From Thermaceae bacterium (GTDB lineage: Bacteria; Deinococcota; Deinococci; Deinococcales; Thermaceae): a stretch of DNA of 64,000 nt. Every line of letters begins with the position of its first letter. Positions within the stretch are counted from its first letter, which is position 1. A program made the translations under genes and the position numbers. This document shows positions 1 to 64,000 of the stretch, one piece after another. A model generated the notes under the pieces. That model was not told the DNA's origin, ran no database searches, and saw only the letters and a list, made by a program, of their open reading frames with translations. The stretch covers positions 5,784 through 69,783 of the forward strand of contig JADMIM010000008.1 of NCBI GenBank assembly GCA_015478585.1. The letters run 5' to 3'.

Positions 1-68
1 GAGCCTAGCAGCCGGAAAATTCCCCTGGGCCTGCCCCTACCACAACTCGTTTATTTTGAAGAGTGCTA

Positions 69-129
69 TAGAAATCCCCTATCCAGCCTCGACCCGACTT
101 CGAGTCATAACCTTGGCGAGGTTTTTTAG
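69..129 (+). repeat. 61-bp dispersed repeat, copy 1
   Basis: TAGAAATCCCCTATCCAGCCTCGACCCGAC...CTTGGCGAGGTTTTTTAG; collinear with 50906-50966. Confidence 0.75.
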
Positions 130-138
130 CTCCTCTCA

Positions 139-246
139 CTATCGCGGTTTCCGCTATTTTTGCTACTACTCATGGCGGCCAAAAGGAGCTTGGTACAGTC
201 TTTCTAACGGATTAGACTGTCCTATTCTTTCTGAAAACTGCTCTAG
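139..246 (-). mobile_element. MITE-like element, subfamily 1
   Basis: Ends CTATCGCGGTTTCC ... GAAAACTGCTCTAG; interior matches 48830-48923 (opposite strand) and 50749-50823. Confidence 0.7.
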
Positions 247-305
247 AGGGATTGAAGCTCTAGTGGGTGGATACCCGCATAGTCTTTATCTATCTGAAAT
301 CGGTA

Positions 306-1523
306 TTATGCGGTCTGCTTGCCAAAGCGCCGCTCGATGTAGTCTTGCACCAACTGCATAAAGTCGGTAGCGATAGTCTCACCCTGCAAGGTGGTTGCTA
401 ACTGGCCGTCTATGTATACCGGAGCCCTGGGGTGTTCGCCCGTGCCGGGCAGCGAAATTCCGATATCGGCGTGCTTGGACTCTCCAGGACCATTCACTAC
501 ACAACCCATTACCGCTACCTTGAGGTTTTCTACGCCAGGATACTGCTTGCGCCAGGCCGACATCCCCTCGCTCAGCTGCCTCGAGACCTGTAGTGCCAAT
601 TCCTGAAAAAAACTGCTGCTGGTGCGCCCACAGCCGGGGCAACTGCTCACCGTGGGGGCAAACTGGCGGATACCCAGTGCTTGCAAGATCTCTAGCGCGG
701 CCTCGACCTCGCGGGTGCGGGTCTCGCCCGGAGCAGGGGTGAGCGACACCCGGATGGTATCGCCGATGCCCTCCGACAGCAGGGGGGTCAGGCCTGCCGC
801 CGAGGCCACGATGCCCTTGGTTCCCATGCCCGCCTCGGTCAGACCCAGGTGCAGCACGGCATCGGTGCGTCGGGCCAACTCCCGGTTGACCTGCCACAAA
901 TCCAGGGCGTTGGAAATCTTGACCGAGAGTACGATTTTCTCTGGCTTCATGCCGTACTTGAGCGCCCACTCCTGCGAGCGCAGCGCCGACTCCACACAGG
1001 CCTCGAGCATAACCTGATGGGCATCCTGGGGTTCAGGGTTCTTGGCATTGGCATCCATCAGCTCGGTCAGAAGCCCTTGGTCGAGCGAACCCCAGTTCAC
1101 CCCGATGCGCACTGGCTTATCGAGTTCGACAGCCACCTCGCACATGGTCTTGAAGTTGGGGTCTTGCTGCTTGCCTTTGCCTACTGTGCCCGGATTGATG
1201 CGCAGTTTATCGAGAGCAGCCGCCATCTTGGGATATTTGCGCAGCAACAGATGGCCATTGAAGTGAAAATCTCCCACCAGTGGAGTGGTAAACCCCAGCG
1301 CCAGCAGACGTTCCTTGATTTCCGGTACGGCCTGAGCGGCATCTTCGTCGTTAACCGTGATGCGCACGATTTCCGAGCCCGCCCTGGCCAGGGCTGCGAT
1401 CTGGGCAACGGTAGCGGTGATGTCGGCAGTGGCGGTGTTGGTCATGGATTGGACACGCACTGGATGGTTACTGCCCATGGGTACATTGCCAATCCAGACA
1501 GTTGGGGTCTTGCGACGCTTCAT
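306..1523 (-). CDS. ispG: (E)-4-hydroxy-3-methylbut-2-enyl-diphosphate synthase (MEP pathway)
   Basis: [36 protein letters not shown] and the 4Fe-4S ligands CPGCGRT and [12 protein letters not shown]; TAGGAT -10 box 6 nt upstream of the ATG. Confidence 0.96.
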
Positions 1524-1589
1524 AGCGTTATCCTAAGCCAGAGGGGTTAGAGGGATAGTGGCCTGAAGGAGAGAAAGCGGGGGTGCGAG

Positions 1590-3203
1590 TTAGCCACGCT
1601 GGGGGTGAGTGGAGAGTTCCCTGGCGACCCAGGTCACTGGAACCGAACCAAATTCCAGAAGCTTGTCGTGGAAGGCTCGAAGCTCCCCACCGAGTTTCTC
1701 TCGCAAATCTCTTATGGCCTGCGTTCCCAGCCAGTACATCAGCCGGGTGGCTGGATAAAGCGAGTTGCGGGCGGTTTCCGACCAGGCTCGCCCTGCGGCT
1801 ATCCCCACTTCCTCGCGGTAGAAAGCCCGCATCTGCTCTAAGTTCCAGACCCCTCGGTGCAAGCGAAGATCCCCCAGGCACATCGCAGCGTTGCGCAGCT
1901 CGGCGTGCTTGAGTACCAGCCACTCTCTGGGGGTATAGAAGTTTTCGGCCTCCAGCATCAAATCCTGCACGTAGCAGGCCCAACCTTCAATCATTGTGCC
2001 GCCCGAGAGCATTGCAATCCCCGCAGCGCAATCCGTTCCGACCAGCCGTCCTAGGCGAACCTGCGAAGCCCTGGCCCTGGCATTTTGGGTGTGGTGGCCG
2101 ATAGAGCCGTGGTGAACGACGTGGGTAATCTTGATGGTAGCGAAGTTTTGACCGCGCAGATAGGCATTGACATTGTCTCCAGGAGGGAAAACCCAATAGA
2201 CGCTGCCACTCGAGGCCCGGCCTGCTGGCGGCGAGCGATAAAATAAGAAATATAAATCCCCGGCGATACCCCTGGCCCACTCCGGCAAAATCTGGAAGCT
2301 CAGGCTGTAGTCTCGAGCTGGAGTCACCAATCCTGCTGCGTCAGCCTGCTCGAGCGCCCGCTGATTCCACCGCTCATAGGTCGGAATCACGTCCTCCAGC
2401 GCGGGATGCTCGTTTTCTAAGGCTGCCAACTGCTCTCGCCAGTCTCGAGATGGGTCGAGTTGGGCCGCCATCCCTGCGAGTTCGTTGCGGTAGCGCTGGA
2501 AGCCCTCTAGCGCCAACACTTCGGCTTCTTGGGGGCCAAGGGGCAACCCGTGGGCCTCACGCATCAGGAACTCGAGGTATTCCTCGCCACAAGCGGGGTT
2601 GGCCTGGGAGTGAGACTCCAGACCCGCTGCGAAAGAGCGGATCGCTTGAATTGCAGACTGTGTGGGCCGCTCGAGCTGTTCCGACCAGAACCGGTGAAGC
2701 CGCAGCCCCTGGTCTAGCAGCCGACCCAGCGCACTGCACTCGAGTCTCGCCCGCTGCACCCAATCGGCGGGAATCGCCCGATTGGCTAACCACTGTTGGC
2801 CCGACTTCAGGAAATCGGGGATGGCCCCTAGCCTTTGCCGCAAATCTTCGGGATTGCGCGGCGGGTCGCTCGGCAGCAGCAGTGAAATCAGGCCGAAGGC
2901 GACTTCGCCCGTGAACCAGGCCGGATTGTGGTAGCGCGGGCGTTGCTGCAACTCGCGGATGGCGACGCGGATTTGCGCTTGTAGCATTTGGGTTTCCAAG
3001 CGCTCAATGCTCGAGTTTCCGGGCGGGAGCTTATCACTTTCCTGACGCAATTCTTCCAGGGTCAAACCTTCGCGCTCGATAGCCCCTGCATCGGCAGGTG
3101 GGAGGCGATGGTCATGACCGTCCAGCCCCATAAAAGTCGCGTCCACCGGTCGAAACTCGGTGTACAACTTCAGAAATCGCTCGAGCAGGGCCTGCGAACT
3201 CAC
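1590..3203 (-). CDS. DUF885-family putative metallopeptidase (HHxxxGH variant)
   Basis: N-terminal P.DATFMGLDGHDHRLP, HVVHHGSIGHHTQ, IEGWACYVQDLM and C-terminal YWLGTQAIRDLRE...FHDKLLEFGSVP resemble DUF885 conserved blocks; last gene of the minus-strand operon. Confidence 0.7.
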   Translation of the reverse strand: MSSQALLERFLKLYTEFRPVDATFMGLDGHDHRLPPADAGAIEREGLTLEELRQESDKLPPGNSSIERLETQMLQAQIRVAIRELQQRPRYHNPAWFTGEVAFGLISLLLPSDPPRNPEDLRQRLGAIPDFLKSGQQWLANRAIPADWVQRARLECSALGRLLDQGLRLHRFWSEQLERPTQSAIQAIRSFAAGLESHSQANPACGEEYLEFLMREAHGLPLGPQEAEVLALEGFQRYRNELAGMAAQLDPSRDWREQLAALENEHPALEDVIPTYERWNQRALEQADAAGLVTPARDYSLSFQILPEWARGIAGDLYFLFYRSPPAGRASSGSVYWVFPPGDNVNAYLRGQNFATIKITHVVHHGSIGHHTQNARARASQVRLGRLVGTDCAAGIAMLSGGTMIEGWACYVQDLMLEAENFYTPREWLVLKHAELRNAAMCLGDLRLHRGVWNLEQMRAFYREEVGIAAGRAWSETARNSLYPATRLMYWLGTQAIRDLREKLGGELRAFHDKLLEFGSVPVTWVARELSTHPQRG

Positions 3204-4336
3204 CTCCTTGCTCCTTTGGGGAGAGCGGATGGCAAATCCACCCAGCGCCGCTCAAAGTGGGCCTGCACGATGGCATCCACCACCTCTTGGCTTTTGGCCC
3301 CGTCGTAGAAGGTGCATTCCTGGGGGGTATGGTCTAAAATCTCGTCCACGAAATGCCGCACCAAATTGCGGTAATAGAGTTCGGGCCAGGGGGTGTGCAG
3401 GTCGGTTCCGGGTGGATAAGCCCAGACCGGCAGCTCGACTTTTTTGAACTCCACCTGGTTGGGCGTGGCGAAGTGCAGGGTCTCAGCCACCCCGAACTCA
3501 GTGACCAGCCGAGCCACCGCCGCACCCTTGGAGCCATAGACCCGCAGCTCCACGCCGGGATAGTTGCCCACCGCGATATACGAGGTTTGCAGCATCCCGT
3601 GTGCCCCTGATGCAAACTCGGCAATCGCCACCGTGCCGTCCTCGACCTCGATGCGCTGGAGGTCTTGGCCGTAGCCCCGCACCACCCGCTCGGGCACGAA
3701 GTTCTGCATGGTCGAGGCCACGCTTTTGTACTCCCCTACGCACCAGCGTACCAAGTCCAGCAGGTGCGAGCCGTAGCCTACGATGCTGCTGGGAATCAGC
3801 TTGTTCCAGTCGGCTCCTTCGGGCACTTGCCGCAGTGGAAAATAGGGGTCGAGGAACTGGGAGTTTTGCTCGAGGCCGTGTACGTGGAAGATCTGACCCA
3901 GTCTGCCCTCGGCAATCCACTTTTGAATCTGCCGGATGGCAGGTGAGTAGCGGAAGGTGAAACCCAGCTTGGTACGCACGCCTTTTTCTTCCGCGGCTTT
4001 GGCGATGGCGAAGGCATCCTTGGCCTCGCGGGCCAAAGGTTTCTCGCACAGTACGTGTTTCCCAGCCTCAATGGCCGCATAGCTGAGGGGCAGGTGGGTG
4101 TCGGTGGGGGTACACACGTCCACCATCTCCACCTCGGGGTCGGCCAGGAGTTCACGGTGGTCGGTATACACCTTCTCAATACCGAACTTCTCGGCCATGG
4201 CCTGTGCCCGCTCCGGCACGATGTCGCAGATGGCAACCAAGCGGGCACGCTCAAAGGCAGCGTAGCCGGGCAGGTGGGCCTTCTCGGCCCAGGCGTGGGC
4301 TCCCAGCACCCCCACGCCGAGACGTTTGTCGCTCAT
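3200..4336 (-). CDS. Gfo/Idh/MocA family NAD(P)-dependent oxidoreductase
   Basis: N-terminal Rossmann fold, VCTPTDTH, GKHVLCEKP motif, YGSHLLD. Confidence 0.88.
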   Translation of the reverse strand: MSDKRLGVGVLGAHAWAEKAHLPGYAAFERARLVAICDIVPERAQAMAEKFGIEKVYTDHRELLADPEVEMVDVCTPTDTHLPLSYAAIEAGKHVLCEKPLAREAKDAFAIAKAAEEKGVRTKLGFTFRYSPAIRQIQKWIAEGRLGQIFHVHGLEQNSQFLDPYFPLRQVPEGADWNKLIPSSIVGYGSHLLDLVRWCVGEYKSVASTMQNFVPERVVRGYGQDLQRIEVEDGTVAIAEFASGAHGMLQTSYIAVGNYPGVELRVYGSKGAAVARLVTEFGVAETLHFATPNQVEFKKVELPVWAYPPGTDLHTPWPELYYRNLVRHFVDEILDHTPQECTFYDGAKSQEVVDAIVQAHFERRWVDLPSALPKGARR

Positions 4337-5433
4337 GGCAACTCCTTTGCGATGCTGCGGACGTAAGCCTCGAGTTCGTCGTAGTTGTGAAAGCCCAGTT
4401 GGCGCTCGCCGCGCTCGATTTCAAGAATCATCTCCGAGAGCTTCTCTACTAGCCGGGTATCCGCCCCCGCCGCCTTCCCGTAGCGGATCAGGTGTGAACT
4501 CATGTCCCCGACCTCCGAGGGCCGCTGGCGGTAGACGATATCCCACCAAATGCCCGAGCCTTTCTTCTTGAACTCGTGTTGATTGGGCTGCTGGTCTTTT
4601 TTGAGCAGCCACATGGCGTGGTTGATGTTGTCAAGCAGCTTCTGTGTGTCCGCCGGGGTTTTGGGCTTGTAGTTGGCGGGGTCGAAGAAGTCGAAGGCTT
4701 CCACTGTGATTCCATTGGCTTCGGCGATTTCCAGCGCCTCTCGCACCACCGCACCCGCCACCCGCGCGTAGCGTTCCACCCCCAGGGTTTGGTGGATACG
4801 AGCGTCGGCTAGGGCGCTAAAGATCACTTGTTGAGAGTAAACCTCCTTGGCCCAGATTTGCCCCCAGATGTTATGCGAGAGTTGAACCTTGGTGAGCGAC
4901 TCGAGCATCTTGGTCAGCTCCAAAAGCCTGGGAGTGAACTCTGCGGTGCTCATCTCGCCCAGTTGAATCGGCCCCTCGTGGACGAACTCGAGGTAGCCGG
5001 GGTCTACGAGTGCGCCACCGTAGTTGGGAATCGAGCCTACCACCCGCTCCATGCCGCCTAGCCCGGCCTCCTTCAAAACCCCGGCTATGACCGGCTCGTT
5101 GAAACCGTTCTGGAAGGAGACGATAAAAGTCTCAGGTGATATCAGCGGCAGAATCTGCCGCAGTGCGCCCTCGGTGTGCTGCGACTTGGTGGCGATCAGA
5201 ACAGCCCCGAGCGGCCCGTTTTGTTCGAGGTGCGCGGGCAACTGGTCAGGGGTTAGGGCTTTGACCGGGATGATCATCTCGCCACGAATGCCGTCTATAA
5301 ACAGCCCTTGGGCATTCATCGCTGCCACGTGTTCTTTCCAGCGGTCTACCAGCACTACCTCGTAGCCGGCTTGGCTCATGTACGAACCCGCCAGCCCGCC
5401 GATGGCTCCAGAACCGATAATCGTAACTTTCAT
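4333..5433 (-). CDS. Ketopantoate reductase (ApbA/PanE)-like oxidoreductase
   Basis: IIGSGAIGG, IATKSQHT, SFQNG, WAK and SE motifs; longer than typical PanE, with a divergent C-terminus. Confidence 0.75.
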   Translation of the reverse strand: MKVTIIGSGAIGGLAGSYMSQAGYEVVLVDRWKEHVAAMNAQGLFIDGIRGEMIIPVKALTPDQLPAHLEQNGPLGAVLIATKSQHTEGALRQILPLISPETFIVSFQNGFNEPVIAGVLKEAGLGGMERVVGSIPNYGGALVDPGYLEFVHEGPIQLGEMSTAEFTPRLLELTKMLESLTKVQLSHNIWGQIWAKEVYSQQVIFSALADARIHQTLGVERYARVAGAVVREALEIAEANGITVEAFDFFDPANYKPKTPADTQKLLDNINHAMWLLKKDQQPNQHEFKKKGSGIWWDIVYRQRPSEVGDMSSHLIRYGKAAGADTRLVEKLSEMILEIERGERQLGFHNYDELEAYVRSIAKELP

Positions 5434-5451
5434 CTGCCTCCTTTGAAAACC

Positions 5452-5484
5452 GCTCTACCTCTGAGAGGGGGCTGGGGTGAGGGC
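5452..5484 (+). repeat. CCCTCT...AGAGGG-GGGGTGAGGG palindromic repeat
   Basis: GCTCTACCTCTGAGAGGGGGCTGGGGTGAGGGC; same family as 18573, 55354 and 63671. Confidence 0.55.
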
Positions 5485-6365
5485 TATAAGCGAGGGTCGA
5501 GTGCATCACGCAACCCATCGCCCAGAAAGTTGATTGCTAGCACCGTAATCAAGATAAATAGGCCCGGAAACAGGGCCAGCCAGGGGGCTTGGGAAAGCCA
5601 ACCCTGGGCCGCGTTGAGCAGGTTGCCCCAGGTGGGCGTGGGGGGCTGCACGCCCAGCCCGAGAAAGGAAAGGGCCGACTCCAAGAGGATGGCGTTGCCC
5701 ACCGAAAGGGTGGTGGCTACCACGATGGGGCCGACAGTATTGGGCAGGATGTGGCGGAACATGATTCGGTTGTTAGAGCCCCCCAGGGCCCGAATGGCTT
5801 CCACATACTCCGCCGAGCGCAGCTTCAAAAACTGTCCCCGCACGATGCGGGCAGTGCTCATCCACCCCAGCCCACCGATAATCCCTACCAACAGCGCGAC
5901 ACTGGGGTGGAGTATCCCCGAGAGCAATATGACCAGGGGCAGTAGCGGAATCGAGAGCATCACATCGGTAAAGCGCATCAGCAAGGGGTCAACCCAATGT
6001 CCGTAGAAGCCCGCCAAAGCCCCCACCAAGGTACCCAGCAAGGTGGCGACCAGTGCACTCAAAAGCCCGACTCTCAGAGAGACTCGAGCCCCGTACAGCA
6101 CTCGAGTGAAACTGTCACGGCCCAGTTCGTCGGTGCCCATCCAGTGTTGGGAGCTGGGTGAGCGAGGCTGCCCCATCAGGGCCACGTTTTGCTGATCGTA
6201 TCCGTACGGCGTGAGCACTGGGGCCAGGATGGAAACCAACCCCAGCAAGACCAGAATGCCTAAGCCAGCTACGGCCAGTTTGTGCTTGAAGAAGCGGTGC
6301 AAGACCTGACCGAGAAAAGACTCTCGCCGGGGAAGCCAGCGGGGAATGGACTGGCTTTTATCCAT
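5484..6365 (-). CDS. Peptide/nickel ABC transporter permease (OppC/DppC-like)
   Basis: HWMGTDELGRD, EYVEAIRALGGS (EAA loop), HILPN, LSFLGLGVQPPTPTWG. Confidence 0.92.
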   Translation of the reverse strand: MDKSQSIPRWLPRRESFLGQVLHRFFKHKLAVAGLGILVLLGLVSILAPVLTPYGYDQQNVALMGQPRSPSSQHWMGTDELGRDSFTRVLYGARVSLRVGLLSALVATLLGTLVGALAGFYGHWVDPLLMRFTDVMLSIPLLPLVILLSGILHPSVALLVGIIGGLGWMSTARIVRGQFLKLRSAEYVEAIRALGGSNNRIMFRHILPNTVGPIVVATTLSVGNAILLESALSFLGLGVQPPTPTWGNLLNAAQGWLSQAPWLALFPGLFILITVLAINFLGDGLRDALDPRL

Positions 6366-7311
6366 AGGAAATCCGGGGGTCTACCAGAGCGTAAATCAGG
6401 TCGGTGAGAAAGTTGGTCAGCACCAGAGCGAAGGAACCCAGCATCATCAACCCCATCAACACCGGATAGTCACGCCCGTTCATGGAGTCTATGAAGAGCC
6501 GCCCCATACCCGGCCAGGCGAAGATGGTCTCGGTGATGACGGCCCCTGAGAGGATGGTAGCGAAGTCCAGCGCCACCACCGTGATGACGGGAATCAGCGC
6601 GTTGCGCAGGGCGTGGCGGTAAATCACGATGCGCTCGGACAGCCCCTTGGCCCTGGCGGTGCGCACGAAGTCTTGGGAGAGTATATCGGTCATGCTCGAG
6701 CGCACATAGCGGCTCCAGCCCGCCACCGAGGCCACCGCCAGAATTGAGGCGGGTAGGGCCAGATGTTTGAGGCGGTCTACCAGAGAACCATCTCCAATCG
6801 TGACCATGCCTGCCGAGGGCAGCCAGTGCAGATACACCGCAAATAGCAGTTGCAGCATCAGTGCCAGCCAGAAGACCGGCATGGAGATGCCCAGAAAAGA
6901 AGTAAACGTTACCGCATGATCCAAAGCCGAGTAGCGCCGCACCGCGCTCAAAATGCCCAGGGGTATAGCGATGAGCAAGGACAGCAAAAAGGCTGTGCCC
7001 CCCAGGGCCAAAGTAGCGGGTATGCGGCTGGCGATATCCTGTACCACCGGGTCTCCGGTGCGATAGGAATAGCCCCACTGTCCCCGCATAAAAGCCCCTA
7101 CCCAGGCCAGATACTGAATCGGTAGCGGCTTGTCCAGCCCTAGAGCCACCTTCATTTCCCGCAAGGCTTCTTGGCTCACTGAAGGGTTATCCGCATATAC
7201 GTCAAGCGGGCCGCCGGGGGCCAGGTGAAGCACAGCGAACAAAATTAGCGAGACCCCCAGCAGCAGAGGGAGTATCCCCAAAACACGCAAAAAGACAAAC
7301 CGTACACTCAC
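6358..7311 (-). CDS. Peptide/nickel ABC transporter permease (OppB/DppB-like)
   Basis: LGLDKPLPIQY, DFVRTARAKGL, HALRNAL, ITETIFAWPGMG, RDYPV; GTG start at 7311 after a GGAGG RBS. Confidence 0.92.
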   Translation of the reverse strand: MSVRFVFLRVLGILPLLLGVSLILFAVLHLAPGGPLDVYADNPSVSQEALREMKVALGLDKPLPIQYLAWVGAFMRGQWGYSYRTGDPVVQDIASRIPATLALGGTAFLLSLLIAIPLGILSAVRRYSALDHAVTFTSFLGISMPVFWLALMLQLLFAVYLHWLPSAGMVTIGDGSLVDRLKHLALPASILAVASVAGWSRYVRSSMTDILSQDFVRTARAKGLSERIVIYRHALRNALIPVITVVALDFATILSGAVITETIFAWPGMGRLFIDSMNGRDYPVLMGLMMLGSFALVLTNFLTDLIYALVDPRISYG

Positions 7312-7378
7312 GAATCTGCCCCTCCATAAGCAGGCTACCCTGTCCAAGAGCTACTTCGGACAGGGTAGCAACCGAATA

Positions 7379-8968
7379 TTAGCGCTTAAGCCACCAGCGG
7401 CTGGTATCCACGAAGTTGGTCATGTTGGTGGGGTTGGGAACAAAGTTTTGTAGTTTGTCAGTAACGGCGATAATCGAGGGATTGGTGGTGATGGGCAGGC
7501 TTACAGCATCATTTGCCAGGATGTCTTGAAACTGGAACAGCAGCTCTTTGCGCTTGTCGGGGTCAATGGTGTTTTGGGCTTGTTTGAGAATCGTATCCAG
7601 CTTGGGATTGCTATAGCCCTGACCGTTGTTGGGGCCATCCGAGCAGAAAAACACGCAGTAGTTGGGGTCGGCAGAGGTAATCCAACCCGAGTAGAAGAGG
7701 TCGTAGTTTCCCTTATAACGCGCTTCTCGGAAGGCTACTCCGGCCTTGTTATCTGGCATGGCCTCGATACCGATATCCTTCAGATTGGCGATGATGACTT
7801 GTTGGGCCACCTCGTCGTTGGTACGGCCTGACTGGGACATGATCTTGAAGCTTAGCCGCTTGCCACCCTTGGCCCGGATGCCATCGGAGCCGAGGGTATA
7901 GCCTGCGGCATCTAGAAGCTGTTTGGCTTTGGCGGGGTCGTAGGTGTATTTGGGGAGATTGGGGTTATAGAAAGGGAAGACCGGCAGAACCACCGAATCA
8001 ATAGCTTCGGGGAAGCCCCCCAGGGCCTTAGAGATGGCCTCTTTATTAATGGCATAGGCAATGGCCTTACGCACGTTGATATCCTGTAAGACCGGGTTGC
8101 GGAAATTGAAATCCAGGTGTTGCCAGGACAGGATGCGGTTCTTGAGAATTTTGAGGCCCGCCACTTGCTTGAGGCTTTCTACTTGCGAATAAGGCACGTT
8201 ATAGGCCATCTGCACCTCACCCGACTTGAGCTGGGTGACGGCCGTGTTGGCATCGGGGATAATTTTGAAAATAATGCTATCCAAGTAGGGCAGTTGCTGA
8301 CCACTGGCATCCTTGCGCCAGTACAGGGGATTGCGCTTGGTGATTACATACTGCCCCTTGGCCCAGTCACTGACTACGAAGGGGCCGGTACCCAGAGGTT
8401 TTTGATTGTAGGAGTCGGTGTTGAGATCTTTGCCCTCGAGGGTGTGTTTGGGCAGTATGCCAAAAGTAAACAAGGTAGAAGCAAAGTCGGGGGCTACGTG
8501 CTTGTAGTAGACCACTGCGGTCTGGGAGTTGGGACATTCGATGTGGTCCACGTCCTCGGTGCCATCCTTGGATTCGGCGATGAACTTGGGGTTCTTTACC
8601 GCTTCCCAGGTGAAGGTCACATCGTCACAGGTAAAAGGCTGACCATCCGACCACTTGACTCCAGGGCGCAGGTGATAGGTAATCACCATTTTTTGCCCCC
8701 CGTCAGTTAGTTTGATGCCTCCGTTCTTGAGGGTGGGCACTTCGGTCGCCAGTACCGGCACGTACTGGGCCTTGGCATCGGGTGCCAGCAAACCCTCGGC
8801 CACCGCGGCTTGTACGTCACCCAGATAGCCCGTCGAGTACACATTGAGGGTATCAATGTCATAACCCAGGGCCACGGTCAGGGTTCCCCCTTTCTCTTGA
8901 GCCAGAGAGATTCCGCCTAGCAGAATAAGAGCACCAACCAACAGCCCACCCATCGGCCTATACTGCAT
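7379..8968 (-). CDS. Family 5 (peptide) ABC substrate-binding protein
   Basis: Signal peptide, LRPGVKWSDGQPFTCDDV, PLGTGPF, VRKAIAYAINKE; ATG 8968 preferred over GTG 8989 on RBS spacing. Confidence 0.92.
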   Translation of the reverse strand: MQYRPMGGLLVGALILLGGISLAQEKGGTLTVALGYDIDTLNVYSTGYLGDVQAAVAEGLLAPDAKAQYVPVLATEVPTLKNGGIKLTDGGQKMVITYHLRPGVKWSDGQPFTCDDVTFTWEAVKNPKFIAESKDGTEDVDHIECPNSQTAVVYYKHVAPDFASTLFTFGILPKHTLEGKDLNTDSYNQKPLGTGPFVVSDWAKGQYVITKRNPLYWRKDASGQQLPYLDSIIFKIIPDANTAVTQLKSGEVQMAYNVPYSQVESLKQVAGLKILKNRILSWQHLDFNFRNPVLQDINVRKAIAYAINKEAISKALGGFPEAIDSVVLPVFPFYNPNLPKYTYDPAKAKQLLDAAGYTLGSDGIRAKGGKRLSFKIMSQSGRTNDEVAQQVIIANLKDIGIEAMPDNKAGVAFREARYKGNYDLFYSGWITSADPNYCVFFCSDGPNNGQGYSNPKLDTILKQAQNTIDPDKRKELLFQFQDILANDAVSLPITTNPSIIAVTDKLQNFVPNPTNMTNFVDTSRWWLKR

Positions 8969-9049
8969 AAGTATCCCCACCTCAGCCACCTCCTACAACG
9001 CTACCCTGAGCCGCTCCAGCGGAGATGATTCGGGGTAGATGTGATTGCA

Positions 9050-9078
9050 ACTTTATCGAGATAGAGTAGTATTGTCAA
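9050..9078 (-). promoter_or_regulatory. Sigma70-type promoter of the ABC/oxidoreductase/DUF885 operon
   Basis: On the minus strand, TTGACA (9078-9073) + 17 nt + TAAAGT (9055-9050). Confidence 0.65.
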
Positions 9079-9100
9079 TAACTTCCAAAAGGAGTAGATT
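9072..9100 (+). promoter_or_regulatory. Sigma70-type promoter of the DUF885/IclR operon
   Basis: TTGTCA (9072-9077) + 17 nt + TAGATT (9095-9100); overlaps the -35 of the divergent promoter. Confidence 0.55.
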
Positions 9101-9114
9101 CCATTCTACGGAAT
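9098..9114. promoter_or_regulatory. Candidate IclR-family operator
   Basis: Palindrome ATTCC-N7-GGAAT resembling IclR-type TTCCG-N5-CGGAA boxes; overlaps the plus-strand -10/+1; an IclR gene lies in that operon. Confidence 0.55.
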
Positions 9115-9157
9115 AAGATAGCCTATGGAATCCAAAACCGCTTCTATGGAGGATGCA

Positions 9158-10357
9158 ATGATTGACCCGCACACCCCGGCTCATAAACCCGACCAGGTGC
9201 TAGGAGAGCGCTTGAGTGCACTAACTATTGGTATGGATCGCCTCGAGCGCCGCCTCAATGGGGGTGAAGGAGCCCTCGATTCGGAGGGCTTGGTACCGAT
9301 TTACCTGGGAGACCAACTGTTTTCTCCTACCGAACTCTCTGGCTGGGACGAGGCTTTTGAGCAATTGGAGACCCTTGGAGCGCAGGCTAAAAGCTATCTC
9401 CCAGGGCCACGCCGACGGTTTTTGCTCGACATGACCGATTCGCTGCGTGCGGCAGCCCAGCTTTTTAGTGGACAGGAGCTGGGATTCGCTGAGAAACTCG
9501 AGCGCTTGGTAGGCGTGCCGGCCCAGCCGGTGGCCCCCGAGCAGCTACAGGCCATGCAAGCCGAACTAGACCAGTTGCTGTTGGCCAGCGGATATCGCCT
9601 GGGCGGTCTGGCCGAGCGGGTAGCTCGCTGGGAAGCCGAGCGCTTTGTGGAGCCACAGAAGCTCGAGACCCTTTTTGAATCCCTGATGACCGAGGCCCAG
9701 CAGCGCACTGATGAGCGGATTTTCCCTACCGGGGACTACCATATGCGGCTCAACCTGGTGCGGGGCGTACCTTACAGCGCCCGGTGCAGCTTCAACAAGG
9801 GCCAGATGGACTTGAACGCCGACCTACACTTTACCCCCTCGGGTCTCAAGCACCTCGTCTGTCATGAAGTGTTTCCGGGTCACTCGACCCAACTGCTCTA
9901 CACCCTCGAGGGGGCTAGAACCGGCAAAAGCTCGCCTGACGCGCTGCTTTGTACGGCTAACACCGTAGTGGGGGCTATCCAAGAGGGCATTGGCGACCAA
10001 GGGATTCACCTGATTGGCTGGGTGGAATCGAGTGACGACGTGCTCCATCTGGCCTTGCGCAGGCTACGTTCGGCGGCGGCCACCAGCGCGGCTTGGTATC
10101 AGATGGGGGAGGGCTGGCCCTTAGAGAAAGTACGGGCGTTCCTGCAAGAAACTGCCTTCCCACAGGAAGTCTGGCTCGAGGGCCGGTTGCGCTTCGCCGC
10201 TCATCCCTTCCGCGGGCCGTTTATCGCCTCCTACTGGTATGGCGATGAGGCTGTGCGCGAGATGCGGGAGAGGGCAGGCCAGGCCCGCTTACCGGAGTTT
10301 GTGGAGTTTCTCTACGGCCAGATGAACTCTACGGCGAGCTTGCGGATGTGGGCCTGA
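9158..10357 (+). CDS. DUF885-like putative Zn-metallopeptidase (short form)
   Basis: HLVCHEVFPGHSTQ (HExxPGH), QEGIG, SYWYGDEAV; GGAGG RBS upstream of ATG 9158. Confidence 0.6.
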   Translation: MIDPHTPAHKPDQVLGERLSALTIGMDRLERRLNGGEGALDSEGLVPIYLGDQLFSPTELSGWDEAFEQLETLGAQAKSYLPGPRRRFLLDMTDSLRAAAQLFSGQELGFAEKLERLVGVPAQPVAPEQLQAMQAELDQLLLASGYRLGGLAERVARWEAERFVEPQKLETLFESLMTEAQQRTDERIFPTGDYHMRLNLVRGVPYSARCSFNKGQMDLNADLHFTPSGLKHLVCHEVFPGHSTQLLYTLEGARTGKSSPDALLCTANTVVGAIQEGIGDQGIHLIGWVESSDDVLHLALRRLRSAAATSAAWYQMGEGWPLEKVRAFLQETAFPQEVWLEGRLRFAAHPFRGPFIASYWYGDEAVREMRERAGQARLPEFVEFLYGQMNSTASLRMWA

Positions 10358-11148
10358 TGGCGAAAATCATGCTCGAAAACCACGAAACTGCTAGCGGCTC
10401 GGTGCGGGCGGTGGAACGAGCCTTGCAACTGGTCGAGGTGTTTGCTCGCTCGAGGGGGCCATTGGCAGTGACCGAGTTAGCTGCCGAGGTTGGGCTCCCA
10501 CCCAGCACCGTTCACCGCCTGGTGCAGACCTTGGTCAGCCTGGGCTACGTGGTGCAGTATCAGGAGTCCAAACGCTACGGCGTAGGGCGCGGTATCGCCG
10601 AGATTAACCGGGCCATGCTGCTGAAATACGAGTTTACCCAGTTTGCCGGGCCACATTTGGGAGCCCTGGTCGATGCCACCGGGGAAACGGCCAGCTTGGC
10701 GGCCTTGTATGGCACTTGGGCAATCTATTTGAATCAGGTCGAGTCGGCGGCGATAGTTCGGGTTTCTAACCCCATTGGCACCCTGGTTCCGCTGCACTGT
10801 ACCGCAGTAGGCAAGGTATTCCTGGCGGATTTTCGTGAACCCATGCTCGAGGAAACCCTCGAGTACGCCGGGCTCACAGCGCTCACCCCCAACACCCTTA
10901 CCAGCCGCGAGGCCCTCCAGCGTGAGCTGGAACAAGTGCATGCTCAGGGCTATGCCTTTGACGACGAGGAATATGCCCAGGGAGTGCGCTGTATTGCGGT
11001 GGGCTTGCGCGGCAGTTCGGGGGCGGTGGTTTCGGCCCTGAGTCTGTCTGGCCCAACCAGCCGAGTTAGCGATGAACGTATTCCAGCGCTGGCCCAAGCG
11101 GTGATGGAAATCGGGGGTCGTTTCGCTCAGCAGATGCGCAAGCCCTAG
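10357..11148 (+). CDS. IclR family transcriptional regulator
   Basis: SVRAVERALQLVE...GLPPSTVHRLVQTL HTH; PLHCTAVGKVFLA; GYAFDDEEY..GVRCIAV. Confidence 0.93.
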   Translation: MAKIMLENHETASGSVRAVERALQLVEVFARSRGPLAVTELAAEVGLPPSTVHRLVQTLVSLGYVVQYQESKRYGVGRGIAEINRAMLLKYEFTQFAGPHLGALVDATGETASLAALYGTWAIYLNQVESAAIVRVSNPIGTLVPLHCTAVGKVFLADFREPMLEETLEYAGLTALTPNTLTSREALQRELEQVHAQGYAFDDEEYAQGVRCIAVGLRGSSGAVVSALSLSGPTSRVSDERIPALAQAVMEIGGRFAQQMRKP

Positions 11149-11163
11149 TGCAGAGGATTTCTG

Positions 11164-12192
11164 ATGACCAAAGTGTTGATTTGTTCCTACCTCGAGCCTG
11201 AACACGTCGAGCGCATACGGGCGGTGGATTCCCGGCTCGAGGTGCTGTATCACCCCGAACTCCTGCCCAAGCCGCGCTATCCCGCCGACCACCTGGGGCA
11301 ACCCTTGCAACGCAGCCCCCAGGAGCAAACCCGATGGGAAGCGCTGCTGTCTGAAGCGGAAATCCTCTTCGACTTCGACTATACCGGGCTGGCTCAACTT
11401 CCCGAGCGAGCCCAAAAGGTGCGCTGGGTTCAGGCTACCAGTGCAGGTATTGGGCAGTTCGTCAAGCGCCAGGACTATAGCCGTATGGGAGTGGTTTTCA
11501 CCACTGCCAGTGGGGTTCATGCCAGGCCGCTGGCGGAGTTCGTGCTGATGGTGCTGCTCGAGCAGGTCAAGCAGGCTTCATTAGCCCGCCAACAGCAGCA
11601 GGAACACCTCTGGAAACGCTTCGCCACCGAGGAACTGACCGGCAAGACCCTAGCCATTGTCGGGCTGGGTAACATCGGGCGCGAAATCGCTCGCCTGGCC
11701 AAAGCTTTCGAGATGCGGGTGATCGCCAACAAACGCCGCAACAACCGGGAAAGCGCGACAGCGTTGGGGGTGGATCAGCTTTTTGCTTGGGATGAGCTTC
11801 ACCCGATGCTCGCCCAGGCCGATTTTGCCTGCCTCATCACCCCCCACACCCCCGAGACCGAAGGCTTGATGAACAAGGCTGCTTTTGCGGCAATGAAGCC
11901 CGGCGGGGTGCTCATTAATATTGCCAGGGGAGCCGTGCTGGTCGAATCTGACCTGCTCGAGGCCCTGGACTCTGGCAAACTGACTCACGCCGCCCTCGAT
12001 GTTGCTGCCGTCGAACCACTACCTTTCGATAGCCCGCTGTGGACGCATTCTAAGGTCACCATTTATCCCCACTCGGCCAGCACCAGCGCCCTCGAGAACG
12101 CCCGCCTGACCGAGCTTTTTTGCCAGAACCTGCGGCGCTATCTGGACGGGCAGCCACTCCTCAACCAACTCGATATCCAGAGGATGTACTGA
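11164..12192 (+). CDS. D-2-hydroxyacid dehydrogenase family protein
   Basis: IVGLGNIG, PHTPETEGL, INIARG, ALDV..EPLP, PHSAS. Confidence 0.9.
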   Translation: MTKVLICSYLEPEHVERIRAVDSRLEVLYHPELLPKPRYPADHLGQPLQRSPQEQTRWEALLSEAEILFDFDYTGLAQLPERAQKVRWVQATSAGIGQFVKRQDYSRMGVVFTTASGVHARPLAEFVLMVLLEQVKQASLARQQQQEHLWKRFATEELTGKTLAIVGLGNIGREIARLAKAFEMRVIANKRRNNRESATALGVDQLFAWDELHPMLAQADFACLITPHTPETEGLMNKAAFAAMKPGGVLINIARGAVLVESDLLEALDSGKLTHAALDVAAVEPLPFDSPLWTHSKVTIYPHSASTSALENARLTELFCQNLRRYLDGQPLLNQLDIQRMY

Positions 12193-13394
12193 TGGAGCGG
12201 TTGGAAATTACCGCCAGCGAATATCAAAGCCGAGTAAAAACCTTGCAGGGGCGTGTTGAGGCTGCTGGGTTCGCGGGTATGGTGGTCTTTGGGCCAGTGC
12301 GGGTCAGCTACCTGTGCGGATTTTTCTTTGCCAAGACCGAGCGTCCGGTGGCGTTGGTAGTTCCGGTCAATGGCAAACCGGGGATGCTGATTCCCCAGCT
12401 CGAGACCGATCACCTGCGCACCCAGTGTCCCCACATCGAAACTGTCCAGACCTACCCGGAATATCCGGGTGGCGGTTCGGGACGGCATCCCATGCTGTAC
12501 CTAGCTGATTTGCTGATGGAGTTAGGTCTGAAGAATAAACGCTTGGTCGCCGACCACGATGGCTACGAGAACCGCTGGGGCTACCGGGGGCCGAAGCTCA
12601 GTCAGGTATTGGGGCAGGCCGTGTCAGAGCACCTCGAGCTGATTGACGATGCCCGGATGGTCAAAAGCCCCGCCGAAATTGCACTCATCGAGGAAGCCTG
12701 CCGCTGGGGAGACCGTGCCCACCGCATCCTGCAAGACAAAATTGGGGTTGGGGCCAGTGAGCTGATGGTTTCGCAGGGCTCGAGCCTCGAGGCTACGCGG
12801 GAAATGCTGGCGGCGCTCGGCTCGCGTTACGTGCCCAAATCGCGCGAGGGTCTGCCCGCCAACGCTATGTTTATTCGCGGGGCCAACACCGCCAACCCGC
12901 ACGGCCTGCACCAGGGCGGCGGTGTACAGCCGGGCGACGTGTTGGTGACGGGAGCCTATGCCCTGATGGGTGGCTACGAGTCTGAACTCGAGCGTACCCT
13001 GCTCGTCGGGGAGCCCTCCGAGGACTTTGTCAAGTATTTCAATGCCATGCTGGCGGCGCAGGACGTAGCCTTTGCGGCGCTTCGTCCAGGCCGTACCTGT
13101 GCTGAGGTAGAGCAGGAGGTCTCGAGCTTCATCCGGGGTGAGTTGGGCCTGGGCGAATTGATGCGCCACCACACCGGCCACGGCTTCGGCCTCGAGGGGC
13201 ACGAGCACCCCTTTCTCGACCTCGACGACCCCACCCTCATCCAGCCAGGCATGATTTTCTCCGCCGAGCCGGGGCTCTATGTTCCGGATTTTGCCGGGTT
13301 TCGTCATTCTGACACCCTGCTCGTCACCGAAACCGGCTGCCGGGTGCTGTCGCAGTACCCACGCGACCTGGCCTCCTTGGTAATCACCGCTTGA
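12192..13394 (+). CDS. M24 family (Xaa-Pro-like) peptidase
   Basis: Creatinase-like N-domain, RMVKSPAEI, HHTGHGFGLEGHEHP, FSAEPGLY, FRHSDTLLVT; ATG overlaps the upstream TGA. Confidence 0.88.
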   Translation: MERLEITASEYQSRVKTLQGRVEAAGFAGMVVFGPVRVSYLCGFFFAKTERPVALVVPVNGKPGMLIPQLETDHLRTQCPHIETVQTYPEYPGGGSGRHPMLYLADLLMELGLKNKRLVADHDGYENRWGYRGPKLSQVLGQAVSEHLELIDDARMVKSPAEIALIEEACRWGDRAHRILQDKIGVGASELMVSQGSSLEATREMLAALGSRYVPKSREGLPANAMFIRGANTANPHGLHQGGGVQPGDVLVTGAYALMGGYESELERTLLVGEPSEDFVKYFNAMLAAQDVAFAALRPGRTCAEVEQEVSSFIRGELGLGELMRHHTGHGFGLEGHEHPFLDLDDPTLIQPGMIFSAEPGLYVPDFAGFRHSDTLLVTETGCRVLSQYPRDLASLVITA

Positions 13395-13472
13395 ATTGTG
13401 TCCAGACAAACCCCAGTTTTTTCTTCGCTGCTATAGCCCAATCGGGGAAGACACCGGTAGAATCAGGGTGAT

Positions 13473-13991
13473 TTGTCTATGCCCCTGGCCCTCGCTACCC
13501 TTAACCAGATGTCCCGCGAAGACTTTGTAAAGGCTGTGGGCTGGGTGTTCGAGGGTTCACCCTGGGTAGCAGAGCAGGTGTGGGTCACGCGGCCCTGGAG
13601 TAGTGTGGGGGTACTGCATAGGGCCATGTGTGAGATGGTGGAGCGGGCTCCGGTTGCCGCGAAGTTGACCCTGATTCGTGCCCACCCCGACCTGGGCAGC
13701 AGAGCTAAAATGGCTGAGGCCTCGGTAATTGAGCAAAAAGGTGCCGGTTTAGACAGCTTGAGCCCCGATGAATACGAGCAAATCCAAAATCTGAACCAGC
13801 GCTATACCGCCAAGTTTGGTTTTCCCTTCATATTTGCGGTCAAGGGCAAGACCAAGCTCGAGGTTTTAGCCGCTATGCACAGGCGGATGGCCCATTCTCG
13901 AGCCGACGAACTGGAAGAAGCCCTGGGGCAGATTTACCAGATTGCCCGGCTTCGTTTATCTGATAGCCTCGAGGGGGGTTTTAGTTCGTGA
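13473..13991 (+). CDS. uraD: OHCU decarboxylase
   Basis: VFEGSPWVAE, LIRAHPDLG, EQKGAGL, NQRYTAKFGFPFIFAVKG, EIARLRL-like C-terminus; start may be ATG 13479. Confidence 0.92.
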   Translation: MSMPLALATLNQMSREDFVKAVGWVFEGSPWVAEQVWVTRPWSSVGVLHRAMCEMVERAPVAAKLTLIRAHPDLGSRAKMAEASVIEQKGAGLDSLSPDEYEQIQNLNQRYTAKFGFPFIFAVKGKTKLEVLAAMHRRMAHSRADELEEALGQIYQIARLRLSDSLEGGFSS

Positions 13992-15295
13992 ATCCACTGC
14001 AACAAGACCGTTTGCGTACAGTCCGCTGGCCCTGGCTGATGGGGCTCCTGGCCCTGCTGGTTTTGGGTGAAGTAATTGCCCGGTTGGGGGGTTGGGATGC
14101 CCATGCCCGGGAGTGGCTCAACTTGCTGGTGCGGTTTTTTCACGTCATCTACGCCATTGCCTGGATTGGGGCCAGCTTCTACTTCATCTTCTTGGAGAAC
14201 TCCCTCGAGCGGCAGGGGGTGCGAGATGAGCTTTCGGGCAACATCTGGACGATTCACGGGGGCGGAATTTATTACCTGGAAAAATATAAAACCGCACCCA
14301 AGGAACTGCCCAAATACCTGCACTGGTTCAAATGGGATGCCTACTTCACCTGGATTACCGGGTTTTTGCTCTTGGTGATTGTGTATTATGCCGACCCCAG
14401 AGTGGCTTTGCTAAATCCCAACAGCACGCTCTCGAGCCCTGCGGCAATTGCTATTGCCCTGGGCAGCCTGGTCGTGGCCTGGCTAGTTTACGTGGGGCTT
14501 TCGCGCACCCCGCTCCTGCAAAAACCCGACCTGTTTATGTTGACAGCCCTGGTTCTGGTGGGACTCACGGCCTGGGGTCTGAGCCACATTTTTAGCGGGC
14601 GTGGAGCTTTTATCCATATTGGGGCCATGCTCGGCACCATCATGGCGGGCAATGTTTTCTTCGTAATTATTCCCTCCCAGAAGGCTTTGGTGAAAGCTGC
14701 CCAGGAGGGCAAGACCTTAGATCCAGCCTTCGTGAGCTGGGTGCAACTGCGTTCACGCCACAACAACTACCTCACTCTGCCGGTACTCTTCACCATGATC
14801 TCCAACCATTTTCCCAGCACCTATGCCAGCAACCTCAACTGGCTCATCCTGATGCTGTTGTTTGTGGCGGGGGTGGCGGTGCGGCACTTCATCAATGTGA
14901 CCGAGAAGGAACACCACATCACCCTCGAGCAGGGTGGGGCCATGCCCTATCTGCTGGTTCTGGCTGGGGTGATCGTGGTCGGTGCTTTTTACCTAACCGC
15001 CCCCAAAGCGGTGGCTACTGCCAGCACACAGCCGGCAACTTTCGCGCAGGTGCAGACCATTGTTACTCAGCGCTGCGCCAGTTGTCACGCTGCCAATCCC
15101 AGCCAAGCAGGTTTTGCCTCGGCCCCAGCGGGTATTATGCTGGACACTCCCGAGCGCATCCTGAGCCTCAAAGACCAGATTATTCAGGTTTCGGTCAACA
15201 CCAACTACATGCCCCTGGGCAACATCACCGGCATGAAGCCCGAGGAGCGCAACCTGCTGGGGGCTTGGTATCAGCAGGGGGCCAAAGATCCTTAG
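13988..15295 (+). CDS. puuD: Urate hydroxylase PuuD (membrane domain plus C-terminal cytochrome c)
   Basis: RFFHVIYAIAWIGASFYF, WTIHGGGIY, HWFKWDAYFTWITG, IMAGNVFFVIIPSQK, RSRHNNYLTLPVLFTMISNH; CASCH heme motif and a YMP axial Met; lies between uraD and uraH. Confidence 0.85.
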   Translation: MNPLQQDRLRTVRWPWLMGLLALLVLGEVIARLGGWDAHAREWLNLLVRFFHVIYAIAWIGASFYFIFLENSLERQGVRDELSGNIWTIHGGGIYYLEKYKTAPKELPKYLHWFKWDAYFTWITGFLLLVIVYYADPRVALLNPNSTLSSPAAIAIALGSLVVAWLVYVGLSRTPLLQKPDLFMLTALVLVGLTAWGLSHIFSGRGAFIHIGAMLGTIMAGNVFFVIIPSQKALVKAAQEGKTLDPAFVSWVQLRSRHNNYLTLPVLFTMISNHFPSTYASNLNWLILMLLFVAGVAVRHFINVTEKEHHITLEQGGAMPYLLVLAGVIVVGAFYLTAPKAVATASTQPATFAQVQTIVTQRCASCHAANPSQAGFASAPAGIMLDTPERILSLKDQIIQVSVNTNYMPLGNITGMKPEERNLLGAWYQQGAKDP

Positions 15296-15300
15296 GAGAG

Positions 15301-15930
15301 ATGATGTTTGACCTGTCTACACTGCTTGCGTTGTTGGGGGCTTCCATAGCCCTGGCCCTGCTGCCGGGGCCAAGCTCGATGCTGATTCTCTCGCGCAGCA
15401 TCTCCGGGGGCCGCGTGGTGGGCCTGGCGACTTGCCTGGGCAGCTTAGTGGGCTCGCTGGGGGTGGTGCTGGCAGCTGCGCTGGGGCTTTCGGCACTGCT
15501 GATGGCTTCAGACCTGGCTTTTGGTGTGGTGAAAATTGCTGGGGCGGTTTATCTGGTCTACATTGGCATCCGTACCCTTTTAGATAAACACGGCCTCGCG
15601 GCCCACGCCGTCGCCCCCATCACACCCCGGCAAGCCTTCGTCCAGGGCCTGCTGACCGACCTCCTGAACCCCAAAACCGCGCTGTTCTTCACGGCCTTTT
15701 TGCCGCAGTTCATCCACCACGAACGCGGCCTCGTAACGCTGCAATTCATCGTGCTGGGTTTTATTACTGTAGGAGTATTGGTAATTTATGCGACCACTCT
15801 GGCGATTTCGGCCTCGAGCGTTCGGGCTTGGCTGCTGCGGCATCCGGGCTTCGTGCGGGTGCAGTCGCGCATCGTGGGCTGCTTGTTTATCGGGCTGGGC
15901 CTGCGGCTGGCCTTGGCCCGCAGAGAATAG
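15301..15930 (+). CDS. LysE/RhtB family translocator
   Basis: LPGPS, GAVYLVYIG, LLNPKTALFF; GGAG RBS. Confidence 0.88.
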   Translation: MMFDLSTLLALLGASIALALLPGPSSMLILSRSISGGRVVGLATCLGSLVGSLGVVLAAALGLSALLMASDLAFGVVKIAGAVYLVYIGIRTLLDKHGLAAHAVAPITPRQAFVQGLLTDLLNPKTALFFTAFLPQFIHHERGLVTLQFIVLGFITVGVLVIYATTLAISASSVRAWLLRHPGFVRVQSRIVGCLFIGLGLRLALARRE

Positions 15931-15935
15931 CTTGT

Positions 15936-16292
15936 ATGGCCCGGCTTTCCACCCACGTTCTCGACCTGGCTGCGGGCAAACCTGCGGCGGGCGTGGATAT
16001 TGAGCTCTTTAAGCTGAATCTGAGCGGGGGACGGGCTTTTGTCAAAGCCACCACCACCAACGCTGACGGGCGCACCGACGAGCTTTTGCTCTGGGGAGAG
16101 CGGCTGGAGCCCGGCGTATACGAGCTGGTTTTCCATGCTGCGGCCTACCTCAAATCGCAGGGCTACAGCTTGCCCGACCCGCCCTTTCTCGACGAGGTGG
16201 TTATCCGCTTCGGGATTGCCGACCCGCAGGGGCATTATCACGTCCCGCTACTGCTTTCACCCTTCGGATATAGCACTTATCGAGGCAGTTGA
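15936..16292 (+). CDS. uraH: Hydroxyisourate hydrolase (transthyretin-like)
   Basis: LSTHVLD...GKPA, TNADGR, HYHVPLLLSPFGYSTYRGS. Confidence 0.95.
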   Translation: MARLSTHVLDLAAGKPAAGVDIELFKLNLSGGRAFVKATTTNADGRTDELLLWGERLEPGVYELVFHAAAYLKSQGYSLPDPPFLDEVVIRFGIADPQGHYHVPLLLSPFGYSTYRGS

Positions 16293-16321
16293 GATGAAGG
16301 CTGAAGGCTCGAGGAGTGTGA

Positions 16322-17563
16322 ATGGATTCTAAAGACTTGGCGGGCCAGGCCATAAGCCGCTGTAGGGTGCTGTCGGGCTTCTCCGAGGAAAAAGGCAAGC
16401 TCACCCGTACCTTTCTCTCTCCGCCGATGCGCGAGGTTCACGCGGCGCTCGCGTCCTGGATGGGGGAGTTGGGAATGGAAGTGCGGGTAGACGGTGTGGG
16501 AAACGTCATCGGGCGATATGAGGGCACCAAGCCTGGCGGTAAAACTTTTCTGATTGGCTCGCACGTGGACACTGTCAAGGACGCGGGCAAGTACGACGGG
16601 CCGCTGGGGGTGATGTTGGGCCTGGCCTTGGTGAAAGGTCTGCAAGGGCGCAGATTGCCTTTTGCCCTCGAGGTCGTGGCTTTTTCCGAAGAGGAAGGGG
16701 TGCGCTACGGGGTGCCTTTTCTCGGCAGCAAAGCCGTGACTGGAACCTTTGACCCAGCGCTTCTCAAGCTCAAAGACTCGGACGGTTCTACCGTTGCTGA
16801 TGCGATTCGGGTCTTCGGGCTCGACCCGGCTTGGATTCCACAAGCGGCCTATGACCGGGATAAGGTGCTGGGTTACCTCGAGTTTCACATCGAGCAAGGC
16901 CCGGTGCTGGAATCGCTGAAATATCCGCTCGGTATCGTCGAGGCGATTGTCGGGCAGACCCGTCTGGACGTGGCTTTCCGGGGTAAGGCCGGTCACGCCG
17001 GAACCACCCCCATGAACCTGCGCCGCGATGCTTTAGCTGGAGCTGCCGAGTGGATGACCCTGGCCGAGCGCGAGGCCAGGGGAGAGGCTGGCCTGGTCGC
17101 CACCGTCGGCATCATCCAGGCCCTGCCCGGCGCGGCCAACGTGATTCCTGGCGAGGTTCGCCTTAGCCTGGACGTGCGCCACCAGTACGACGAGGTGCGC
17201 GAGCGGTTGGTGGCTTATATAGCTACCAGGGCCCAGCAAGTCGCGCAGCGGCGAGACCTCGAGCTGGCCCTCAGCACCCGCTACGAGCAGCCCGCCGTGC
17301 CCTGCGACGAGGAGTTGAGCTATCTGCTTGAGGACTCGTTGGAAACGCTCGAGTTCCCCATTCACCGCCTGGTATCAGGCGCAGGCCACGACGCGATGAT
17401 CATGGCCCCTTTTTGCCCGTCCACGATGCTCTTTCTGCGCAGCCCGGAAGGGCTCTCGCATCACCCCGACGAGGCAGTCTGGCCGCAAGATGTGGAGGCA
17501 GCGGTGCGGGTGGGCTTGGAGTTTTTACGGCGGCTCGAGGCGAAATATGCGGATGGGGCGTAG
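16322..17563 (+). CDS. allC: Allantoate amidohydrolase (M20 family)
   Basis: LTRTFLSP, IGSHVDTV..AGKYDGPLG, SEEEGVR, EFHIEQGP, GHAGTTPM, SGAGHDA, SHHPDE. Confidence 0.85.
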   Translation: MDSKDLAGQAISRCRVLSGFSEEKGKLTRTFLSPPMREVHAALASWMGELGMEVRVDGVGNVIGRYEGTKPGGKTFLIGSHVDTVKDAGKYDGPLGVMLGLALVKGLQGRRLPFALEVVAFSEEEGVRYGVPFLGSKAVTGTFDPALLKLKDSDGSTVADAIRVFGLDPAWIPQAAYDRDKVLGYLEFHIEQGPVLESLKYPLGIVEAIVGQTRLDVAFRGKAGHAGTTPMNLRRDALAGAAEWMTLAEREARGEAGLVATVGIIQALPGAANVIPGEVRLSLDVRHQYDEVRERLVAYIATRAQQVAQRRDLELALSTRYEQPAVPCDEELSYLLEDSLETLEFPIHRLVSGAGHDAMIMAPFCPSTMLFLRSPEGLSHHPDEAVWPQDVEAAVRVGLEFLRRLEAKYADGA

Positions 17564-17601
17564 GGGTTTGCCATGGCAAACCCCTACGGGGTGGGAAATG
17601 T

Positions 17602-19005
17602 ATGCTTGACCTGATTGTTCGTAAAGGCCAAATCGTTCAACCCGGCAGGGTTGTCCGGGCAGACCTAGGTGTTTCGGACGGCAAAATCACCCAGGTTGCC
17701 GAGGAGATTGCTGAGCCTGCTCGACAGGAAATGCAGGCCGAGGGGCTGTACGTTTTTCCCGGCCTGATTGATGTCCACGTCCACTTCAACGAGCCCGGTC
17801 ACAGCGACTGGGAGGGCATCGCTACGGGCAGTGCGGCACTCGCAGCAGGGGGTGGGACGCTGTTTTTCGATATGCCCCTGAACTCGGTTCCCTGTACTCT
17901 GGACGCGCTCAACTTTGACCTTAAAGCAGCAGCCATGCGGGCTGCTTCTGTCACCGATTTTGCCTTGTGGGGCGGCCTTACCCCGGCCAACCTCGAGCAC
18001 CTGCCCGAACTGGCCGAGCGCGGCGTAATCGGCTTCAAAGCCTTCATGTCCAACTCTGGCCTGCCGGAGTTTCCCCACGCCGACGAGGCGACCTTATACG
18101 AAGGCATGAAAATCGCGGCCCAGCTCGGGCTTCCTGTGGCTGTCCACGCTGAGAGCGAGGCCCTAACTGGATATTTCGCGCAGAAGTTGAGGTCTGAAGC
18201 TAAAACTACCTGGCGGGACTACCTGGCCTCGAGGCCGGTTTTCACCGAACTCGAGGCTATCTCCAGGGCTTTGATTCTGGCTCAGGAAACCGGCTGCAAG
18301 CTGCATATCGTTCACATCAGTTCGGGGAGCGGGGTGGTGCTGGCGGCAGAGGCCAAAGCCAGAGGGGTGGACGTGAGCCTCGAGACTTGCCCCCACTACC
18401 TGGCCTTCAGCGAGGCCGACCTCGAGCGGCTGGGAGCGGTGGGCAAATGTGCTCCGCCGCTGCGTAGTGAGGCCGAGCAAGACCTTTTGTGGGACGAGGT
18501 TCTGCGGGGCTCGCTGGACATCATCGGCTCCGACCATTCTCCCAGTCCGCCCGAACTGAAAGGACTTCTTCGCTCCCCCTCTACCTTTGGGAGAGGGAGC
18601 CGGGGGGATGAGGGGGGAGATGACTTTTTCGCCCTCTGGGGCGGGATTTCCGGGGTTCAGTCCACGCTGGCAGTGTTGCTCACCGAGGGCTGGCACCGGC
18701 TTAGCTTGCCACTGGAGGCCATCGCCCGGATGCTCGCGGACAACCCTGCGCGGCGCTTTGAGCTGGCAGCCAAGGGGCGGCTCGAGCCCGGCTACGATGC
18801 CGATTTTGCCCTGGTAGACTTGCACCAAAGTTTTAACTTAGAGCCTCAAGACCTGCGGTATCGCCATAAACAGAGCCCTTATCTGGGCCGAAGCTTTACT
18901 GGTGCGGTGCGGCAGACCTTCGTGCGCGGTCAGAAAGTATTTGACGGCGGTAGAATCGCTGCGGTAATCAACCCTGCCCTGATTCGCCCGAGGAGTCCAT
19001 CATGA
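17602..19005 (+). CDS. allB: Allantoinase
   Basis: DVHVHFNEPG, FFDMPLNSVP, GFKAFM, VHAE, HIVHISS, ETCPHYL, KCAPPLR, SDHSP, WGGISGVQ. Confidence 0.92.
   Translation: MLDLIVRKGQIVQPGRVVRADLGVSDGKITQVAEEIAEPARQEMQAEGLYVFPGLIDVHVHFNEPGHSDWEGIATGSAALAAGGGTLFFDMPLNSVPCTLDALNFDLKAAAMRAASVTDFALWGGLTPANLEHLPELAERGVIGFKAFMSNSGLPEFPHADEATLYEGMKIAAQLGLPVAVHAESEALTGYFAQKLRSEAKTTWRDYLASRPVFTELEAISRALILAQETGCKLHIVHISSGSGVVLAAEAKARGVDVSLETCPHYLAFSEADLERLGAVGKCAPPLRSEAEQDLLWDEVLRGSLDIIGSDHSPSPPELKGLLRSPSTFGRGSRGDEGGDDFFALWGGISGVQSTLAVLLTEGWHRLSLPLEAIARMLADNPARRFELAAKGRLEPGYDADFALVDLHQSFNLEPQDLRYRHKQSPYLGRSFTGAVRQTFVRGQKVFDGGRIAAVINPALIRPRSPS
18573..18615 (+). repeat. Palindromic repeat inside the allB reading frame
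   Basis: CTCCCCCTCTACCTTTGGGAGAGGGAGCCGGGGGGATGAGGGG, translated as SPSTFGRGSRGDEG. Confidence 0.7.
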
Positions 19006-19751
19006 GCCTGACCGGAGCTACCCGTACCAAAGTTCTCCCCAACCACGCCCTGCTCACCCCGGATACCTTTGTCCGGGCCTCCCTGCCGGGCTGGACGAAC
19101 GCCGCTTGCGTGGTGCATATCTCGCCGGAGATGGGTGCGTGGTTCAAGCTGTACACCGCCGAGATGAGCCAGGGTGGAACCGGGGAGATGGCCCTGATGA
19201 GCGTGCAGCGGTTTGCCTATGTTTTGCAGGGAGAAGTGGGCCTCGAGGTGGGCGCTCAGCAGCACCTTTTGCAGCCGGACGACTACGCCTATCTGCCCTC
19301 CGATGCGCCCCACCGCTTCACGGCGAAATCAGCAGCAAGACTGTTGGTCATTGACAAACCCTACCAACCCTTGATTGGCGCAGATTTGCCGCATGTGGTC
19401 GTGGGCTCTGAACCCCGCCTCATCCCCACCGCCCTGATGGGTGACGAGGCCCTCCAGGTGCGACAGATGCTGCCGGATAAGCCTTCTTTCGATATGGCTG
19501 TGAACACCATGGCCTACGTCCCCGGAGCCCATCTGCCGTTTGTCGAGACCCATGTGATGGAGCACGGGCTGCTGATGCTCGAGGGGGGCGGGATTTACCG
19601 CCTCGCCGACCAGTGGTATCCAGTTCAGGCTGGGGACGTGATTTGGATGGCTTCGTACTGCCCGCAGTGGTTTGGGGCGCTGGGCAAGACCCAGGCTAAA
19701 TATCTGATTTACAAAGATGTCAACCGGCATTCGCTGGAGGTGTTGCTGTAG
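19002..19751 (+). CDS. allE: (S)-ureidoglycine aminohydrolase (bicupin, YlbA/UGlyAH)
   Basis: VETHVMEHGLLMLEGGGIYRL, GDVIWMASYCPQWFGALG, YLIYKDVNR. Confidence 0.92.
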   Translation: MSLTGATRTKVLPNHALLTPDTFVRASLPGWTNAACVVHISPEMGAWFKLYTAEMSQGGTGEMALMSVQRFAYVLQGEVGLEVGAQQHLLQPDDYAYLPSDAPHRFTAKSAARLLVIDKPYQPLIGADLPHVVVGSEPRLIPTALMGDEALQVRQMLPDKPSFDMAVNTMAYVPGAHLPFVETHVMEHGLLMLEGGGIYRLADQWYPVQAGDVIWMASYCPQWFGALGKTQAKYLIYKDVNRHSLEVLL

Positions 19752-19825
19752 GGCCATCTTCGGGAAGCTGGTAAAAAGCGCGATATAGTGAGGTATTCGC
19801 GGATTGCGAAGATTGCCGAGGCGCT

Positions 19826-21124
19826 TTGATGATTGTCAAACCTTTGCTCGATGCCGAGCGACTGCTCGAGGAACTCGATACCCTGGCCTCTTACTCGGAT
19901 ACTCCCAAACCGGCCATCACTCGAGTAATTTTCACCAAGCCCGACCTGGAAGCCAGGGCCTACTTGGGGGGCTTGTGCCAGGAGGCCGGGCTCTCTATCC
20001 GCCAGGATGGCCTGGGCAATATCTTCGCCCGCTGGGAGGGCAGCGAACCCGATGCCCCGGCGGTGGCTACCGGTTCGCACTACGACGCGATTCCCTACGC
20101 CGGTGCCTATGACGGCACGGTGGGGGTGCTGGGGGGTCTGGAGGCCATCCGGGCCTTGCAGCGCGGGGGGTTCCGACCCAAGCGTTCCATCGAGCTGATT
20201 TTGTTCACCTCCGAGGAGCCCACCCGCTTCGGGATGGGTTGTCTGGGCAGCCGGGCTATGGCCGGGGTCTTGGGGCCGGATAACCTGCGCCAGCTCACCG
20301 ACGCTGAGGGCCGCACCCTCGAGGAAGTGCGCCAAGAGGCAGGCTATGGTGCGCCCCTGGAAGAAGTCGTGTTGCCCGAGGGCTTTTACCACTCCTTTGT
20401 GGAGCTACACATCGAACAGGGGCCGATTCTCGAGCAAGACCACGTACCGATTGGGGTGGTCACGGCCATTGCCGCCCCCGCCGCCCTGAGGGTCACGCTC
20501 GAGGGCAAGGGTGGACACGCCGGAACCGTGCTGATGCCCGATCGCCGGGATGCGCTGTGTGCGGCTGCCGAGATTATCTTGGGAGTAGAAGCCTTCGCCA
20601 AAAATAGTGGCAGCATTAATACCGTTGCTACCACGGGTTTTTGCGAGGTTTATCCCAATGCGGTCAATAGTGTGCCCAGCAAAGTGAGGCTCGAGATAGA
20701 CGTGCGGGACGTGGAGCAGGCCCGCCGCGACGGGGTGATTCGCAGCATCATCCAGGGCGTAGAGCAAGTTGGAACCCGCCGCGAAGTTGGCTACAACGTG
20801 CAGATCATCAACATTGACCCTCCTGCTAAGGCCGGCTCGGAGGTGCTCAAAGCCCTGGTTTCGTCGTGTGGCGAGGCTGGAGTCAAGTTCAAACCGATGG
20901 TCAGCCGAGCCTACCACGACTCCTTGTTCATGGCCCGTATAGCCCCTACCACCATGGTTTTTATTCCCTGCCGGGACGGGGTGAGCCACCGCCCCGACGA
21001 ATATGCAGTCCCCGAAGACATCGTGCGGGGAACTTATATTCTGGCCCTGACCCTGGCCAAGCTCTCCTATGCCGACGAAAAACCCCCCCAGGTCAAAGAC
21101 GAGCCAATGACCCTCAACGATTAG
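19826..21124 (+). CDS. M20 amidohydrolase, ureidoglycolate amidohydrolase (plant UAH)-like
   Basis: SDTPKPAITRVIF, GSHYDAIPYAGAYDG, SEEPTRFG, SRAYHDSLFMARIAP, FIPC..G.SHRPDEY: blocks that match plant UAH as I recall them; directly follows allE. Confidence 0.75.
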   Translation: MMIVKPLLDAERLLEELDTLASYSDTPKPAITRVIFTKPDLEARAYLGGLCQEAGLSIRQDGLGNIFARWEGSEPDAPAVATGSHYDAIPYAGAYDGTVGVLGGLEAIRALQRGGFRPKRSIELILFTSEEPTRFGMGCLGSRAMAGVLGPDNLRQLTDAEGRTLEEVRQEAGYGAPLEEVVLPEGFYHSFVELHIEQGPILEQDHVPIGVVTAIAAPAALRVTLEGKGGHAGTVLMPDRRDALCAAAEIILGVEAFAKNSGSINTVATTGFCEVYPNAVNSVPSKVRLEIDVRDVEQARRDGVIRSIIQGVEQVGTRREVGYNVQIINIDPPAKAGSEVLKALVSSCGEAGVKFKPMVSRAYHDSLFMARIAPTTMVFIPCRDGVSHRPDEYAVPEDIVRGTYILALTLAKLSYADEKPPQVKDEPMTLND

Positions 21125-21149
21125 AGCGGGCTCATTGTGGGCTGTAGGT

Positions 21150-21300
21150 GATACGCAAAACCCAGAAGGCTGAGGGCACAGAGCCAAACGTCGAACGCCG
21201 AAAGCTGAAAGCAAAATACCAAAGGGCCTTAAAACTTCACCAGGACAGCATAATTGCCTTATCAAAAAATACCGCCCAGGACGTGACTTGTTTGGGGCTA
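21150..21300 (-). repeat. Heptamer-armed repeat with 56-bp core, copy 1 (core 21231-21286)
   Basis: The reverse complement of the core aligns without gaps to 34961-35016 and 53785-53840; A-rich 7-nt tandem arm. Confidence 0.75.
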
Positions 21301-21329
21301 GGGGCAGGCTGGCGGCAAAAACAGGGTGA

Positions 21330-21346
21330 TGTGCGATAATTGCACA
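21330..21346 (+). promoter_or_regulatory. Extended -10 promoter with overlapping palindrome upstream of xdhA
   Basis: TGTGCGATAATTGCACA: TGn-GATAAT inside an imperfect 17-bp palindrome, followed by an AGGAGG RBS. Confidence 0.4.
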
Positions 21347-21365
21347 AACAGGAGGCTCGAGGGGT

Positions 21366-22775
21366 GTGTTTAGCTTCAAGCTCAATGGGAAAACGGTTCA
21401 AGTTTCTGAGGTAGACCCGCACACTTCTGTGCTTTCCTGGCTGCGCCAAAGGGGTCTGACCGGCAGCAAGGAAGGTTGTGCTGAGGGGGAGTGTGGGGCC
21501 TGTGCGGTGCTGCTGCTGCGACCAGATGGAGAGGGCAGCAGGCTCGAGTCGGTAAATGGCTGCTTGCTGTCGCTGCCGAGCCTGGCTGACCAGGAAGTCT
21601 GGACGGTGGAAGGCCTGGCCGACAGCGAGTTACACCCGGCCCAGGTAGCCCTGCTGCAAGGCGGTTCGCAGTGTGGCTATTGCACGCCGGGCTTTGTGGT
21701 AAGCATGGCGGCGGAATATTACCGCCAGGGGCGCCAAGACTTCGACCTCGAGGCCCTCTCCGGCAACCTCTGCCGCTGTACCGGCTACCGCCCCATCAAG
21801 GACGCGGCCCAGTCGCTGGGCAAGCCTGAGGCAGATGATGTGTTAGCGCAGAGGCTCGAGTCACCTGCTCCCGCCCTGGAAGCTTTGGATTACGTTCCTG
21901 TAGGGAGGCATAGCTATGCGTCCCTACAAACCCCACCACGATTTTTTCGGCCTACCTCCCTACCCGAACTGTTTGAAATCACCTCGAGCCATCCCCAGGC
22001 CAAACTGGTGGCGGGCGGCACCGACTGGATGGTAGAAGTCAACCAGCGCTTCTCGAGAAGCCCTGTCCAGGTCGCTATAGACCAGGTGCTAGAACTCAAG
22101 TCTCTGACCTGGACGAAGGAATACGTAGAAATTGGGGCCGGGCTCACCCTGTCCGAGATGGAGCGGGGTTTGGAAGGCCAAGTTCCCCTGCTGCACGAGT
22201 GGTTTCCCCGCTTTGCTTCTCGGCTCATCCGCAACCGGGCCACGCTCGGGGGCAATATCGCTACGGCCTCGCCCATAGGCGACTCGCCGCCGGTTTTGTT
22301 GGCGCTGGGAGCGGATTTACTGCTCTCGAGCGCAACAGGCGAACACACTGTCCCCCTGGCCGAGTTTTTCACCGGCTACCGACAGACCCTCTTGCAGCCC
22401 GGCGAACTCATCAAGGCGGTGCGAATCCCTTTGCCACTGGCCCCGATGGCCCGTTTCTACAAAATCTGCAAGCGCCCCATGGACGATATTTCCACGGTGG
22501 CGGCAGGGTTGGTGATGGAGCTGGATGGCGACACCGTGAAGTCCATCCGCATCGGCCTGGGCGGGGTGGCCCCGACCCCGGTGCGGGCTTATAAAACCGA
22601 GGCCGCTTTGTTGGGCAAGCCCTGGGATCTTCGGACGGTGCGGGTCGCGGCGGAGGTCGCGAGGGCCGAGTTCAGCCCGATTGATGACCACCGGGGCAGT
22701 GCAGCCTACCGGGTGGCAATGCTGGGAAAACTGCTCGAGAAATTCTACGCTCAGACCTCGGGGGTGCTGGCATGA
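21366..22775 (+). CDS. xdhA: Xanthine dehydrogenase small subunit (2Fe-2S and FAD)
   Basis: GSKEGCAEGECGAC, QCGYCTPG, GNLCRCTGY, AGGTD, RNRATLGGNIATASPIGD. Confidence 0.95.
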   Translation: MFSFKLNGKTVQVSEVDPHTSVLSWLRQRGLTGSKEGCAEGECGACAVLLLRPDGEGSRLESVNGCLLSLPSLADQEVWTVEGLADSELHPAQVALLQGGSQCGYCTPGFVVSMAAEYYRQGRQDFDLEALSGNLCRCTGYRPIKDAAQSLGKPEADDVLAQRLESPAPALEALDYVPVGRHSYASLQTPPRFFRPTSLPELFEITSSHPQAKLVAGGTDWMVEVNQRFSRSPVQVAIDQVLELKSLTWTKEYVEIGAGLTLSEMERGLEGQVPLLHEWFPRFASRLIRNRATLGGNIATASPIGDSPPVLLALGADLLLSSATGEHTVPLAEFFTGYRQTLLQPGELIKAVRIPLPLAPMARFYKICKRPMDDISTVAAGLVMELDGDTVKSIRIGLGGVAPTPVRAYKTEAALLGKPWDLRTVRVAAEVARAEFSPIDDHRGSAAYRVAMLGKLLEKFYAQTSGVLA

Positions 22776-25135
22776 AAATCGTCGGGAAGGCCATTCCCCA
22801 CGAGTCGGCGGGTGAGCACGTTACGGGCCAGGCACTCTACACCGATGATTTGCTGGGTCGCTATCCAAACCTGCTCCAGGCTTGGCCGGTGCAAGCTCCG
22901 CAGGCCCGCGCTCGCATCACCCAGATGGATGTTTCGGTGGCCCAGGAGGTTCCTGGTGTGGTCAAAGTCCTGACTGCCGGGGACGTGCCCGGTATCAACG
23001 ACTCGCATACCCACCACGACGAGCCCTTGTTCCCCTCCGAAGTGATGTTCTGGGGCCAGGCGGTGGCCTGGGTGCTGGCCGAGAGCGAAGAGGCCGCGCG
23101 GCTGGGGGCGGAAAAAGTTCGGGTCGAATATCAGCCGCTTCCGGCTATTCTCACCCTCAAGGAGGCAATTGGGCAGGACAGTTTTCAGGGCTCGACCCTG
23201 CGGGCCCGGCGCGGAGATGCTGAGCAGGGCTTGCAGAACGCACCCCTGACCCTCGAGGGTGAGCTAGAAATCGGCGGGCAGGAACACTTCTACCTCGAGA
23301 CCCAGGCTTCGCTGGCCGCCCTGGACGAGACTGGGAATGTGGTCGTTCAATCTTCCACCCAGCACCCCAGCGAAACTCAGCAGGTCGTGGCCCAGGTGCT
23401 AAACCTGCCGCGCAACCGGGTGGTGGTGCAGTGTCTGCGCATGGGTGGGGGCTTCGGCGGGAAGGAGACCCAGGCCAACCCCTACGCCTCGGTGGCTGCG
23501 CTGGGAACTTGGCTCACCAAACGTCCGGTGCGGGTGCGGCTGAACCGTGTCCAGGACATCACCCTCTCCGGCAAGCGCCACCCCTTTTATGGGCGCTGGA
23601 AAGTGGGTTTCACCGCTGAAGGTCAGCTTCTGGCCTTGAAAATGGAACTTTATGCCGATGGCGGCTGGTCGCTCGACCTATCCGAAGCCGTGCTTGCCAG
23701 GGCGGTTTGCCACTCTGACAATGCCTATTACATTCCCCACATGGACGTGACCGGGCGAGTTTGCAAGACCCACAAGACCTCCCAGACTGCTTTTCGGGGC
23801 TTTGGCGGGCCACAAGGTATGGTCTTTATCGAGGAAGTTCTGGATCAGGTGGCCCGTTCGCTGAGGCTTCACCCGGAGGAGGTGCGGGAGCGAAACTTTT
23901 ACGGGGTGGGGGGCTCATGGCCCAGCGATTCGGAAGAAGGTTTGGTTTCCACCGACCCCGACCCCGCAACCGTCACCACCCACTATGGTCAGACTGTCAA
24001 GGACTGGGAGCGCACCCTACTCATCTGGAACGCACTCAAGGAGAGCAGTGATTTCGCCCGGCGCAGGGCCGAAATCATTGAGTTCAACGTGGTTAATCCT
24101 CAGGCCAAGCGCGGCCTCGCCATCACCCCGGTCAAGTTTGGCATCTCCTTCAACATGACCGCTTTCAACCAGGCCGGGGCGCTGGTTCTGATCTACCAGG
24201 ATGGCTCGGTACAGCTCAACCACGGCGGAACCGAGATGGGGCAAGGGTTACATACCAAGATGCTTCAGGTGGCGGCCCAGACCCTGGGAGTGCCGCTGGA
24301 ATCGGTACGTCTGATGCCCACCCGCACCGACAAAGTGCCCAACACCTCGGCTACGGCGGCCTCGAGCGGAACCGACCTCAACGGCGGTGCGGTGAAGGAT
24401 GCTTGCGAGCAGCTCAAGGCCCGTTTAGCGGGCGTGGCGGCGCAGGATTTCGGGGTGAGCCCGCAGGATGTGATGTTCGAGGGCGGGCAAGTCTGGTCTA
24501 TCTGGAACCCCGAACAGGCCGTGCCCTTCGCACAAGTGGTGCATAAAGCCTATCTTCAGCGTGTCCAGCTCTTGTCCGACGGCTTTTACCGCACCCCTAA
24601 TCTGCACTGGGACAAGAGCCGGATGTGGGGCCAGCCTTTTCATTACTTTGCCTATGGCGCGGCGGTAGCCGAGGTCGAGGTGGATGGTTTTACCGGGGCT
24701 TATAAGGTGCGCCAGGTGGACATCCTGCACGACGTGGGCGACTCACTCTCGCCGCTGGTAGACAAGGGCCAGGTGGAGGGCGGCTTCGTTCAGGGTATGG
24801 GCTGGCTGACCCTCGAGGATTTGCGCTGGGATGCAAAAGGCCAGGTTGCCACCCGTTCGGCCAGTACCTACAAACTTCCCAGTTTCTCCGAGCTGCCCGA
24901 GGTCTTCAACGTCCAGTTGCTGCCCAAAGCCAGCGAGCCGGGCGTGGTCTATGGTTCTAAAGCGGTGGGCGAGCCGCCTTTGATGCTGGCAATTTCGGTG
25001 CGTGAAGCCCTGCGCGACGCGGTAGGCGCTTTCGGAGAGGGGGGAATCGTGGAGCTGGCCTCACCGGCTACACCGGAGGCGGTGTTCTGGGCGATTGAGC
25101 GGGTGCGCGAGAGGGTTTTGGTGTCGGGGGATTGA
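22772..25135 (+). CDS. xdhB: Xanthine dehydrogenase molybdopterin-binding subunit
   Basis: QEHFYLE, RMGGGFGGKETQ, AFRGFGGPQG, GTEMGQG, TAASSG, GQVEGGFVQG, KAVGEPP. Confidence 0.96.
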   Translation: MKIVGKAIPHESAGEHVTGQALYTDDLLGRYPNLLQAWPVQAPQARARITQMDVSVAQEVPGVVKVLTAGDVPGINDSHTHHDEPLFPSEVMFWGQAVAWVLAESEEAARLGAEKVRVEYQPLPAILTLKEAIGQDSFQGSTLRARRGDAEQGLQNAPLTLEGELEIGGQEHFYLETQASLAALDETGNVVVQSSTQHPSETQQVVAQVLNLPRNRVVVQCLRMGGGFGGKETQANPYASVAALGTWLTKRPVRVRLNRVQDITLSGKRHPFYGRWKVGFTAEGQLLALKMELYADGGWSLDLSEAVLARAVCHSDNAYYIPHMDVTGRVCKTHKTSQTAFRGFGGPQGMVFIEEVLDQVARSLRLHPEEVRERNFYGVGGSWPSDSEEGLVSTDPDPATVTTHYGQTVKDWERTLLIWNALKESSDFARRRAEIIEFNVVNPQAKRGLAITPVKFGISFNMTAFNQAGALVLIYQDGSVQLNHGGTEMGQGLHTKMLQVAAQTLGVPLESVRLMPTRTDKVPNTSATAASSGTDLNGGAVKDACEQLKARLAGVAAQDFGVSPQDVMFEGGQVWSIWNPEQAVPFAQVVHKAYLQRVQLLSDGFYRTPNLHWDKSRMWGQPFHYFAYGAAVAEVEVDGFTGAYKVRQVDILHDVGDSLSPLVDKGQVEGGFVQGMGWLTLEDLRWDAKGQVATRSASTYKLPSFSELPEVFNVQLLPKASEPGVVYGSKAVGEPPLMLAISVREALRDAVGAFGEGGIVELASPATPEAVFWAIERVRERVLVSGD

Positions 25136-25140
25136 CGGGG

Positions 25141-25299
25141 ATGGCCTGGTTATTTTTCGTGGTGACCCTAGCTTTTGGGGGACTATATTTATGGCGTTCT
25201 GTTCGCCGTAGGAAGCGTCGCTTAGGTTTCATGCAAGGAAGGGTAGATGACACGTTCTTTCACCCTCTCGACGACGAAGAGCTAAAGGACTGGAACTAG
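25141..25299 (+). CDS. Small (52 aa) hypothetical membrane protein, absent from the ORF track
   Basis: MAWLFFVVTLAFGGLYLWRSVRRRKRRLGFMQGRVDDTFFHPLDDEELKDWN; fills the xdhB-xdhC gap almost exactly (5 nt and 3 nt spacers). Confidence 0.55.
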   Translation: MAWLFFVVTLAFGGLYLWRSVRRRKRRLGFMQGRVDDTFFHPLDDEELKDWN

Positions 25300-25302
25300 G
25301 CT

Positions 25303-26139
25303 ATGCGCTGGCTCGAGCATCTGGCCCGTCTAAGGGAACAAAAAGTTCCGCTGGTGATGGTCACGCTCATTCAGGTCAGGGGTCATGCCCCGCGCGAGGC
25401 CGGAGCTAAGATGCTCGTCACTGACCAGGCCACCTACGACACCATCGGTGGGGGAAACCTCGAGGCTACCACTATCGCGCTGGCACGGGAAATATTAGCG
25501 GCTGTAGGGGTGGGTCTCAGACCTGCCCCTACGACCCACACCATTCGATTGACCGAGAAGGCTCCTGCCGAATACGGTCTACAGTGCTGCGGCGGCGAGG
25601 TGACGGTTTTGCTCGAGCCTATAGTTTCGGCTAAGCCCACGGTCGCTATTTTCGGCGTGGGGAACGTGGGTCTGGCACTGGCAAAAACCCTTTCCATCTT
25701 GCCCATCGAGCTGTGGCTGGTGGACTCGAGAACCGAGATGCTCGAGGATTCTCGCCTGGCCGCGCTATATGCTCAGGGAGCCGAGATTCGGGTTTTCCCT
25801 GTCCCCATACCAGAATCTATCATTCAAGATTTGCCCTCTGGGAGCCATATCCTCAGCATGACCCACGACCACGCCGAGGATTTAGCCGTTCTCGAGGCCA
25901 CTTTGCGCCGAGGCGACCTGGGCTTTATGGGCCTGATTGGCTCGAGCACCAAGTGGAGCAACTTTCAACAAAAACTGCGCCAGCAGGGTTTTGCCCCAGA
26001 TGCCCTGGCCCGCGTCACCTGCCCCATCGGGCTTCCCAGCGTTCCTGGCAAGAGCCCCGAAGCCATCGCCATCGCCACCGCAGCACAACTAGTGCCCCTG
26101 TTGTTTCCCGCTACTCAAAACCAGACCAAATCGGTATGA
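25303..26139 (+). CDS. xdhC: Xanthine dehydrogenase accessory protein
   Basis: GHAPREAGAKM, TIGGGNLE, QCCGGEV, MTHDHAED, GLIGSSTK, CPIG. Confidence 0.93.
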   Translation: MRWLEHLARLREQKVPLVMVTLIQVRGHAPREAGAKMLVTDQATYDTIGGGNLEATTIALAREILAAVGVGLRPAPTTHTIRLTEKAPAEYGLQCCGGEVTVLLEPIVSAKPTVAIFGVGNVGLALAKTLSILPIELWLVDSRTEMLEDSRLAALYAQGAEIRVFPVPIPESIIQDLPSGSHILSMTHDHAEDLAVLEATLRRGDLGFMGLIGSSTKWSNFQQKLRQQGFAPDALARVTCPIGLPSVPGKSPEAIAIATAAQLVPLLFPATQNQTKSV

Positions 26140-27656
26140 TAGCCCGCATTATGGCGGAACCCTTGCTCTCCCTCCAAGGCATTACCAAGCGCTTTCCGGG
26201 GGTGGTAGCCAACGACGGGGTGAGCCTGGAGGTTTATCCTGGCGAGGTGCTGGCCCTGCTGGGTGAGAACGGGGCCGGGAAAAGTACGCTGGTCAGCATT
26301 CTGTATGGCCTGTACCGGCCCGACGAGGGTGAAATCCTGCTCGAGGGCCGCCCGGTGCAGATTGCCTCGCCCAGCCACGCCCTGCGCCAGGGGATTGGCC
26401 TAGTGCCACAGCATCCCATGCTGGTAGGCCGCCATAGCGTAGCCGAAAACCTGGCCCTGGGCATCGGAAGCAAGCTGTTTCCGGCCCAGCGCATCGTCCC
26501 CCTGATTGAAAAAATTGCCGGAGCCTACGGCCTGAACATTGACCCCCAAGCCCCTGTACACACCCTCTCGCCCGGCGAAAAACAGCGTGTGGAAATCGTG
26601 CGCTCGCTGTTGGGAGGGGCGCGAATCCTCATTCTTGACGAGCCCACCAGCGTGCTCACCCCGCAGGAAGCCGAGGCTTTGTTCAAGGTCATGCGGGGGT
26701 TGCGCTCGGCAGGCAAATCGCTGATTTTTATCTCCCACAAGCTCGAGGAAGTGCTCGCCATCTCCGACCGCATTACCGTGCTCAGGCGCGGCAAGGTGGT
26801 GGATAGCCTGCTAGTAGCCCAGGCCAGCAAGGCCAGGCTGTCCGAACTGATGGTAGGGCGCAGCGTGAGCTTTGACCGCAAGCGCAGCCAGCCGAAACTA
26901 GGCCAACCAGTTTTACAGGTGCGGGGTTTGAAGGCTAGATCGAGCCGGGGCCTCGAGGCTTTGCGGGGGGTAGATTTCACCCTGCGCTCGGGTGAAATCT
27001 TGGGTGTGGCGGGGGTTGCCGGAAATGGTCAAAGTGAGCTGGTGGAGGTTTTGTCGGGCCTGCGCCCCATGGAATCGGGTTGGGTTGAGTTGGGGGGAAA
27101 GACCAAAAACATCCGGGCCAACCCGGCCGAGCTTTTTGAGATGGGCGTAGCGCATATCCCCGAAGACCGCATTCATATGGGCACGGTTCCTAGCATGAGC
27201 GTGGCCGAAAACCTGGCCCTGCGCCAGTACAACCAGCCCCCGCTGGCCCACGGGTGGTTTACCGATGCCCAGCAACTCGAGGCCAACGCCAAAGCCAAAG
27301 TGCAAGAATATGCTGTTGCCACCCCCAGCATCCATACCCCCAGCGGGCTCCTGTCGGGCGGAAACATCCAGAAGGTGATTCTGGCTCGGGAGCTTTCCGG
27401 CATTCCCAAGCTGATTCTGGCGGTTCATCCCACCTATGGCCTAGACATCGGGGCCACCGAGCAAGTACACCAGGTGCTGCTCGACAAAACCCTGCAAGGC
27501 GCAGCCGTGTTGCTGGTTTCTGAAGACCTCGAGGAGATTCTCTCGCTATGCGACCAAGTGGCCGTGCTCTATCACGGTGAGCTAAAAGGGCCGTTTGCGG
27601 TGGAATCGGCCACCCGCGAGTCGCTGGGTCTCTTGATGACCGGAGGTGTGGTTTGA
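26136..27656 (+). CDS. Nucleoside/purine ABC transporter ATP-binding protein (double ATPase)
   Basis: GENGAGKST, LDEPT, ISHKL, IPEDR, LSGGNIQK, LLVSEDL. Confidence 0.92.
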   Translation: MIARIMAEPLLSLQGITKRFPGVVANDGVSLEVYPGEVLALLGENGAGKSTLVSILYGLYRPDEGEILLEGRPVQIASPSHALRQGIGLVPQHPMLVGRHSVAENLALGIGSKLFPAQRIVPLIEKIAGAYGLNIDPQAPVHTLSPGEKQRVEIVRSLLGGARILILDEPTSVLTPQEAEALFKVMRGLRSAGKSLIFISHKLEEVLAISDRITVLRRGKVVDSLLVAQASKARLSELMVGRSVSFDRKRSQPKLGQPVLQVRGLKARSSRGLEALRGVDFTLRSGEILGVAGVAGNGQSELVEVLSGLRPMESGWVELGGKTKNIRANPAELFEMGVAHIPEDRIHMGTVPSMSVAENLALRQYNQPPLAHGWFTDAQQLEANAKAKVQEYAVATPSIHTPSGLLSGGNIQKVILARELSGIPKLILAVHPTYGLDIGATEQVHQVLLDKTLQGAAVLLVSEDLEEILSLCDQVAVLYHGELKGPFAVESATRESLGLLMTGGVV

Positions 27657-28747
27657 ACAAACCGCCTCCCAGCCTTCGGCGCTGGGTTTTCGAGCCCGAC
27701 CCCAACCCGCCTGCCTCGAGGCTGTGGCTGGTCTCGCTGCTGGCAATTCTGGCGGCCTTTCTGGCCTCGGGGTTGATTTTCTGGGCCTATGGGGTTTCGC
27801 CGCTCACGGCCTATATCACCGTCATCCAGGGCACTTTGTTCGACTCCACCGGTCTGGCCGAGGTGCTGCGGCGCTTTATTCCGCTGGTGCTCATTGGTTC
27901 GGGCCTGACCCTGGCTTTTCGGGCGCAGTTCTTCAATATCGGAGCTGAGGGCCAACTCTTGATGGGGGCCGTGGCGGCGGCAGGTATCGCCCTCTTCGTA
28001 CCATTACCTGCTGCGCTGGTGCTTCCGACCATGTTTGTCGTGGGCTTCTTGGCGGGTGGGGCCTATGCCCTGGTGGCGGCTGTCCTCAAAGCGCGGCTAG
28101 GGGTCAACGAAATCCTCACCACCTTGATGTTCAACTATGTTGCTAGCTACCTGGTGATTTACCTGATCAACGGCCCCTGGCAGGGCAAGACCGTGCGGGG
28201 TTTTGCCTATACCGATCCCTTCCCGCCCGCCGCGGTGCTGCCCACCCTGCCGGGAACCCTGGTTCACTGGCCCACCCTGATTTTGGGTCTGATAATGACC
28301 GTGTTCCTGCAACTGCTGCTTAGCCGCTCGGTGCTGGGCTACGAGCTGCGCGTGGCCGGAGCCAACCCCACCGCCGCTCGCTACGCGGGAATCTCGGCAA
28401 CCAAGGTGGTCTGGCTGGTAGCCCTGTGCTCGGGTGGGGCCGCCGGGCTGGCAGGGGTGGGCGAGGCGGCGGGCATTCACCAAAAGCTCCTCGACCCTTC
28501 CCAGATTTCCCTGGGCTATGGCTTCACAGCGGTTATCGTGGCCTATCTGGCTCGAGGCAATCCCATCCTGACCATTCCTACCGCCCTCTTGATGGCGATA
28601 CTTTTCGCTGGGGGCGACGTGATGAAGGTCAGCTTGCAGATGCCATTTCGGGTGATAGATGCCCTCAGTGGCCTGCTGCTGTTGTTTTTGATTGGCAGCG
28701 AACGGCTGGTGGAATACCGCTTGCGGCGCAAGGAGAACCCCCAATGA
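27653..28747 (+). CDS. Nucleoside ABC transporter permease
   Basis: FNIGAEGQL, VNEILTTLMFNY, GYELRVAGANPTAARYAGI, GYGFTAVIVA. Confidence 0.9.
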   Translation: MNKPPPSLRRWVFEPDPNPPASRLWLVSLLAILAAFLASGLIFWAYGVSPLTAYITVIQGTLFDSTGLAEVLRRFIPLVLIGSGLTLAFRAQFFNIGAEGQLLMGAVAAAGIALFVPLPAALVLPTMFVVGFLAGGAYALVAAVLKARLGVNEILTTLMFNYVASYLVIYLINGPWQGKTVRGFAYTDPFPPAAVLPTLPGTLVHWPTLILGLIMTVFLQLLLSRSVLGYELRVAGANPTAARYAGISATKVVWLVALCSGGAAGLAGVGEAAGIHQKLLDPSQISLGYGFTAVIVAYLARGNPILTIPTALLMAILFAGGDVMKVSLQMPFRVIDALSGLLLLFLIGSERLVEYRLRRKENPQ

Positions 28748-29598
28748 ACGAGCTGCTCTCGGTTTTGGGCCAGGCCGTCGCCTTTGGCACGCCTATCCTG
28801 CTAGCGGCCTTGGGCGAGGTGGTCGCCGAGCGGGCTGGGGTAGTCAATCTGGGGGTGGAAGGCATGATGGCGCTGGGGGCCTTGGCAGCTTTTGCGACGG
28901 CTCAGACTACCGGAAATTTGCTGCTGGGTTTGCTGATGGGAGTGCTGGTGGGAGCCCTGGCCGCAGCTATACATGCTCTGGTAGCGGTAACGTTGCGGGC
29001 CAATCAGTTTGTGTCTGGTCTGGCCCTGACCGCCTTGGGTCTGGGGGTTTCGGGCTTGCTGGGGCAGCATTTTGTGGGCTCACCTTTGCTCGAGCCCCTG
29101 CCTGGAGCCGAGTTTCGGATTGGGGCGGTGCTGTTGGCAATAGGGGTGTGGGGGGTGCTATACCTGACCCAGACCGGTTTGATCCTGCGCTCGGTAGGGG
29201 AGAACCCCGGTGCTGTGGATGTGATGGGTATCTCGGTGGTGCGGGTGCGCTGGTTGGCGGTGCTCTTTGGCGGGGCTATGGCCGGGTTGGCGGGTTCCTA
29301 TCTTTCGCTCTCCTACCGACCAGCCTGGGTAGATGGCACTACGGCGGGTCTGGGCTGGATTGCGGTGGCCCTGACCATCTTCGTGGGCTGGCATCCAGTG
29401 CGGGCCATACTGGGTGCGTTTTTTTTCGGTTTGCTCTACCACCTGGCCTTTCGGCTTCAGGGCCGGGTGCCGTCGGAGTTTTTGCTGATGCTGCCGTATT
29501 TGCTGGTGGTGGTGGTGCTCTCCCTGGCTGCTCTACGCCGTCAGCAGGGCGCGGCTCCTGAAGCGCTGGGGCTACCCTACAAGCGGGGCGAGCGCTAA
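28744..29598 (+). CDS. Nucleoside ABC transporter permease
   Basis: ERAGVVNLGVEG, LRSVGENP, GLGWIAVAL, PYLL, APEALGLPY. Confidence 0.9.
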   Translation: MNELLSVLGQAVAFGTPILLAALGEVVAERAGVVNLGVEGMMALGALAAFATAQTTGNLLLGLLMGVLVGALAAAIHALVAVTLRANQFVSGLALTALGLGVSGLLGQHFVGSPLLEPLPGAEFRIGAVLLAIGVWGVLYLTQTGLILRSVGENPGAVDVMGISVVRVRWLAVLFGGAMAGLAGSYLSLSYRPAWVDGTTAGLGWIAVALTIFVGWHPVRAILGAFFFGLLYHLAFRLQGRVPSEFLLMLPYLLVVVVLSLAALRRQQGAAPEALGLPYKRGER

Positions 29599-29750
29599 GG
29601 TTAGATTGTTATTTATAACCCACTCTGCATGAGAATACAGTTTTGCGTTTTCCTCGATATCTTAGAATAAAGCCTTTCCAAAGGGCTGAAATCTTTCATA
29701 CAAGCGGGCTTGAAAGTCGGGGATAAATCTGTAAGAATGCACGGTGGAGG

Positions 29751-30908
29751 ATGGCTATGAAACTACGGTGGATTGCGCTAGCAGCGGTGTTTTTGGGGGC
29801 GATGGGGCTGGCCCAAAGCGCTAAACTCAAGGCTTGTTTTGTCTACGTGGGGCCGCCAGGAGATTACGGCTGGACTTTCGCCCACGACCAGGGCCGCAAA
29901 CTGGCGGAAAAGGCTCTGCCCTGGCTCGAGACCAAATACGTGGAGTCGGTACCCGAAGGCCAGGCCATGCCCTTTATTGACAAATTTGTCAAGGATGGCT
30001 GCCAGGTAATTTTCACCACCAGCTTCGGCTACATGGATGAGACCGTGGCTGCAGCCAAGAAGTATCCCAACGTAATTTTTGCCCACAACGCCGGATACAA
30101 GCGGGCTCCCAACTTGGCGACCTACATGGCCGATTTCTATCAGGTCTACTACCTGAGCGGCCTGATGGCCGGAGCCCTGACCAAAACCGATAAGGTCGGT
30201 TACGTGGGGGCTTATCCGGTTCCCGAGGTCAAGCGCCACATTGATGCCTTCGCCCTGGGGGTGCAGGCCACCAATCCCAAGGCTACCGTCAACGTGAAGT
30301 GGATCAACGCCTGGTTTGACCCGGCTAAGGCCGCCGAGGCCGCCAATGCTCTGATTGCCGAGGGCTCCGATGTCTTCTCCTACACCGAAGACTCCCCCAC
30401 CACCATCCAGGTTGCGGCTAAAAAGAACCTCCTAGCCATTGGTAGCCACTATTCCCCGATGCTCAAATATGCCCCCAATAACGTAGTCTCGGGCCAGATT
30501 GTCCACTGGGACAAAATTTACATTGACTTCCTCACCAAAGTCCACAACGGTACTTATACCAACAAAAACCTGCAAAACGTGGACTACTGGTGGCTGCTAA
30601 GCCACAACGCAGTAGAACTGGGGGCCGATATCAACATGCCCATCAACCCCAAGTTCATCCCGGCCCTCAAGGCCAAAATGGTCAAGGATTCTGCTGGCAA
30701 AATGGTTTCGGTCTACGACCTGGTAATGACCCAGCTCAAGGAAATGTCACAGCCCAAACCCAGCTTTGATCCCTTTACTGGGCCCCTCAAAGACCGCAAT
30801 GGGGTATTGCGTGTTCCAGCGGGCAAAACCATGACCGAGGAAGAACTCACCAGCATGGAGTGGGCCGCACCAGGGGTAGTGGGAGCCTGGCCTAACGAGC
30901 CGAAATAG
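29751..30908 (+). CDS. BMP-family ABC substrate-binding protein (purine/nucleoside)
   Basis: Signal peptide, DYGWTFAHDQGR, TTSFGYM, PVPEVKRHIDAFALG, WFDP. Confidence 0.9.
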   Translation: MAMKLRWIALAAVFLGAMGLAQSAKLKACFVYVGPPGDYGWTFAHDQGRKLAEKALPWLETKYVESVPEGQAMPFIDKFVKDGCQVIFTTSFGYMDETVAAAKKYPNVIFAHNAGYKRAPNLATYMADFYQVYYLSGLMAGALTKTDKVGYVGAYPVPEVKRHIDAFALGVQATNPKATVNVKWINAWFDPAKAAEAANALIAEGSDVFSYTEDSPTTIQVAAKKNLLAIGSHYSPMLKYAPNNVVSGQIVHWDKIYIDFLTKVHNGTYTNKNLQNVDYWWLLSHNAVELGADINMPINPKFIPALKAKMVKDSAGKMVSVYDLVMTQLKEMSQPKPSFDPFTGPLKDRNGVLRVPAGKTMTEEELTSMEWAAPGVVGAWPNEPK

Positions 30909-30924
30909 TCTCAAATGCCAAACT

Positions 30925-30954
30925 GTAGGGGCGGGCCTCGAGGCCCGCCCTTTC
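30925..30954 (+). terminator. GTAG-REP-like hairpin, probable terminator after the BMP gene
   Basis: GTAG-GGGCGGGCC-TCGA-GGCCCGCCC-TTT, a perfect 9-bp stem. Confidence 0.6.
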
Positions 30955-31121
30955 CCTTGACCCGCAAAGCGGCCCGATGCAGTAATACCGGCTTCACCAA
31001 GATAGTGTTCAAAGCGTTTTAGAGGCCCATCTTGGTGAAGCCTAGTAGACTCCTGCTAGTCGGGTTAGATAGGCACCGTTCGGTGCCTATCTAACCGAAC
31101 TTGGTATAAAATTCCCGGAAT

Positions 31122-32873
31122 ATGCCTAAGCCGCCCAGCCTCGAGCAACTCCAGCTTGTCGTAGACACCGCAATGGGGCGTGAGCCGGGGACGCTGCTGC
31201 TCAAAAACGCTCGGCTGGTCAACGTGTTTACCCTGGAGGTTCGAGAAACCCACGTGCTGCTAGCGGGTTCGCTGATTGCGGCGATTGGCCCGGAGTACGC
31301 CCAGGCCAGGGCCACCCAAACCGTAGACCTCAAGGGGGCTTATCTGGCTCCGGGCCTGATTGACGGTCATCTGCATATCGAGTCCTCCTTGGTTACGCCC
31401 GCCGAGTATGCCCGTGCGGTGGTTCCGCGCGGCGTTACCGCAATGGTGGCCGACCCCCACGAAATCGGCAATGCTGCGGGGGTTGCGGGGATCGAGTGGA
31501 TGATTGGCTCGAGCCAGGGCCTGCCACTGGAGGTCTGGTTCTGCGTTCCCAGCTCGGTGCCGAGCACCAAGCTCGAGACCAGTGGGGCCTGCTTGGGTCT
31601 GGTCGAAATCGAACATCTGTTGGGACATCCCAGCGTGGTAGGCGTAGCCGAGTTGATGAGCTTCCCCGATATTCTGGCGGCCTCGACTTTCGAGCTGGAG
31701 AAAGTTCGGCTGGCCGAGCAGTATGGCAAATCCCCCGAAGGCCACGCGCCCACCCTGATGGGCCAGCCCTTACAGGCCTATCTGGCCACGGGCATCACCT
31801 CTGACCACGAGAGCACCACCCTAGCAGAAGGCCGAGCCAAGCTCGAGGCGGGATGCTTCCTGATGGTGCGCGAAGGCTCTACCACGCGCAACCTCGAGGC
31901 CCTGGTCTCGCTGCTTAGCGCTGCGCACGGCGACCGGATTGGCCTAGTTACCGATGACCGCCTGCCGTCTGACCTGCTCAGTGAGGGTGGGGTAGATTTC
32001 CTGGTGCGCAAGGCCATTGCCCTGGGGGCCGATCCGCTGTATGCCATTCGGGCTGCGAGTTGGAACGTCGCCCGGCACTACCGTCTGACTCGCCGGGGGG
32101 CCATCGCACCCGGATATCAAGCCGATTTGGTCGTACTAGACGATTTGAACAGTTTCCGGGCGGTGGCGGTTTACCAGGCTGGGCGTGAGGTCGCAGCCCA
32201 GGGCCAACTTAGGGTTCATTTGCCCAAACACCCCCCTTCAGCCGCCGTTTCGGATACCGTGCGGCTGCCTGCGCTTTCGGCTGAGGACTTCAAAATCTCG
32301 GCTACAGAAGGCTTAGTGCGGGTGATGCGGGCTATCCCCCGTCAGGTTTTGACCGTCGAAGAGCACCTCGAGCCTACTATTCAAGGTGAGGAAATCGTGG
32401 CCGACCCCCGCCGCGACCTGGCCAAGCTGGCCTGCCTCGAGCGCTATGGCAAAAACGGCAAGATTGGCAAGGGCCTGGTCACGGCTTTTGGCCTTCGTCA
32501 AGGGGCCCTGGCCTGCACTGTGGGTCACGACCACCACAACCTGATGGTGGTGGGGGTTTCGGACTCGGATATGGTGGTTGCAGCGAAGCGATTAGAGGCC
32601 CTGGGTGGGGGTATGGTGGCGGTGCGCCAGGGGGAGATTCTGGCTGAGCTGGCCCTACCCATCGCAGGTCTGATTACCGACGAGCCCATGCAACAGGTCA
32701 ACTTGCGTCTGGAGGCCCTCGAGCAGGCCGCCCAGAGCCTGGGGGTGACGATTCCCGACCCCTATATGGTGCTCTCTTTTTTGGGCCTGGCGGTCATTCC
32801 CGAGCTGCGCCTGACCGACTACGGGCTGGTGGACGTAATCAAGGGGGAATTGGTGTCCCTGGGGGTGGAATGA
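31122..32873 (+). CDS. ade: Adenine deaminase
   Basis: DGHLHIESS, VADPHEIGN, SDHE, VREGS, VTDD, HDHHN, LPIAGL, LAVIPELRLTDYGL. Confidence 0.95.
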   Translation: MPKPPSLEQLQLVVDTAMGREPGTLLLKNARLVNVFTLEVRETHVLLAGSLIAAIGPEYAQARATQTVDLKGAYLAPGLIDGHLHIESSLVTPAEYARAVVPRGVTAMVADPHEIGNAAGVAGIEWMIGSSQGLPLEVWFCVPSSVPSTKLETSGACLGLVEIEHLLGHPSVVGVAELMSFPDILAASTFELEKVRLAEQYGKSPEGHAPTLMGQPLQAYLATGITSDHESTTLAEGRAKLEAGCFLMVREGSTTRNLEALVSLLSAAHGDRIGLVTDDRLPSDLLSEGGVDFLVRKAIALGADPLYAIRAASWNVARHYRLTRRGAIAPGYQADLVVLDDLNSFRAVAVYQAGREVAAQGQLRVHLPKHPPSAAVSDTVRLPALSAEDFKISATEGLVRVMRAIPRQVLTVEEHLEPTIQGEEIVADPRRDLAKLACLERYGKNGKIGKGLVTAFGLRQGALACTVGHDHHNLMVVGVSDSDMVVAAKRLEALGGGMVAVRQGEILAELALPIAGLITDEPMQQVNLRLEALEQAAQSLGVTIPDPYMVLSFLGLAVIPELRLTDYGLVDVIKGELVSLGVE

Positions 32874-32977
32874 AGCTCCAGGTCGAACCAGGTTCAAAGG
32901 CGTGGGCCGCCGCACTGTGAGTTCCTCTCTAGACGGCTGAGGGTAAGGTCAGGGTACAATCAAATCCCGTGATAGTT

Positions 32978-33128
32978 TATCGCGGTTTTCATGACAAATT
33001 TGCTCGGGTAACGGCAGGGCCGTTATGGCTTTGTGCGCGACTCCGCCCTCTTCAACAGGGTTACTTAAGCGTCCCTCATATAAAAACCCTCAGGGATGAG
33101 TGACGCTTGTTCATGAAAACTGCTCTGG
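32978..33128. mobile_element. MITE-like element with the same TIR family
   Basis: TATCGCGGTTTTCATGA ... TCATGAAAACTGCTCT. Confidence 0.6.
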
Positions 33129-33214
33129 CCGTCCCGCCATTAGGGTTGGACGTTGACCACACCAAGGTTCTTTGAGGTCTGGCCTTTTGCGGCTAGCGTC
33201 TGGCGGAGGTTTTT

Positions 33215-34867
<1,653 letters not shown>

Positions 34868-34889
34868 GGAGGTTGGTCGGCGGAAGAGA

Positions 34890-35057
34890 GCTAAACGTAA
34901 GACGCTAAAAGCTAAATGCCGAATTCTGAAGGCTTAAAGTCAAAAACCAAAAAACATATATCGCGTCCTGGACGGTGTTTTTCGATAGAGTAATTGTACT
35001 GTCCTGGTGTAGCTTTAAGACTCTTTAATATTTTGGGCTTTGCCTCTAGTTTTTAGG
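34890..35057 (+). repeat. Heptamer-armed repeat with 56-bp core, copy 2 (core 34961-35016)
   Basis: CTAAACG TAAGACG CTAAAAG CTAAATG... core TCGCGTCCTGGACGG...GTAGCTTT ... T-rich heptamers. Confidence 0.78.
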
Positions 35058-35065
35058 GTTAGGCC

Positions 35066-35126
35066 CAAAATAAACGAGCTGGTGTAGGGGCGGGCCTGGC
35101 CTGGGTAGCCATAGTGTTGCCCCTAC
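35066..35126. repeat. GTAG-REP-like palindrome
   Basis: GTAGGGGC ... GCCCCTAC inverted ends; the reverse complement of 35066-35097 matches window positions 27-58 at 27 of 32 nt. Confidence 0.6.
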
Positions 35127-35194
35127 CAAAGCCAGATAACCGTAGTCCGGGCAGCGCAAACACTGGAAACTGCGATGGGCGTATACTTTGACAA

Positions 35195-35776
35195 ATGCGC
35201 GAATACATCCTCGAGCGGATTCACCGGGCCTTGGAACACCGTCCGGGCAGCGAACTTCCTCCACCTTTGGCCTTGCCCACCCTGTCGCCTGAGGAAGCCT
35301 TGAAGCTCTTCCAGGAGCGGCTCAACGCCAACGGGGGTGAGACGGTGCATCTGGACAATCTGGGGGCAGCCAGAGCCTGGCTTTTGGATTTTGCCCGCAG
35401 TTTTGCTGGGGTAGCCCTGGGCCTCGAGTTGCCCGAGTCGCTGCACCCTGATCTTCCCATCCTGCCCCCACAAGAAGCTCCCCTGGGCATCTCTTGGGCG
35501 CTAGGGGCTGTGGCCGAGACCGGAACCGTAATCGTAAGCAGCCAGGATGGTCGCCGCACCCAGCTTTTGCCCCCAACTCATCTGGTATTTATCCCACAGG
35601 AGCGGGTTTACGGAACACTTTTGGAGGCCCTGGCGGCCCTCCAAAGCGCCCTGCCCTCTGCCGTGGGCTTGCATAGCGGCCCTAGCAAGTCGGCAGATAT
35701 CGGGCAGATCATGGTCAAGGGCGTGCATGGCCCTGGTCGGCTGATTGCTGCGGTAGTCGCTGAACCCCAGGACTAG
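35195..35776 (+). CDS. LUD domain protein (LutC/YkgG-like)
   Basis: AVAETGTVIV, LLPPTHL, SGPSKSADIG, GVHGP; TATACT -10 box 7 nt upstream. Confidence 0.85.
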   Translation: MREYILERIHRALEHRPGSELPPPLALPTLSPEEALKLFQERLNANGGETVHLDNLGAARAWLLDFARSFAGVALGLELPESLHPDLPILPPQEAPLGISWALGAVAETGTVIVSSQDGRRTQLLPPTHLVFIPQERVYGTLLEALAALQSALPSAVGLHSGPSKSADIGQIMVKGVHGPGRLIAAVVAEPQD

Positions 35777-35850
35777 AGCGGTTTTCGCAAAGCACCTTGG
35801 GCTGGCTTGAGTATATTTACGGTGTCCGTCTGAGCAGAGAGCCGCGATAG
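35773..35850. mobile_element. MITE-like element with the same TIR family
   Basis: CTAGAGCGGTTTTC (overlaps the LUD gene TAG) ... GAGAGCCGCGATAG. Confidence 0.55.
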
Positions 35851-35868
35851 AGGCGGTTAACCCTCGAG

Positions 35869-36885
35869 CTACTGTCCTAAAATTAGGGCAAACATCAGCG
35901 GGGCAACGATGGAAGCATCGGACTCGACGATAAACTTGGGCGTGTCCACAGCCAGCTTGCCCCAGGTTATTTTCTCGTTTGGCACAGCCCCCGAATACGA
36001 GCCATAACTGGTGGTGGAGTCGGAAATCTGACAGAAGTAGCCCCACACCGGGATGTCCGGGCGCTGCATATCCTGGTGCAGCATCGGAACCACGCAGATC
36101 GGAAAATCTCCGGCGATGCCCCCGCCAATCTGGAAAAACCCAATGGACTGTTTGGCGGAGGTTTCCACGTACCAGTCGGCGAGCATCATCATGTATTCGA
36201 TGCCGGTGCGCACGGTATGGACGTTCTTGATGTCTCCGCTGAGGCAGTGCCCGGCATACATATTGCCGGTGGTGCTATCTTCCCAGCCTGGAACGATAAT
36301 GGGCAAGTCTTTTTCGGCGGCGGCTACCATCCAGGAGTCTTTGGGGTCAATCTGGTAATACTGCTTCAAGGCCCCCGAGCGAATAATTCGGTAGAGAAAC
36401 TGGTGCGGGAAGTAGTGCTCACCGGCCTGGTCGGCCCTTGTCCATTCGTCAATCAAGGCCCCCTCGAGCCGCCGCATGGCCTCCATCTCGGGGATACAGG
36501 TATCGGTGACGCGGTTCATGTGGCGATCCAGCAAACCTTGTTCTTCTTGAGGGGTGAGGTCGCGGTAGTGTGGGACGCGCTCGTAGTGGTCGTGAGCGAC
36601 CAGGTTGAAGAGGTCTTCCTCGAGGTTGGCCCCGGTGCAGGAGATGGCCGCAATCTTATCCTGGCGAATCATCTCCGCCAAGCTCAGCCCCATTTCTGCG
36701 GTGCTCATGGCCCCCGCTAGCGTGACCATCATGACCCCACCGGAGTCGAGGTGGCGCTGATAGGCTTCGGCAGCATCTACCAACGCGGCGGCGTTGAAGT
36801 GGCGGTAGTGGTGCTTGATGAACTGGCTGATAGCCCCTTTGACCTGTGGCTCACGGACTGCGGATGTGGTTTCACTGCGAGACAT
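35869..36885 (-). CDS. Deoxyhypusine synthase-like protein (polyamine aminobutyl transferase)
   Basis: TLAGAMST, TGANLEED, NRVTDTCIP, IGGGIAGD, GSYSGAVPNEKITWGKL (catalytic Lys), SDASIV. Confidence 0.88.
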   Translation of the reverse strand: MSRSETTSAVREPQVKGAISQFIKHHYRHFNAAALVDAAEAYQRHLDSGGVMMVTLAGAMSTAEMGLSLAEMIRQDKIAAISCTGANLEEDLFNLVAHDHYERVPHYRDLTPQEEQGLLDRHMNRVTDTCIPEMEAMRRLEGALIDEWTRADQAGEHYFPHQFLYRIIRSGALKQYYQIDPKDSWMVAAAEKDLPIIVPGWEDSTTGNMYAGHCLSGDIKNVHTVRTGIEYMMMLADWYVETSAKQSIGFFQIGGGIAGDFPICVVPMLHQDMQRPDIPVWGYFCQISDSTTSYGSYSGAVPNEKITWGKLAVDTPKFIVESDASIVAPLMFALILGQ

Positions 36886-36979
36886 AATCTAGACCCCCTT
36901 TGAACTATGGCTCGCGGGGTGAACGAACGGCTCCCCCCCAGGTGTACGGCTCGAGGCCGATTCCCCACGCCGGGCTGCC

Positions 36980-37040
36980 TGGAGCGGTTTTCATGACCAC
37001 TGCACAGGGTGGGTGCAGCAATCATGAAAACCCGCCATAG
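36980..37040. repeat. Short TIR-family element
   Basis: TGGAGCGGTTTTCATGA ... TCATGAAAACCCGC. Confidence 0.5.
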
Positions 37041-37117
37041 GCATCAAAACAGAAGTATACAGAAAATGTCAGGACAGAATCAGGTTAACAGCGCTTCCCG
37101 CCTGAGCCTCAGCCATG

Positions 37118-37145
37118 AAAAAGAGGGGAGATTCCCCCCTCTTTC
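37118..37145 (-). terminator. Intrinsic terminator of the Ser/Thr-rich gene
   Basis: On the minus strand, AAGAGGGG...CCCCTCTT stem followed by a T run, about 15 nt after the stop. Confidence 0.65.
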
Positions 37146-37159
37146 GAGTGACCGAGTGT

Positions 37160-38056
37160 TTACGAACCCTGAGCAATGGTTTGAAGTTGCTGGATGATGT
37201 TATCGAGGGTAGAGACTACCGGAGCTTGGCTGTAAGGGTTGTTGGCGCTGTAGTCGAGGGCTCCCATGCTGGGGGTAGCTGCGCTGGTAGTGCTCGAACC
37301 GGGCGTGGTAGTGGTGCTAGAGGTGTTGCTGCTATCGGTGCTCGAGCTAGGTGTGGTGGTCGTGCTAGTCGAAGCGCTGCTATTGTCGGTGCTGGTAGTC
37401 GAACTTGGAGCAGTGGTGGCCGTGCTATCAGTAGAGCTGGGCGTGGTGCTAGGAGCAGCAGTGCTTGTATCGGTAGTGGTGGTCGAACTCGGAGCCGTGG
37501 TGGTGCTGTCGGTAGCGGTGCTTGAAGGAACTGCGGTGCTGCTGGAACTGCTGTCGGTGCTGCTGCCCGAACCGGAAGTGGTGCTGCTGCTGCTGCCCGA
37601 ACCGGTATCGGTGCTGCTGGTTGAACTCGGTGCAGTGGCCGTGGTGGCTGTGCTATCAGTAGAGCTAGGAGCAGCAGTGCTTGTATTGGTAGTTGTAGCT
37701 GGGCTGGCGGGTGTGGCGGTGCTCGAGCCCATGCTGGCTTGGAGCGTGGAGACCTGATCGGGCTGGAGTTGCTTATTGATATTGTCCACGTACCACTGGG
37801 CCATGCCCCCGGTCAGAGCCGAGGAAGCGCGAATGGCCTGGAAGTAGGGCAAAAGCTGTTGAGCCTCGGCCTTGGTGATGGTGTTATTGCCTTGCAGCAA
37901 CTGATTCATGGATGCAATATAAGCAGCCAGTTGTGAGAATTGCTGCTGCTCGGCGCTGGACATGCTCATGGTGTTGGAGGTTTGCGCAGACTGTGCCAAA
38001 GCCAATCCAAGAGCCAACACTGCCGAAACCAGGAATACCCCTATGCCCCTTTTCAT
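37160..38056 (-). CDS. Secreted Ser/Thr-rich low-complexity protein
   Basis: Signal peptide (LALGLALAQ), helical N-domain, ~150 aa S/T/D linker, short C-terminal helix with NPY; GGAGG RBS. Confidence 0.8.
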   Translation of the reverse strand: MKRGIGVFLVSAVLALGLALAQSAQTSNTMSMSSAEQQQFSQLAAYIASMNQLLQGNNTITKAEAQQLLPYFQAIRASSALTGGMAQWYVDNINKQLQPDQVSTLQASMGSSTATPASPATTTNTSTAAPSSTDSTATTATAPSSTSSTDTGSGSSSSTTSGSGSSTDSSSSSTAVPSSTATDSTTTAPSSTTTTDTSTAAPSTTPSSTDSTATTAPSSTTSTDNSSASTSTTTTPSSSTDSSNTSSTTTTPGSSTTSAATPSMGALDYSANNPYSQAPVVSTLDNIIQQLQTIAQGS

Positions 38057-38248
38057 GTTTTCCTCCTGTTGGTGAGAGGCCGCGCGGTTCCTCTCCGCCT
38101 CCTACTATGGAAAGGGCTCATGGCAGTTCTGTGGCAGCAACATGAAAACCCCAAAAATGGGGCACACCTACTCTACATATAGCAGTAGAAAAACCTGGCT
38201 GCAACGAATCAAAGTATGCGTTAAGATTCTTAATCCCTCAGGTGCCCC

Positions 38249-38279
38249 TTGACTCTCCCCCAGGGGGAGGCCGCAGACT
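38249..38279 (+). promoter_or_regulatory. MerR-type promoter/operator
   Basis: TTGACT + 19-nt spacer containing the perfect dyad CTCCCCC-A-GGGGGAG + CAGACT, 7 nt before the GTG at 38287. Confidence 0.8.
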
Positions 38280-38286
38280 TCAGGCT

Positions 38287-39111
38287 GTGAACGAGGTCAG
38301 TATTCTGCCCATCAGCATCGGTGAGTTCGCTCGGCGTTCGCGGCTCTCACTCAAAGCTCTGCGCCTCTACGATGCAATGGGGCTGCTGCTCCCGGCCCAG
38401 GTAGACCAGACCAGCGGCTACCGCTACTACCTCGAGGCCCAACTCGAGCGAGCCAAACTAATCGGCCTGTTGCGGCAGCTTGAGATGCCTCTGAGTCGCA
38501 TCGCTGAGGTGCTGGAGTTGCACGGGGTAGAGGCCGCCCAGGCCATAGCCCGCTACTGGAGCTTGGTCGAAGGAGACCTGAAAACCAACCGCAAGCTGGT
38601 GCATTACCTCGAGGACTATCTCGGGGGCAAAGGAGAGTCTATGTACGAGATACAAACCCGCGAAGTACCCCAGCAGAAAATAGTCGGCATTCAGCGCCAT
38701 GTATATGTCAAGGATTTATCTGGTTTTATCGCCGAAGCCGGTGACGAATTACTCAAGCAGCTTGCCCAGGCCGGTCTGAGAGGGAGTGGGCCAGCTTTCG
38801 TGATCTATCACGGTCAGATCAACCAAGACTCCAATGGGCCAGTGGAAGTCTGCCTGCCTTTCGAGGGAAGCCTGGAACCGACGGGCCAAATACGCTTGCG
38901 CCTCGAACTCGCCCACCACGAAGCTTTCACCCGCATCACCAAGGCTCAGGTTGAGTTTCCGGGAATTCTCAAAGCTTATGACGCAGTGGAGCAGTGGCTC
39001 AAAGATCAGGGGAAGGGCATGAGCGACTCCCCCAGAGAGATCTATTTCGCTCGTTGGGACAAGATTGGCCCCGACGACCCGGCCTGCGACATCGCGTTTC
39101 CATACGCCTGA
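38287..39111 (+). CDS. MerR family regulator with GyrI-like ligand-binding domain
   Basis: SIGEFARRSRLSLKALRLYDAMGLL, SGYRYY; C-terminal GyrI-like SPREIY; start moved to 38287 (leaderless) on the basis of the promoter. Confidence 0.9.
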   Translation: MNEVSILPISIGEFARRSRLSLKALRLYDAMGLLLPAQVDQTSGYRYYLEAQLERAKLIGLLRQLEMPLSRIAEVLELHGVEAAQAIARYWSLVEGDLKTNRKLVHYLEDYLGGKGESMYEIQTREVPQQKIVGIQRHVYVKDLSGFIAEAGDELLKQLAQAGLRGSGPAFVIYHGQINQDSNGPVEVCLPFEGSLEPTGQIRLRLELAHHEAFTRITKAQVEFPGILKAYDAVEQWLKDQGKGMSDSPREIYFARWDKIGPDDPACDIAFPYA

Positions 39112-39134
39112 ATCAGGACTTCCGTCACTGAGAC

Positions 39135-39551
39135 GTGCCGGTTTCTCGGCGTATGGTATTGGGCGTGAACGACCTTTGCACCAGGGCCGATATCGCCACC
39201 GTCATCAACGCCTTCTACCGCAAGGCTACTGCCGACCCAACCATCGGCTACTTGTTCGAGGGGCTCGACCTTGAGGCTCATCTGCCGGTGATGCACGACT
39301 TCTGGGAGAACATTTTGTTCCGCACCGGAGCCTACAAGGGTGGCATGATGTATAAACACCTGGTGCTCAACGCCCAAAAGCCCCTGCAAGTGGAACATTT
39401 CGGGCGCTGGCTCGAGCTGTTCATGGCCACCGTGGACGAGCATTTCTCAGGTGAGAACGCTGCTACCATGAAGCAGTTCGCCCACTCGGTTGCGGCCACC
39501 ATGCAGGCCCGTATCCTGGGCAATCCGATGTTTCCCTTAGCGGGGAAATGA
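39135..39551 (+). CDS. Group III truncated haemoglobin (trHbP/Ctb-like)
   Basis: INAFYRKATADPTIGYLF, HLPVMHDFWENILF, Y.GGMMYKH, HFGRWLELF; exact start uncertain. Confidence 0.85.
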   Translation: MPVSRRMVLGVNDLCTRADIATVINAFYRKATADPTIGYLFEGLDLEAHLPVMHDFWENILFRTGAYKGGMMYKHLVLNAQKPLQVEHFGRWLELFMATVDEHFSGENAATMKQFAHSVAATMQARILGNPMFPLAGK

Positions 39552-39554
39552 AAA

Positions 39555-39573
39555 AGGGCGCGTTCTGCGCCCT
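39555..39573. terminator. Hairpin between convergent genes
   Basis: AGGGCGC-GTTCT-GCGCCCT preceded by an A run (a T run on the minus strand). Confidence 0.6.
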
Positions 39574-39591
39574 ATAGCGGTTAACCTAAGC

Positions 39592-40023
39592 CTACTCGGG
39601 TTTGTCGGAACCGGAGAGTTGGTTGGTGGTTTCTTTCAGCACTTCTTCGGTTTTGCCCTTAGCGGCTTCGCCTATGCTATCGGTTTTGCTTTTGAGGCTG
39701 TCGCTGAGTCCTTGGGCTTTGTCTCGAGCCTGCCCGGCGATTTCTTCGGCTTTGGCCTTGGCCTGCCCGGCTAGCTCTTCAGCTTTGGCTCTGGTCTGGT
39801 CGGCCATCTGCTTGGCCCGCTCGCCCAGGTTCTGAAGCGCGTCGGGGGTTCCATCGCCGTCCTTGTCGAGTTTGGCTCGCACCTCGCCAATTTTGGCCTC
39901 GGCCTGCTTTTTGAGGTCGTCGGCACGCTCTCCCACATCTTGGGCCACTTCACGGGCTTTTTCGGCTACGTCTTCGGCTATCTGTTTGGCCTGGTCGGCG
40001 AGATTTTTCAAAGGATTTTCCAT
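39592..40023 (-). CDS. Charged amphipathic repeat protein (LEA/YtxH/CsbD-like)
   Basis: 11-mer-like repeats (AKAKAEELAGQ / AKAKAEEIAGQ), central DKDGDGTPD; AGGAGG RBS before ATG 40023. Confidence 0.75.
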   Translation of the reverse strand: MENPLKNLADQAKQIAEDVAEKAREVAQDVGERADDLKKQAEAKIGEVRAKLDKDGDGTPDALQNLGERAKQMADQTRAKAEELAGQAKAKAEEIAGQARDKAQGLSDSLKSKTDSIGEAAKGKTEEVLKETTNQLSGSDKPE

Positions 40024-40095
40024 GCTTAGCCCTCCTGAACTTTGGCGCAATCGGGGTTCTCTGATTTTTGTCGCCAAAACCTATTGTAGCGCAGT

Positions 40096-41388
40096 CTATC
40101 CGAAGCAGTCGTAGGTGGGCCAGCTTTGGATGGTGTTGCTGGTGTTCTCGAGGGCACGTCTGAGTTCGGCGATAAAGCTCCAGTCGTTCCAGGGGCGGCT
40201 ATTGAAAAAAGCGGCCATAACAGCCCCGTTGGGCATATGCAGGAGCAGGGTGCGGCTTCCGGCCAGGGCCCCGTCGTGCGACCATTCCATGCCGCCATCT
40301 TTGAGCTGTACTTCCCAGCCCAGGGCGTAGTAACGTTCGCGTCCGATGTACTGGGGCAAGTTGGGGCGCTCGAGCATCTGGGCCAGGGTGGCCTTGGAAA
40401 GTAGCGGGGGCCGTTTGCGCAACCCCTCCAGACTGACCACAAAGCGCACCAAATCCTGTGCTGAGGCCACCAACCCACCATTGGAATCCTGGGCCTCGAG
40501 GTAAAAGTCGCCATAAGGGCGGGGGGTTTGCTGCCCGTCCAAAATTGAAGGAACCAACGGGGCGTTGGGGAAATCGTAGTAATGCACCTCGTGGGGCCAG
40601 CGCTGGCTTTCGCGGGTGTGGGCAAAGCGAATATCCCCGATGCCCACTTCGCGCAGCAGAGCGGCGGTATAGCTCTGGTAGGTTTCACCACTGGCCCTCT
40701 CGATAATGCGTCCCAGCACGGCATAGCCCAGATTGGAGTAAGACCAGCGGGTGCCTGGGGCAAAGCTCAGGTGTTTGCTCATCATGTAGCTGATTAAGTC
40801 TTGACTCGAGAGGGTGTCGGGCTTGCCCATGGCCTTGGCTACATAATCCAGGGTGGGTCTAAACATCGGGTCGCCTGCGGCATTGCGGTTCCAGCCCGAA
40901 GAATGCTGGAGCAGGTCACGCACGGTGATGTCCTTAACCCTGGGATCGGCCAGTTTGCCGCCGTAAGGCTCTAACTCGAGCAGGTTTATGGCTTTTTCGT
41001 CGAGGAAGGCGGTGAGGCTGGGATAAATCCCCTTGCGAACCAGGCTCTCGCCCAGATGCAGGGTAGCAACTGCGGTGACGGGCTTGGTCAGGCTGGCCAG
41101 CCGGAACAGCGAAGTCGGCTGCACGGCCTCTTTGGCGGCAATATCGGCCCAGCCATAACCTCTCGAGAGCACCAGCCGCCCGCTTTTGGCGACGGCCAGG
41201 GCTGCACCGGGAATCCGGTATTTCTCGAGCAACCGGGTCATGATTTGGTCGTAGGGCTCGAGGCCGGAAGCACCGTAGCCAGTGATGGGCTTGTTGTCTT
41301 TGCCAAAGAAAGAAACCGGGGGAGGAACACAGATGGTCTGGGCCAGCCCCAGACTCCACAGCACGAAGACCATAGAAAGCCAGCGCAT
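40096..41388 (-). CDS. Secreted serine hydrolase, beta-lactamase/class C-like family
   Basis: Signal peptide, FRLASLTK (SxxK), LLQHSSG, YSNLGY, HDGALAG. Confidence 0.88.
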   Translation of the reverse strand: MRWLSMVFVLWSLGLAQTICVPPPVSFFGKDNKPITGYGASGLEPYDQIMTRLLEKYRIPGAALAVAKSGRLVLSRGYGWADIAAKEAVQPTSLFRLASLTKPVTAVATLHLGESLVRKGIYPSLTAFLDEKAINLLELEPYGGKLADPRVKDITVRDLLQHSSGWNRNAAGDPMFRPTLDYVAKAMGKPDTLSSQDLISYMMSKHLSFAPGTRWSYSNLGYAVLGRIIERASGETYQSYTAALLREVGIGDIRFAHTRESQRWPHEVHYYDFPNAPLVPSILDGQQTPRPYGDFYLEAQDSNGGLVASAQDLVRFVVSLEGLRKRPPLLSKATLAQMLERPNLPQYIGRERYYALGWEVQLKDGGMEWSHDGALAGSRTLLLHMPNGAVMAAFFNSRPWNDWSFIAELRRALENTSNTIQSWPTYDCFG

Positions 41389-41532
41389 ATCTTTGTTAGA
41401 GCATTTCGCTCAGCCGTGAGGAACACATGAATTAATGGCCCGGCAAACTCATGCGGGTGTTTTGGCAGGGATTCGCCCCCAAATTCTTCAGGCTAGCTAC
41501 TTCTTCAGCTTCATATCATTTAGGGCGGTAGT

Positions 41533-41898
41533 ATGAGCACTGAGGTGATGCACCACCGCCGCAATACATATTGGCAGCCGCTGCGGCTCCTGCCCTTTTT
41601 GGTGTTGCTGCTGCTCTCGAGCACCGAGGCCCGGCATTTGCTGGGCAGTGTGCTTCAGCCAATCCACCCCCAGGTGGTTTGCTATAGCCAGCAGGACTGC
41701 ACTAAAGCCGGGCCAGTACAGGCTGCGGCAATGCGCCAACCATTGGCCCTGCCCACCCCGCCTTCGGCAATCCTCCCACTGGCTCAGACTTTATATTGCT
41801 CGAGCCGCAAAAATTCCTCCATCACTCTGGCTCGAGCCGGTTTCCGAAATATATTTCTCCGGGTCGGGGGGCCGAGGGCTCCGCCTGTGCGGGCCTGA
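41533..41898 (+). CDS. Upstream ORF with signal-peptide-like segment and C-terminal RAPP: candidate ribosome-arrest peptide
   Basis: LRLLPFLVLLLLSSTEA hydrophobic segment; ends FLRVGGPRAPPVRA*; 47 nt upstream of lepB on the same strand. Confidence 0.6.
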   Translation: MSTEVMHHRRNTYWQPLRLLPFLVLLLLSSTEARHLLGSVLQPIHPQVVCYSQQDCTKAGPVQAAAMRQPLALPTPPSAILPLAQTLYCSSRKNSSITLARAGFRNIFLRVGGPRAPPVRA

Positions 41899-41945
41899 CC
41901 TCAGCCAACCTGTTAAGCCTCTTTTCTCCTACAGGAGTCCATTTC

Positions 41946-42686
41946 ATGTTGCAAAACCCCGATGTTGTCATCGAAAAACCTTCCTTTGTGCGCTACTTCT
42001 GGCTCGAGTGGCTGCGCCCAATCGGCGAAGCCCTGCTGTTGGCGCTGCTCATCACCACGTTTGCTTTTACCACGGTAGGGGTGCTGGGCAGCAGCGACGA
42101 ACCCACCTTGCACTCGGGTGAGCGGCTGTTCGTACCCAAATACCAGACCTGGCTGCACCGCTTTGGTATCGGCAGTTTTCACCGGGGCGATTTGGTGGTG
42201 GTACGGCCCCCCTCCTCGTCGCCCTATGCGGTTCAGCCCTTGCCGTTTCTGGGTCAGTTGGGCGCGACCTTCCGGCCCTTCTTTATCAAGCGCATCGTGG
42301 GCTTGCCAGGAGACCGTCTGCGCATGGTGCAAGGGCAGCTATATATCAACGGCAAGGCTGTAAACGAAAGCCACACAGTTCCCTACTGGCAGGCTAAGGG
42401 CCAATGGGATCAGTCCTCGAGCCTGGCAAACTCCGATACCTGGACTTTTCGCAAGGGACAAATAGGAGAGTTTGCAGTGCCCCAGGGGATGTATTTCGTG
42501 ATGGGGGATAACCGTAGTCCGGGAGGCTCAGAAGACTCGAGGGATTTTGGCCCAGTGGCCCTCAACCAAATCGGTGGGCGGGCTAGTTTCATGCTTTGGC
42601 CTCCGCTCACCCGCGACACCAATGGGCATTGGCAGCTTAATTGGCATCCCATGCGAGCCCCCCAGGGCTTGCAAGGTATTCGGTAA
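41946..42686 (+). CDS. lepB: Signal peptidase I
   Basis: TM anchor, VLGSSDEPTL (Ser box), RGDLVV, FIKRIVGLPGD (Lys), YFVMGDNR..SEDSRDFGPV; AGGAG RBS at 41933-41937. Confidence 0.9.
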   Translation: MLQNPDVVIEKPSFVRYFWLEWLRPIGEALLLALLITTFAFTTVGVLGSSDEPTLHSGERLFVPKYQTWLHRFGIGSFHRGDLVVVRPPSSSPYAVQPLPFLGQLGATFRPFFIKRIVGLPGDRLRMVQGQLYINGKAVNESHTVPYWQAKGQWDQSSSLANSDTWTFRKGQIGEFAVPQGMYFVMGDNRSPGGSEDSRDFGPVALNQIGGRASFMLWPPLTRDTNGHWQLNWHPMRAPQGLQGIR

Positions 42687-42716
42687 AAATCCCCTGTGAT
42701 ACTCTGGAGGCAGCAT

Positions 42717-43031
42717 ATGGCAGAATCCAAAGCAAAAGAAAAACCCAACAAGGAACCCTTTGCTGGGGCCTACTTTATCGGTCTGATAATTACCCTGGCG
42801 CTGTTGGTGGGTGTGGTGGCGGTGGGGGCGGGGTTGCCCCCGGCCATCTCGGGTTTTCTGGTGGCGTTGTTGCTGGGGGTAACGGTCAATCCCAAATATG
42901 CCCTTGGGTTTCTCAGCGCAGGGGTGTTTTCGGCCCTGCTGGGCTTCGCCGGGCACGAGCCCCAGGTGGCCTGGGGCGGGGTTGGCTTGATTCTCTCGAG
43001 CCTGATCGTCTGGCGTTTTATCAAGTCCTGA
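42717..43031 (+). CDS. Small multi-pass membrane protein
   Basis: Three to four hydrophobic segments; GGAGG RBS; operonic spacing. Confidence 0.65.
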   Translation: MAESKAKEKPNKEPFAGAYFIGLIITLALLVGVVAVGAGLPPAISGFLVALLLGVTVNPKYALGFLSAGVFSALLGFAGHEPQVAWGGVGLILSSLIVWRFIKS

Positions 43032-43038
43032 GGGTAGC

Positions 43039-43374
43039 GTGCGCTCCAATCTGACCCCCCCGCGTGTGGCTCATGCCCTCACCCTGGCGGGAATTATTGG
43101 AGCTGCTTGGTTTTACCTCGTCCAGCATAACGAGTTCGGCATTGCCCTGGCGGTGACAACCCTGGTGGGCAGTGGGGTGGTGCAGTATGGCAGCGGCAAG
43201 CCCTTCGTGGTTCCACTGCTGCTAATTTTGCTGATTTTGCTGGTGGGGGTTCAGCTCGTGGACGGGAAATTGGTGGCGGCCCTGATTGGTGCAGGGCTGG
43301 GAACCGGGCTACCCTATTTGGCCTATCGAAGGAGCAAACATGAAAGTAGCGCTTCTCCACCTGGCAACCCGTGA
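43039..43374 (+). CDS. Small multi-pass membrane protein
   Basis: Four hydrophobic segments; GTG start 7 nt after the previous stop. Confidence 0.6.
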   Translation: MRSNLTPPRVAHALTLAGIIGAAWFYLVQHNEFGIALAVTTLVGSGVVQYGSGKPFVVPLLLILLILLVGVQLVDGKLVAALIGAGLGTGLPYLAYRRSKHESSASPPGNP

Positions 43375-44107
43375 AACCCCTCAAGCTACCCTCGAGGCGG
43401 CTATGCCACTCCTCCAGCAGGCCTGGCAGCAAGGTGCGGATTTGGCCTTGCTGCCCGAACTTTTCCCCAGTGGCTACCGCTATGCCGATGCCGAGCAAAC
43501 CCCCTGGGTTCTCTCGAGGTTGCAGCACTTTGCCCAGGAATCGAAGATGCTGTTGGCGGGGGGGGTTCTGGAGCAAGCAGGCCAGCGCTATGCCAATCGG
43601 ATGTATGTCCTGGGGCCACAAGGCCCACTGGCTCATTACACCAAAACCCACCTGATTCCGGCATTTGGCGAGCCCGAGACCATGATTGCCGGAAACCAAC
43701 TGGTGACGCTCGAGCTGCACGGATTCAAGGCCGGACTCAGCATCTGCTTCGACTTGCGCTTTCCCGAGATATACCGGGCTTACGCGGTGGACGGGGTGAA
43801 CTTGTTCTTGGTGCCCTCGGCTTGGCCGGGGAGCCGCAGCTACGCTTGGGAATTGCTCGCCAAAGCCAGGGCTGCTGAGAATCAGGCCTACTTGATTGCC
43901 GTCAACCATGCCGAGGAGCCTTTTGGTGCGCCCAGTCTGGCCCTCGATCCCTTGGGAATGGAACTGGCTCGAGTCGAGTCGGAGGGGGTCGCGGTAGTGG
44001 AACTCGAGGCCGGTTATCCCCAGCGGCTGCGCAAGGAGTTTCGGGTATTGTCTGAGCGTCGCCCAGAACTTTACGCGGGTCTTCTGAAAAGACCGGCAAT
44101 CAAATAA
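43340..44107 (+). CDS. Carbon-nitrogen hydrolase (nitrilase superfamily)
   Basis: Triad motifs LPELF, YTKTHL and ICFDLRFPE; KARAAENQ; GGAG RBS. Confidence 0.88.
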   Translation: MKVALLHLATRETPQATLEAAMPLLQQAWQQGADLALLPELFPSGYRYADAEQTPWVLSRLQHFAQESKMLLAGGVLEQAGQRYANRMYVLGPQGPLAHYTKTHLIPAFGEPETMIAGNQLVTLELHGFKAGLSICFDLRFPEIYRAYAVDGVNLFLVPSAWPGSRSYAWELLAKARAAENQAYLIAVNHAEEPFGAPSLALDPLGMELARVESEGVAVVELEAGYPQRLRKEFRVLSERRPELYAGLLKRPAIK

Positions 44108-44424
44108 ACCAGCATTCCCAGAATAAAACCCTCGCCCCAGGCGGGCTCATAGGGCCAAAGCAGTGGCAGGTTGAAGCGGGCATACAGCAACAGCGGCCAG
44201 GGCAACAGCGCCCAGGCCAGCCAGTAACGGCGATAACCAACCGCCAGCAAAGCAGCCAGGCCCACCCCCCGCAAATACATCAGCCAGCCTGAGCCAGCCT
44301 CGTTCTGGTAGATAAACCAAGCCAGGTTGAGCCAAACCCCTATCAAAGCCCAGTCCCACCCGGTACGCCGCACCAACCAGAAACCGATGACGAATAGACC
44401 AAGCCAAGGTAACGCATCCAACAT
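44071..44424 (-). CDS. Trp-rich small membrane protein
   Basis: Four hydrophobic segments; TAGACT -10 box 7 nt upstream of the ATG. Confidence 0.65.
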   Translation of the reverse strand: MLDALPWLGLFVIGFWLVRRTGWDWALIGVWLNLAWFIYQNEAGSGWLMYLRGVGLAALLAVGYRRYWLAWALLPWPLLLYARFNLPLLWPYEPAWGEGFILGMLVYLIAGLFRRPA

Positions 44425-44444
44425 GGAACTAAGTCTACCCGGCG

Positions 44445-44570
44445 CTATCGCGGTTCTCTACTAAGTAGAGGTTTGCATATATAAGCGCCCATTAGCCCCA
44501 GAATTTTTGTGTGAGTGAGGCTTTTAAATAACTCCGCTGGAGGGCCGAGCTATTATGAAAACCGCGATAG
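44445..44570. mobile_element. MITE-like element with the same TIR family
   Basis: CTATCGCGGTTCTC ... ATGAAAACCGCGATAG. Confidence 0.6.
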
Positions 44571-44665
44571 GCTGACGCAGCAAACACTCAAGTTATGTAC
44601 AAATGAATAAAGCTTACTGCAACAGGTAAATCTACTCCAAGGTTGATTCCAAAAACCGCGCTCGG

Positions 44666-45697
44666 TCAATGCTGATTCAGGATGTGCTGGATTGCTGCTT
44701 CGAGCTGCTTGGCGGGGTCGGTCTCGAGCAAATCCGGCTCTACTCCCCGTCCTTCCCAGGTAGGGCCACTAAAGGGGGCCAGCACGCCGTTGGCAATCAG
44801 GGCTACGGCCCCATCGGAAAAACAATAGGGGGTTACGGCGTAGGTGTTGCCTGCGGTGCGGGTGCCAATCAAGTAGGCCCGCTTGGCATCTTTCAAAGCC
44901 CCGGCCAGCCCTTCAGCTGCCGAGTTGACCCCGCCATCAATCAATACCACCAAGGGTTTAAGGGTTTGCGGACGGCCTATCAGGGGTGGGGGGATGGTGG
45001 GCAGGGGGGCCGGGAACACCCCTCGGCTGACGATACGCCAGGGCACCCCGGTCATGAATACCCCGGCGACTTCGGCCATCCGCAGGGCCAACCCACCGGG
45101 GTTTCCCCGCAAGTCCAGCACATATCCCTTGGCCTGGGCATTGTAGCGACGCACGGCTGCTTGCAGGGCACCCAAGCCAATAGTGTCTACCAGATTGCTG
45201 AGCCTGACAATCACCACACCCGATTCGAGGCTGACCTCTGGCAAAGCGTAAACTCGGCCTGAAGAGGGGTTGTTTTTGGCTGGGGGCTTGCTGTTTTTGT
45301 CTTCACTGGGTGCTGTGGCAGTTGGGGAAGAATTGCCCGCAGGGCTCGAGGTTGCTTGGGGTGGGGTGAGGTCGGAGTCCTTGAAAGGCAGGGCCTGGCA
45401 CTGGCTGCCTCCCAGATATAGCCTGGCCAGCTCAGGGCTGAGTACCCTCGAGTGGTTATCCTCGAGGCGCTGATACATCTTGTCTAGCAAGCTATAAAGG
45501 CCATTCCAACTGTTTATACTGGGGAGTTTGGCCCGGTATTCGCTGCCAATAGCCTTCCAGTCGTGCCCGTTGTAGGTGGTTTCATAGAAACGGTCTTCGA
45601 CCAACTTCCAGGCTTCTTCAAAGCGCAAGGCATAGGGGCCGGGGGTCTGTGCAAAAGCTATTCCCAGCAAGCCCAGCAATACCATCAGCGGACGCAT
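44666..45697 (-). CDS. S41 family peptidase without PDZ domain
   Basis: Signal peptide, LEDNHSRVL, VLDLRGNPGG, VVLIDGGVNSAAE, EGRGVEPD; TATCAT -10 box 6 nt before ATG 45697. Confidence 0.8.
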   Translation of the reverse strand: MRPLMVLLGLLGIAFAQTPGPYALRFEEAWKLVEDRFYETTYNGHDWKAIGSEYRAKLPSINSWNGLYSLLDKMYQRLEDNHSRVLSPELARLYLGGSQCQALPFKDSDLTPPQATSSPAGNSSPTATAPSEDKNSKPPAKNNPSSGRVYALPEVSLESGVVIVRLSNLVDTIGLGALQAAVRRYNAQAKGYVLDLRGNPGGLALRMAEVAGVFMTGVPWRIVSRGVFPAPLPTIPPPLIGRPQTLKPLVVLIDGGVNSAAEGLAGALKDAKRAYLIGTRTAGNTYAVTPYCFSDGAVALIANGVLAPFSGPTWEGRGVEPDLLETDPAKQLEAAIQHILNQH

Positions 45698-45924
45698 AAG
45701 CGAATGATACCGGATTGCCCCAAAGACCCGTGGGTGTTCATCTCGATAAAGGCGGTTTTCACCTCGTCTATGAACTGCTATCACGGTTCTCTGCTCAGAT
45801 GGGGAAATATACTCAAGCCAGCCCAGGGTTCATGTAAACCACTTATCTGGTCTTGCTATACCGCGAACAACCCAGCAAAACAGTCTCCCCAAAACTGGGG
45901 AGACCGCAAAGGAACGAGCTAAAC

Positions 45925-48762
45925 CTAAGGCAAGGGGTTGACCAACACCGGAGTGCTGCTGTTGGTGGGGGTACCGTTACCTAGTTGACCGTAACTGCCC
46001 CAGCCCCAGCAGTAGGCTTTGCCATCGGAACTTACCGCACAGGTGCTGTCACTTGCCGCGATCTGGCTAAAGGTCACACCGGTGGGCATGGTGACAGCCG
46101 CAGGGACGTTGCTTTGGGTAGTGCTGCCGTTACCCAGTTGGCCGCTGTCGTTGCGCCCCCAGCAATAGCCTTTGCCACCCGAAGCTACCGCACAGGTTTG
46201 GTCACTGCCTGCCGAAATCTGGCTAAAAATTACACCGGTAGGCAGGATCAGGGCGGTGGGAGTGTTCGTGTTGCTGGTGCTGCCAATGCCCAGTTGACCA
46301 AAGTCGTCGTTTCCCCAACAGTACGTATTGTTATCCGAGCCCAAAGCGCAGGTGTGAGCATAGCCCCCTGTAATCTGGCTGAAGATCACACCTCTAGGCA
46401 TGGTGACGGCGACTGGGGTGGTGCTATTGGCGCTAATACCGTTAACGCCATTACCCAGTTGACCGACGTTGTCCCAGCCCCAGCAGTAGGCTTTGCTATC
46501 CGAGCCCAGAGCGCAGGTGTGGTAGCCGCCCGCCCCAATTTGGCTGAAAGTCACGCCGGTGGGCATAGTAACAGCGCTAGGGACGTTGCTTTGGGTGGTA
46601 CTGCTGTTGCCCAGTTGGCCGCTGGTATTATTGCCCCAACAGTAAGCTTTGCTATCCGAGCCCAGGGCGCAGGTGAAGCTAATCCCTGACGCGAGCTGGT
46701 TGAACGTCACCCCGCTGGGCATGGTGACAGCAGTGGGCGTGCTCTTGTTGCTAGTGCTGCCAATGCCCAGTTGACCGTAGCTGTTCGTTCCCCAACAGTA
46801 AGCTTTGCTATCCGAGCCCAGGGCGCAGATGTAACCACTCCCCGCCGCGATTTGAGTGAACGTTACGCTGCTGGGCATGGTGACTGCAACAGGGGTATTG
46901 CTGTTAGTGGTGCTGCCGTTGCCCAATCCGCCAGAGCCGTTATATCCCCAGCAGTAGGCTTTGCTATCTGAACCCAAGGCACAGTTCTGTAAATCACCGG
47001 CGCTGACCTTGAGTACACTGACGGCGATGCTCACCGACACCGATACCGGGCTCGAGGTGCTGCTGTTGTTCAAGGTGTCATAGGCTTTGGCGGTGTAGGT
47101 GTGTGGGCCGTTGTTGGTGGAGGTGTAGCTGAGGCTTTGGGTGTAAGGGCTGGTGGTGGCGGTTCCCAGCAGGGTTGTGCCCTCGTAGAACTCCACCTTG
47201 GCGATGCCCACGCTGCTAGCGGGGGTAGCGGTGAGGGTGATGCTGCCAGGGGAGGCCACGTTGGTGCTGCTGGCGGATAGGCTCACGATAGGCAGAGCGA
47301 TAATCTTCAGGCTCAAAGGGGTGGTCTGGATGATGCTACCGGAAGTGGCTTTGAGGGTCAGGGGATAAGTGTTTGTAGCTACGCCGCTAGTGACGCTGAC
47401 GGTAAGGCTTTGATTAACCGCACTGCCACTGAGGCTGAGGCTGCTGGGCGATACGGTGATGCCCGAGACGGGGTTGCCCCCGCTATCTACCAAGCTCAAG
47501 CTGACCGAACCCGTGAAGCCGTTGAGCGGCGTAAGGCTAGATTGGGTGGTTCCGCTGTTTCCTTGGAGCACCGGGAGGCTAGCCGGGTTCAAAGCCGCCA
47601 GAGTGAAAGTCGGGGTGGACACGCTAAGGCTGAGGGTGGCGGTTTTGCTGATACTCCCGGAGGCAGCTTGTAGGGTGAGGGTATACACCCCATCCGCCAC
47701 GCTACCCACGTTGATGGTGAGGTTTTGGTTGATTGCCGGAGTACTGCTCAGGCTTACGGCAACCGGTGAGGAAGCCAGGGTAATCCCCGATATCGGATTG
47801 TTTTTGCTGTCCACCACCGAAGCTAGGGTTACGTTGACCATACCAGTAAAGCCGTTGGCCGGAGTCAGGGTGGCCTGAGTGGTTGCGTTGCTGTTGGAAG
47901 CTAGGGTCAGGCTAGCGGGATTCAAGCCCAGGTTGAAGTCGGGTTTATTGCTGACTGTAAGGGCTAAAGTGGTGGTCTTATTGATGCTGCTCGAGGCGGC
48001 TTGCAGGGTCAGGGTGTAGCTGCCGGTACTGACGCTGCTAGCGATGTTCAGGGTGAGGTTCTGGTTAACTGGGCTAGTCCCACTGATATTTATCGCTACA
48101 GGTGAGGAAGCCAGGGTAATCCCCGATGTCGGATTGTTTTTGCTGTCTACCACTGAAGCTAGGGTGAGGTTGGCTGAACCCGTGAAGCCATTGAGGGGAG
48201 TCAGGCTGGCCTGGGTGGTTCCTGTGGCTCCAGGGGCGATGGTGAGACTAGCCGGGTTCAGAGCTGCCAGGGTGAAATCGGCGGCTGGAGCTGGTGCAGT
48301 AACGATCAGGGTGAAGGGCGTTTTCTGGCTCAGCGCTCCCAAGGTATTCTTAAGGAACAAGCTGTATTTACCAGCGGCGATAGTGCTGACCACATTCAGG
48401 GTGAAGGTCTGGGTGATAGGGCTGTTCCCGCTCACACTGAGACTAGCGGGGCTTACCGTAACCCCGGTGACGGGATTGCCATTGCTGTCCACTACGCTCA
48501 GGCTGATGCTCCGGTTGAGAACCGAGTCTGCATGGTCAGAACCGTAAGTTGTAGAGTTCCAGTCAGGGGTAACAGTAACCGGTAGGCTGGCAGTATTGCC
48601 GGGAAGCAGTGATACCGAGGCGCTACCCAAACTCAGGGTGTAAGCAGGGGAAGCCTGGCTGGTGCTTTGGGTGCTTCCACAAGCAGCCAGAACCAACAGC
48701 AGAGCCAGGAAAAAGAAACGCAGCACGGAGAGGTTGACGGTATATAAGGGATATGTCTTCAT
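45925..48762 (-). CDS. Surface lipoprotein: tandem Ig-like repeats, bacterial Ig domain and RCC1/BLIP-II-like beta-propeller
   Basis: Lipobox LAAC; four related Ig-like repeats; IAKVEFYEGTTLLGT..PY; about seven repeats of CALGSDSKAYCWG.N..GQLG. Confidence 0.85.
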   Translation of the reverse strand: MKTYPLYTVNLSVLRFFFLALLLVLAACGSTQSTSQASPAYTLSLGSASVSLLPGNTASLPVTVTPDWNSTTYGSDHADSVLNRSISLSVVDSNGNPVTGVTVSPASLSVSGNSPITQTFTLNVVSTIAAGKYSLFLKNTLGALSQKTPFTLIVTAPAPAADFTLAALNPASLTIAPGATGTTQASLTPLNGFTGSANLTLASVVDSKNNPTSGITLASSPVAINISGTSPVNQNLTLNIASSVSTGSYTLTLQAASSSINKTTTLALTVSNKPDFNLGLNPASLTLASNSNATTQATLTPANGFTGMVNVTLASVVDSKNNPISGITLASSPVAVSLSSTPAINQNLTINVGSVADGVYTLTLQAASGSISKTATLSLSVSTPTFTLAALNPASLPVLQGNSGTTQSSLTPLNGFTGSVSLSLVDSGGNPVSGITVSPSSLSLSGSAVNQSLTVSVTSGVATNTYPLTLKATSGSIIQTTPLSLKIIALPIVSLSASSTNVASPGSITLTATPASSVGIAKVEFYEGTTLLGTATTSPYTQSLSYTSTNNGPHTYTAKAYDTLNNSSTSSPVSVSVSIAVSVLKVSAGDLQNCALGSDSKAYCWGYNGSGGLGNGSTTNSNTPVAVTMPSSVTFTQIAAGSGYICALGSDSKAYCWGTNSYGQLGIGSTSNKSTPTAVTMPSGVTFNQLASGISFTCALGSDSKAYCWGNNTSGQLGNSSTTQSNVPSAVTMPTGVTFSQIGAGGYHTCALGSDSKAYCWGWDNVGQLGNGVNGISANSTTPVAVTMPRGVIFSQITGGYAHTCALGSDNNTYCWGNDDFGQLGIGSTSNTNTPTALILPTGVIFSQISAGSDQTCAVASGGKGYCWGRNDSGQLGNGSTTQSNVPAAVTMPTGVTFSQIAASDSTCAVSSDGKAYCWGWGSYGQLGNGTPTNSSTPVLVNPLP

Positions 48763-48829
48763 ACGTCACTAAACGTAGCGTAGAAGTCACGAATCCGATG
48801 CTGATTTGCACATCTGGCTAGTGAAAGCT

Positions 48830-48923
48830 TGGAGCGGTTTTCAGAAAGAATACAGCAGCCCACCCCGTTAGAAAGACGGTACCAAGCTCTTTTTTGCCAC
48901 TAGGAGTAGCGGCAGCCGCGATA
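48830..48923 (+). mobile_element. MITE-like element, subfamily 1
   Basis: GAGCGGTTTTCAGAAAGAATA...CCGTTAGAAAGACGGTACCAAGCTC...CCGCGATA aligns to the reverse complement of 139-246. Confidence 0.7.
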
Positions 48924-49167
48924 ATCTAGACCTTCGGCAAAAGCTTCTCCCATCATGAGGGTTAGGAGGGGGTAGTTCAACTTCACTGCGATATCAACCT
49001 CTCGAGGATGTTTTTGCGGCAGATATACTCGCTGTGGGATTCCCTCAGTCGCTTATTTGTAAAACTTGCTAATGATGGGGCAATCCTGGAAGAATCTCTG
49101 CGCAACAAATGCCCTTAGCCAAAACCTGCTATAGAAACGCTTCCAGCGAATGCGATAAGCTACTGCC

Positions 49168-50670
<1,503 letters not shown>

Positions 50671-50720
50671 GGATTTCTACCCTCAGCACAACAGATTCGT
50701 TCAGACCAACTGGGAATGCT

Positions 50721-50823
50721 TGGAGCGGTTTTCAAGAATAAGCGCCATTATCGCGGTTTCCGCTATTTTGGTACCGTCTTTCTAATGGAGTGAGCTGGCA
50801 TATTCTTTCCAAAAACCGCTCTA
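50721..50823. mobile_element. MITE-like element, subfamily 1 (internally deleted, nested ends)
   Basis: TGGAGCGGTTTTCAAGAATA, TATCGCGGTTTCCGCTATTTT-GGTACCGTCTTTCTAA and AAAAACCGCTCTA; a further right end at 51055-51069. Confidence 0.65.
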
Positions 50824-50905
50824 TCCTCGAGGCTTTTGTGTTGGGGACGCTAAAAATAATACCAGCTTCACCTAGAAGATATGCCTGTAGCCGGTAGGGT
50901 GGGTC

Positions 50906-50966
50906 TAGAAATCCCCCATCCAGCCCCGACCCGGCTTTGCACCATGAGCTTGGCGAGGTTTTTTAG
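50906..50966 (+). repeat. 61-bp dispersed repeat, copy 2
   Basis: TAGAAATCCCCCATCCAGCCCCGACCCGGC...CTTGGCGAGGTTTTTTAG. Confidence 0.75.
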
Positions 50967-51177
50967 GGGGAGATTGACACCTGTGGCCCCAAGGGGCGAA
51001 TGAATGCTCTTCTACATGAAGCTGGTATAACTCTGCCGCAGGGCAGAGTTATTATGGAAACCGCGATAGGGGAGAGCTATACTGAAGCCATCGAGGTTAT
51101 GTGGTCTCTCCAAATTGGTTTGCCAAACAAATCTTTTTCGGCGGGAGTTTAAAGAAAACTCCTTTTAGGAGGTAGTC

Positions 51178-52398
51178 GTGGGAAGGCTCGAGGCAATCCG
51201 CCAGGATTTTCCCCTCATTGTGGGGCGGCCCGACCTGGTTTATCTGGACTCCGCCGCCACCGCGCAAAAGCCCGCAGTGGTGCTCGAGGCTTTGCAGCAG
51301 TTCTATCTGCATACCAATGCCAACGTACACCGAGGGGCGTATGCCCTTTCCATGCGGGCGACTCAGGCTTACGAGGATGCCCGGCGGAGTCTGGCGCGGT
51401 TGGTGGGGGCCCAAGAGAACGAAATCATTTTTGTGCGCAACGCCACCGAAGCTTTGAATCTGGTGGCCTACGCCTGGGGCTTGCACAACCTGAAACCGGG
51501 TGATGAAATCCTGCTCAGCGAGATGGAACACCACGCCAACCTGGTGCCCTGGCACTTGATTGCTGGGCAGACTGGGGCTGTTATCAAGGCAATCCCCATT
51601 ACCCCCGATGGACGCTTGGATTTGGACGGACTGGACATCCTGCTCACTCCAAAAGTGCGGCTGGTCAGCCTGGTACACGCATCTAACGTGCTGGGGACGC
51701 TCAACCCCGTGGCCCAGATTGCCGCTTTGGCCCGCGATAAAGGAGCTTTGGTGGTGGTGGATGGGGCTCAGTCGGCTCCGCACCTCCCAGTTAGGGTCAA
51801 AGAGTTGGGCGCGGATTTTTTCGCTTTTTCTGGACACAAGATGGGCGGCCCCACCGGAGCCGGGGTGTTGTGGGGCCGCTACGAGGTTTTGCAGCAACTG
51901 CCTCCCTTTTTGGGCGGCGGCGAGATGATCAACGAGGTTTTTGTAGACCACTCCACCTACACTAAACCGCCCCAGCGTTTCGAGGCTGGAACCCCAGCCA
52001 TCGCCGAAGCCGTAGCCCTGGGGGTCGCGGCTGAATACCTGATGAACATCGGGCTCGAGCGCATCTGGGAACACGACCGCGAGTTGGTGCAATACGCCCT
52101 AACCCGGCTAGACCAGGAACTCCCCGAGGTGTGCACCTATGGCCCCAGGACTGCGGATCGGGGCGGGGTGATTGCCTTCACGGTGGGGGGGCTCCACGCC
52201 CACGACGTAGCTACAGCCCTCGAGCAGTACGGCATCGCGGTGCGGGCCGGACACCACTGCGCTCAACCGCTGCACCGCAAATTGGGGGTCGCGGCTACGG
52301 TGCGGGCCAGTTTCTACCTCTACACCACCCATGAAGAGGTGGATCGCTGGGTGGAAGCCCTGAAAAAAGTCCGCGACTTCTTCAAGGTCTGGCTATGA
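51178..52398 (+). CDS. sufS: Cysteine desulfurase, SufS subfamily
   Basis: YLDSAATAQKP, ANVHRG, SEMEHHAN, DGAQS, FSGHKM, FEAGTP, RAGHHCAQPL. Confidence 0.94.
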   Translation: MGRLEAIRQDFPLIVGRPDLVYLDSAATAQKPAVVLEALQQFYLHTNANVHRGAYALSMRATQAYEDARRSLARLVGAQENEIIFVRNATEALNLVAYAWGLHNLKPGDEILLSEMEHHANLVPWHLIAGQTGAVIKAIPITPDGRLDLDGLDILLTPKVRLVSLVHASNVLGTLNPVAQIAALARDKGALVVVDGAQSAPHLPVRVKELGADFFAFSGHKMGGPTGAGVLWGRYEVLQQLPPFLGGGEMINEVFVDHSTYTKPPQRFEAGTPAIAEAVALGVAAEYLMNIGLERIWEHDRELVQYALTRLDQELPEVCTYGPRTADRGGVIAFTVGGLHAHDVATALEQYGIAVRAGHHCAQPLHRKLGVAATVRASFYLYTTHEEVDRWVEALKKVRDFFKVWL

Positions 52399-52811
52399 GC
52401 CTTCTGGACGAGTTGTACCGGGAAACCCTGCTGCACCACTACAAGCACCCACACAACTTCGGCGAGCTAGCCGGGGCCACGGTAGATGCGCAGGGCGATA
52501 ATCCTTCTTGTGGCGACCAGGTGCGGCTGATGCTACGCCTCGAGGGGGACACTATCGCCCAGGCCCGTTTCGTGGGTCAGGGCTGTGCCATCAGCACCGC
52601 CTCGGCCTCAATGATGACGGACTTGCTGGAGGGAAAAACCATCTCCCAAGCCCTGAGGCTGGCCCAGCAGTTCAAGGCCATGATCGTAGAAGGTAGCTCA
52701 CCCAGCCCGGAGTTGGGCGAGCTGAGCGTCTTGGCTGGGGTACACCAGCTGCCTGCTCGAGTGAAGTGTGCCACCCTGGGCTGGAACGCCCTCGAGGAAG
52801 CCTTGGGGTGA
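52395..52811 (+). CDS. sufU: SufU/NifU-like sulfur transfer protein
   Basis: NPSCGD, GCAISTASAS, PARVKCATL. Confidence 0.92.
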   Translation: MSLLDELYRETLLHHYKHPHNFGELAGATVDAQGDNPSCGDQVRLMLRLEGDTIAQARFVGQGCAISTASASMMTDLLEGKTISQALRLAQQFKAMIVEGSSPSPELGELSVLAGVHQLPARVKCATLGWNALEEALG

Positions 52812-52893
52812 GTAGAGCCGACAAACTGCTGGGAGGGCAGCGACAAAAGTCCTATCGCTGAGGTGGGACAATCAAGGAGCAAAGGAGGGTAAT

Positions 52894-53712
52894 ATGCAAA
52901 CCCTCGACAAGCTGCAAATTCGCACCCTTGGGGAGGCCCAGGTGTGGGTCAATGGTAACCCGGTACAGTGGCGAGCAGAGTCGGCGCGGGAGCTATTTTT
53001 TTACTTGCTGGCTCACCCCGAGGGCCATACCCGCGAACACATCATTGAGGCTTTGTGGAATATAAAGTCCGATGCCAGCGCCAGCAACCGTTTTCGGGTC
53101 ACGGTACACCGCATTCGAGCGGCTTTGGGTTGGCCGGGGGCGCTGCTGGAAGAGTACAGCCGCTATCGCCTTTCCGAGGAAACCTTAGGGGCTTCGGATG
53201 TGCATGTGTTTTATCGGGTGCTCGAGCAGGCCGAGCGGGCTACTGGGCTTCGCCAACTCGAGCTATACCAGCAGGCTCTGGCCTTGTACCAAGGAGAGTT
53301 CTTGCCCTCGGAGGATGGCGAGTGGGCCTCTGAAATCCGGGAGCAGTTGCGGGCGGCCTATGCCCAGACCGAACTCAAGGTGGCCCACCTGTTGTGCGGT
53401 CAGGGGAAGTGCCGGGCCTCGGTAGCAGCACAGGCCAGAGCCCTACGGGCCGACCCCTACGTGGGCGAAAACCACCACCAGAGCTTTATGCGCTGCCTCT
53501 GGCAGCTCGAGGGTAAATATGCCTCGGTCGAGTATTATCGCCGCTTCATCCGCTTTTTGCGCGACGAACTGGGCGATACCCCGATGCCTGAAACCACCGA
53601 ACTAGCCGAAGAAATCAAACGGGGGGCGGATACCAATCTGGGCAATGCCCAAGGATGCCCCTTTGCCCAGCGCTTTGCCCAACCCTTGCTTCCGGCTCGA
53701 GGCCCGAACTAG
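52894..53712 (+). CDS. BTAD/SARP-type transcriptional regulator
   Basis: IRTLGEAQV, ELFFYLL, LALYQGEFL, DPYVGE, LRDELGDTP; no additional sensor domain. Confidence 0.82.
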   Translation: MQTLDKLQIRTLGEAQVWVNGNPVQWRAESARELFFYLLAHPEGHTREHIIEALWNIKSDASASNRFRVTVHRIRAALGWPGALLEEYSRYRLSEETLGASDVHVFYRVLEQAERATGLRQLELYQQALALYQGEFLPSEDGEWASEIREQLRAAYAQTELKVAHLLCGQGKCRASVAAQARALRADPYVGENHHQSFMRCLWQLEGKYASVEYYRRFIRFLRDELGDTPMPETTELAEEIKRGADTNLGNAQGCPFAQRFAQPLLPARGPN

Positions 53713-53720
53713 AGCAGGAT

Positions 53721-53875
53721 GCTAAACGTCTAACGCCAAAGGCCCAAAGCTGAAGGCTTAGAGTCAAAAACCTAAAAACACCAATCGCGTCCCAGACGGC
53801 GTTTCTTGGTAGGGCAATTATGCTGTTCTGATGTAGCTTTTTGGCCTCTCGTCTTTCGACCTTCGACTTTTAGTC
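53721..53875 (+). repeat. Heptamer-armed repeat with 56-bp core, copy 3 (core 53785-53840)
   Basis: CTAAACG TCTAACG CCAAAGG CCCAAAG... core TCGCGTCCCAGACGG...GTAGCTTT ... CTTTCGA CCTTCGA CTTTTAG. Confidence 0.78.
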
Positions 53876-53980
53876 CTTGGCTCTCTGCCCTCTGCTTCCC
53901 ACTTTCTCCAGGACGGTAACACCTTGGTAATGCCTTGCGCTTACCTTAAACCTCAGGATACCGCGAGGAGGGGAGTGGTC

Positions 53981-55105
53981 ATGCTGACGCGCGAACAGGT
54001 GAGAGCGATGCGAGAAGCACTGGAACAAATCGTTGCCCCAGTGCTGACCCTCTACATAGACATCAACCCAGCCCAACCCGACAACAGCCATAAGGCCGTG
54101 GGGTTGCGGGTAAGGGCGGCGCTGGAGGCTATCCCAGTTCCCGAGGCCATCCAGGCCCAGGCACTGGCGAAGCTGGAAGAACTGCCTCGAGGGCGTACCC
54201 AGGTAATTATCGCGGGGACAGACTGGGTACAGAGCTGGCATCTACAAACCCGGCTGCCCCTGGTAGACGGGGTTGAAGCCCGCTGGGGCAAGCCCTACCT
54301 GATGCCATTTTCCTATGCCCTGGACGAGGCTGAGCGCTTTGGGTTGGTCTGTCTCAGCCCCGAGCGGGCGCGGCTTTTCGAGGTGTTTTGGGGAGAAGTC
54401 GAGGAACTGCCCGGTGCTTTTCAGGCGGTCAATACCAGGGAGTGGAGGTCAATGAGCAATGACAGCACAGGCCGCCGCTTTACCGCAAGCCGAAGTATGC
54501 GGGCTGCGGGTGGAACCGATAGTGACCGTTTCGAGAACCGCCTGACGGCCTGGAACGAGCGGTTTCATCAGTACCTGGCGCGGGAACTTGAAGACTGGCT
54601 CGAGGTGCGGGGCATCACCCGTCTGGCCTTGATGGGCGACTCCCGCGAGATAGAAGCTTTTGCCAGCACCTTGCCTCGCCCCCTACACGAGCGAATCGCG
54701 CTCAAGCTGGCCGGTTCGGTTCCACGCCTCACGCCAGCGGCAGTGCTCAAAGCCGTCGGCTCGAGAATAGAAGCTTTCGAGCGCCAGTGGGAAAACGACT
54801 TGGTGAGCGATTTGCTAAGCCGGGGTGTGGGCGGGCTGGAGCGGGTGTTGAACCTATTGCAAGCGGGGCGGTTGCGGCTGGTGGTGGCTCCTTGGCGTGT
54901 TACGCAGCGGGTTTACCGCTATCCAGACGGTCGCATCCAGCTCGCAGAGACCCAGCAGTCCCAGCCTGTTGCCAGCATCCCGCTCAAAGACCTGCTGCCT
55001 GAGCTAGCTTCGGCCCAGGGAACTCGCCTGGCTTTCGTGCGCGATGAGGCCGAGACCCGGTTGCTCGAGGGTCTGGGCGGCCTAGGTGGGCTCGAGCGCT
55101 ACTAG
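53981..55105 (+). CDS. aeRF1-like (baeRF/VLRF1, Balon/Rv2629-like) protein
   Basis: LTLYIDINP, ERARLFEV, GGTDSDRF loop, LALMGD, VGGLERVLNLLQAGRL, L7ae-like C-terminus; no GGQ. Confidence 0.7.
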   Translation: MLTREQVRAMREALEQIVAPVLTLYIDINPAQPDNSHKAVGLRVRAALEAIPVPEAIQAQALAKLEELPRGRTQVIIAGTDWVQSWHLQTRLPLVDGVEARWGKPYLMPFSYALDEAERFGLVCLSPERARLFEVFWGEVEELPGAFQAVNTREWRSMSNDSTGRRFTASRSMRAAGGTDSDRFENRLTAWNERFHQYLARELEDWLEVRGITRLALMGDSREIEAFASTLPRPLHERIALKLAGSVPRLTPAAVLKAVGSRIEAFERQWENDLVSDLLSRGVGGLERVLNLLQAGRLRLVVAPWRVTQRVYRYPDGRIQLAETQQSQPVASIPLKDLLPELASAQGTRLAFVRDEAETRLLEGLGGLGGLERY

Positions 55106-55320
55106 AGCGGGTTTCATGAGCCTTGCACAGCATATATTAGGCCCTGCGCCATCAGTATCGCGCTCTTCATTTTTGCGGCTATCGGCCTGGGGCCGACTCC
55201 GCCCTCGGGTAGCGGCAGAGCGCATAGCCGCTCTGCGCATCCCCTCTCAGAGCCAACTGTCAATCTGGAACGCAGTTCTTGCAGTTGCCACTGGCTAAAT
55301 TAATATGAAGAGCACTCTAG
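55102..55320. mobile_element. MITE-like element(s), TIR variant
   Basis: CTAGAGCGGGTTTCATGA at the aeRF1-like TAG; TATCGCGCTCTTCA (55156) ... TGAAGAGCACTCTAG (55320). Confidence 0.5.
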
Positions 55321-55478
55321 ACTTCAGGCAAAAGCCCGGTTTTAGTCTCTCGGCCCTCTGGGAGAGGGATGCTACTTTCGCCGGAGGTTTACTTGCTGAA
55401 AGCACCGTCCCTCTACGACAAACCACGCTCTCAAACGTGGGCAGACAGGGTAATGATTCGGGGGCTTTCGGCTATGGA

Positions 55479-56072
55479 CTACCGACGAAAATAACTTTCA
55501 ATCTGGCCCAGCAAAACCAGGCCCGAGGCTCCGCTTTTCTCGGGGTGAAACTGCGGGGCGACCACATTATCGTGGGCATAGACCGAGGTATACAGGGTAC
55601 CGTGGTAGATGGTAGTTCCCAGGCTGCCTGCAACCAGCGGCGCGTAGTAAGAATGCACGAAGTAGAAATAGCGCTCCGACAGGGGCTCGAGCCAATCGCT
55701 AAACTGCACGGTGTTCCAGCCCATCTGGGGCACCCGCAGGGCCTTGAAGCGCCGCACCACTCCAGGAATCAGCCCCAGGCCCGCTATATCGGGGGCTTCC
55801 TGGGAAGACTCGAAGAGAATCTGCATCCCCACACAAATTCCCAGGAAAGGCTTTCCAGCAGCGATATGCTCCCGAACCCCCTCCTCGAAGCCCGAGTCCA
55901 AAAACGAACGCATCACCTGTCCGAAGTGGCCTTGGCCTGGCAGCACCAGCAGGTCGTACTTAGGAGCATCGGCGGGGTCGGCAGAGACCTGCACGTCGAA
56001 ACCAGCGGCTTCCAAGCCTTTGGCTGCCGAGCGCAAATTGCCCGAGCCATAGTCAATTAGCAGGGTTTTCAT
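55479..56072 (-). CDS. hisH: Imidazole glycerol phosphate synthase glutaminase subunit
   Basis: IDYGSGNLRS, LPGQG, GICVGMQ, PQMGWN, YFVHSY, QFHPEKS. Confidence 0.95.
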   Translation of the reverse strand: MKTLLIDYGSGNLRSAAKGLEAAGFDVQVSADPADAPKYDLLVLPGQGHFGQVMRSFLDSGFEEGVREHIAAGKPFLGICVGMQILFESSQEAPDIAGLGLIPGVVRRFKALRVPQMGWNTVQFSDWLEPLSERYFYFVHSYYAPLVAGSLGTTIYHGTLYTSVYAHDNVVAPQFHPEKSGASGLVLLGQIESYFRR

Positions 56073-56073
56073 G

Positions 56074-56658
56074 CTACAGCACTTCTTTGGTGCTGGGCAG
56101 GTCTTCGCGGGTTACTCGAGTGGCCTGGTATAGCGCTCGCGCCAGGGCCTTGAAGGTGGCCTCGATCACGTGGTGAGCTTCGCGGCCCGCTAGCACCCGG
56201 ACATGCAAGGTCAGGCCCGCGTGGTTGCACAGCCCGCGCAGAAACTCCCGCAGGTGATAGGCATTGACCCCACCCGCCGCACCCTCGATAGCCAGTTCTT
56301 CGGGAGCGAAGGCCAAGTAGGCCCGCCCCGAGCAATCCACCACGACATTCACCAGGGTCTCGTCCATTGGCACGCTGGCCTCAGCGTAACGCTCGAGGCC
56401 CTTGGCCTCGCCAATAGCCTGTTTCAGAGCCATCCCCAAAACAATTCCCACATCCTCCACAAGGTGATGTACGTCTACTTGGAGGTCACCCTGGGCCTTT
56501 AGCTCCAGACCAAACCGCCCATGTTTGGCTACCGCGCCGAGCATGTGGTCGAGAAAAGCCAGACCTGTGCTAATCGTGCTTGAAGGGGGGCCATCGAGGT
56601 TGAGGGTTAGCCGGATTTGGGTCTCGGCGGTGTTGCGCTCGACGCTAGCTCTACGCAT
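56074..56658 (-). CDS. hisB: Imidazoleglycerol-phosphate dehydratase
   Basis: RNTAETQI, FLDHML, DVHHLVED, PMDET, EAHHVIEATFKA. Confidence 0.95.
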   Translation of the reverse strand: MRRASVERNTAETQIRLTLNLDGPPSSTISTGLAFLDHMLGAVAKHGRFGLELKAQGDLQVDVHHLVEDVGIVLGMALKQAIGEAKGLERYAEASVPMDETLVNVVVDCSGRAYLAFAPEELAIEGAAGGVNAYHLREFLRGLCNHAGLTLHVRVLAGREAHHVIEATFKALARALYQATRVTREDLPSTKEVL

Positions 56659-57745
56659 GAGAAACCTCAGAAAGCGCGAAGGCAGCCTGCAAAAACCTCT
56701 GGTTCTCCTCAGGCCTTCCGATAGAAACCCGCACACAACCCTCGAGGCCAAAGTAGTGATCCTGGCGGCGCACCAAGATGCCCTGCTCGAGTAAGCCCGC
56801 ATAGGCCGCAGCCGCATCGGGGGTGCGAATCAAAAAGAAGTTGGTATGGGAAGGATAAACCTTCCAAGTCGGGTGTTCTTGCAGGGCCGCATACATCTGC
56901 TCCCGCTCGGCCAGCAGGGTTTGCACGATGCGCTGGGTATATTCGGGGGTTTCCAGGACACTCAGCAGAATGGCCGAGGTGTGCGCGGGCAGCCCAAAGG
57001 GTGGGATAAAGTTTTGGACGACAGTGCAGACCTCTGGGGCGGCCAGCAGATAGCCAGCGCGAATTCCGCCCAAACCCCAGGCTTTGGAAAAGGTGCGCAG
57101 CAGGGCGACGTGGGAGTTTTGCCTGGCGAGGGCAGTGTAATCGCTGCTCGAGAACTGGTGATAGGCTTCGTCCAACACCAGCAGACCGCCGGTCTCGAGG
57201 GCTTTATGGGCCAGTTTATGAATCTCCGCCTGGGGAAAGAGCTGGCCAGTAGGGGCATGGGGATTAGGCAAGAATACCAGCGCTGGCCCGGCTTCCATGG
57301 CCCAAAGTAGAGCTTCGGTAGGTAGCGAGAAATCGGCCTCGAGCGCAACCGCCTGATAGGACACCGCCGACATCTTGGCCGAGAAAGCATAGTGTGGGAA
57401 AGCCGGAGCTGTGTCTACTACGCGGTTAGCCGCTTGCACCAGGGCCTGAATCAGCAGGTTCGAGCCAGGGCTGACCACCATCCCTGTTTGGGGCCAGGCC
57501 AACCGCTGCGAGAGCTTGGTGCGCACCTCGTCGGCGTGCAGGCTGGGATAACGGTTCCAGTCGAGGTGCTGTAGGCGCTCGATAGCCTGTTCTTTTACCT
57601 CGAGCGGCAAGTCATAGGGACTCTCGTTCTGGTCGAGCTTGATAGGGGCTTCTACAGCCTGGTAGGGATAGCTGGATAGGCTTTGTAGATGGGGTTTGAA
57701 GGCCTTCACATCCCCGATTGTCGAGACTCCAGTCGCAAGAGTCAA
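56651..57745 (-). CDS. hisC: Histidinol-phosphate aminotransferase
   Basis: KLDQNESP, NRYP, GSN, PNPHAPTG, DEAY, RTFSKAWGLGGIRAG; adjacent to hisB and hisH. Confidence 0.93.
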   Translation of the reverse strand: MTLATGVSTIGDVKAFKPHLQSLSSYPYQAVEAPIKLDQNESPYDLPLEVKEQAIERLQHLDWNRYPSLHADEVRTKLSQRLAWPQTGMVVSPGSNLLIQALVQAANRVVDTAPAFPHYAFSAKMSAVSYQAVALEADFSLPTEALLWAMEAGPALVFLPNPHAPTGQLFPQAEIHKLAHKALETGGLLVLDEAYHQFSSSDYTALARQNSHVALLRTFSKAWGLGGIRAGYLLAAPEVCTVVQNFIPPFGLPAHTSAILLSVLETPEYTQRIVQTLLAEREQMYAALQEHPTWKVYPSHTNFFLIRTPDAAAAYAGLLEQGILVRRQDHYFGLEGCVRVSIGRPEENQRFLQAAFALSEVSHA

Positions 57746-57757
57746 GTCTCCAGACCC

Positions 57758-60448
57758 TCAACGTATCTGCACCCGGTAACACACCTGCCCATTGCTCCCC
57801 GGAGCCAGGGTTCCCACCTGCACCTTGACCACCCCTGCCACCACCTGACCGGCATCGGCATCGGCCGCGTCGGTCAGGCTGGTTGCGTTGAGGCTGAGGC
57901 TACCGGCTACATAGTTGGTAAAAAAGGGAACCGGGTCGCTCACCACCACCTGGGTGATGGCCTGGGTGCTCAGGTTGCGGTAGGCAATGCAGTACTCGAG
58001 CACGTCTCCAGGATTCCCGCTGACATTGGTGGTATAGGCCCCGCTACAAGCGCCGCTGCCGCAGTTTCGCACCTGCTTATAGAGGCTCAAGGCCCCTAAA
58101 GTGCCGATGCTGGTGGTATCGGTAAGGCTCTGGGGGTCACTGACGGCGGGGTTATTGCTCCAAACCAGCGTGAGGGAAAAGAGGGCGTTGTCTACAGCAC
58201 CGCTGGGCTGTCCAGCAGGAACCACCACCCGCACCTCTAGCGCACAACCTTTAAGGCTGCCATCGGGGTCGCGGGGCCAGGTGTTATCCACCACCAAGCT
58301 CAGGGGCGGGGTTTGCCAACTCGAGGCAGCGCCCGAAAAGTTGCCGTCACAACTCGCATCCCGTCGCACCTGATAGGTATAACCCCCACCACTTTGCGTC
58401 AGGGAAGCCGCTCCCAGGGTTCCTGGCTTAAACAAATGACTGTAGGTCAAAGTTCCAGGGCTAGCGCTCTGCCCCGACTGGGCTGGGGAGAACAGGCTGC
58501 GGCGTACGACAGCAAAGTTATAACCGCTATAGTTCTGCCCCAGCGCGTAGCTAAAGGTGCGCTGGGCCGCGCTACTTTGGTTAAACCCCGTAGCCAGCAC
58601 CACGCTGGCCCCAGCGATGTTGCTGCCGGTGGGGACGGCCTGGGTCTGCGAGAGGGTGACATTGCCCGCACTAAACAAGCTGGCCGGTAGCCACAGCACG
58701 TAGTTGCCCTGTACGTCGGTGAGGGCACTGGTGCTGCTGCTGCCCTGAGTAGCACTCACCCTGATGTTGGGCAAGCCGCGCTCGAGGCCGTTTTGCAGTG
58801 CGTCGTTGGCGATACCTGAACCTTCACCGTTGTCATAGAAAACCTGTCCCGTAACCTGTCCACCGTTGAACAAGCCGAAGTTCTGGCCGGGCAGGTTGGC
58901 GGTGGGAACGGTTATCGGCAGTAGGCCGCTCGAGGGGTTGGCGAAGCGCCAACTTCCCGAGCCCGCCGGAATACCCGCAGCAATGTCGGAAAGGGTGTTG
59001 TTGCCATCGAGAATCAGGCAGTAGTTGCCGGGGCCGACTCCCGGAAGGCTATAGACCCCCGTAGCGGGGTTGGCTGCAATGGCAATTAGCGCTGGGCTCT
59101 GGGCAGTGGTGCAGTCCGGCCCGGTACGCGAGGCCAGCTTGATATAGGCCGTCAGGCCGGTTCCACTTTCACCAGGGTCTAGGGTTCCGCTGGGCTGAAG
59201 GTCGGAATAGACCGTACCAGAAACCGTATAGCCCGCAACCACGGTAGTGACGCTGGAAGTGTTGTTGGTGGGATTGGAGTCGCTGCGGTTGGCGGGTGGG
59301 GTGATAGCTGCGGTGTTGGTGATGCTGCTGCCCCCGGCTACCGGGCTAACCGTTCCGTTGACCGTTACCGTCACCGTTTGTCCTACCGGGATATTCACTG
59401 GCAGGCTGATGGCATTGCCCGAACCCGAAGCCGTACCACAACTGGCTAAGGCCGAGGCGCTGCACATCCAGGTGACGTTTTGGATGCTGCTGGGTACGTT
59501 GTCGCTCAGGGTCGCGCTGGTGACTGCGTTGGGCCCGGCGTTGCTGGCGGTGAGGGTATAGCTAATGGGGCTTCCAGCAACCGCATTGGCAGGGCCACTT
59601 TTGCTGATGTATAGGTCGGTAGGGAGGTTGACGGAGACATTGCGAATTTCGTGGTAGTTGGTGGAACCACCGGTCGAAGCGGCAAAGCCCAGCTTGAGCG
59701 TAGCCGGGGGAGCCGAGGGCATGGTATAGGGGCCCAGCACGGTCTGAAGAGCCCCACCCTGAGTGGTCTGCCAGCTCACGGTGATAACGTAGCTGCCCCC
59801 TGAAGGCACGATGGAAATATTCACGTGCCGGTAGTAGGCACTCGCCACGGGTCGAGACGTGCCTCCGGGGGAGTCAATTTTTGTGCTCAGGGTATTGCTT
59901 CCGGTGAGATAGGCATAACCGGTAGCCCCGTTGCCAGGGCCGCGAATAGCTATGGCCTCTGGGCGTGCCCCCGGCCCTCCATTGATGCAGCGATCGCCAG
60001 AGTTAGAGTAGTTGCCATACTCGTCCAGACCAATGCCCACATAGGCATTGCTAAGCCCCCCAGGCGAACCGTTATAGCCCTGGCAGTAGCCCAATCCACC
60101 CCCAAAATCGCCGATTTGGAAACTGGTAGTGCTGCCATCAAACAGAAATACCGACAGGCCGTCGGCCCCACTGCCCCCCCAAGACAGGTATTCAAAATCC
60201 ACATTTACGCCCAGGCTGGTGGGGAAAGCGGTGTTGTAGTAAGCGTAGCCCTTTTGGTTGTTTGAATTGCTGGTCAGGCGTAGATAACCAGCCCCCGCCG
60301 GATCAACCGTGCCGGAGGTGAGCGTGGCGTTTCCACCGAGTATCCAGCCCGCCGCAGTACCCCCCATAAAGTTTTGGGTGATGGGGAACTGGGCAAAAAC
60401 CGAACCAACTACACCGATTGTCAAGCAAAGTAAGACCCTTAGCCACAT
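57758..60448 (-). CDS. Secreted lectin-like / DUF11 / SdrD-B-like multidomain surface protein
   Basis: Signal peptide; L-type lectin block (LRLT..NNQKG, GADGLS, LKLGFAASTGGSTNYHEI); DLYISKS..PG..ITYT DUF11; C-terminal PGDVLEYCIAYRN..SDPVP; start could be 60493. Confidence 0.8.
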   Translation of the reverse strand: MWLRVLLCLTIGVVGSVFAQFPITQNFMGGTAAGWILGGNATLTSGTVDPAGAGYLRLTSNSNNQKGYAYYNTAFPTSLGVNVDFEYLSWGGSGADGLSVFLFDGSTTSFQIGDFGGGLGYCQGYNGSPGGLSNAYVGIGLDEYGNYSNSGDRCINGGPGARPEAIAIRGPGNGATGYAYLTGSNTLSTKIDSPGGTSRPVASAYYRHVNISIVPSGGSYVITVSWQTTQGGALQTVLGPYTMPSAPPATLKLGFAASTGGSTNYHEIRNVSVNLPTDLYISKSGPANAVAGSPISYTLTASNAGPNAVTSATLSDNVPSSIQNVTWMCSASALASCGTASGSGNAISLPVNIPVGQTVTVTVNGTVSPVAGGSSITNTAAITPPANRSDSNPTNNTSSVTTVVAGYTVSGTVYSDLQPSGTLDPGESGTGLTAYIKLASRTGPDCTTAQSPALIAIAANPATGVYSLPGVGPGNYCLILDGNNTLSDIAAGIPAGSGSWRFANPSSGLLPITVPTANLPGQNFGLFNGGQVTGQVFYDNGEGSGIANDALQNGLERGLPNIRVSATQGSSSTSALTDVQGNYVLWLPASLFSAGNVTLSQTQAVPTGSNIAGASVVLATGFNQSSAAQRTFSYALGQNYSGYNFAVVRRSLFSPAQSGQSASPGTLTYSHLFKPGTLGAASLTQSGGGYTYQVRRDASCDGNFSGAASSWQTPPLSLVVDNTWPRDPDGSLKGCALEVRVVVPAGQPSGAVDNALFSLTLVWSNNPAVSDPQSLTDTTSIGTLGALSLYKQVRNCGSGACSGAYTTNVSGNPGDVLEYCIAYRNLSTQAITQVVVSDPVPFFTNYVAGSLSLNATSLTDAADADAGQVVAGVVKVQVGTLAPGSNGQVCYRVQIR

Positions 60449-60739
60449 AATCCGAACCCATGCCGGAAGGATACCCAAAGAGGGTATATCCATCGCATCC
60501 ACCTGACCAGGGTAGCAGCACAAACGCTTTTACCTGGGGCAAATGAACCATTGGCAGCTCGAGGCCATAACGCCGACCATATGCCCCCCTGGGAGTGAGC
60601 CCAGAGATTTGCTCTATCGTATCCCTAATGGGTGACTTCTGGGCTCGAGCCCTAGGACATCTGGGCTTGCTGGGGACACGTCGCCGAGCGGTAACCCGCG
60701 TGGCGAACCACTCCTTGATATTGGGAAAACCCCCATAAG

Positions 60740-61735
60740 TCATGCCAGAGCGTAGCGGATAACATCCTCTTCCGACGAAGGGGTGCTATCTGATTTTTGG
60801 GCCTGGCCCAGTTCTACTAGGAACTCCACATGGGCCAGCGTCTCCGACCAGGCGAAGCGCCGCTGGGCCAGGTTCAGCTTTCCGGGAAACAGCTCGAGGG
60901 AAAGCTCCCAGGCAGTCTGGGGGCCGCTTTTCATCAGACTCTTCAAGTAGATGAGGCGTTCTTGATGATGCGCGGTGAGTTCGCTGCAACGCTGGGTGAT
61001 GTTTTCGATAGGCCGGTAGTGGCCGGTGAAAGCTACCGAAGCACCTAGCTGGGCGGTTTTCTCCAGGCTCTGGAGGTAATGCTCGAGGGGGTTGGCAAAC
61101 GAATACGCCCAGATGCCGATATTGGGCGAGATGCGCTCTAAAACCTGGTCGCCTGCCAGCAGAACTCCGTCCGACTCGCGCAGCAGCATGGCGTGACCGT
61201 CGGCATGACCGGGGGTCCAGACTACCCGGAAGGCCATCCCGGCCAGGTCTATTAGCTCTCCATCCTGGAAGGTTTGGGGATTTTGCGCGGGGTGTACCCG
61301 GCGGTGGGTGGCTTGCATCTCGGCCCGCAGGCCGCTCAGGTACTCGTCTGTGACCCCGTGACGGGCAAATAATTGCTGTCCGGCCTTGATCATTTGTTCG
61401 GGCTGGATCCAAAAGATGTGCCCGCGCTCTTTCTCGATGTCCAGCATCCAGATGCTCGGCCCCTGAGCTTCGATCAGGCCGCAGAGCCCGTAGTGGTCGG
61501 GGTGATGATGGGTCAGCACCACTCTGTCCAGGTCAGCGAAATCCAGGCCGTGCTGGGCCAGGGCAGCCTCGAGGGTCGGCTTGGCTTCTGGGGTATCCAG
61601 CGCACAGTCTACCAGCACCGCTCCATCCCCCTTCAGCAGGTAGCAATTGACGTATTTGAACGGGTAGGGTATGGGGACTTGAATCATGAAAACCTGAGGG
61701 GCAACCTCTATAGAAAGGCTTGTGGTGCGGGACAT
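60740..61735 (-). CDS. MBL-fold metallo-hydrolase with C-terminal wHTH
   Basis: THHHPDH, TPGHADGH, GDQVL, TGH; TATACT -10 box 6 nt upstream. Confidence 0.85.
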   Translation of the reverse strand: MSRTTSLSIEVAPQVFMIQVPIPYPFKYVNCYLLKGDGAVLVDCALDTPEAKPTLEAALAQHGLDFADLDRVVLTHHHPDHYGLCGLIEAQGPSIWMLDIEKERGHIFWIQPEQMIKAGQQLFARHGVTDEYLSGLRAEMQATHRRVHPAQNPQTFQDGELIDLAGMAFRVVWTPGHADGHAMLLRESDGVLLAGDQVLERISPNIGIWAYSFANPLEHYLQSLEKTAQLGASVAFTGHYRPIENITQRCSELTAHHQERLIYLKSLMKSGPQTAWELSLELFPGKLNLAQRRFAWSETLAHVEFLVELGQAQKSDSTPSSEEDVIRYALA

Positions 61736-61806
61736 GAGTAGAGTATACCGAGTCCAAAGATTGGAGAGAGTTGACCTGAGCTGGCAGTAGAATGCCTGGT
61801 AATTTT

Positions 61807-63099
61807 ATGACCTTGATTTTGCGCGGCCTGGTGGTTCACACGCCTAAAAATCCATTCCGGGAATCGGGCGCTCTCGAGCCCTTCTCGGATGGAGCAATCG
61901 CTATCCAGGACGGCAAAATTGCTGCGATAGGAAACCACGTCCAGGTCGCTGAGCGTTTTCCCCAGGCCAAAACTCAGGACTGCCGGGGCGGAATCCTGCT
62001 GCCCGGCCTGATTGATACCCACGTCCACTATCCGCAAACTCGAGTCATTGGGGCGATGGGGTACACCCTGCTGGACTGGCTCGAGCAGCGTACCTTGCCA
62101 CTAGAGGCCCGGCTTTCGGATAACAAGTTTGCGCGGGAGCTAGCCCTCGAGTTCGTCCGGCTGCTGCTTTCCAACGGTACTACCACCGCCTTGGTCTTCG
62201 GCTCGCACTTCCAGGGGGCTACCGCCAACCTTTTCGGGGCAGCGGAAGACGTGGGGCTGCGGATTATTGCTGGGCAGGTTTGCTCCGACCGGAAGCTGCT
62301 GCCCGAGCTGCACACCACGCCCGAACACAGCTACCACGAACAAAAGATGCTGATTCATCGCTTTCATAACAAGGGCAAGCTGCGCTACGCGGTCACGCCC
62401 AGGTTTTCGCTGTCGGCTTCGGAGGGCCTCTTGGAGGTCTGCCAGACCCTGATGGACGAGCACTCGGACGTACATTTCACCACCCACATCAACGAGAACA
62501 CCGACGAGATTCGCACGGTTGCGGAGTTGTTCCCTTGGGCTCGAGACTACCTCGAGACCTACGACCGCTTTGGCCTGGTCACTAACCGCTCGGTCTTCGC
62601 CCATAACGTTCATCCCAGCGAACTCGAGCTGGCCCGACTGGCCGAGGCTCAGGCCGCGATTGCGCACTGCCCGTCTTCGAATGCCTTTATTGGCAGCGGG
62701 ATTTTCCCCATGAAGCGCCATTTGCAGCACGGCATTCGCTTCGGCCTGGGCTCCGATGTGGGCGGTGGCACCGGTTTTTGTTTGCTCAAAGAGGGTCTGA
62801 CTGCCTACATCGCCCAGCGCTACGCCGAGGACGGCTTTCCTCTTACCCCAGCCCACCTGCTGTATCTGGCAACCCGTGCCGGAGCGGAAATCCTGGGCCT
62901 CGAGAACACCGTCGGGGATCTTAGTGTTGGCAAAGCCGCGGACATTATCTACGTCCGGCCCGAGGAAAAGAGCACTTTAGAAGTCCATTTTCGCCACCTG
63001 GACTCGGTAGAGCAGCTTTTGGGCTCCTTATTTACCTTGCACGGCGAGGCCAAAGTCGAAAAGGTCTGGCTGGACGGCCAAGAGGCTATTCTGAACTGA
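61807..63099 (+). CDS. guaD: Guanine deaminase
   Basis: DTHVHYPQ, LLDWLE, NGTTTALVF, YAVTPRF, THINEN, HCPSSN, LGSDVGGGT; ATG 61792 overlaps a TAGAAT -10 box, so 61807 is preferred. Confidence 0.94.
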   Translation: MTLILRGLVVHTPKNPFRESGALEPFSDGAIAIQDGKIAAIGNHVQVAERFPQAKTQDCRGGILLPGLIDTHVHYPQTRVIGAMGYTLLDWLEQRTLPLEARLSDNKFARELALEFVRLLLSNGTTTALVFGSHFQGATANLFGAAEDVGLRIIAGQVCSDRKLLPELHTTPEHSYHEQKMLIHRFHNKGKLRYAVTPRFSLSASEGLLEVCQTLMDEHSDVHFTTHINENTDEIRTVAELFPWARDYLETYDRFGLVTNRSVFAHNVHPSELELARLAEAQAAIAHCPSSNAFIGSGIFPMKRHLQHGIRFGLGSDVGGGTGFCLLKEGLTAYIAQRYAEDGFPLTPAHLLYLATRAGAEILGLENTVGDLSVGKAADIIYVRPEEKSTLEVHFRHLDSVEQLLGSLFTLHGEAKVEKVWLDGQEAILN

Positions 63100-63100
63100 T

Positions 63101-63703
63101 ATGGAACAGGTTTATGTACTCCCCGCCGAGAGATTCCCCTCGCCCAGCGGCAAACTTCTTGAGCTGAGCGAAGCTTTGTGGCTCGAGCTGTGCGACACGG
63201 GTCACTTTATTCCGCGACCTCAAGCCGAAGAGAACCCGCGTTTCCGGCAGCTTATTCCTTACTGTGTGGTGCGCTACGGAGAGCGGTTTTTGCTGATGCG
63301 CCGCACTAAAAAAGGTGGAGAGGCCCGGCTGCACGACCTCTACACCTTGGGGGTGGGGGGACACATTAACCCGGTGGATTTTGAGAACGGTGGCGACCAG
63401 GGCTTCGTCATTCTTAATGCCATGAAGCGTGAACTACACGAAGAAATTTATATCAGCAATTATGAAGCCAGGCCAGTAGGCCTAATTGTTCTGGAGGACT
63501 CGGCGGTTTCCAAGGTTCACGCCGGAATCGTGTTCAGCGTGGTTGCCGAAGAAGCCCCTAGCGTGCTCGAGACCCACAAGCTCGAGGGCCACCTCGCCAC
63601 CCTGGATGAAATTAAAGCCGTGTACGAGGGGCTCGAGTCCTGGTCGCAGCTCGTCTTCGACTGGTTAAAAGCCCCTCTCCCAAAGGAAGAGGGATTGGGG
63701 TGA
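63101..63703 (+). CDS. Predicted phosphoesterase, NUDIX/MutT-like (COG4112)
   Basis: AEENPRFRQLIPY, E.RLHDLYTLGVGGHIN, RELHEE, VSKVHAGIV. Confidence 0.8.
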   Translation: MEQVYVLPAERFPSPSGKLLELSEALWLELCDTGHFIPRPQAEENPRFRQLIPYCVVRYGERFLLMRRTKKGGEARLHDLYTLGVGGHINPVDFENGGDQGFVILNAMKRELHEEIYISNYEARPVGLIVLEDSAVSKVHAGIVFSVVAEEAPSVLETHKLEGHLATLDEIKAVYEGLESWSQLVFDWLKAPLPKEEGLG

Positions 63704-63706
63704 GGG
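63671..63706 (+). repeat. Palindromic repeat forming the 3' end of the COG4112 gene
   Basis: GCCCCTCTCCCAAAGGAAGAGGGATTGGGGTGAGGG supplies PLPKEEGLG and the TGA stop. Confidence 0.7.
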
Positions 63707-64000
63707 TTATTAAGACTTGACCACCAGCCCCGCCAAGACCAATAAAAAGAAGCCTTGCAGGCCCCAGCCTATCGCAGGGGTCAGCCGCCGAAAGGCTCCG
63801 CCACAGCCAAAAAGCTGCACTATGACTGCCCAAACACAGACCCCCCGATGTTGGCGACTACCTAGCAATTTCGTACACAGCGACCATCGCCCGCTGCCCC
63901 CCTGCGCCAGTGCCCGCGTGGCACTAGCCGCATAGCGGCGGGCTTTACCCGTGCGAGCGGGGGTGCTGCCGCACCTTGACTCCAGTGCCCGCGTGGCGGG

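Follow-up and report, generated by a model that had tools for sequence, protein, structure and literature searches.

Ten genes in two divergent operons, together with the control region between them, make up the locus, which lies in a 64-kb stretch of Meiothermus DNA (the window; Table 1). All ten open reading frames were found at the coordinates given in an earlier note on this DNA and, by Pfam and NCBIfam, belong to the families claimed there; three starts were corrected. For P410, the short DUF885-fold protein, ATG 9158 is most likely the start, because GGAGGA lies 5 nt upstream of it and the database proteins are 394-399 residues long. The M24 protein most likely starts at ATG 12192, and the SBP probably at Met-8, position 8968. 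The translational coupling proposed earlier was confirmed: start and stop codons overlap by 4 nt (3200-3203), 4 nt (4333-4336), and 8 nt (6358-6365) in the left operon, and by 10 nt (10348-10357) and 1 nt (TGATG, 12190-12194) in the right.

Table 1. Features of the locus, with positions in the window, strand, and basis of assignment.
Feature	Position	Strand	Basis
Long DUF885 protein, DUF885L (537 aa)	1590-3203	-	Pfam PF05960, 157.5 bits vs cut-off 32.4
Gfo/Idh/MocA NAD(P) dehydrogenase (Gfo; 378 aa)	3200-4336	-	Pfam
ApbA/PanE-like, ketopantoate-reductase-family enzyme (KPR-like; 366 aa)	4333-5433	-	ApbA + ApbA_C domains
OppC-type ABC permease	5484-6365	-	BPD_transp_1 + OppC_N; Opp4C 356.9 bits
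OppB-type ABC permease	6358-7347	-	BPD_transp_1 + BPD_transp_1_N
Family-5 SBP, N-terminal signal peptide	7379-8989	-	SBP_bac_5, 292 bits
Divergent control region	8990-9157		Promoter scan + operator pattern
P410, short DUF885-fold gluzincin (399 aa)	9158-10357 (alternative start 9125)	+	AF2/Foldseek
IclR-family regulator (266 aa)	10348-11148	+	HTH_IclR + IclR_C
D-isomer-specific 2-hydroxyacid dehydrogenase (342 aa)	11164-12192	+	2-Hacid_dh_C
M24 'pita-bread' protein with Creatinase_N (400 aa)	12192-13394 (alternative start 12120)	+	Pfam

The nearest PDB entries to the SBP are NikZ-II (8efz), AppA (1xoc), and NikZ (4oet), but it lacks the C-terminal HH-prong by which NikZ-type proteins bind nickel. 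The top models for the permeases are the 'nickel' Opp2B (309 bits) and Opp4C; all nickel-related models fall below their own cut-offs. No ABC ATPase gene was found among the open reading frames and Pfam families of the cluster. Opp-type ATPases are encoded in cis in Devosia and the spirochaetes and in trans in this genome, which refutes the earlier description of the locus as self-contained; here the ATPases would be shared from an Opp operon on another contig.

The divergent promoter and its probable regulator

A promoter scan of the control region revealed two back-to-back promoter-like sites that have an overlapping -35 element in common (TTGTCAA, 9072-9078). Overlapping the -10 element of the plus-strand promoter is a putative operator, the palindrome ATTCCATTCTACGGAAT (9098-9114). 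Its pattern, TTCCR-N5-YRGAA, occurs once in the window, and 32 of 34 intergenic regions between the SBP and P410 genes of Deinococcota contain it; in Deinococcus-type loci it is doubled, with a spacing of 33-34 bp. Approximately 50 boxes fall within 8.2 kb of intergenic DNA, as opposed to 115 strand-counted matches in the remaining 535 kb. Genome-wide, the pattern is not enriched (12 sites, against 14 for a control pattern), and what singles out the candidate operator is solely its conserved position, as in phylogenetic footprinting. A conserved palindrome at a divergent promoter is nonetheless consistent with control by IclR.

This arrangement resembles that of the IclR-regulated divergent pca/pob, kdg, all, and bhc operons, in which a regulator of the family, acting as repressor or activator, is likewise encoded inside the cluster that it regulates, and in which a palindrome with TTCC/GGAA-type half-sites likewise lies in the divergent promoter. 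In contrast to those regulators, the IclR protein described here falls under every equivalog cut-off (201 bits with BhcR, its best NCBIfam match, whose cut-off is 350), and it is exchangeable. Among 17 long Deinococcota loci, 16 encode it; no locus from another phylum does, and there the same enzyme core is accompanied by LysR (Alphaproteobacteria) or GntR/FCD proteins (Spirochaetota and Eremiobacterota-like MAGs). The description of the locus as IclR-controlled can therefore apply to the Deinococcota, but not elsewhere.

The DUF885-fold and M24 proteins

P410 has no Pfam match above cut-off, scoring only 17.6 bits (E=0.003) against DUF885, and a PDB sequence search was also empty. However, when its AF2 model (pLDDT 94.5) was submitted to Foldseek, the DUF885 crystal structures 3o0y, 3iuk, and 3u24 came out on top, each with a probability of 1.0, followed by MATCAP and ACE. 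The 'DUF885-like' label, sub-threshold in Pfam, is thus upheld by the fold. Both this fold and the HExxPGH...E zinc site are shared with the DUF885 crystal structures and with the wider gluzincins (MATCAP, ACE, neurolysin), although P410 is approximately 150-200 residues shorter than the crystallized DUF885 proteins. The site itself is intact (HEVFPGH...QEGIGDQG), invariant in alignments A1 and A2, and kept in nearly all orthologues. P410 is accordingly predicted to be an active amidohydrolase. While the crystallized DUF885 proteins are annotated as putative lipoproteins, neither P410 nor DUF885L possesses a signal peptide, and motif and fold together point to P410 as a cytoplasmic zinc hydrolase that would cleave a C-N bond. 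The family is small, with 488 cluster representatives among 1.84 billion.

DUF885L, also cytoplasmic, is a bona fide sequence member of the family that includes the structural-genomics proteins 3O0Y, 3IUK, and 3U24, which are its PDB relatives. Its motif, HHGSIGHHTQN...EGWAC, retains the metal ligands, yet the general-base/catalytic glutamate has been replaced by histidine (HHGxxGHH), such that HH aligns with the HE of the crystallized proteins. This replacement is present in all 57 cluster orthologues, from four phyla. The literature searched contained no demonstration of activity for any DUF885 protein.

The M24 protein is similarly altered. In an alignment with the P. furiosus prolidase (1pv9), Gly254, Glu265, His330, Glu359, and Ser373 correspond to Asp209, Asp220, His284, Glu313, and Glu327, which we take to be the metal ligands of that enzyme. 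The site thus reads G-E-H-E-S for D-D-H-E-E, with three of the five ligands missing, and does so in all 18 sequences (17 of them orthologues). Every one of the 17 long Deinococcota loci has the gene, and no locus from another phylum does. Of the three peptidase-fold hydrolases proposed earlier, only P410 therefore possesses a canonical catalytic site, DUF885L having lost its glutamate and M24 having degenerate ligands; because canonical catalytic residues are missing from both, these two proteins may not be hydrolases.

Distant paralogues of P410 (27-38% identity) also lie within Opp-type operons, partnered by M24, AstE/AspA deacylase, creatininase, aminotransferase, and KPR-like genes, with a DegT-type keto-sugar aminotransferase in one cluster. 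These neighborhoods tie P410-type proteins, at the level of the family, to the degradation of imported small amides. The set of M24, AstE/AspA, and class-III aminotransferase found in paralogous clusters is exactly that of ectoine and hydroxyectoine utilization (EutD/DoeA M24, EutE/DoeB AstE-AspA deacetylase, DoeD transaminase), likewise an inducible catabolism of a small nitrogen-containing carboxylate built around an M24 protein. The present locus differs in that it has neither the AstE/AspA deacetylase nor the transaminase, and its M24 protein, with its degenerate metal site, scores 79.6 bits against a DoeA cut-off of 613. Its core of Gfo, KPR-like, and two DUF885-fold proteins lies outside the described Eut/Doe gene set, which to our knowledge contains no members of these three kinds.

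Dehydrogenases and conservation of the core

The Gfo enzyme carries an EKP motif and is 66-72% identical to its alphaproteobacterial orthologues. Its best NCBIfam match is levoglucosan dehydrogenase (159.6 bits, cut-off 650) and its PDB relatives are 4h3v, LGDH (6a3f), DgpA (7xr9), and scyllo-inositol dehydrogenase, so that it most resembles dehydrogenases of sugar and cyclitol secondary alcohols. The earlier note held that three NAD(P) enzymes process an acid moiety; given these relatives of Gfo, the redox target may be a polyol or sugar and not an acid alone.

The KPR-like enzyme scores 114.6 bits against TIGR00745, below the cut-off of 141.35, and is approximately 55 residues longer than the solved KPR and D-mandelate dehydrogenase chains (291-314 residues). 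The top 50 Foldseek matches of its AF2 model (pLDDT 90.9) are all KPR or D-mandelate dehydrogenases. As the canonical PanE is located elsewhere (G000:C80; 177.9 bits), the KPR-like protein is a second, divergent paralogue with the 2-oxoacid reductase fold, and not the housekeeping enzyme. Its mean column identity across phyla is 77%. The Ddh/PGDH-like 2-hydroxyacid dehydrogenase falls under every NCBIfam cut-off and is a lineage-specific accessory rather than one conserved gene: this form occurs in Meiothermus, a GhrA-like form takes its place in Alphaproteobacteria, and in Deinococcus an SDR and RraA are found instead.

In a set of 49 related loci that extend over 18 kb or more around P410, Gfo is present in all 49, DUF885L in 47, and the KPR-like enzyme and the SBP in 42 each. 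The carriers are Deinococcota, Alphaproteobacteria, Eremiobacterota-like MAGs, and Spirochaetota; the KPR-like gene is entirely absent from the spirochaete clusters. Of 41 related genomes, 3 have P410, and precisely these 3 have DUF885L. The two divergent operons therefore form one co-conserved unit in four phyla as regards the core, while IclR, M24, and the 2-hydroxyacid dehydrogenase are additions made in particular lineages. Elsewhere, the regulator is LysR or GntR, and SDR, RraA, DHDPS-type, TPP, or M18 enzymes are used. An M18 or another aminopeptidase is added in the spirochaete and Deinococcus versions. Three regulator families are combined with the same enzyme core, and uptake is by an ABC system in some loci and TonB-dependent in others, a pattern typical of a mobile catabolic module; plasmids of several strains of Deinococcus, Ensifer, and Lichenicola carry the module. 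Carriers inhabit mats, lichens, the rhizosphere, and soil.

A candidate catabolic pathway

The catabolic style recognized earlier was borne out, with an importer, an inducible-type regulator, cytoplasmic hydrolases, and dehydrogenases, and the literature search likewise returned no published pathway or substrate. Together, these observations lead us to propose, with moderate confidence, that horizontal transfer has spread this locus as an accessory module for the catabolism of one specific imported small molecule. The substrate would most likely be a conjugate joined by an amide (or amidine) bond, in which at least one carboxylate accompanies a hydroxylated part (polyol or 2-hydroxy acid). What we observed directly is the gene content and its co-conservation, the motifs and folds, and the conservation of the candidate operator; from these we infer all catalytic steps as well as the type of compound that serves as substrate. 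No enzyme of the cluster reaches any NCBIfam equivalog cut-off, and the chemistry is therefore argued from family analogy.

The substrate would be taken up by the secreted family-5 SBP and the two Opp-type permeases, powered by the ATPases of the Opp operon on the other contig, and P410 would cleave its C-N bond in the cytoplasm. In Deinococcota only, the metal-site-degenerate M24 protein might perform a second, creatinase-like C-N hydrolysis. DUF885L could be a metal enzyme that acts non-hydrolytically on an oxidized intermediate, or it could bind substrate as a partner of P410. The hydroxylated moiety would be oxidized or reduced to a 2-oxo acid by the coupled Gfo and KPR-like pair, and the product would enter central metabolism via lineage-specific enzymes: here the D-2-hydroxyacid dehydrogenase, and elsewhere a GhrA-like enzyme, SDR and RraA, a DHDPS-type aldolase, or an ALS-like TPP enzyme. 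These accessory enzymes are all 2-oxo/2-hydroxy-acid enzymes, and since they vary by lineage, the downstream route may differ as well. IclR would repress both operons at the TTCCR-N5-YRGAA palindrome until released by a pathway acid.

There is a minor possibility that the substrate is instead a sugar- or cyclitol-amino-acid conjugate, be it an Amadori or mannityl-opine-like compound, a bacillithiol/mycothiol-type thiol, or a mycosporine-like amino acid. Gfo would oxidize the ring or polyol, just as its nearest characterized relatives (LGDH, DgpA, and scyllo-inositol dehydrogenase) oxidize glucoside C3 or cyclitol hydroxyls, and the DUF885-fold metal proteins would then free the amino acid or hydroxy acid by hydrolysis or elimination. 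The invariant glutamate loss in DUF885L would suit a non-hydrolytic, metal-assisted step, and the DegT-type aminotransferase of the paralogous cluster and the carrier habitats also fit. The levoglucosan (LgdA), C-glycoside (DgpA), and mannopine (MocC) pathways likewise have an obligatory Gfo/Idh/MocA core enzyme of the same broad clade beside an ABC importer. Yet genes for a glycoside hydrolase, kinase, or deglycase are absent from the cluster, as are an LgdB/DgpBC-type TIM-barrel eliminase and LgdC; Gfo lies far under the LGDH cut-off, and it is accompanied by zinc-hydrolase-fold proteins and a KPR-like reductase. Furthermore, we know of no gluzincin that acts as a lyase, and the literature search gave no support.

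A specific version of the amide-linked conjugate proposal, speculative and of slim probability, is pantothenate or pantetheine catabolism. P410, possibly together with DUF885L, would cut the pantoyl-beta-alanine bond of an imported pseudo-peptide, and also the beta-alanyl-cysteamine bond, and three dehydrogenases would convert pantoate to 2-oxoisovalerate via aldopantoate and dimethylmalate or via ketopantoate. The Pseudomonas enzymes are pantothenase, pantoate 4-dehydrogenase, aldopantoate dehydrogenase, and dimethylmalate dehydrogenase. This classical route, on which Goodhue, Magee and Snell reportedly worked in 1966, is said to need one amide hydrolase and three NAD dehydrogenases acting on a D-2-hydroxy acid, and the locus has in its core a highly conserved ketopantoate-reductase-family enzyme that is not the housekeeping PanE. 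The RraA-type oxaloacetate decarboxylase/aldolase of Deinococcus and the DHDPS-type aldolase of the Eremiobacterota-like clusters would suit a route in which a 4-hydroxy-2-oxo or beta-keto acid is cleaved. The genes of the Pseudomonas pathway, including that for the pantothenase, are not yet known (PMC10393543), and thus sequence comparison with the locus is impossible and the case is argued by analogy alone. However, aldehyde dehydrogenase and beta-alanine transaminase are both missing from the cluster, which has two DUF885-fold proteins; Gfo looks sugar-directed, the KPR-like enzyme lies under the PanE cut-off and is absent from spirochaetes, and the accessory M24, M18, and aminopeptidase are not accounted for.

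Ordinary scavenging of Pro/Hyp-rich peptides, by an Opp/Dpp importer, a prolidase, and carboxypeptidases with dehydrogenases adjacent by chance, is very unlikely. It would agree with the PGAP-style names in relatives ('Xaa-Pro peptidase family protein', 'peptide ABC transporter') and with the added aminopeptidases, but the Gfo and KPR-like dehydrogenases are the tightest co-conserved members and are translationally coupled to DUF885L, M24 is restricted to Deinococcota and has lost prolidase ligands, and hydroxyproline catabolic genes are absent. Least probable of all is a Nik/Cnt-like importer that brings in a metal or metallophore for recycling (Ni/Co or a chelator of the opine type, which the enzymes would degrade). 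The NikZ and Opp2B/Opp4C matches and the extra histidines of DUF885L point to such a system, but against it stand the missing HH-prong, the sub-threshold nickel models, a KPR-like fold that matches no opine dehydrogenase, the absence of a CntL/CntM-like gene, and catabolic-type regulators (IclR/LysR/GntR) in place of NikR or Zur.

The module for an amide-linked conjugate that we favor is of interest in that four phyla share its core enzymes, two unusual zinc-hydrolase-like proteins among them, as a set without a known pathway.

Composition and spread of the cluster

All ten open reading frames that the earlier note had described in this locus were recovered at the same coordinates and with the same domains, by ORF listing and by Pfam and NCBIfam searches. 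The translational coupling claimed for them is also borne out, as successive start and stop codons overlap by 4, 4, 8, 10 and 1 nt. Three starts were corrected. P410, the short DUF885-fold protein, most likely begins at the ATG at 9158: GGAGGA lies ahead of this codon, and the proteins in the databases have 394-399 aa. The M24 protein most likely begins at the ATG at 12192, where TGATG joins its start to the stop codon of the preceding gene, and the solute-binding protein (SBP) probably at Met-8.

Genes of the divergent cluster, in window coordinates
Product	Position	Strand
SBP_bac_5 solute-binding protein (SBP)	7379-8989	minus
OppB-type permease	6358-7347	minus
OppC-type permease	5484-6365	minus
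ApbA/PanE-like oxidoreductase (KPR-like)	4333-5433	minus
Gfo/Idh/MocA oxidoreductase (Gfo)	3200-4336	minus
DUF885 protein (DUF885L)	1590-3203	minus
P410, 399/410 aa, no Pfam match above threshold	9158-10357	plus
IclR	10348-11148	plus
D-2-hydroxyacid dehydrogenase	11164-12192	plus
M24 protein with Creatinase_N domain	start ATG 12192	plus

The window belongs to a Meiothermus genome. The closest database relatives of the cluster proteins come from Meiothermus and Deinococcus, and the nearest locus of identical gene order is found in Meiothermus granaticius. The cluster is flanked on the left by ispG and on the right by a urate/allantoin gene set. This set begins directly downstream (window 13473-19005, onward to about 21124) and encodes an OHCU decarboxylase, a PuuD-type Urate_ox_N protein, a LysE exporter, an M20 amidohydrolase and an allantoinase-like amidohydrolase; it also follows the cluster in both other Meiothermus loci (L016 and L017), and in no other lineage. 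Because the adjacency is confined to Meiothermus loci, the urate set lies outside the module, and a functional tie to it was rejected.

To see whether the genes form one unit, 80 loci from public genomes were retrieved via A1, one of two alignments of P410 homologues (A1 and A2), and searched with all proteins of the window; those 49 that measure 18 kb or more served for gene counts next to P410. The Gfo enzyme accompanies P410 in 49/49 of these, the long DUF885 protein (DUF885L) in 47/49, and the KPR-like enzyme, which is missing from spirochaetes, and an orthologous SBP in 42/49 each. The genes are thus co-conserved as a unit, as the earlier note had supposed. Four groups are represented: Deinococcota, Alphaproteobacteria (with Devosia, Rhizobium/Ensifer, Sphingomonas and Rhodobacterales), Eremiobacterota-like MAGs and Spirochaetota. 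When Meiothermus is compared with Alphaproteobacteria, protein identity is 66-72% for Gfo and 65-72% for the KPR-like enzyme, and falls below that of the dehydrogenases, to 41-53%, for both DUF885-fold proteins. Orthologues of P410 and DUF885L are confined to the identical 3/41 genomes of the same order and occur in 2/25 genomes of the genus, and large plasmids carry the locus in several strains of Deinococcus, Ensifer and Lichenicola. This patchy presence, together with the plasmid location, indicates that the module is accessory and horizontally spread.

The gene orders, taken in other genomes from ORF listing and Pfam annotation, differ between lineages. Among the long loci, IclR and M24 occur only in Deinococcota, in 16/17 and 17/17 loci, respectively. 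In Devosia soli the order is LysR, divergent from VOC - P410 - KPR-like - Gfo - DUF885 - DppD - DppF - GhrA-like 2-hydroxyacid dehydrogenase - SBP - permeases; in spirochaetes it is ATPases - M18 aminopeptidase - ALS-like TPP enzyme - Gfo - DUF885 - SDR - two tandem P410 genes - GntR; and in Eremiobacterota-like MAGs, DUF885 - Gfo - KPR-like - DHDPS-family enzyme are divergent from GntR - TonB-dependent receptor - P410. On plasmid pDFI1 of Deinococcus ficus, the left operon is extended by RraA, SDR and aminopeptidase genes and the 2-hydroxyacid dehydrogenase is absent. The invariant core therefore consists of the two DUF885-fold proteins and Gfo, usually joined by the KPR-like enzyme and an Opp-type importer, while the regulators and the downstream 2-oxo/2-hydroxy-acid enzymes are exchangeable between lineages. 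Depending on the lineage, the accessory enzymes are Ddh/PGDH-like or GhrA-like 2-hydroxyacid dehydrogenases, an SDR, an RraA-type aldolase/decarboxylase, a DHDPS-type aldolase or an ALS-like TPP enzyme; for all of these the predicted substrates are 2-oxo or 2-hydroxy acids.

The three peptidase-fold proteins

P410 scores 17.6 bits against the DUF885 model PF05960 (gathering threshold 32.4; E=0.0032), over profile positions 355-504 only, and no relative was found for it by sequence in the PDB. Its AF2 model (pLDDT 94.5) was matched by Foldseek to the DUF885 crystal structures 3o0y, 3iuk and 3u24 at probability 1.0 (TMq 0.43-0.57), followed by the tubulin carboxypeptidase MATCAP and ACE. P410 thus possesses the DUF885 fold and the HExxPGH...E site, though it lies below the PF05960 threshold. 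His236, Pro240, Gly241, His242 and Glu276 are invariant in A1 and A2, and Glu237 shows no variation in A1 and reaches at least 90% conservation in A2; nearly all P410 orthologues keep both HExxPGH and QEGIGDQG. The family is small, with 488 cluster representatives among 1.84 billion, almost all of about 390-420 aa. The spirochaete loci, which have no KPR-like gene, carry two tandem, diverged P410 genes (L089, 9995-12401; L092, 9986-12378; L095, 8712-11188); both copies retain HExxPGH, and QEGIGDQAT replaces QEGIGDQG in one.

Distant P410 paralogues (27-38% identity), from relatives and metagenomes, likewise lie in Opp-type operons, where their neighbours are creatinase-like M24 proteins, AstE/AspA deacylases, creatininase-family and isochorismatase-family hydrolases, class-III or DegT aminotransferases and further KPR-like genes. 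The breakdown of ectoine follows the logic DoeA/DoeB/DoeD, and this is mirrored by the trio of M24, AstE/AspA and class-III transaminase in the paralogue operons. The resemblance supports a general role for P410-type proteins as putative cytoplasmic amidohydrolases of imported small N-acyl or amidine compounds; the substrate of the window locus is not thereby named. One metagenomic operon (L101, Logan SRR24201613 contig, 247-10777) joins an ectoine-degradation-like trio and a P410 paralogue within one complete Opp operon, in the order DUF3870 - M24 - SBP5 - two permeases - AstE/AspA - P410-like - class-III aminotransferase - two ATPases. A paralogous cluster in a relative with a 5.4-Mb genome (L014, G024:C25:19000-38500, about 2750-13500) has GntR divergent from creatininase-family hydrolase - DegT aminotransferase - P410-like - KPR-like - AstE/AspA deacylase - second KPR-like - SBP5 - class I/II aminotransferase, and would be another uncharacterised Opp-linked amide pathway around a P410 paralogue.

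DUF885L is a clear member of the family, scoring 157.5 bits against PF05960 (threshold 32.4) over positions 1-531 of 532. Its VHHGSIGHH segment aligns to IHEAIPGHY of 3u24 and FHEGVPGHH of 3iuk, with HH in place of HE. The catalytic Glu, which serves as the general base of zincins, is thus replaced by His, and the gluzincin motif HExxxGH is absent, while the His ligands and the EGWA Glu are retained. The pattern HHGxxGHHxQN...EGWAC is common to 57/57 cluster-associated orthologues from four phyla; the metal ligands thus remain, and the loss of the general-base Glu is by design. Two loci from Deinococcales/Truepera MAGs (L020 and L048), otherwise complete, have no long DUF885 gene within 10 kb, and in L048 a second Gfo paralogue occupies the place where it would be; some lineages may therefore be able to do without DUF885L or to replace it.

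The M24 protein, in which both the M24 and Creatinase_N Pfam domains are present, aligns to Pyrococcus prolidase and places Gly254, Glu265, His330, Glu359 and Ser373 at the five metal-ligand positions, which in the P. furiosus enzyme are Asp209, Asp220, His284, Glu313 and Glu327. This G-E-H-E-S pattern is repeated in all 17 orthologues. With metal ligands missing, identity as a canonical prolidase (M24B Xaa-Pro dipeptidase) was rejected, and in this pattern the protein resembles the non-peptidase M24 branch (creatinase, ectoine hydrolase) more closely than prolidase. Assignment to DoeA/EutD was also rejected, given a score of 79.6 bits against the TIGR02993 cut-off of 613 and the lack of an AstE/AspA gene in the window's cluster; the likeness to DoeA would be one of functional analogy only. 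A second M24 gene of the same genome (G000:C12:4218-5375) likewise aligns to the whole length of the ectoine-hydrolase model, with 62.8 bits, far below the cut-off. Of the three hydrolytic peptidase-fold enzymes that had been proposed, only P410 retains an intact site.

Redox enzymes, import and regulation

The Gfo enzyme carries the EKP motif. Nearest to it are levoglucosan dehydrogenase, a Kribbella protein that is uncharacterised, DgpA and scyllo-inositol dehydrogenase, with scores far under the equivalog thresholds (159.6 bits against the LgdA model NF052479, cut-off 650). LgdB/LgdC partners are likewise missing, and no xylose-isomerase-like TIM-barrel genes were present in any locus examined. 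Membership of a levoglucosan or inositol pathway was rejected on both grounds.

The KPR-like enzyme is extremely conserved, with a mean column identity of 77%. It scores 114.6 bits against the PanE model TIGR00745 (cut-off 141.35), and a canonical PanE with 177.9 bits is encoded elsewhere in the genome. The top 50 Foldseek matches are all KPR or D-mandelate dehydrogenase (TMt up to 0.88), and Lys196 and Glu307, matched by eye only to E. coli Lys176/Glu256, are invariant. PDB sequence and fold searches gave only these two enzyme types, and an opine dehydrogenase identity was therefore rejected. Together, the KPR fold of the model, the score below that of PanE and the separate canonical PanE suggest a specialised 2-oxoacid/D-2-hydroxyacid oxidoreductase. 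The permease and KPR-like genes are separated by 50 nt (window 5434-5483) that contain a C-rich element, CCCTCACCCCAGCCCCCTCTCAGAGG.

By Pfam, the SBP and both permeases of an Opp/Dpp-type importer are present in the cluster, and no oligo_HPY ATPase gene was found there. Opp-type ATPase pairs on other contigs are candidates for serving this importer, the best being in a complete Opp operon on contig C122 of the same genome, with 60% identity to the in-cluster ATPase of Devosia.

The divergent region between the SBP and P410 genes is 135 bp long and contains, by promoter scan, two promoter-like sites with overlapping -35 hexamers. A palindrome, ATTCCATTCTACGGAAT, at 9098-9114 overlaps the -10 element of the plus-strand promoter. 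Its pattern TTCCR-N5-YRGAA (9099-9113) occurs once in the window and recurs in 32/34 Deinococcota SBP-P410 intergenic regions; in the two regions that lack it there is no adjacent IclR, and in Deinococcus-type loci the operator is doubled with a spacing of 33-34 bp. A genome-wide regulon search with the pattern gave no enrichment over a control pattern, so that support for the operator comes from its conserved position. The HTH_IclR and IclR_C domains and the conserved palindrome in the cluster promoter are as expected of an autoregulated IclR operon, and fit local IclR control through the predicted operator. The IclR control that had been claimed for the locus can thus be kept as a prediction for Deinococcota, while LysR or GntR takes its place in other lineages. 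Organic acids are the usual effectors of regulators of the FCD-type GntR and IclR families.

Candidate substrates and implications

The earlier picture of a self-contained peptide or amide pathway is upheld as far as one co-conserved unit is concerned; it has to give way on the missing in-cluster ATPase, on IclR and M24, which are particular to Deinococcota, and on the two peptidase-fold proteins without canonical sites. Literature on DUF885/PF05960, on Gfo/KPR/DUF885 combinations and on mycosporine degradation gave no relevant published function or pathway. As a substrate-inducible catabolic island with a link to ABC import, the locus belongs to a known kind, here composed of uncharacterised enzyme families. 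On the best-supported interpretation it would be a mobile module that takes up and degrades one specific compound, an amide or amidine conjugate bearing a carboxylate and a hydroxylated moiety. P410 would hydrolyse the imported conjugate, Gfo and the KPR-like enzyme would form an obligatory redox pair, and DUF885L may be a non-hydrolytic metal enzyme or else a partner of P410; the products would be fed to central metabolism by the lineage-specific enzymes.

A more far-reaching proposal, considered improbable, is that the four-gene core (P410, DUF885L, Gfo and KPR-like) constitutes an undescribed pathway that breaks down a widespread orphan metabolite, one to which no degradation genes are assigned, the DUF885-fold proteins acting as a catalytic/non-catalytic or hydrolase/lyase pair. 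Its most concrete candidate, speculatively, is pantothenate or pantetheine, attractive because the core includes a KPR-family enzyme, the classical pathway comprises three dehydrogenases and a single hydrolase, and no protein has yet been assigned as the pantothenase (PMC10393543). However, Gfo looks sugar-directed, the spirochaetes manage without a KPR-like gene, and aldehyde dehydrogenase and beta-alanine transaminase are absent. A sugar- or cyclitol-amino-acid conjugate, the alternative and likewise speculative, would suit both Gfo and the unusual site of DUF885L, but has no supporting partner genes.

A role in nickel or metallophore import was downgraded. The nickel site of CcNikZ-II includes a C-terminal double-His 'HH-prong', His511/His512 (10.1101/2022.10.03.510666). 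The SBP is closest to NikZ, yet no HH-prong was found in it: its C-terminus has no HH, and the alignments to 8efz and 4oet end before the prong. Such a role is therefore unlikely. Against plain peptide scavenging, likewise unlikely, stand the missing metal site of M24 and the dehydrogenases, which are conserved more strongly than any other member.

The reading as a conjugate-degrading module bears on a large family with crystal structures and no assigned function, DUF885, and on P410-type proteins, which fall outside every Pfam model. The locus places both types in a tightly co-conserved, mobile enzyme set with its own binding protein, to which the Deinococcota version adds a dedicated regulator and a recognisable predicted operator; the question of function thereby becomes directly testable. 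The invariant Glu-to-His paralogue and the M24 protein with its degenerate metal site are clean cases of peptidase-fold re-use. Should the orphan-metabolite pathway prove true, it would provide the first physiological function for DUF885-type proteins and new chemistry for a gluzincin without its general base. If the substrate proves to be a vitamin, a compatible solute, a glyco-amino-acid or another common metabolite of this orphan type, a gap would be closed in maps of carbon and nitrogen cycling by soil, mat and rhizosphere bacteria.

Follow-up and report, generated by a model that had tools for sequence, protein, structure and literature searches.

Does the small open reading frame that lies directly upstream of a signal peptidase gene in this Thermaceae genome encode a nascent peptide which arrests its own ribosome, and is the peptidase gene controlled in this way? 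The question concerns one region of the window, the whole stretch of 64,000 nucleotides that was analysed, and the relevant features are collected in Table 1. The original prediction described an ORF of 121 aa with a signal-like N-terminus, a spacer and a terminal RAPP-VRA, followed 47 nt later by lepB, and the coordinates and translation agree with this description. The upstream ORF (uORF) reads MSTEVMHHRRNTYWQPLRLLPFLVLLLLSSTEA as far as the predicted cleavage site, followed by RHLL...FLRVGGPRAPPVRA and the stop codon, and is composed of a signal peptide, a spacer and the terminus GGP-RAPP-VRA. Its start is uncertain (41533 or 41548): the alternative ATG at 41548 (Met6), at which the Meiothermus homologues align, would yield 116 aa, the frame and the features described being the same either way.

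Table 1. Positions of the uORF-lepB2 module and its elements in window numbering.
Feature	Position	Strand	Details
uORF, candidate arrest peptide	41533..41898	+	ORF call; homologues likewise precede lepB2
Signal peptide core (predicted)	41572..41631	+	Trp14, Arg18, core L19-L28, c-region S-S-T-E-A
Spacer (mature part up to Pro114)	41632..41874	+	Sequence poorly conserved, length fixed
RAPP motif, Arg115-Ala116-Pro117-Pro118	41875..41886	+	Codons AGG GCT CCG CCT
GGGCTCC within the R-A-P codons	41876..41882	+	7 bp (one G-U) with GGAGTCC 41934-41940, which includes the Shine-Dalgarno sequence
V-R-A tail and TGA stop	41887..41898	+	3 residues after the motif; TGA 41896-41898
Intergenic spacer (47 nt) with Shine-Dalgarno sequence AGGAG	41899..41945	+	AGGAG at 41933-41937, lepB2's own
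lepB2, accessory signal peptidase I, 246 aa	41946..42686	+	ATG start; PF10502, TIGR02227
Two small multi-TM ORFs	42717..43374	+	42717-43031 and 43039-43374; tightly spaced 3' of lepB2

On the comparative evidence, the uORF is a real gene. Approximately 70 homologues were obtained from two Deinococcales families, all located directly upstream of an S26 peptidase, and every homologue recovered retains the signal peptide, the fixed spacer, an XAPP motif and the S26 peptidase as the next gene. The genes flanking the uORF-peptidase module differ by locus, with the S26 peptidase downstream everywhere examined. The set comprises 57 homologues analysed in detail, more loci, and 20 clusters at 50% identity obtained when 1.84 billion representatives were searched exhaustively with a profile. 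Since the same layout is found in every one of the approximately 70 homologous sequences, it is far beyond chance. It had been proposed that the regions upstream of lepB in relatives might hold a conserved uORF with signal and RAPP; a two-gene module with an invariant C-terminal A-P-P is what is found there. The module is present in M. granaticius NBRC 107808, a named strain of which cultures should be obtainable. No convincing RAPP-type uORF was observed before 75 more distant LepB relatives, and when protein sets of 5.8 billion and 1.84 billion were searched by profile, the hits were Deinococcales peptides linked to lepB and nothing else. Genome-wide, only five ORFs of 50-300 aa combine a C-terminal RAPP-like motif with a hydrophobic segment located at least 30 residues before it, and one other of these seems genuine.

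It can be observed in the alignment that the signal-peptide layout is kept in all homologues. In the window, the n-region is basic (R9, R10 and R18), the c-region T-E-A places small residues at -3 and -1, and the predicted cleavage site is the A33-R34 bond, the signal peptide and this site having been called by sequence rules only. Trp14 (41572-74) and the -1 Ala33 (41629-41631) are invariant in 42 sequences (alignments A2 and A3), Arg18 is near-invariant, and the P1' residue is limited to R, Q or H across the 55 sequences with a scorable cleavage site. A Tat signal was ruled out, as the RR of the window is not conserved and the Tat consensus is absent. Between the predicted N-terminal secretion signal or transmembrane segment and the putative arrest site lies a spacer of more than 30 residues. 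Counted from the cleavage site, APP is reached after 83 residues in the window and after 76-84 in 55 sequences, a distance that hardly varies inside a subfamily. A pair of cysteines in the spacer of the window (Cys50...Cys57) is common to the other RAPP-type subfamilies. The AF2 model of the peptide is of low confidence (pLDDT 57, pTM 0.20), its sole structured element being the signal helix at residues 15-40, and the hypothesis of a folded domain in the mature peptide was dropped for this reason.

Only five positions are invariant in the family, namely the Trp before the hydrophobic core, the -1 Ala, and A-P-P (A116, P117 and P118 in alignments A2 and A3), with APP occurring in all 20 representative clusters. 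The residue before APP varies among R, Q, H, L and T, and within one lineage RAPP was apparently swapped for QAPP or LAPP. Different codons are used by homologues for the Arg of the motif (AGG, AGA, CGA and CGT), and those for Ala and Pro vary too; selection therefore acts on the amino acids. The tail that follows APP is 1-4 residues long in 50 of the 57 homologues, the overall range from XAPP to the stop being 1-16, and proximity of the C-terminal motif to the stop is the reported signature position for arrest motifs (PMC12992588). The RAPP of the window and the RAPP, QAPP and HAPP relatives fall into the published "RQH" set, in which R, Q or H precedes A/G-P-P (PMC10987492), near the C-terminus. 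The majority of members carry LAPP, not RAPP, the largest subfamily having F-D-A-L-A-P-P, and this LAPP/TAPP majority lies outside the RQH class. In one subfamily, a hydrophobic segment is located immediately before the motif. Arg is reported to be irreplaceable in ApdA, ApdP and SecM (PMC12992588); the Arg-less members either stall in another mode, or their conserved APP serves a different purpose. Moreover, RAPP and RGPP are depleted 5-10 fold in the proteins of this genome (observed versus expected in long ORFs: RAPP 4 versus 22, RGPP 2 versus 19, AAPP 26 versus 36), and depletion from proteomes has been reported for translation-impeding motifs (PMC12992588).

The protein encoded downstream is a P-type S26A signal peptidase, as judged by profile scores above the curated cut-offs (Pfam PF10502, E 2e-41, 142 bits against 22.9; NCBIfam TIGR02227, 133 bits against 47) together with the catalytic dyad of Ser50 (42093-95, in G-S-S-D-E-P-T-L) and Lys115 (42288-90, in F-F-I-K-R-I-V-G). 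A GDNRxxSxDSR box was also found. Asp51 (42096-98) replaces the usual Met beside the nucleophile, so that box B reads S-D versus S-M in solved signal peptidases. All uORF-linked LepBs carry Ser-Asp in place of the canonical Ser-Met, none of 75 other relatives does (Met, rarely Leu or Ser), and the uORF-linked enzymes constitute one clade (UFboot 93 / SH-aLRT 88). A housekeeping paralogue, LepB1, is encoded on another contig (G000:C10); LepB1 is ubiquitous and LepB2 is extra. The original prediction took the regulated gene to be the signal peptidase itself, which is correct insofar as the enzyme is a genuine signal peptidase I and has to be amended insofar as the gene paired with the uORF is the accessory paralogue LepB2, not the housekeeping peptidase. 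The two small multi-TM ORFs, for which there was no significant Pfam match, also trail lepB2 in M. granaticius and are absent from the module of the other family; they probably belong to the lepB2 operon in Meiothermus only.

Regarding the mRNA, the intergenic region displays zero substitutions in comparison with a 97.8%-identical relative. Pairing between GGGCTCC and the Shine-Dalgarno (SD) region reaches -17.0 kcal/mol in RNAduplex, the best value among uORF segments against the lepB2 ribosome-binding site. Stall site and ribosome-binding site are strongly complementary in no more than 6-7 of 16 modules; the pairing lacks conservation between modules and may be a mere reflection of C-rich Ala/Pro codons. 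MFE and partition-function folds were calculated for nine, then six modules, with and without the footprint of a stalled ribosome. The ensemble folds do not favour pairing of 41876-41882 with the SD, and the partition-function folds at 37 and 55 °C displayed no consistent SD masking that a stalled ribosome could relieve. RNAalifold returned 0 consensus pairs for six Meiothermus-clade intergenic regions. An SD-sequestration model was not adopted, in view of the lack of a consistent change in SD accessibility in the folds and of the RNAalifold result. No intrinsic terminator or attenuator was found between the uORF and lepB2.

The layout of the uORF can be compared with that of known systems. 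ApdA and ApdP are RAPP arrest peptides located before secDF2 in Actinomycetota and Alphaproteobacteria (Sakiyama 2021, PMC7897499; Morici 2024, PMC10951233). As in the uORF, a Sec signal at the N-terminus is followed by a spacer that is not conserved, and R-A-P-P comes only a few residues short of the stop codon; they directly precede a secondary paralogue of a protein-localisation factor, and no SD-sequestering hairpin is predictable (PMC7897499). In contrast, no homology to the ApdA/ApdP or SecM groups was detected by profile searches, which returned only the uORF family; the spacer is fixed at 76-84 aa in that family whereas it varies widely in Sec-linked peptides; and the downstream gene is secDF there and that for signal peptidase I here, where we infer stalling. 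RQH-family uORFs (R/Q/H-A/G-P-P) precede secA or secDF (Fujiwara 2024, PMC10987492), and RAPP/RGPP small ORFs, CruR included, precede diverse genes (Fujiwara 2025, PMC12992588). These share with the uORF the motif class, R, Q or H before APP, a position near the C-terminus of a small secreted protein, a patchy lineage-restricted distribution and proteome-wide avoidance of the motif. They differ in that those papers (PMC10987492, PMC12992588) do not name signal peptidase as a class of downstream gene, and in that the largest subfamily here has Leu in F-D-A-L-A-P-P where the reportedly irreplaceable Arg stands. The extra paralogue LepB2 has parallels in MifM-YidC2, VemP-SecDF2 and ApdA/ApdP-SecDF2 (PMC7897499). 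SecM-secA, VemP-secDF2 and MifM-yidC2 follow the same logic: the nascent chain, being a pathway substrate, stalls the ribosome and controls the next gene. VemP and MifM act on a back-up paralogue, much as lepB2 is an accessory one. Their arrest sequences are different, a defined SD-masking mRNA hairpin exists there and is not evident here, and they control translocation or insertion, whereas the uORF case would concern signal-peptide processing. In tapA-sipW-tasA of Bacillus subtilis, a dedicated signal peptidase is encoded beside its substrates. There, as in uORF-lepB2, the gene for an accessory signal peptidase is linked to that for a small secreted protein whose cleavage region is conserved; SipW is of the ER type (Ser-His) with folded structural neighbours, whereas LepB2 is P-type Ser-Lys and its neighbour has no predicted fold.

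The architecture fits the published search criteria for such peptides (PMC10987492), which ask for a small uORF that carries a signal at its N-terminus and a conserved motif at its C-terminus, with a spacer longer than 30 aa. The uORF has no known function and directly precedes a protein-localisation gene, that for signal peptidase I. The likeness to RAPP-type monitoring substrates that was originally proposed from signal, spacer and C-terminal motif thus extends to all of these architectural criteria. Given the conserved pairing of a RAPP peptide with an extra peptidase, it is therefore very probable that the uORF is a self-stalling leader by which LepB2 is adjusted to the export state. More specifically, it is likely to be an arrest peptide of the RAPP-type monitoring-substrate kind that controls lepB2 in cis; here we infer the stall, its release trigger and its transmission to lepB2. 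The uORF would be translated and its signal peptide would target the nascent chain to the Sec translocon. When Arg115-Ala116-Pro117 is reached with Pro118-tRNA in the A site, peptide-bond formation would be blocked as in ApdA and ApdP, the stall geometry being borrowed from their structures (PMC10951233). At the stall, approximately 84 residues would separate the cleavage site from the peptidyl-transferase centre, and therefore the cleavage site, together with some 25 residues of the mature N-terminus (~25), should already have reached the outer face of the membrane. The arrest would subsequently be released once the nascent chain is productively exported and/or processed, while limiting export or processing would prolong the stall and increase LepB2 synthesis.

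A narrower version of this proposal can be held only tentatively and is, on balance, unlikely. The peptide would be a length-calibrated dedicated substrate of LepB2, cleavage by LepB2 would release the arrest, and the device would sense processing rather than translocation. The spacer of 76-84 residues would park the Ala-Arg cleavage site at the peptidase active site during the hold between RAP and the second Pro. Only cleavage by a LepB2 of the Ser-Asp type would free the N-terminus, and the Asp may pair with the R, H or Q at P1'. If true, it would be the first "processing monitor", and the FDALAPP subfamily would represent an Arg-independent XAPP arrest sequence.

Three other explanations were weighed against the reading of the uORF as a monitoring arrest peptide. 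That the ORF is not a gene at all and is a chance open frame in GC-rich intergenic DNA with a coincidental RAPP has a very slight probability. The peptide has no Pfam or NCBIfam model in profile searches, no consensus sigma-70 promoter was found 5' of the uORF at the prediction threshold, and dN/dS is relaxed, with 7 non-synonymous and 5 synonymous changes against the 97.8%-identical relative (0 and 8, respectively, in lepB2). Four of these seven changes lie in the spacer and none in the signal core or PRAPP. Frame, length, signal peptide and XAPP are nevertheless retained between two families of which the sequences are 13-40% identical, and the codons of the motif have turned over synonymously; by these comparative sequence data the chance-frame explanation is already effectively refuted. 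It is also improbable, although less so, that the peptide is secreted as a substrate or partner dedicated to LepB2, in the manner of tapA and tasA beside sipW, the APP acting post-translationally in recognition, sorting or stability with no arrest and no regulation of lepB2. Such a role would suit the strict linkage to one LepB clade, itself with Asp for Met beside the catalytic Ser, the unusually conserved cleavage region (-1 Ala invariant, P1' limited to R, Q, H or N), the LAPP of most members, which is outside the tested arrest-competent set, and the hydrophobic segment right before the motif in one subfamily. On the other hand, the mature part lacks a predicted fold and its sequence drifts freely, while its only invariant residues are A-P-P, placed 1-4 from the stop where arrest motifs characteristically lie (PMC12992588). 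Furthermore, the window has the canonical RAPP that the genome otherwise avoids, and a spacer of fixed length and free sequence fits a ruler better than a functional domain.

The remaining explanation, which is distinctly improbable, keeps the arrest or attenuation and removes the report on secretion: the leader would be constitutive, or responsive to proline-tRNA, EF-P or temperature, and its signal peptide would merely bring the mRNA and nascent chain to the membrane, the site of LepB2 insertion. Ribosome pausing that depends on EF-P classically occurs at XPP motifs, APP among them, and pausing of this type would also account for the members with LAPP and TAPP. CruR, a RAPP-type uORF, responds to copper and not to export (PMC12992588). 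The invariant cleavage Ala, the Trp and Arg of the n-region and the fixed distance of 76-84 residues are nonetheless hard to explain without an export role, and RAPP arrests are reported to be EF-P-resistant (PMC12992588).

No published report of an arrest peptide paired with a signal peptidase was found in the literature, in agreement with the original prediction, which knew of no description of this pairing. To our knowledge, the factors controlled by the secretion-monitoring arrest peptides characterised so far all act in translocation or insertion (SecA, SecDF and YidC). Published searches for such peptides covered only the regions before secA, secDF and yidC (PMC7897499, PMC10987492), and because these screens took sec/yidC genes only, lepB extends the target set. 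In the 2025 survey of RAPP/RGPP small ORFs, signal peptidase is unmentioned in the text and in 80 supplementary files (PMC12992588). With its Arg-less XAPP sequence, the family also allows possible modifications of the RAPP mechanism to be studied. A simple mutational test could be built on each of three features: the constant spacer length, the co-evolving clade of Ser-Asp peptidases, and the apparent replacement of RAPP by QAPP or LAPP in one lineage. A conserved arrest peptide ahead of a signal peptidase gene would carry nascent-chain feedback over to the processing step, and the module would make it possible to ask, in a natural setting, whether a chain still tethered to the ribosome is able to signal that it has been cleaved.

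The 121-codon open frame directly upstream of lepB2 (hereafter the uORF) is, on comparative grounds, a real and conserved gene tied to one kind of signal peptidase. Its original description, as a 121-aa ORF with a RAPP end followed by lepB 47 nt further on, was accurate, and the coordinates were reproduced. Translation may begin at the second ATG, 41548, at which the Meiothermus homologues align. LepB2 matches PF10502 (E 2e-41) and TIGR02227 (133 bits, cut-off 47) in a profile scan, with Ser50, Lys115 and the GDNRxxSxDSR box all present. Relative to a 97.8%-identical metagenomic relative, lepB2 carries eight substitutions, all synonymous, and the uORF five synonymous and seven non-synonymous ones, none of which touches the signal core, the cleavage site or PRAPP. 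In an AF2 model built with the family alignment, the signal helix alone is predicted (pLDDT 57, pTM 0.20).

Features of the uORF-lepB2 region and its neighbours
Feature	Position	Strand	Description
Neighbouring gene	40096-41388	-	secreted beta-lactamase-family serine hydrolase (PF00144), transcribed divergently
uORF	41533-41898	+	open frame, 121 codons
uORF N-terminus			basic, HHRRN...R18
uORF hydrophobic core			LLPFLVLLLL
uORF c-region			S-S-T-E-A then R; small residues at -3 and -1; predicted cleavage site
uORF spacer			~80 residues
uORF C-terminal end			...FLRVGGP-R115-A-P-P118-VRA-stop
RAPP codons	41875-41886	+	AGG GCT CCG CCT
uORF stop	41896-98	+	TGA
uORF-lepB2 gap			47 nt, with AGGAG at 41933-37
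lepB2	41946-42686	+	ATG at 41946; 246-aa protein, bacterial type I signal peptidase
Ser50-Asp51 of LepB2	42093-42098	+	Asp beside the catalytic serine; Ser-Met near-universal elsewhere
Small multi-TM protein	42717-43031	+	104 aa, 30 nt after lepB2
Small multi-TM protein	43039-43374	+	111 aa, 7 nt further on
Neighbouring gene	43286-44107	+	carbon-nitrogen hydrolase (PF00795)

Inspection of regions upstream of lepB in relatives, the check proposed with the original prediction, revealed a conserved ORF with a signal and a RAPP-type end in two families. With the peptide as query, a tblastn-type search of relatives gave clear homologues in two other genomes of the same genus. Regions upstream of lepB orthologues contained the uORF in six genomes, five of Meiothermus type and one from an uncultured member of the Deinococcales; every copy ends in ...P-RAPP plus 3-16 residues. 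In the second family of the same order, a related ORF ends in ...F-D-A-L/T-A-P-P plus 1-4 residues, with the peptidase just downstream. Searched with a profile, 5.8 billion proteins yielded 52 members; 1.84 billion representatives, searched exhaustively with an HMM, yielded only 20 clusters, every one of the uORF-peptide type. A Peptidase_S26 gene adjoins the uORF in all four members picked for diversity, while the outer neighbours vary (FGGY kinase, esterase, RNase Y or diacylglycerol kinase on the 5' side; OTCase, PrmC or S8 protease on the 3' side), and seven additional genomes display the same arrangement. The module of uORF and lepB2 is present in 22 of 364 genomes and 6 of 60 genera of the phylum, confined to two families and to one copy per genome. 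In other Meiothermus, the gene 5' of the module is a 429-438-aa ORF, threonine synthase-like by eye, or a 338-aa ORF, homoserine dehydrogenase-like by eye; given these different neighbours, the module has evidently been relocated. The two multi-TM proteins 3' of lepB2 are without a Pfam family; both ORFs keep the same order in M. granaticius and are not part of the second family's module.

Among 42 aligned peptides, 13-40% identical to that of the window, invariance is limited to five columns: the n-region Trp14, Ala33 (predicted to stand at -1 of the cleavage site), Ala116, Pro117 and Pro118. Arg18 is near-invariant. The residue preceding APP is Leu in 38, Arg in 16, Thr in two and His in one of 57 sequences, and Gln is also found outside that count; Arg, Gln and His are exactly the set that opens the RAPP-like "RQH" motifs in the literature (PMC10987492). 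The Arg codon differs by genome (AGG, CGA, AGA, CGT), as do the Ala and Pro codons; selection therefore acts on the peptide and not on the RNA. The tail past APP comprises 1-4 residues in 50 of the 57. In all 55 scorable sequences, 76-84 residues separate APP from the predicted cleavage site, a distance near-constant within subfamilies (78, 81, 84 and 83-84), and the spacer sequence is mostly unalignable between them. Sec-linked arrest peptides are reported to have long, variable spacers, whereas geometry keeps the spacer lengths of those linked to YidC within a narrow distribution (Fujiwara et al.); the narrow distribution here points to a geometric constraint. In the largest subfamily (loci L104, L107, L109, L111, L116, L118 and L120; proteins P0002-P0052), the end is strictly F-D-A-L-A-P-P, with Leu at the position where ApdA, ApdP and SecM require Arg. 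Another subfamily, that of locus L024 (P0005, P0014, P0017-P0024, P0056, P0061), carries a hydrophobic segment of ~17-20 residues, e.g. LEFFVPVAILVFVPVVF, directly before ...RTRQPRAPP; it would lie in the exit tunnel during arrest, if arrest occurs.

The regulated gene had been proposed to be the signal peptidase itself. It does encode a type I signal peptidase, but not the sole or housekeeping enzyme: the genome has two S26 peptidases, and from these comparisons the gene downstream of the uORF is the accessory paralogue. LepB1, which has a large insertion and the box B sequence N-S-M-N-P, was present in all sampled Meiothermus genomes that were adequately complete; lepB2 occurs in 2 of 24 same-genus genomes sampled, only the two also carrying the uORF. 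Ser-Asp replaces the usual Ser-Met in all uORF-linked peptidases examined (15 in the tree and others). Among 80 LepB relatives fetched, it is confined to the five with a uORF and absent from the other 75. In a maximum-likelihood tree, the 15 Ser-Asp enzymes form one clade (support 93/88, seen in 94% of bootstrap trees), apart from Meiothermus LepB1 and the Deinococcus and Trueperaceae enzymes. Branching inside the clade follows the two host families, and in the second family RAPP-bearing members branch first, those with QAPP and LAPP being derived. The Met beside the nucleophile reportedly lines the S1 pocket of the E. coli signal peptidase, according to the Paetzel structures. The P1' residue of the uORF peptide is always Arg, His, Gln or Asn, which, together with the Asp of LepB2, suggests enzyme-substrate co-adaptation.

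The comparative data rule out that the ORF is spurious. The peptide could instead be a dedicated LepB2 substrate or partner without arrest, a rival that accounts for the gene linkage and the conserved cleavage region but leaves unexplained why the mature part is unfolded and fast-drifting, with invariant residues only at the arrest-typical position. With a secretion-independent pause of the EF-P, proline type, neither the invariant cleavage site nor the fixed spacer is accounted for. The best-supported reading of these sequences is that the uORF product is a RAPP-type arrest peptide. The ribosome would stall with codon 41881-83 in the P site, the cleavage site being ~84 residues away from the peptidyl-transferase centre; by then the signal peptide would lie beyond the ribosome-translocon conduit, as would some 25 residues at the start of the mature part, among them the Cys50/Cys57 pair of RAPP-type subfamilies. 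With this reach, the tethered chain would be a signal peptidase substrate. Arrest would be released through export and/or cleavage of the nascent chain, and slow release would induce LepB2, following the logic of MifM-YidC2 and VemP-SecDF2, in which a back-up paralogue is controlled.

Regarding the coupling of a stall to lepB2, each lepB2 has its own SD and starts 12-151 nt past the uORF stop; the RAPP-to-start distance is 71-75 nt in five of six Meiothermus-clade modules. RNA folds of the modules gave no consistent SD masking, and neither conserved RNA structure nor a terminator was found in them. Within the window's uORF, no segment is more complementary to the lepB2 ribosome-binding site than the RAPP codons (-17 kcal/mol). 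Complementarity of this kind falls within the top 10% in 6-7 of 16 modules, against ~1.6 expected, but is absent in the others and may be a by-product of C-rich codons. An equally unexplained step from stall to downstream gene is reported for ApcA, ApdA and ApdP.

In ORFs of at least 250 aa of this genome, RAPP was observed 4 times (22 expected from composition) and RGPP twice (19), compared with 26 (36) for AAPP, 17 (32) for AGPP and 11 (20) for EAPP. This rarity matches the published proteome-wide avoidance of the translation-impeding RAPP and RGPP (PMC12992588). Apart from the uORF, a convincing C-terminal R[AG]PP goes together with an N-terminal hydrophobic segment in a single small ORF of the genome. 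It encodes 124 aa, lies outside the window (contig C208:27141-27515, minus strand), has a His-rich middle (HRHHATPKTHSHLEHC) and the end ARGPPQG*, and resembles the RGPP uORFs linked to metals in Fujiwara 2025. The next same-strand ORF starts 457 nt downstream (458 aa) and is metallo-beta-lactamase/beta-CASP-like by eye, from an HxHxDH-type motif.

RAPP-like arrest peptides are known upstream of sec and yidC genes (PMC7897499, PMC10987492) and, since 2025, RAPP/RGPP small ORFs upstream of diverse genes, namely those for TonB receptors, copper factors, YcnI and DsbA-like proteins (PMC12992588). Signal peptidase is not among the downstream genes in the texts and supplementary files examined of these three papers, and a full-text literature search combining arrest peptide, signal peptidase and uORF gave nothing relevant, in line with the original remark that no such pairing was known. 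The kind is known, and the candidate uORF-lepB2 pair would be a new, signal-peptidase-linked addition to it. It would go beyond known examples in having a processing enzyme as target, a fixed spacer and a co-evolving Ser-Asp peptidase clade with an R-to-Q/L motif transition. If the F-D-A-L-A-P-P subfamily stalls ribosomes, it would represent an Arg-independent XAPP arrest sequence.
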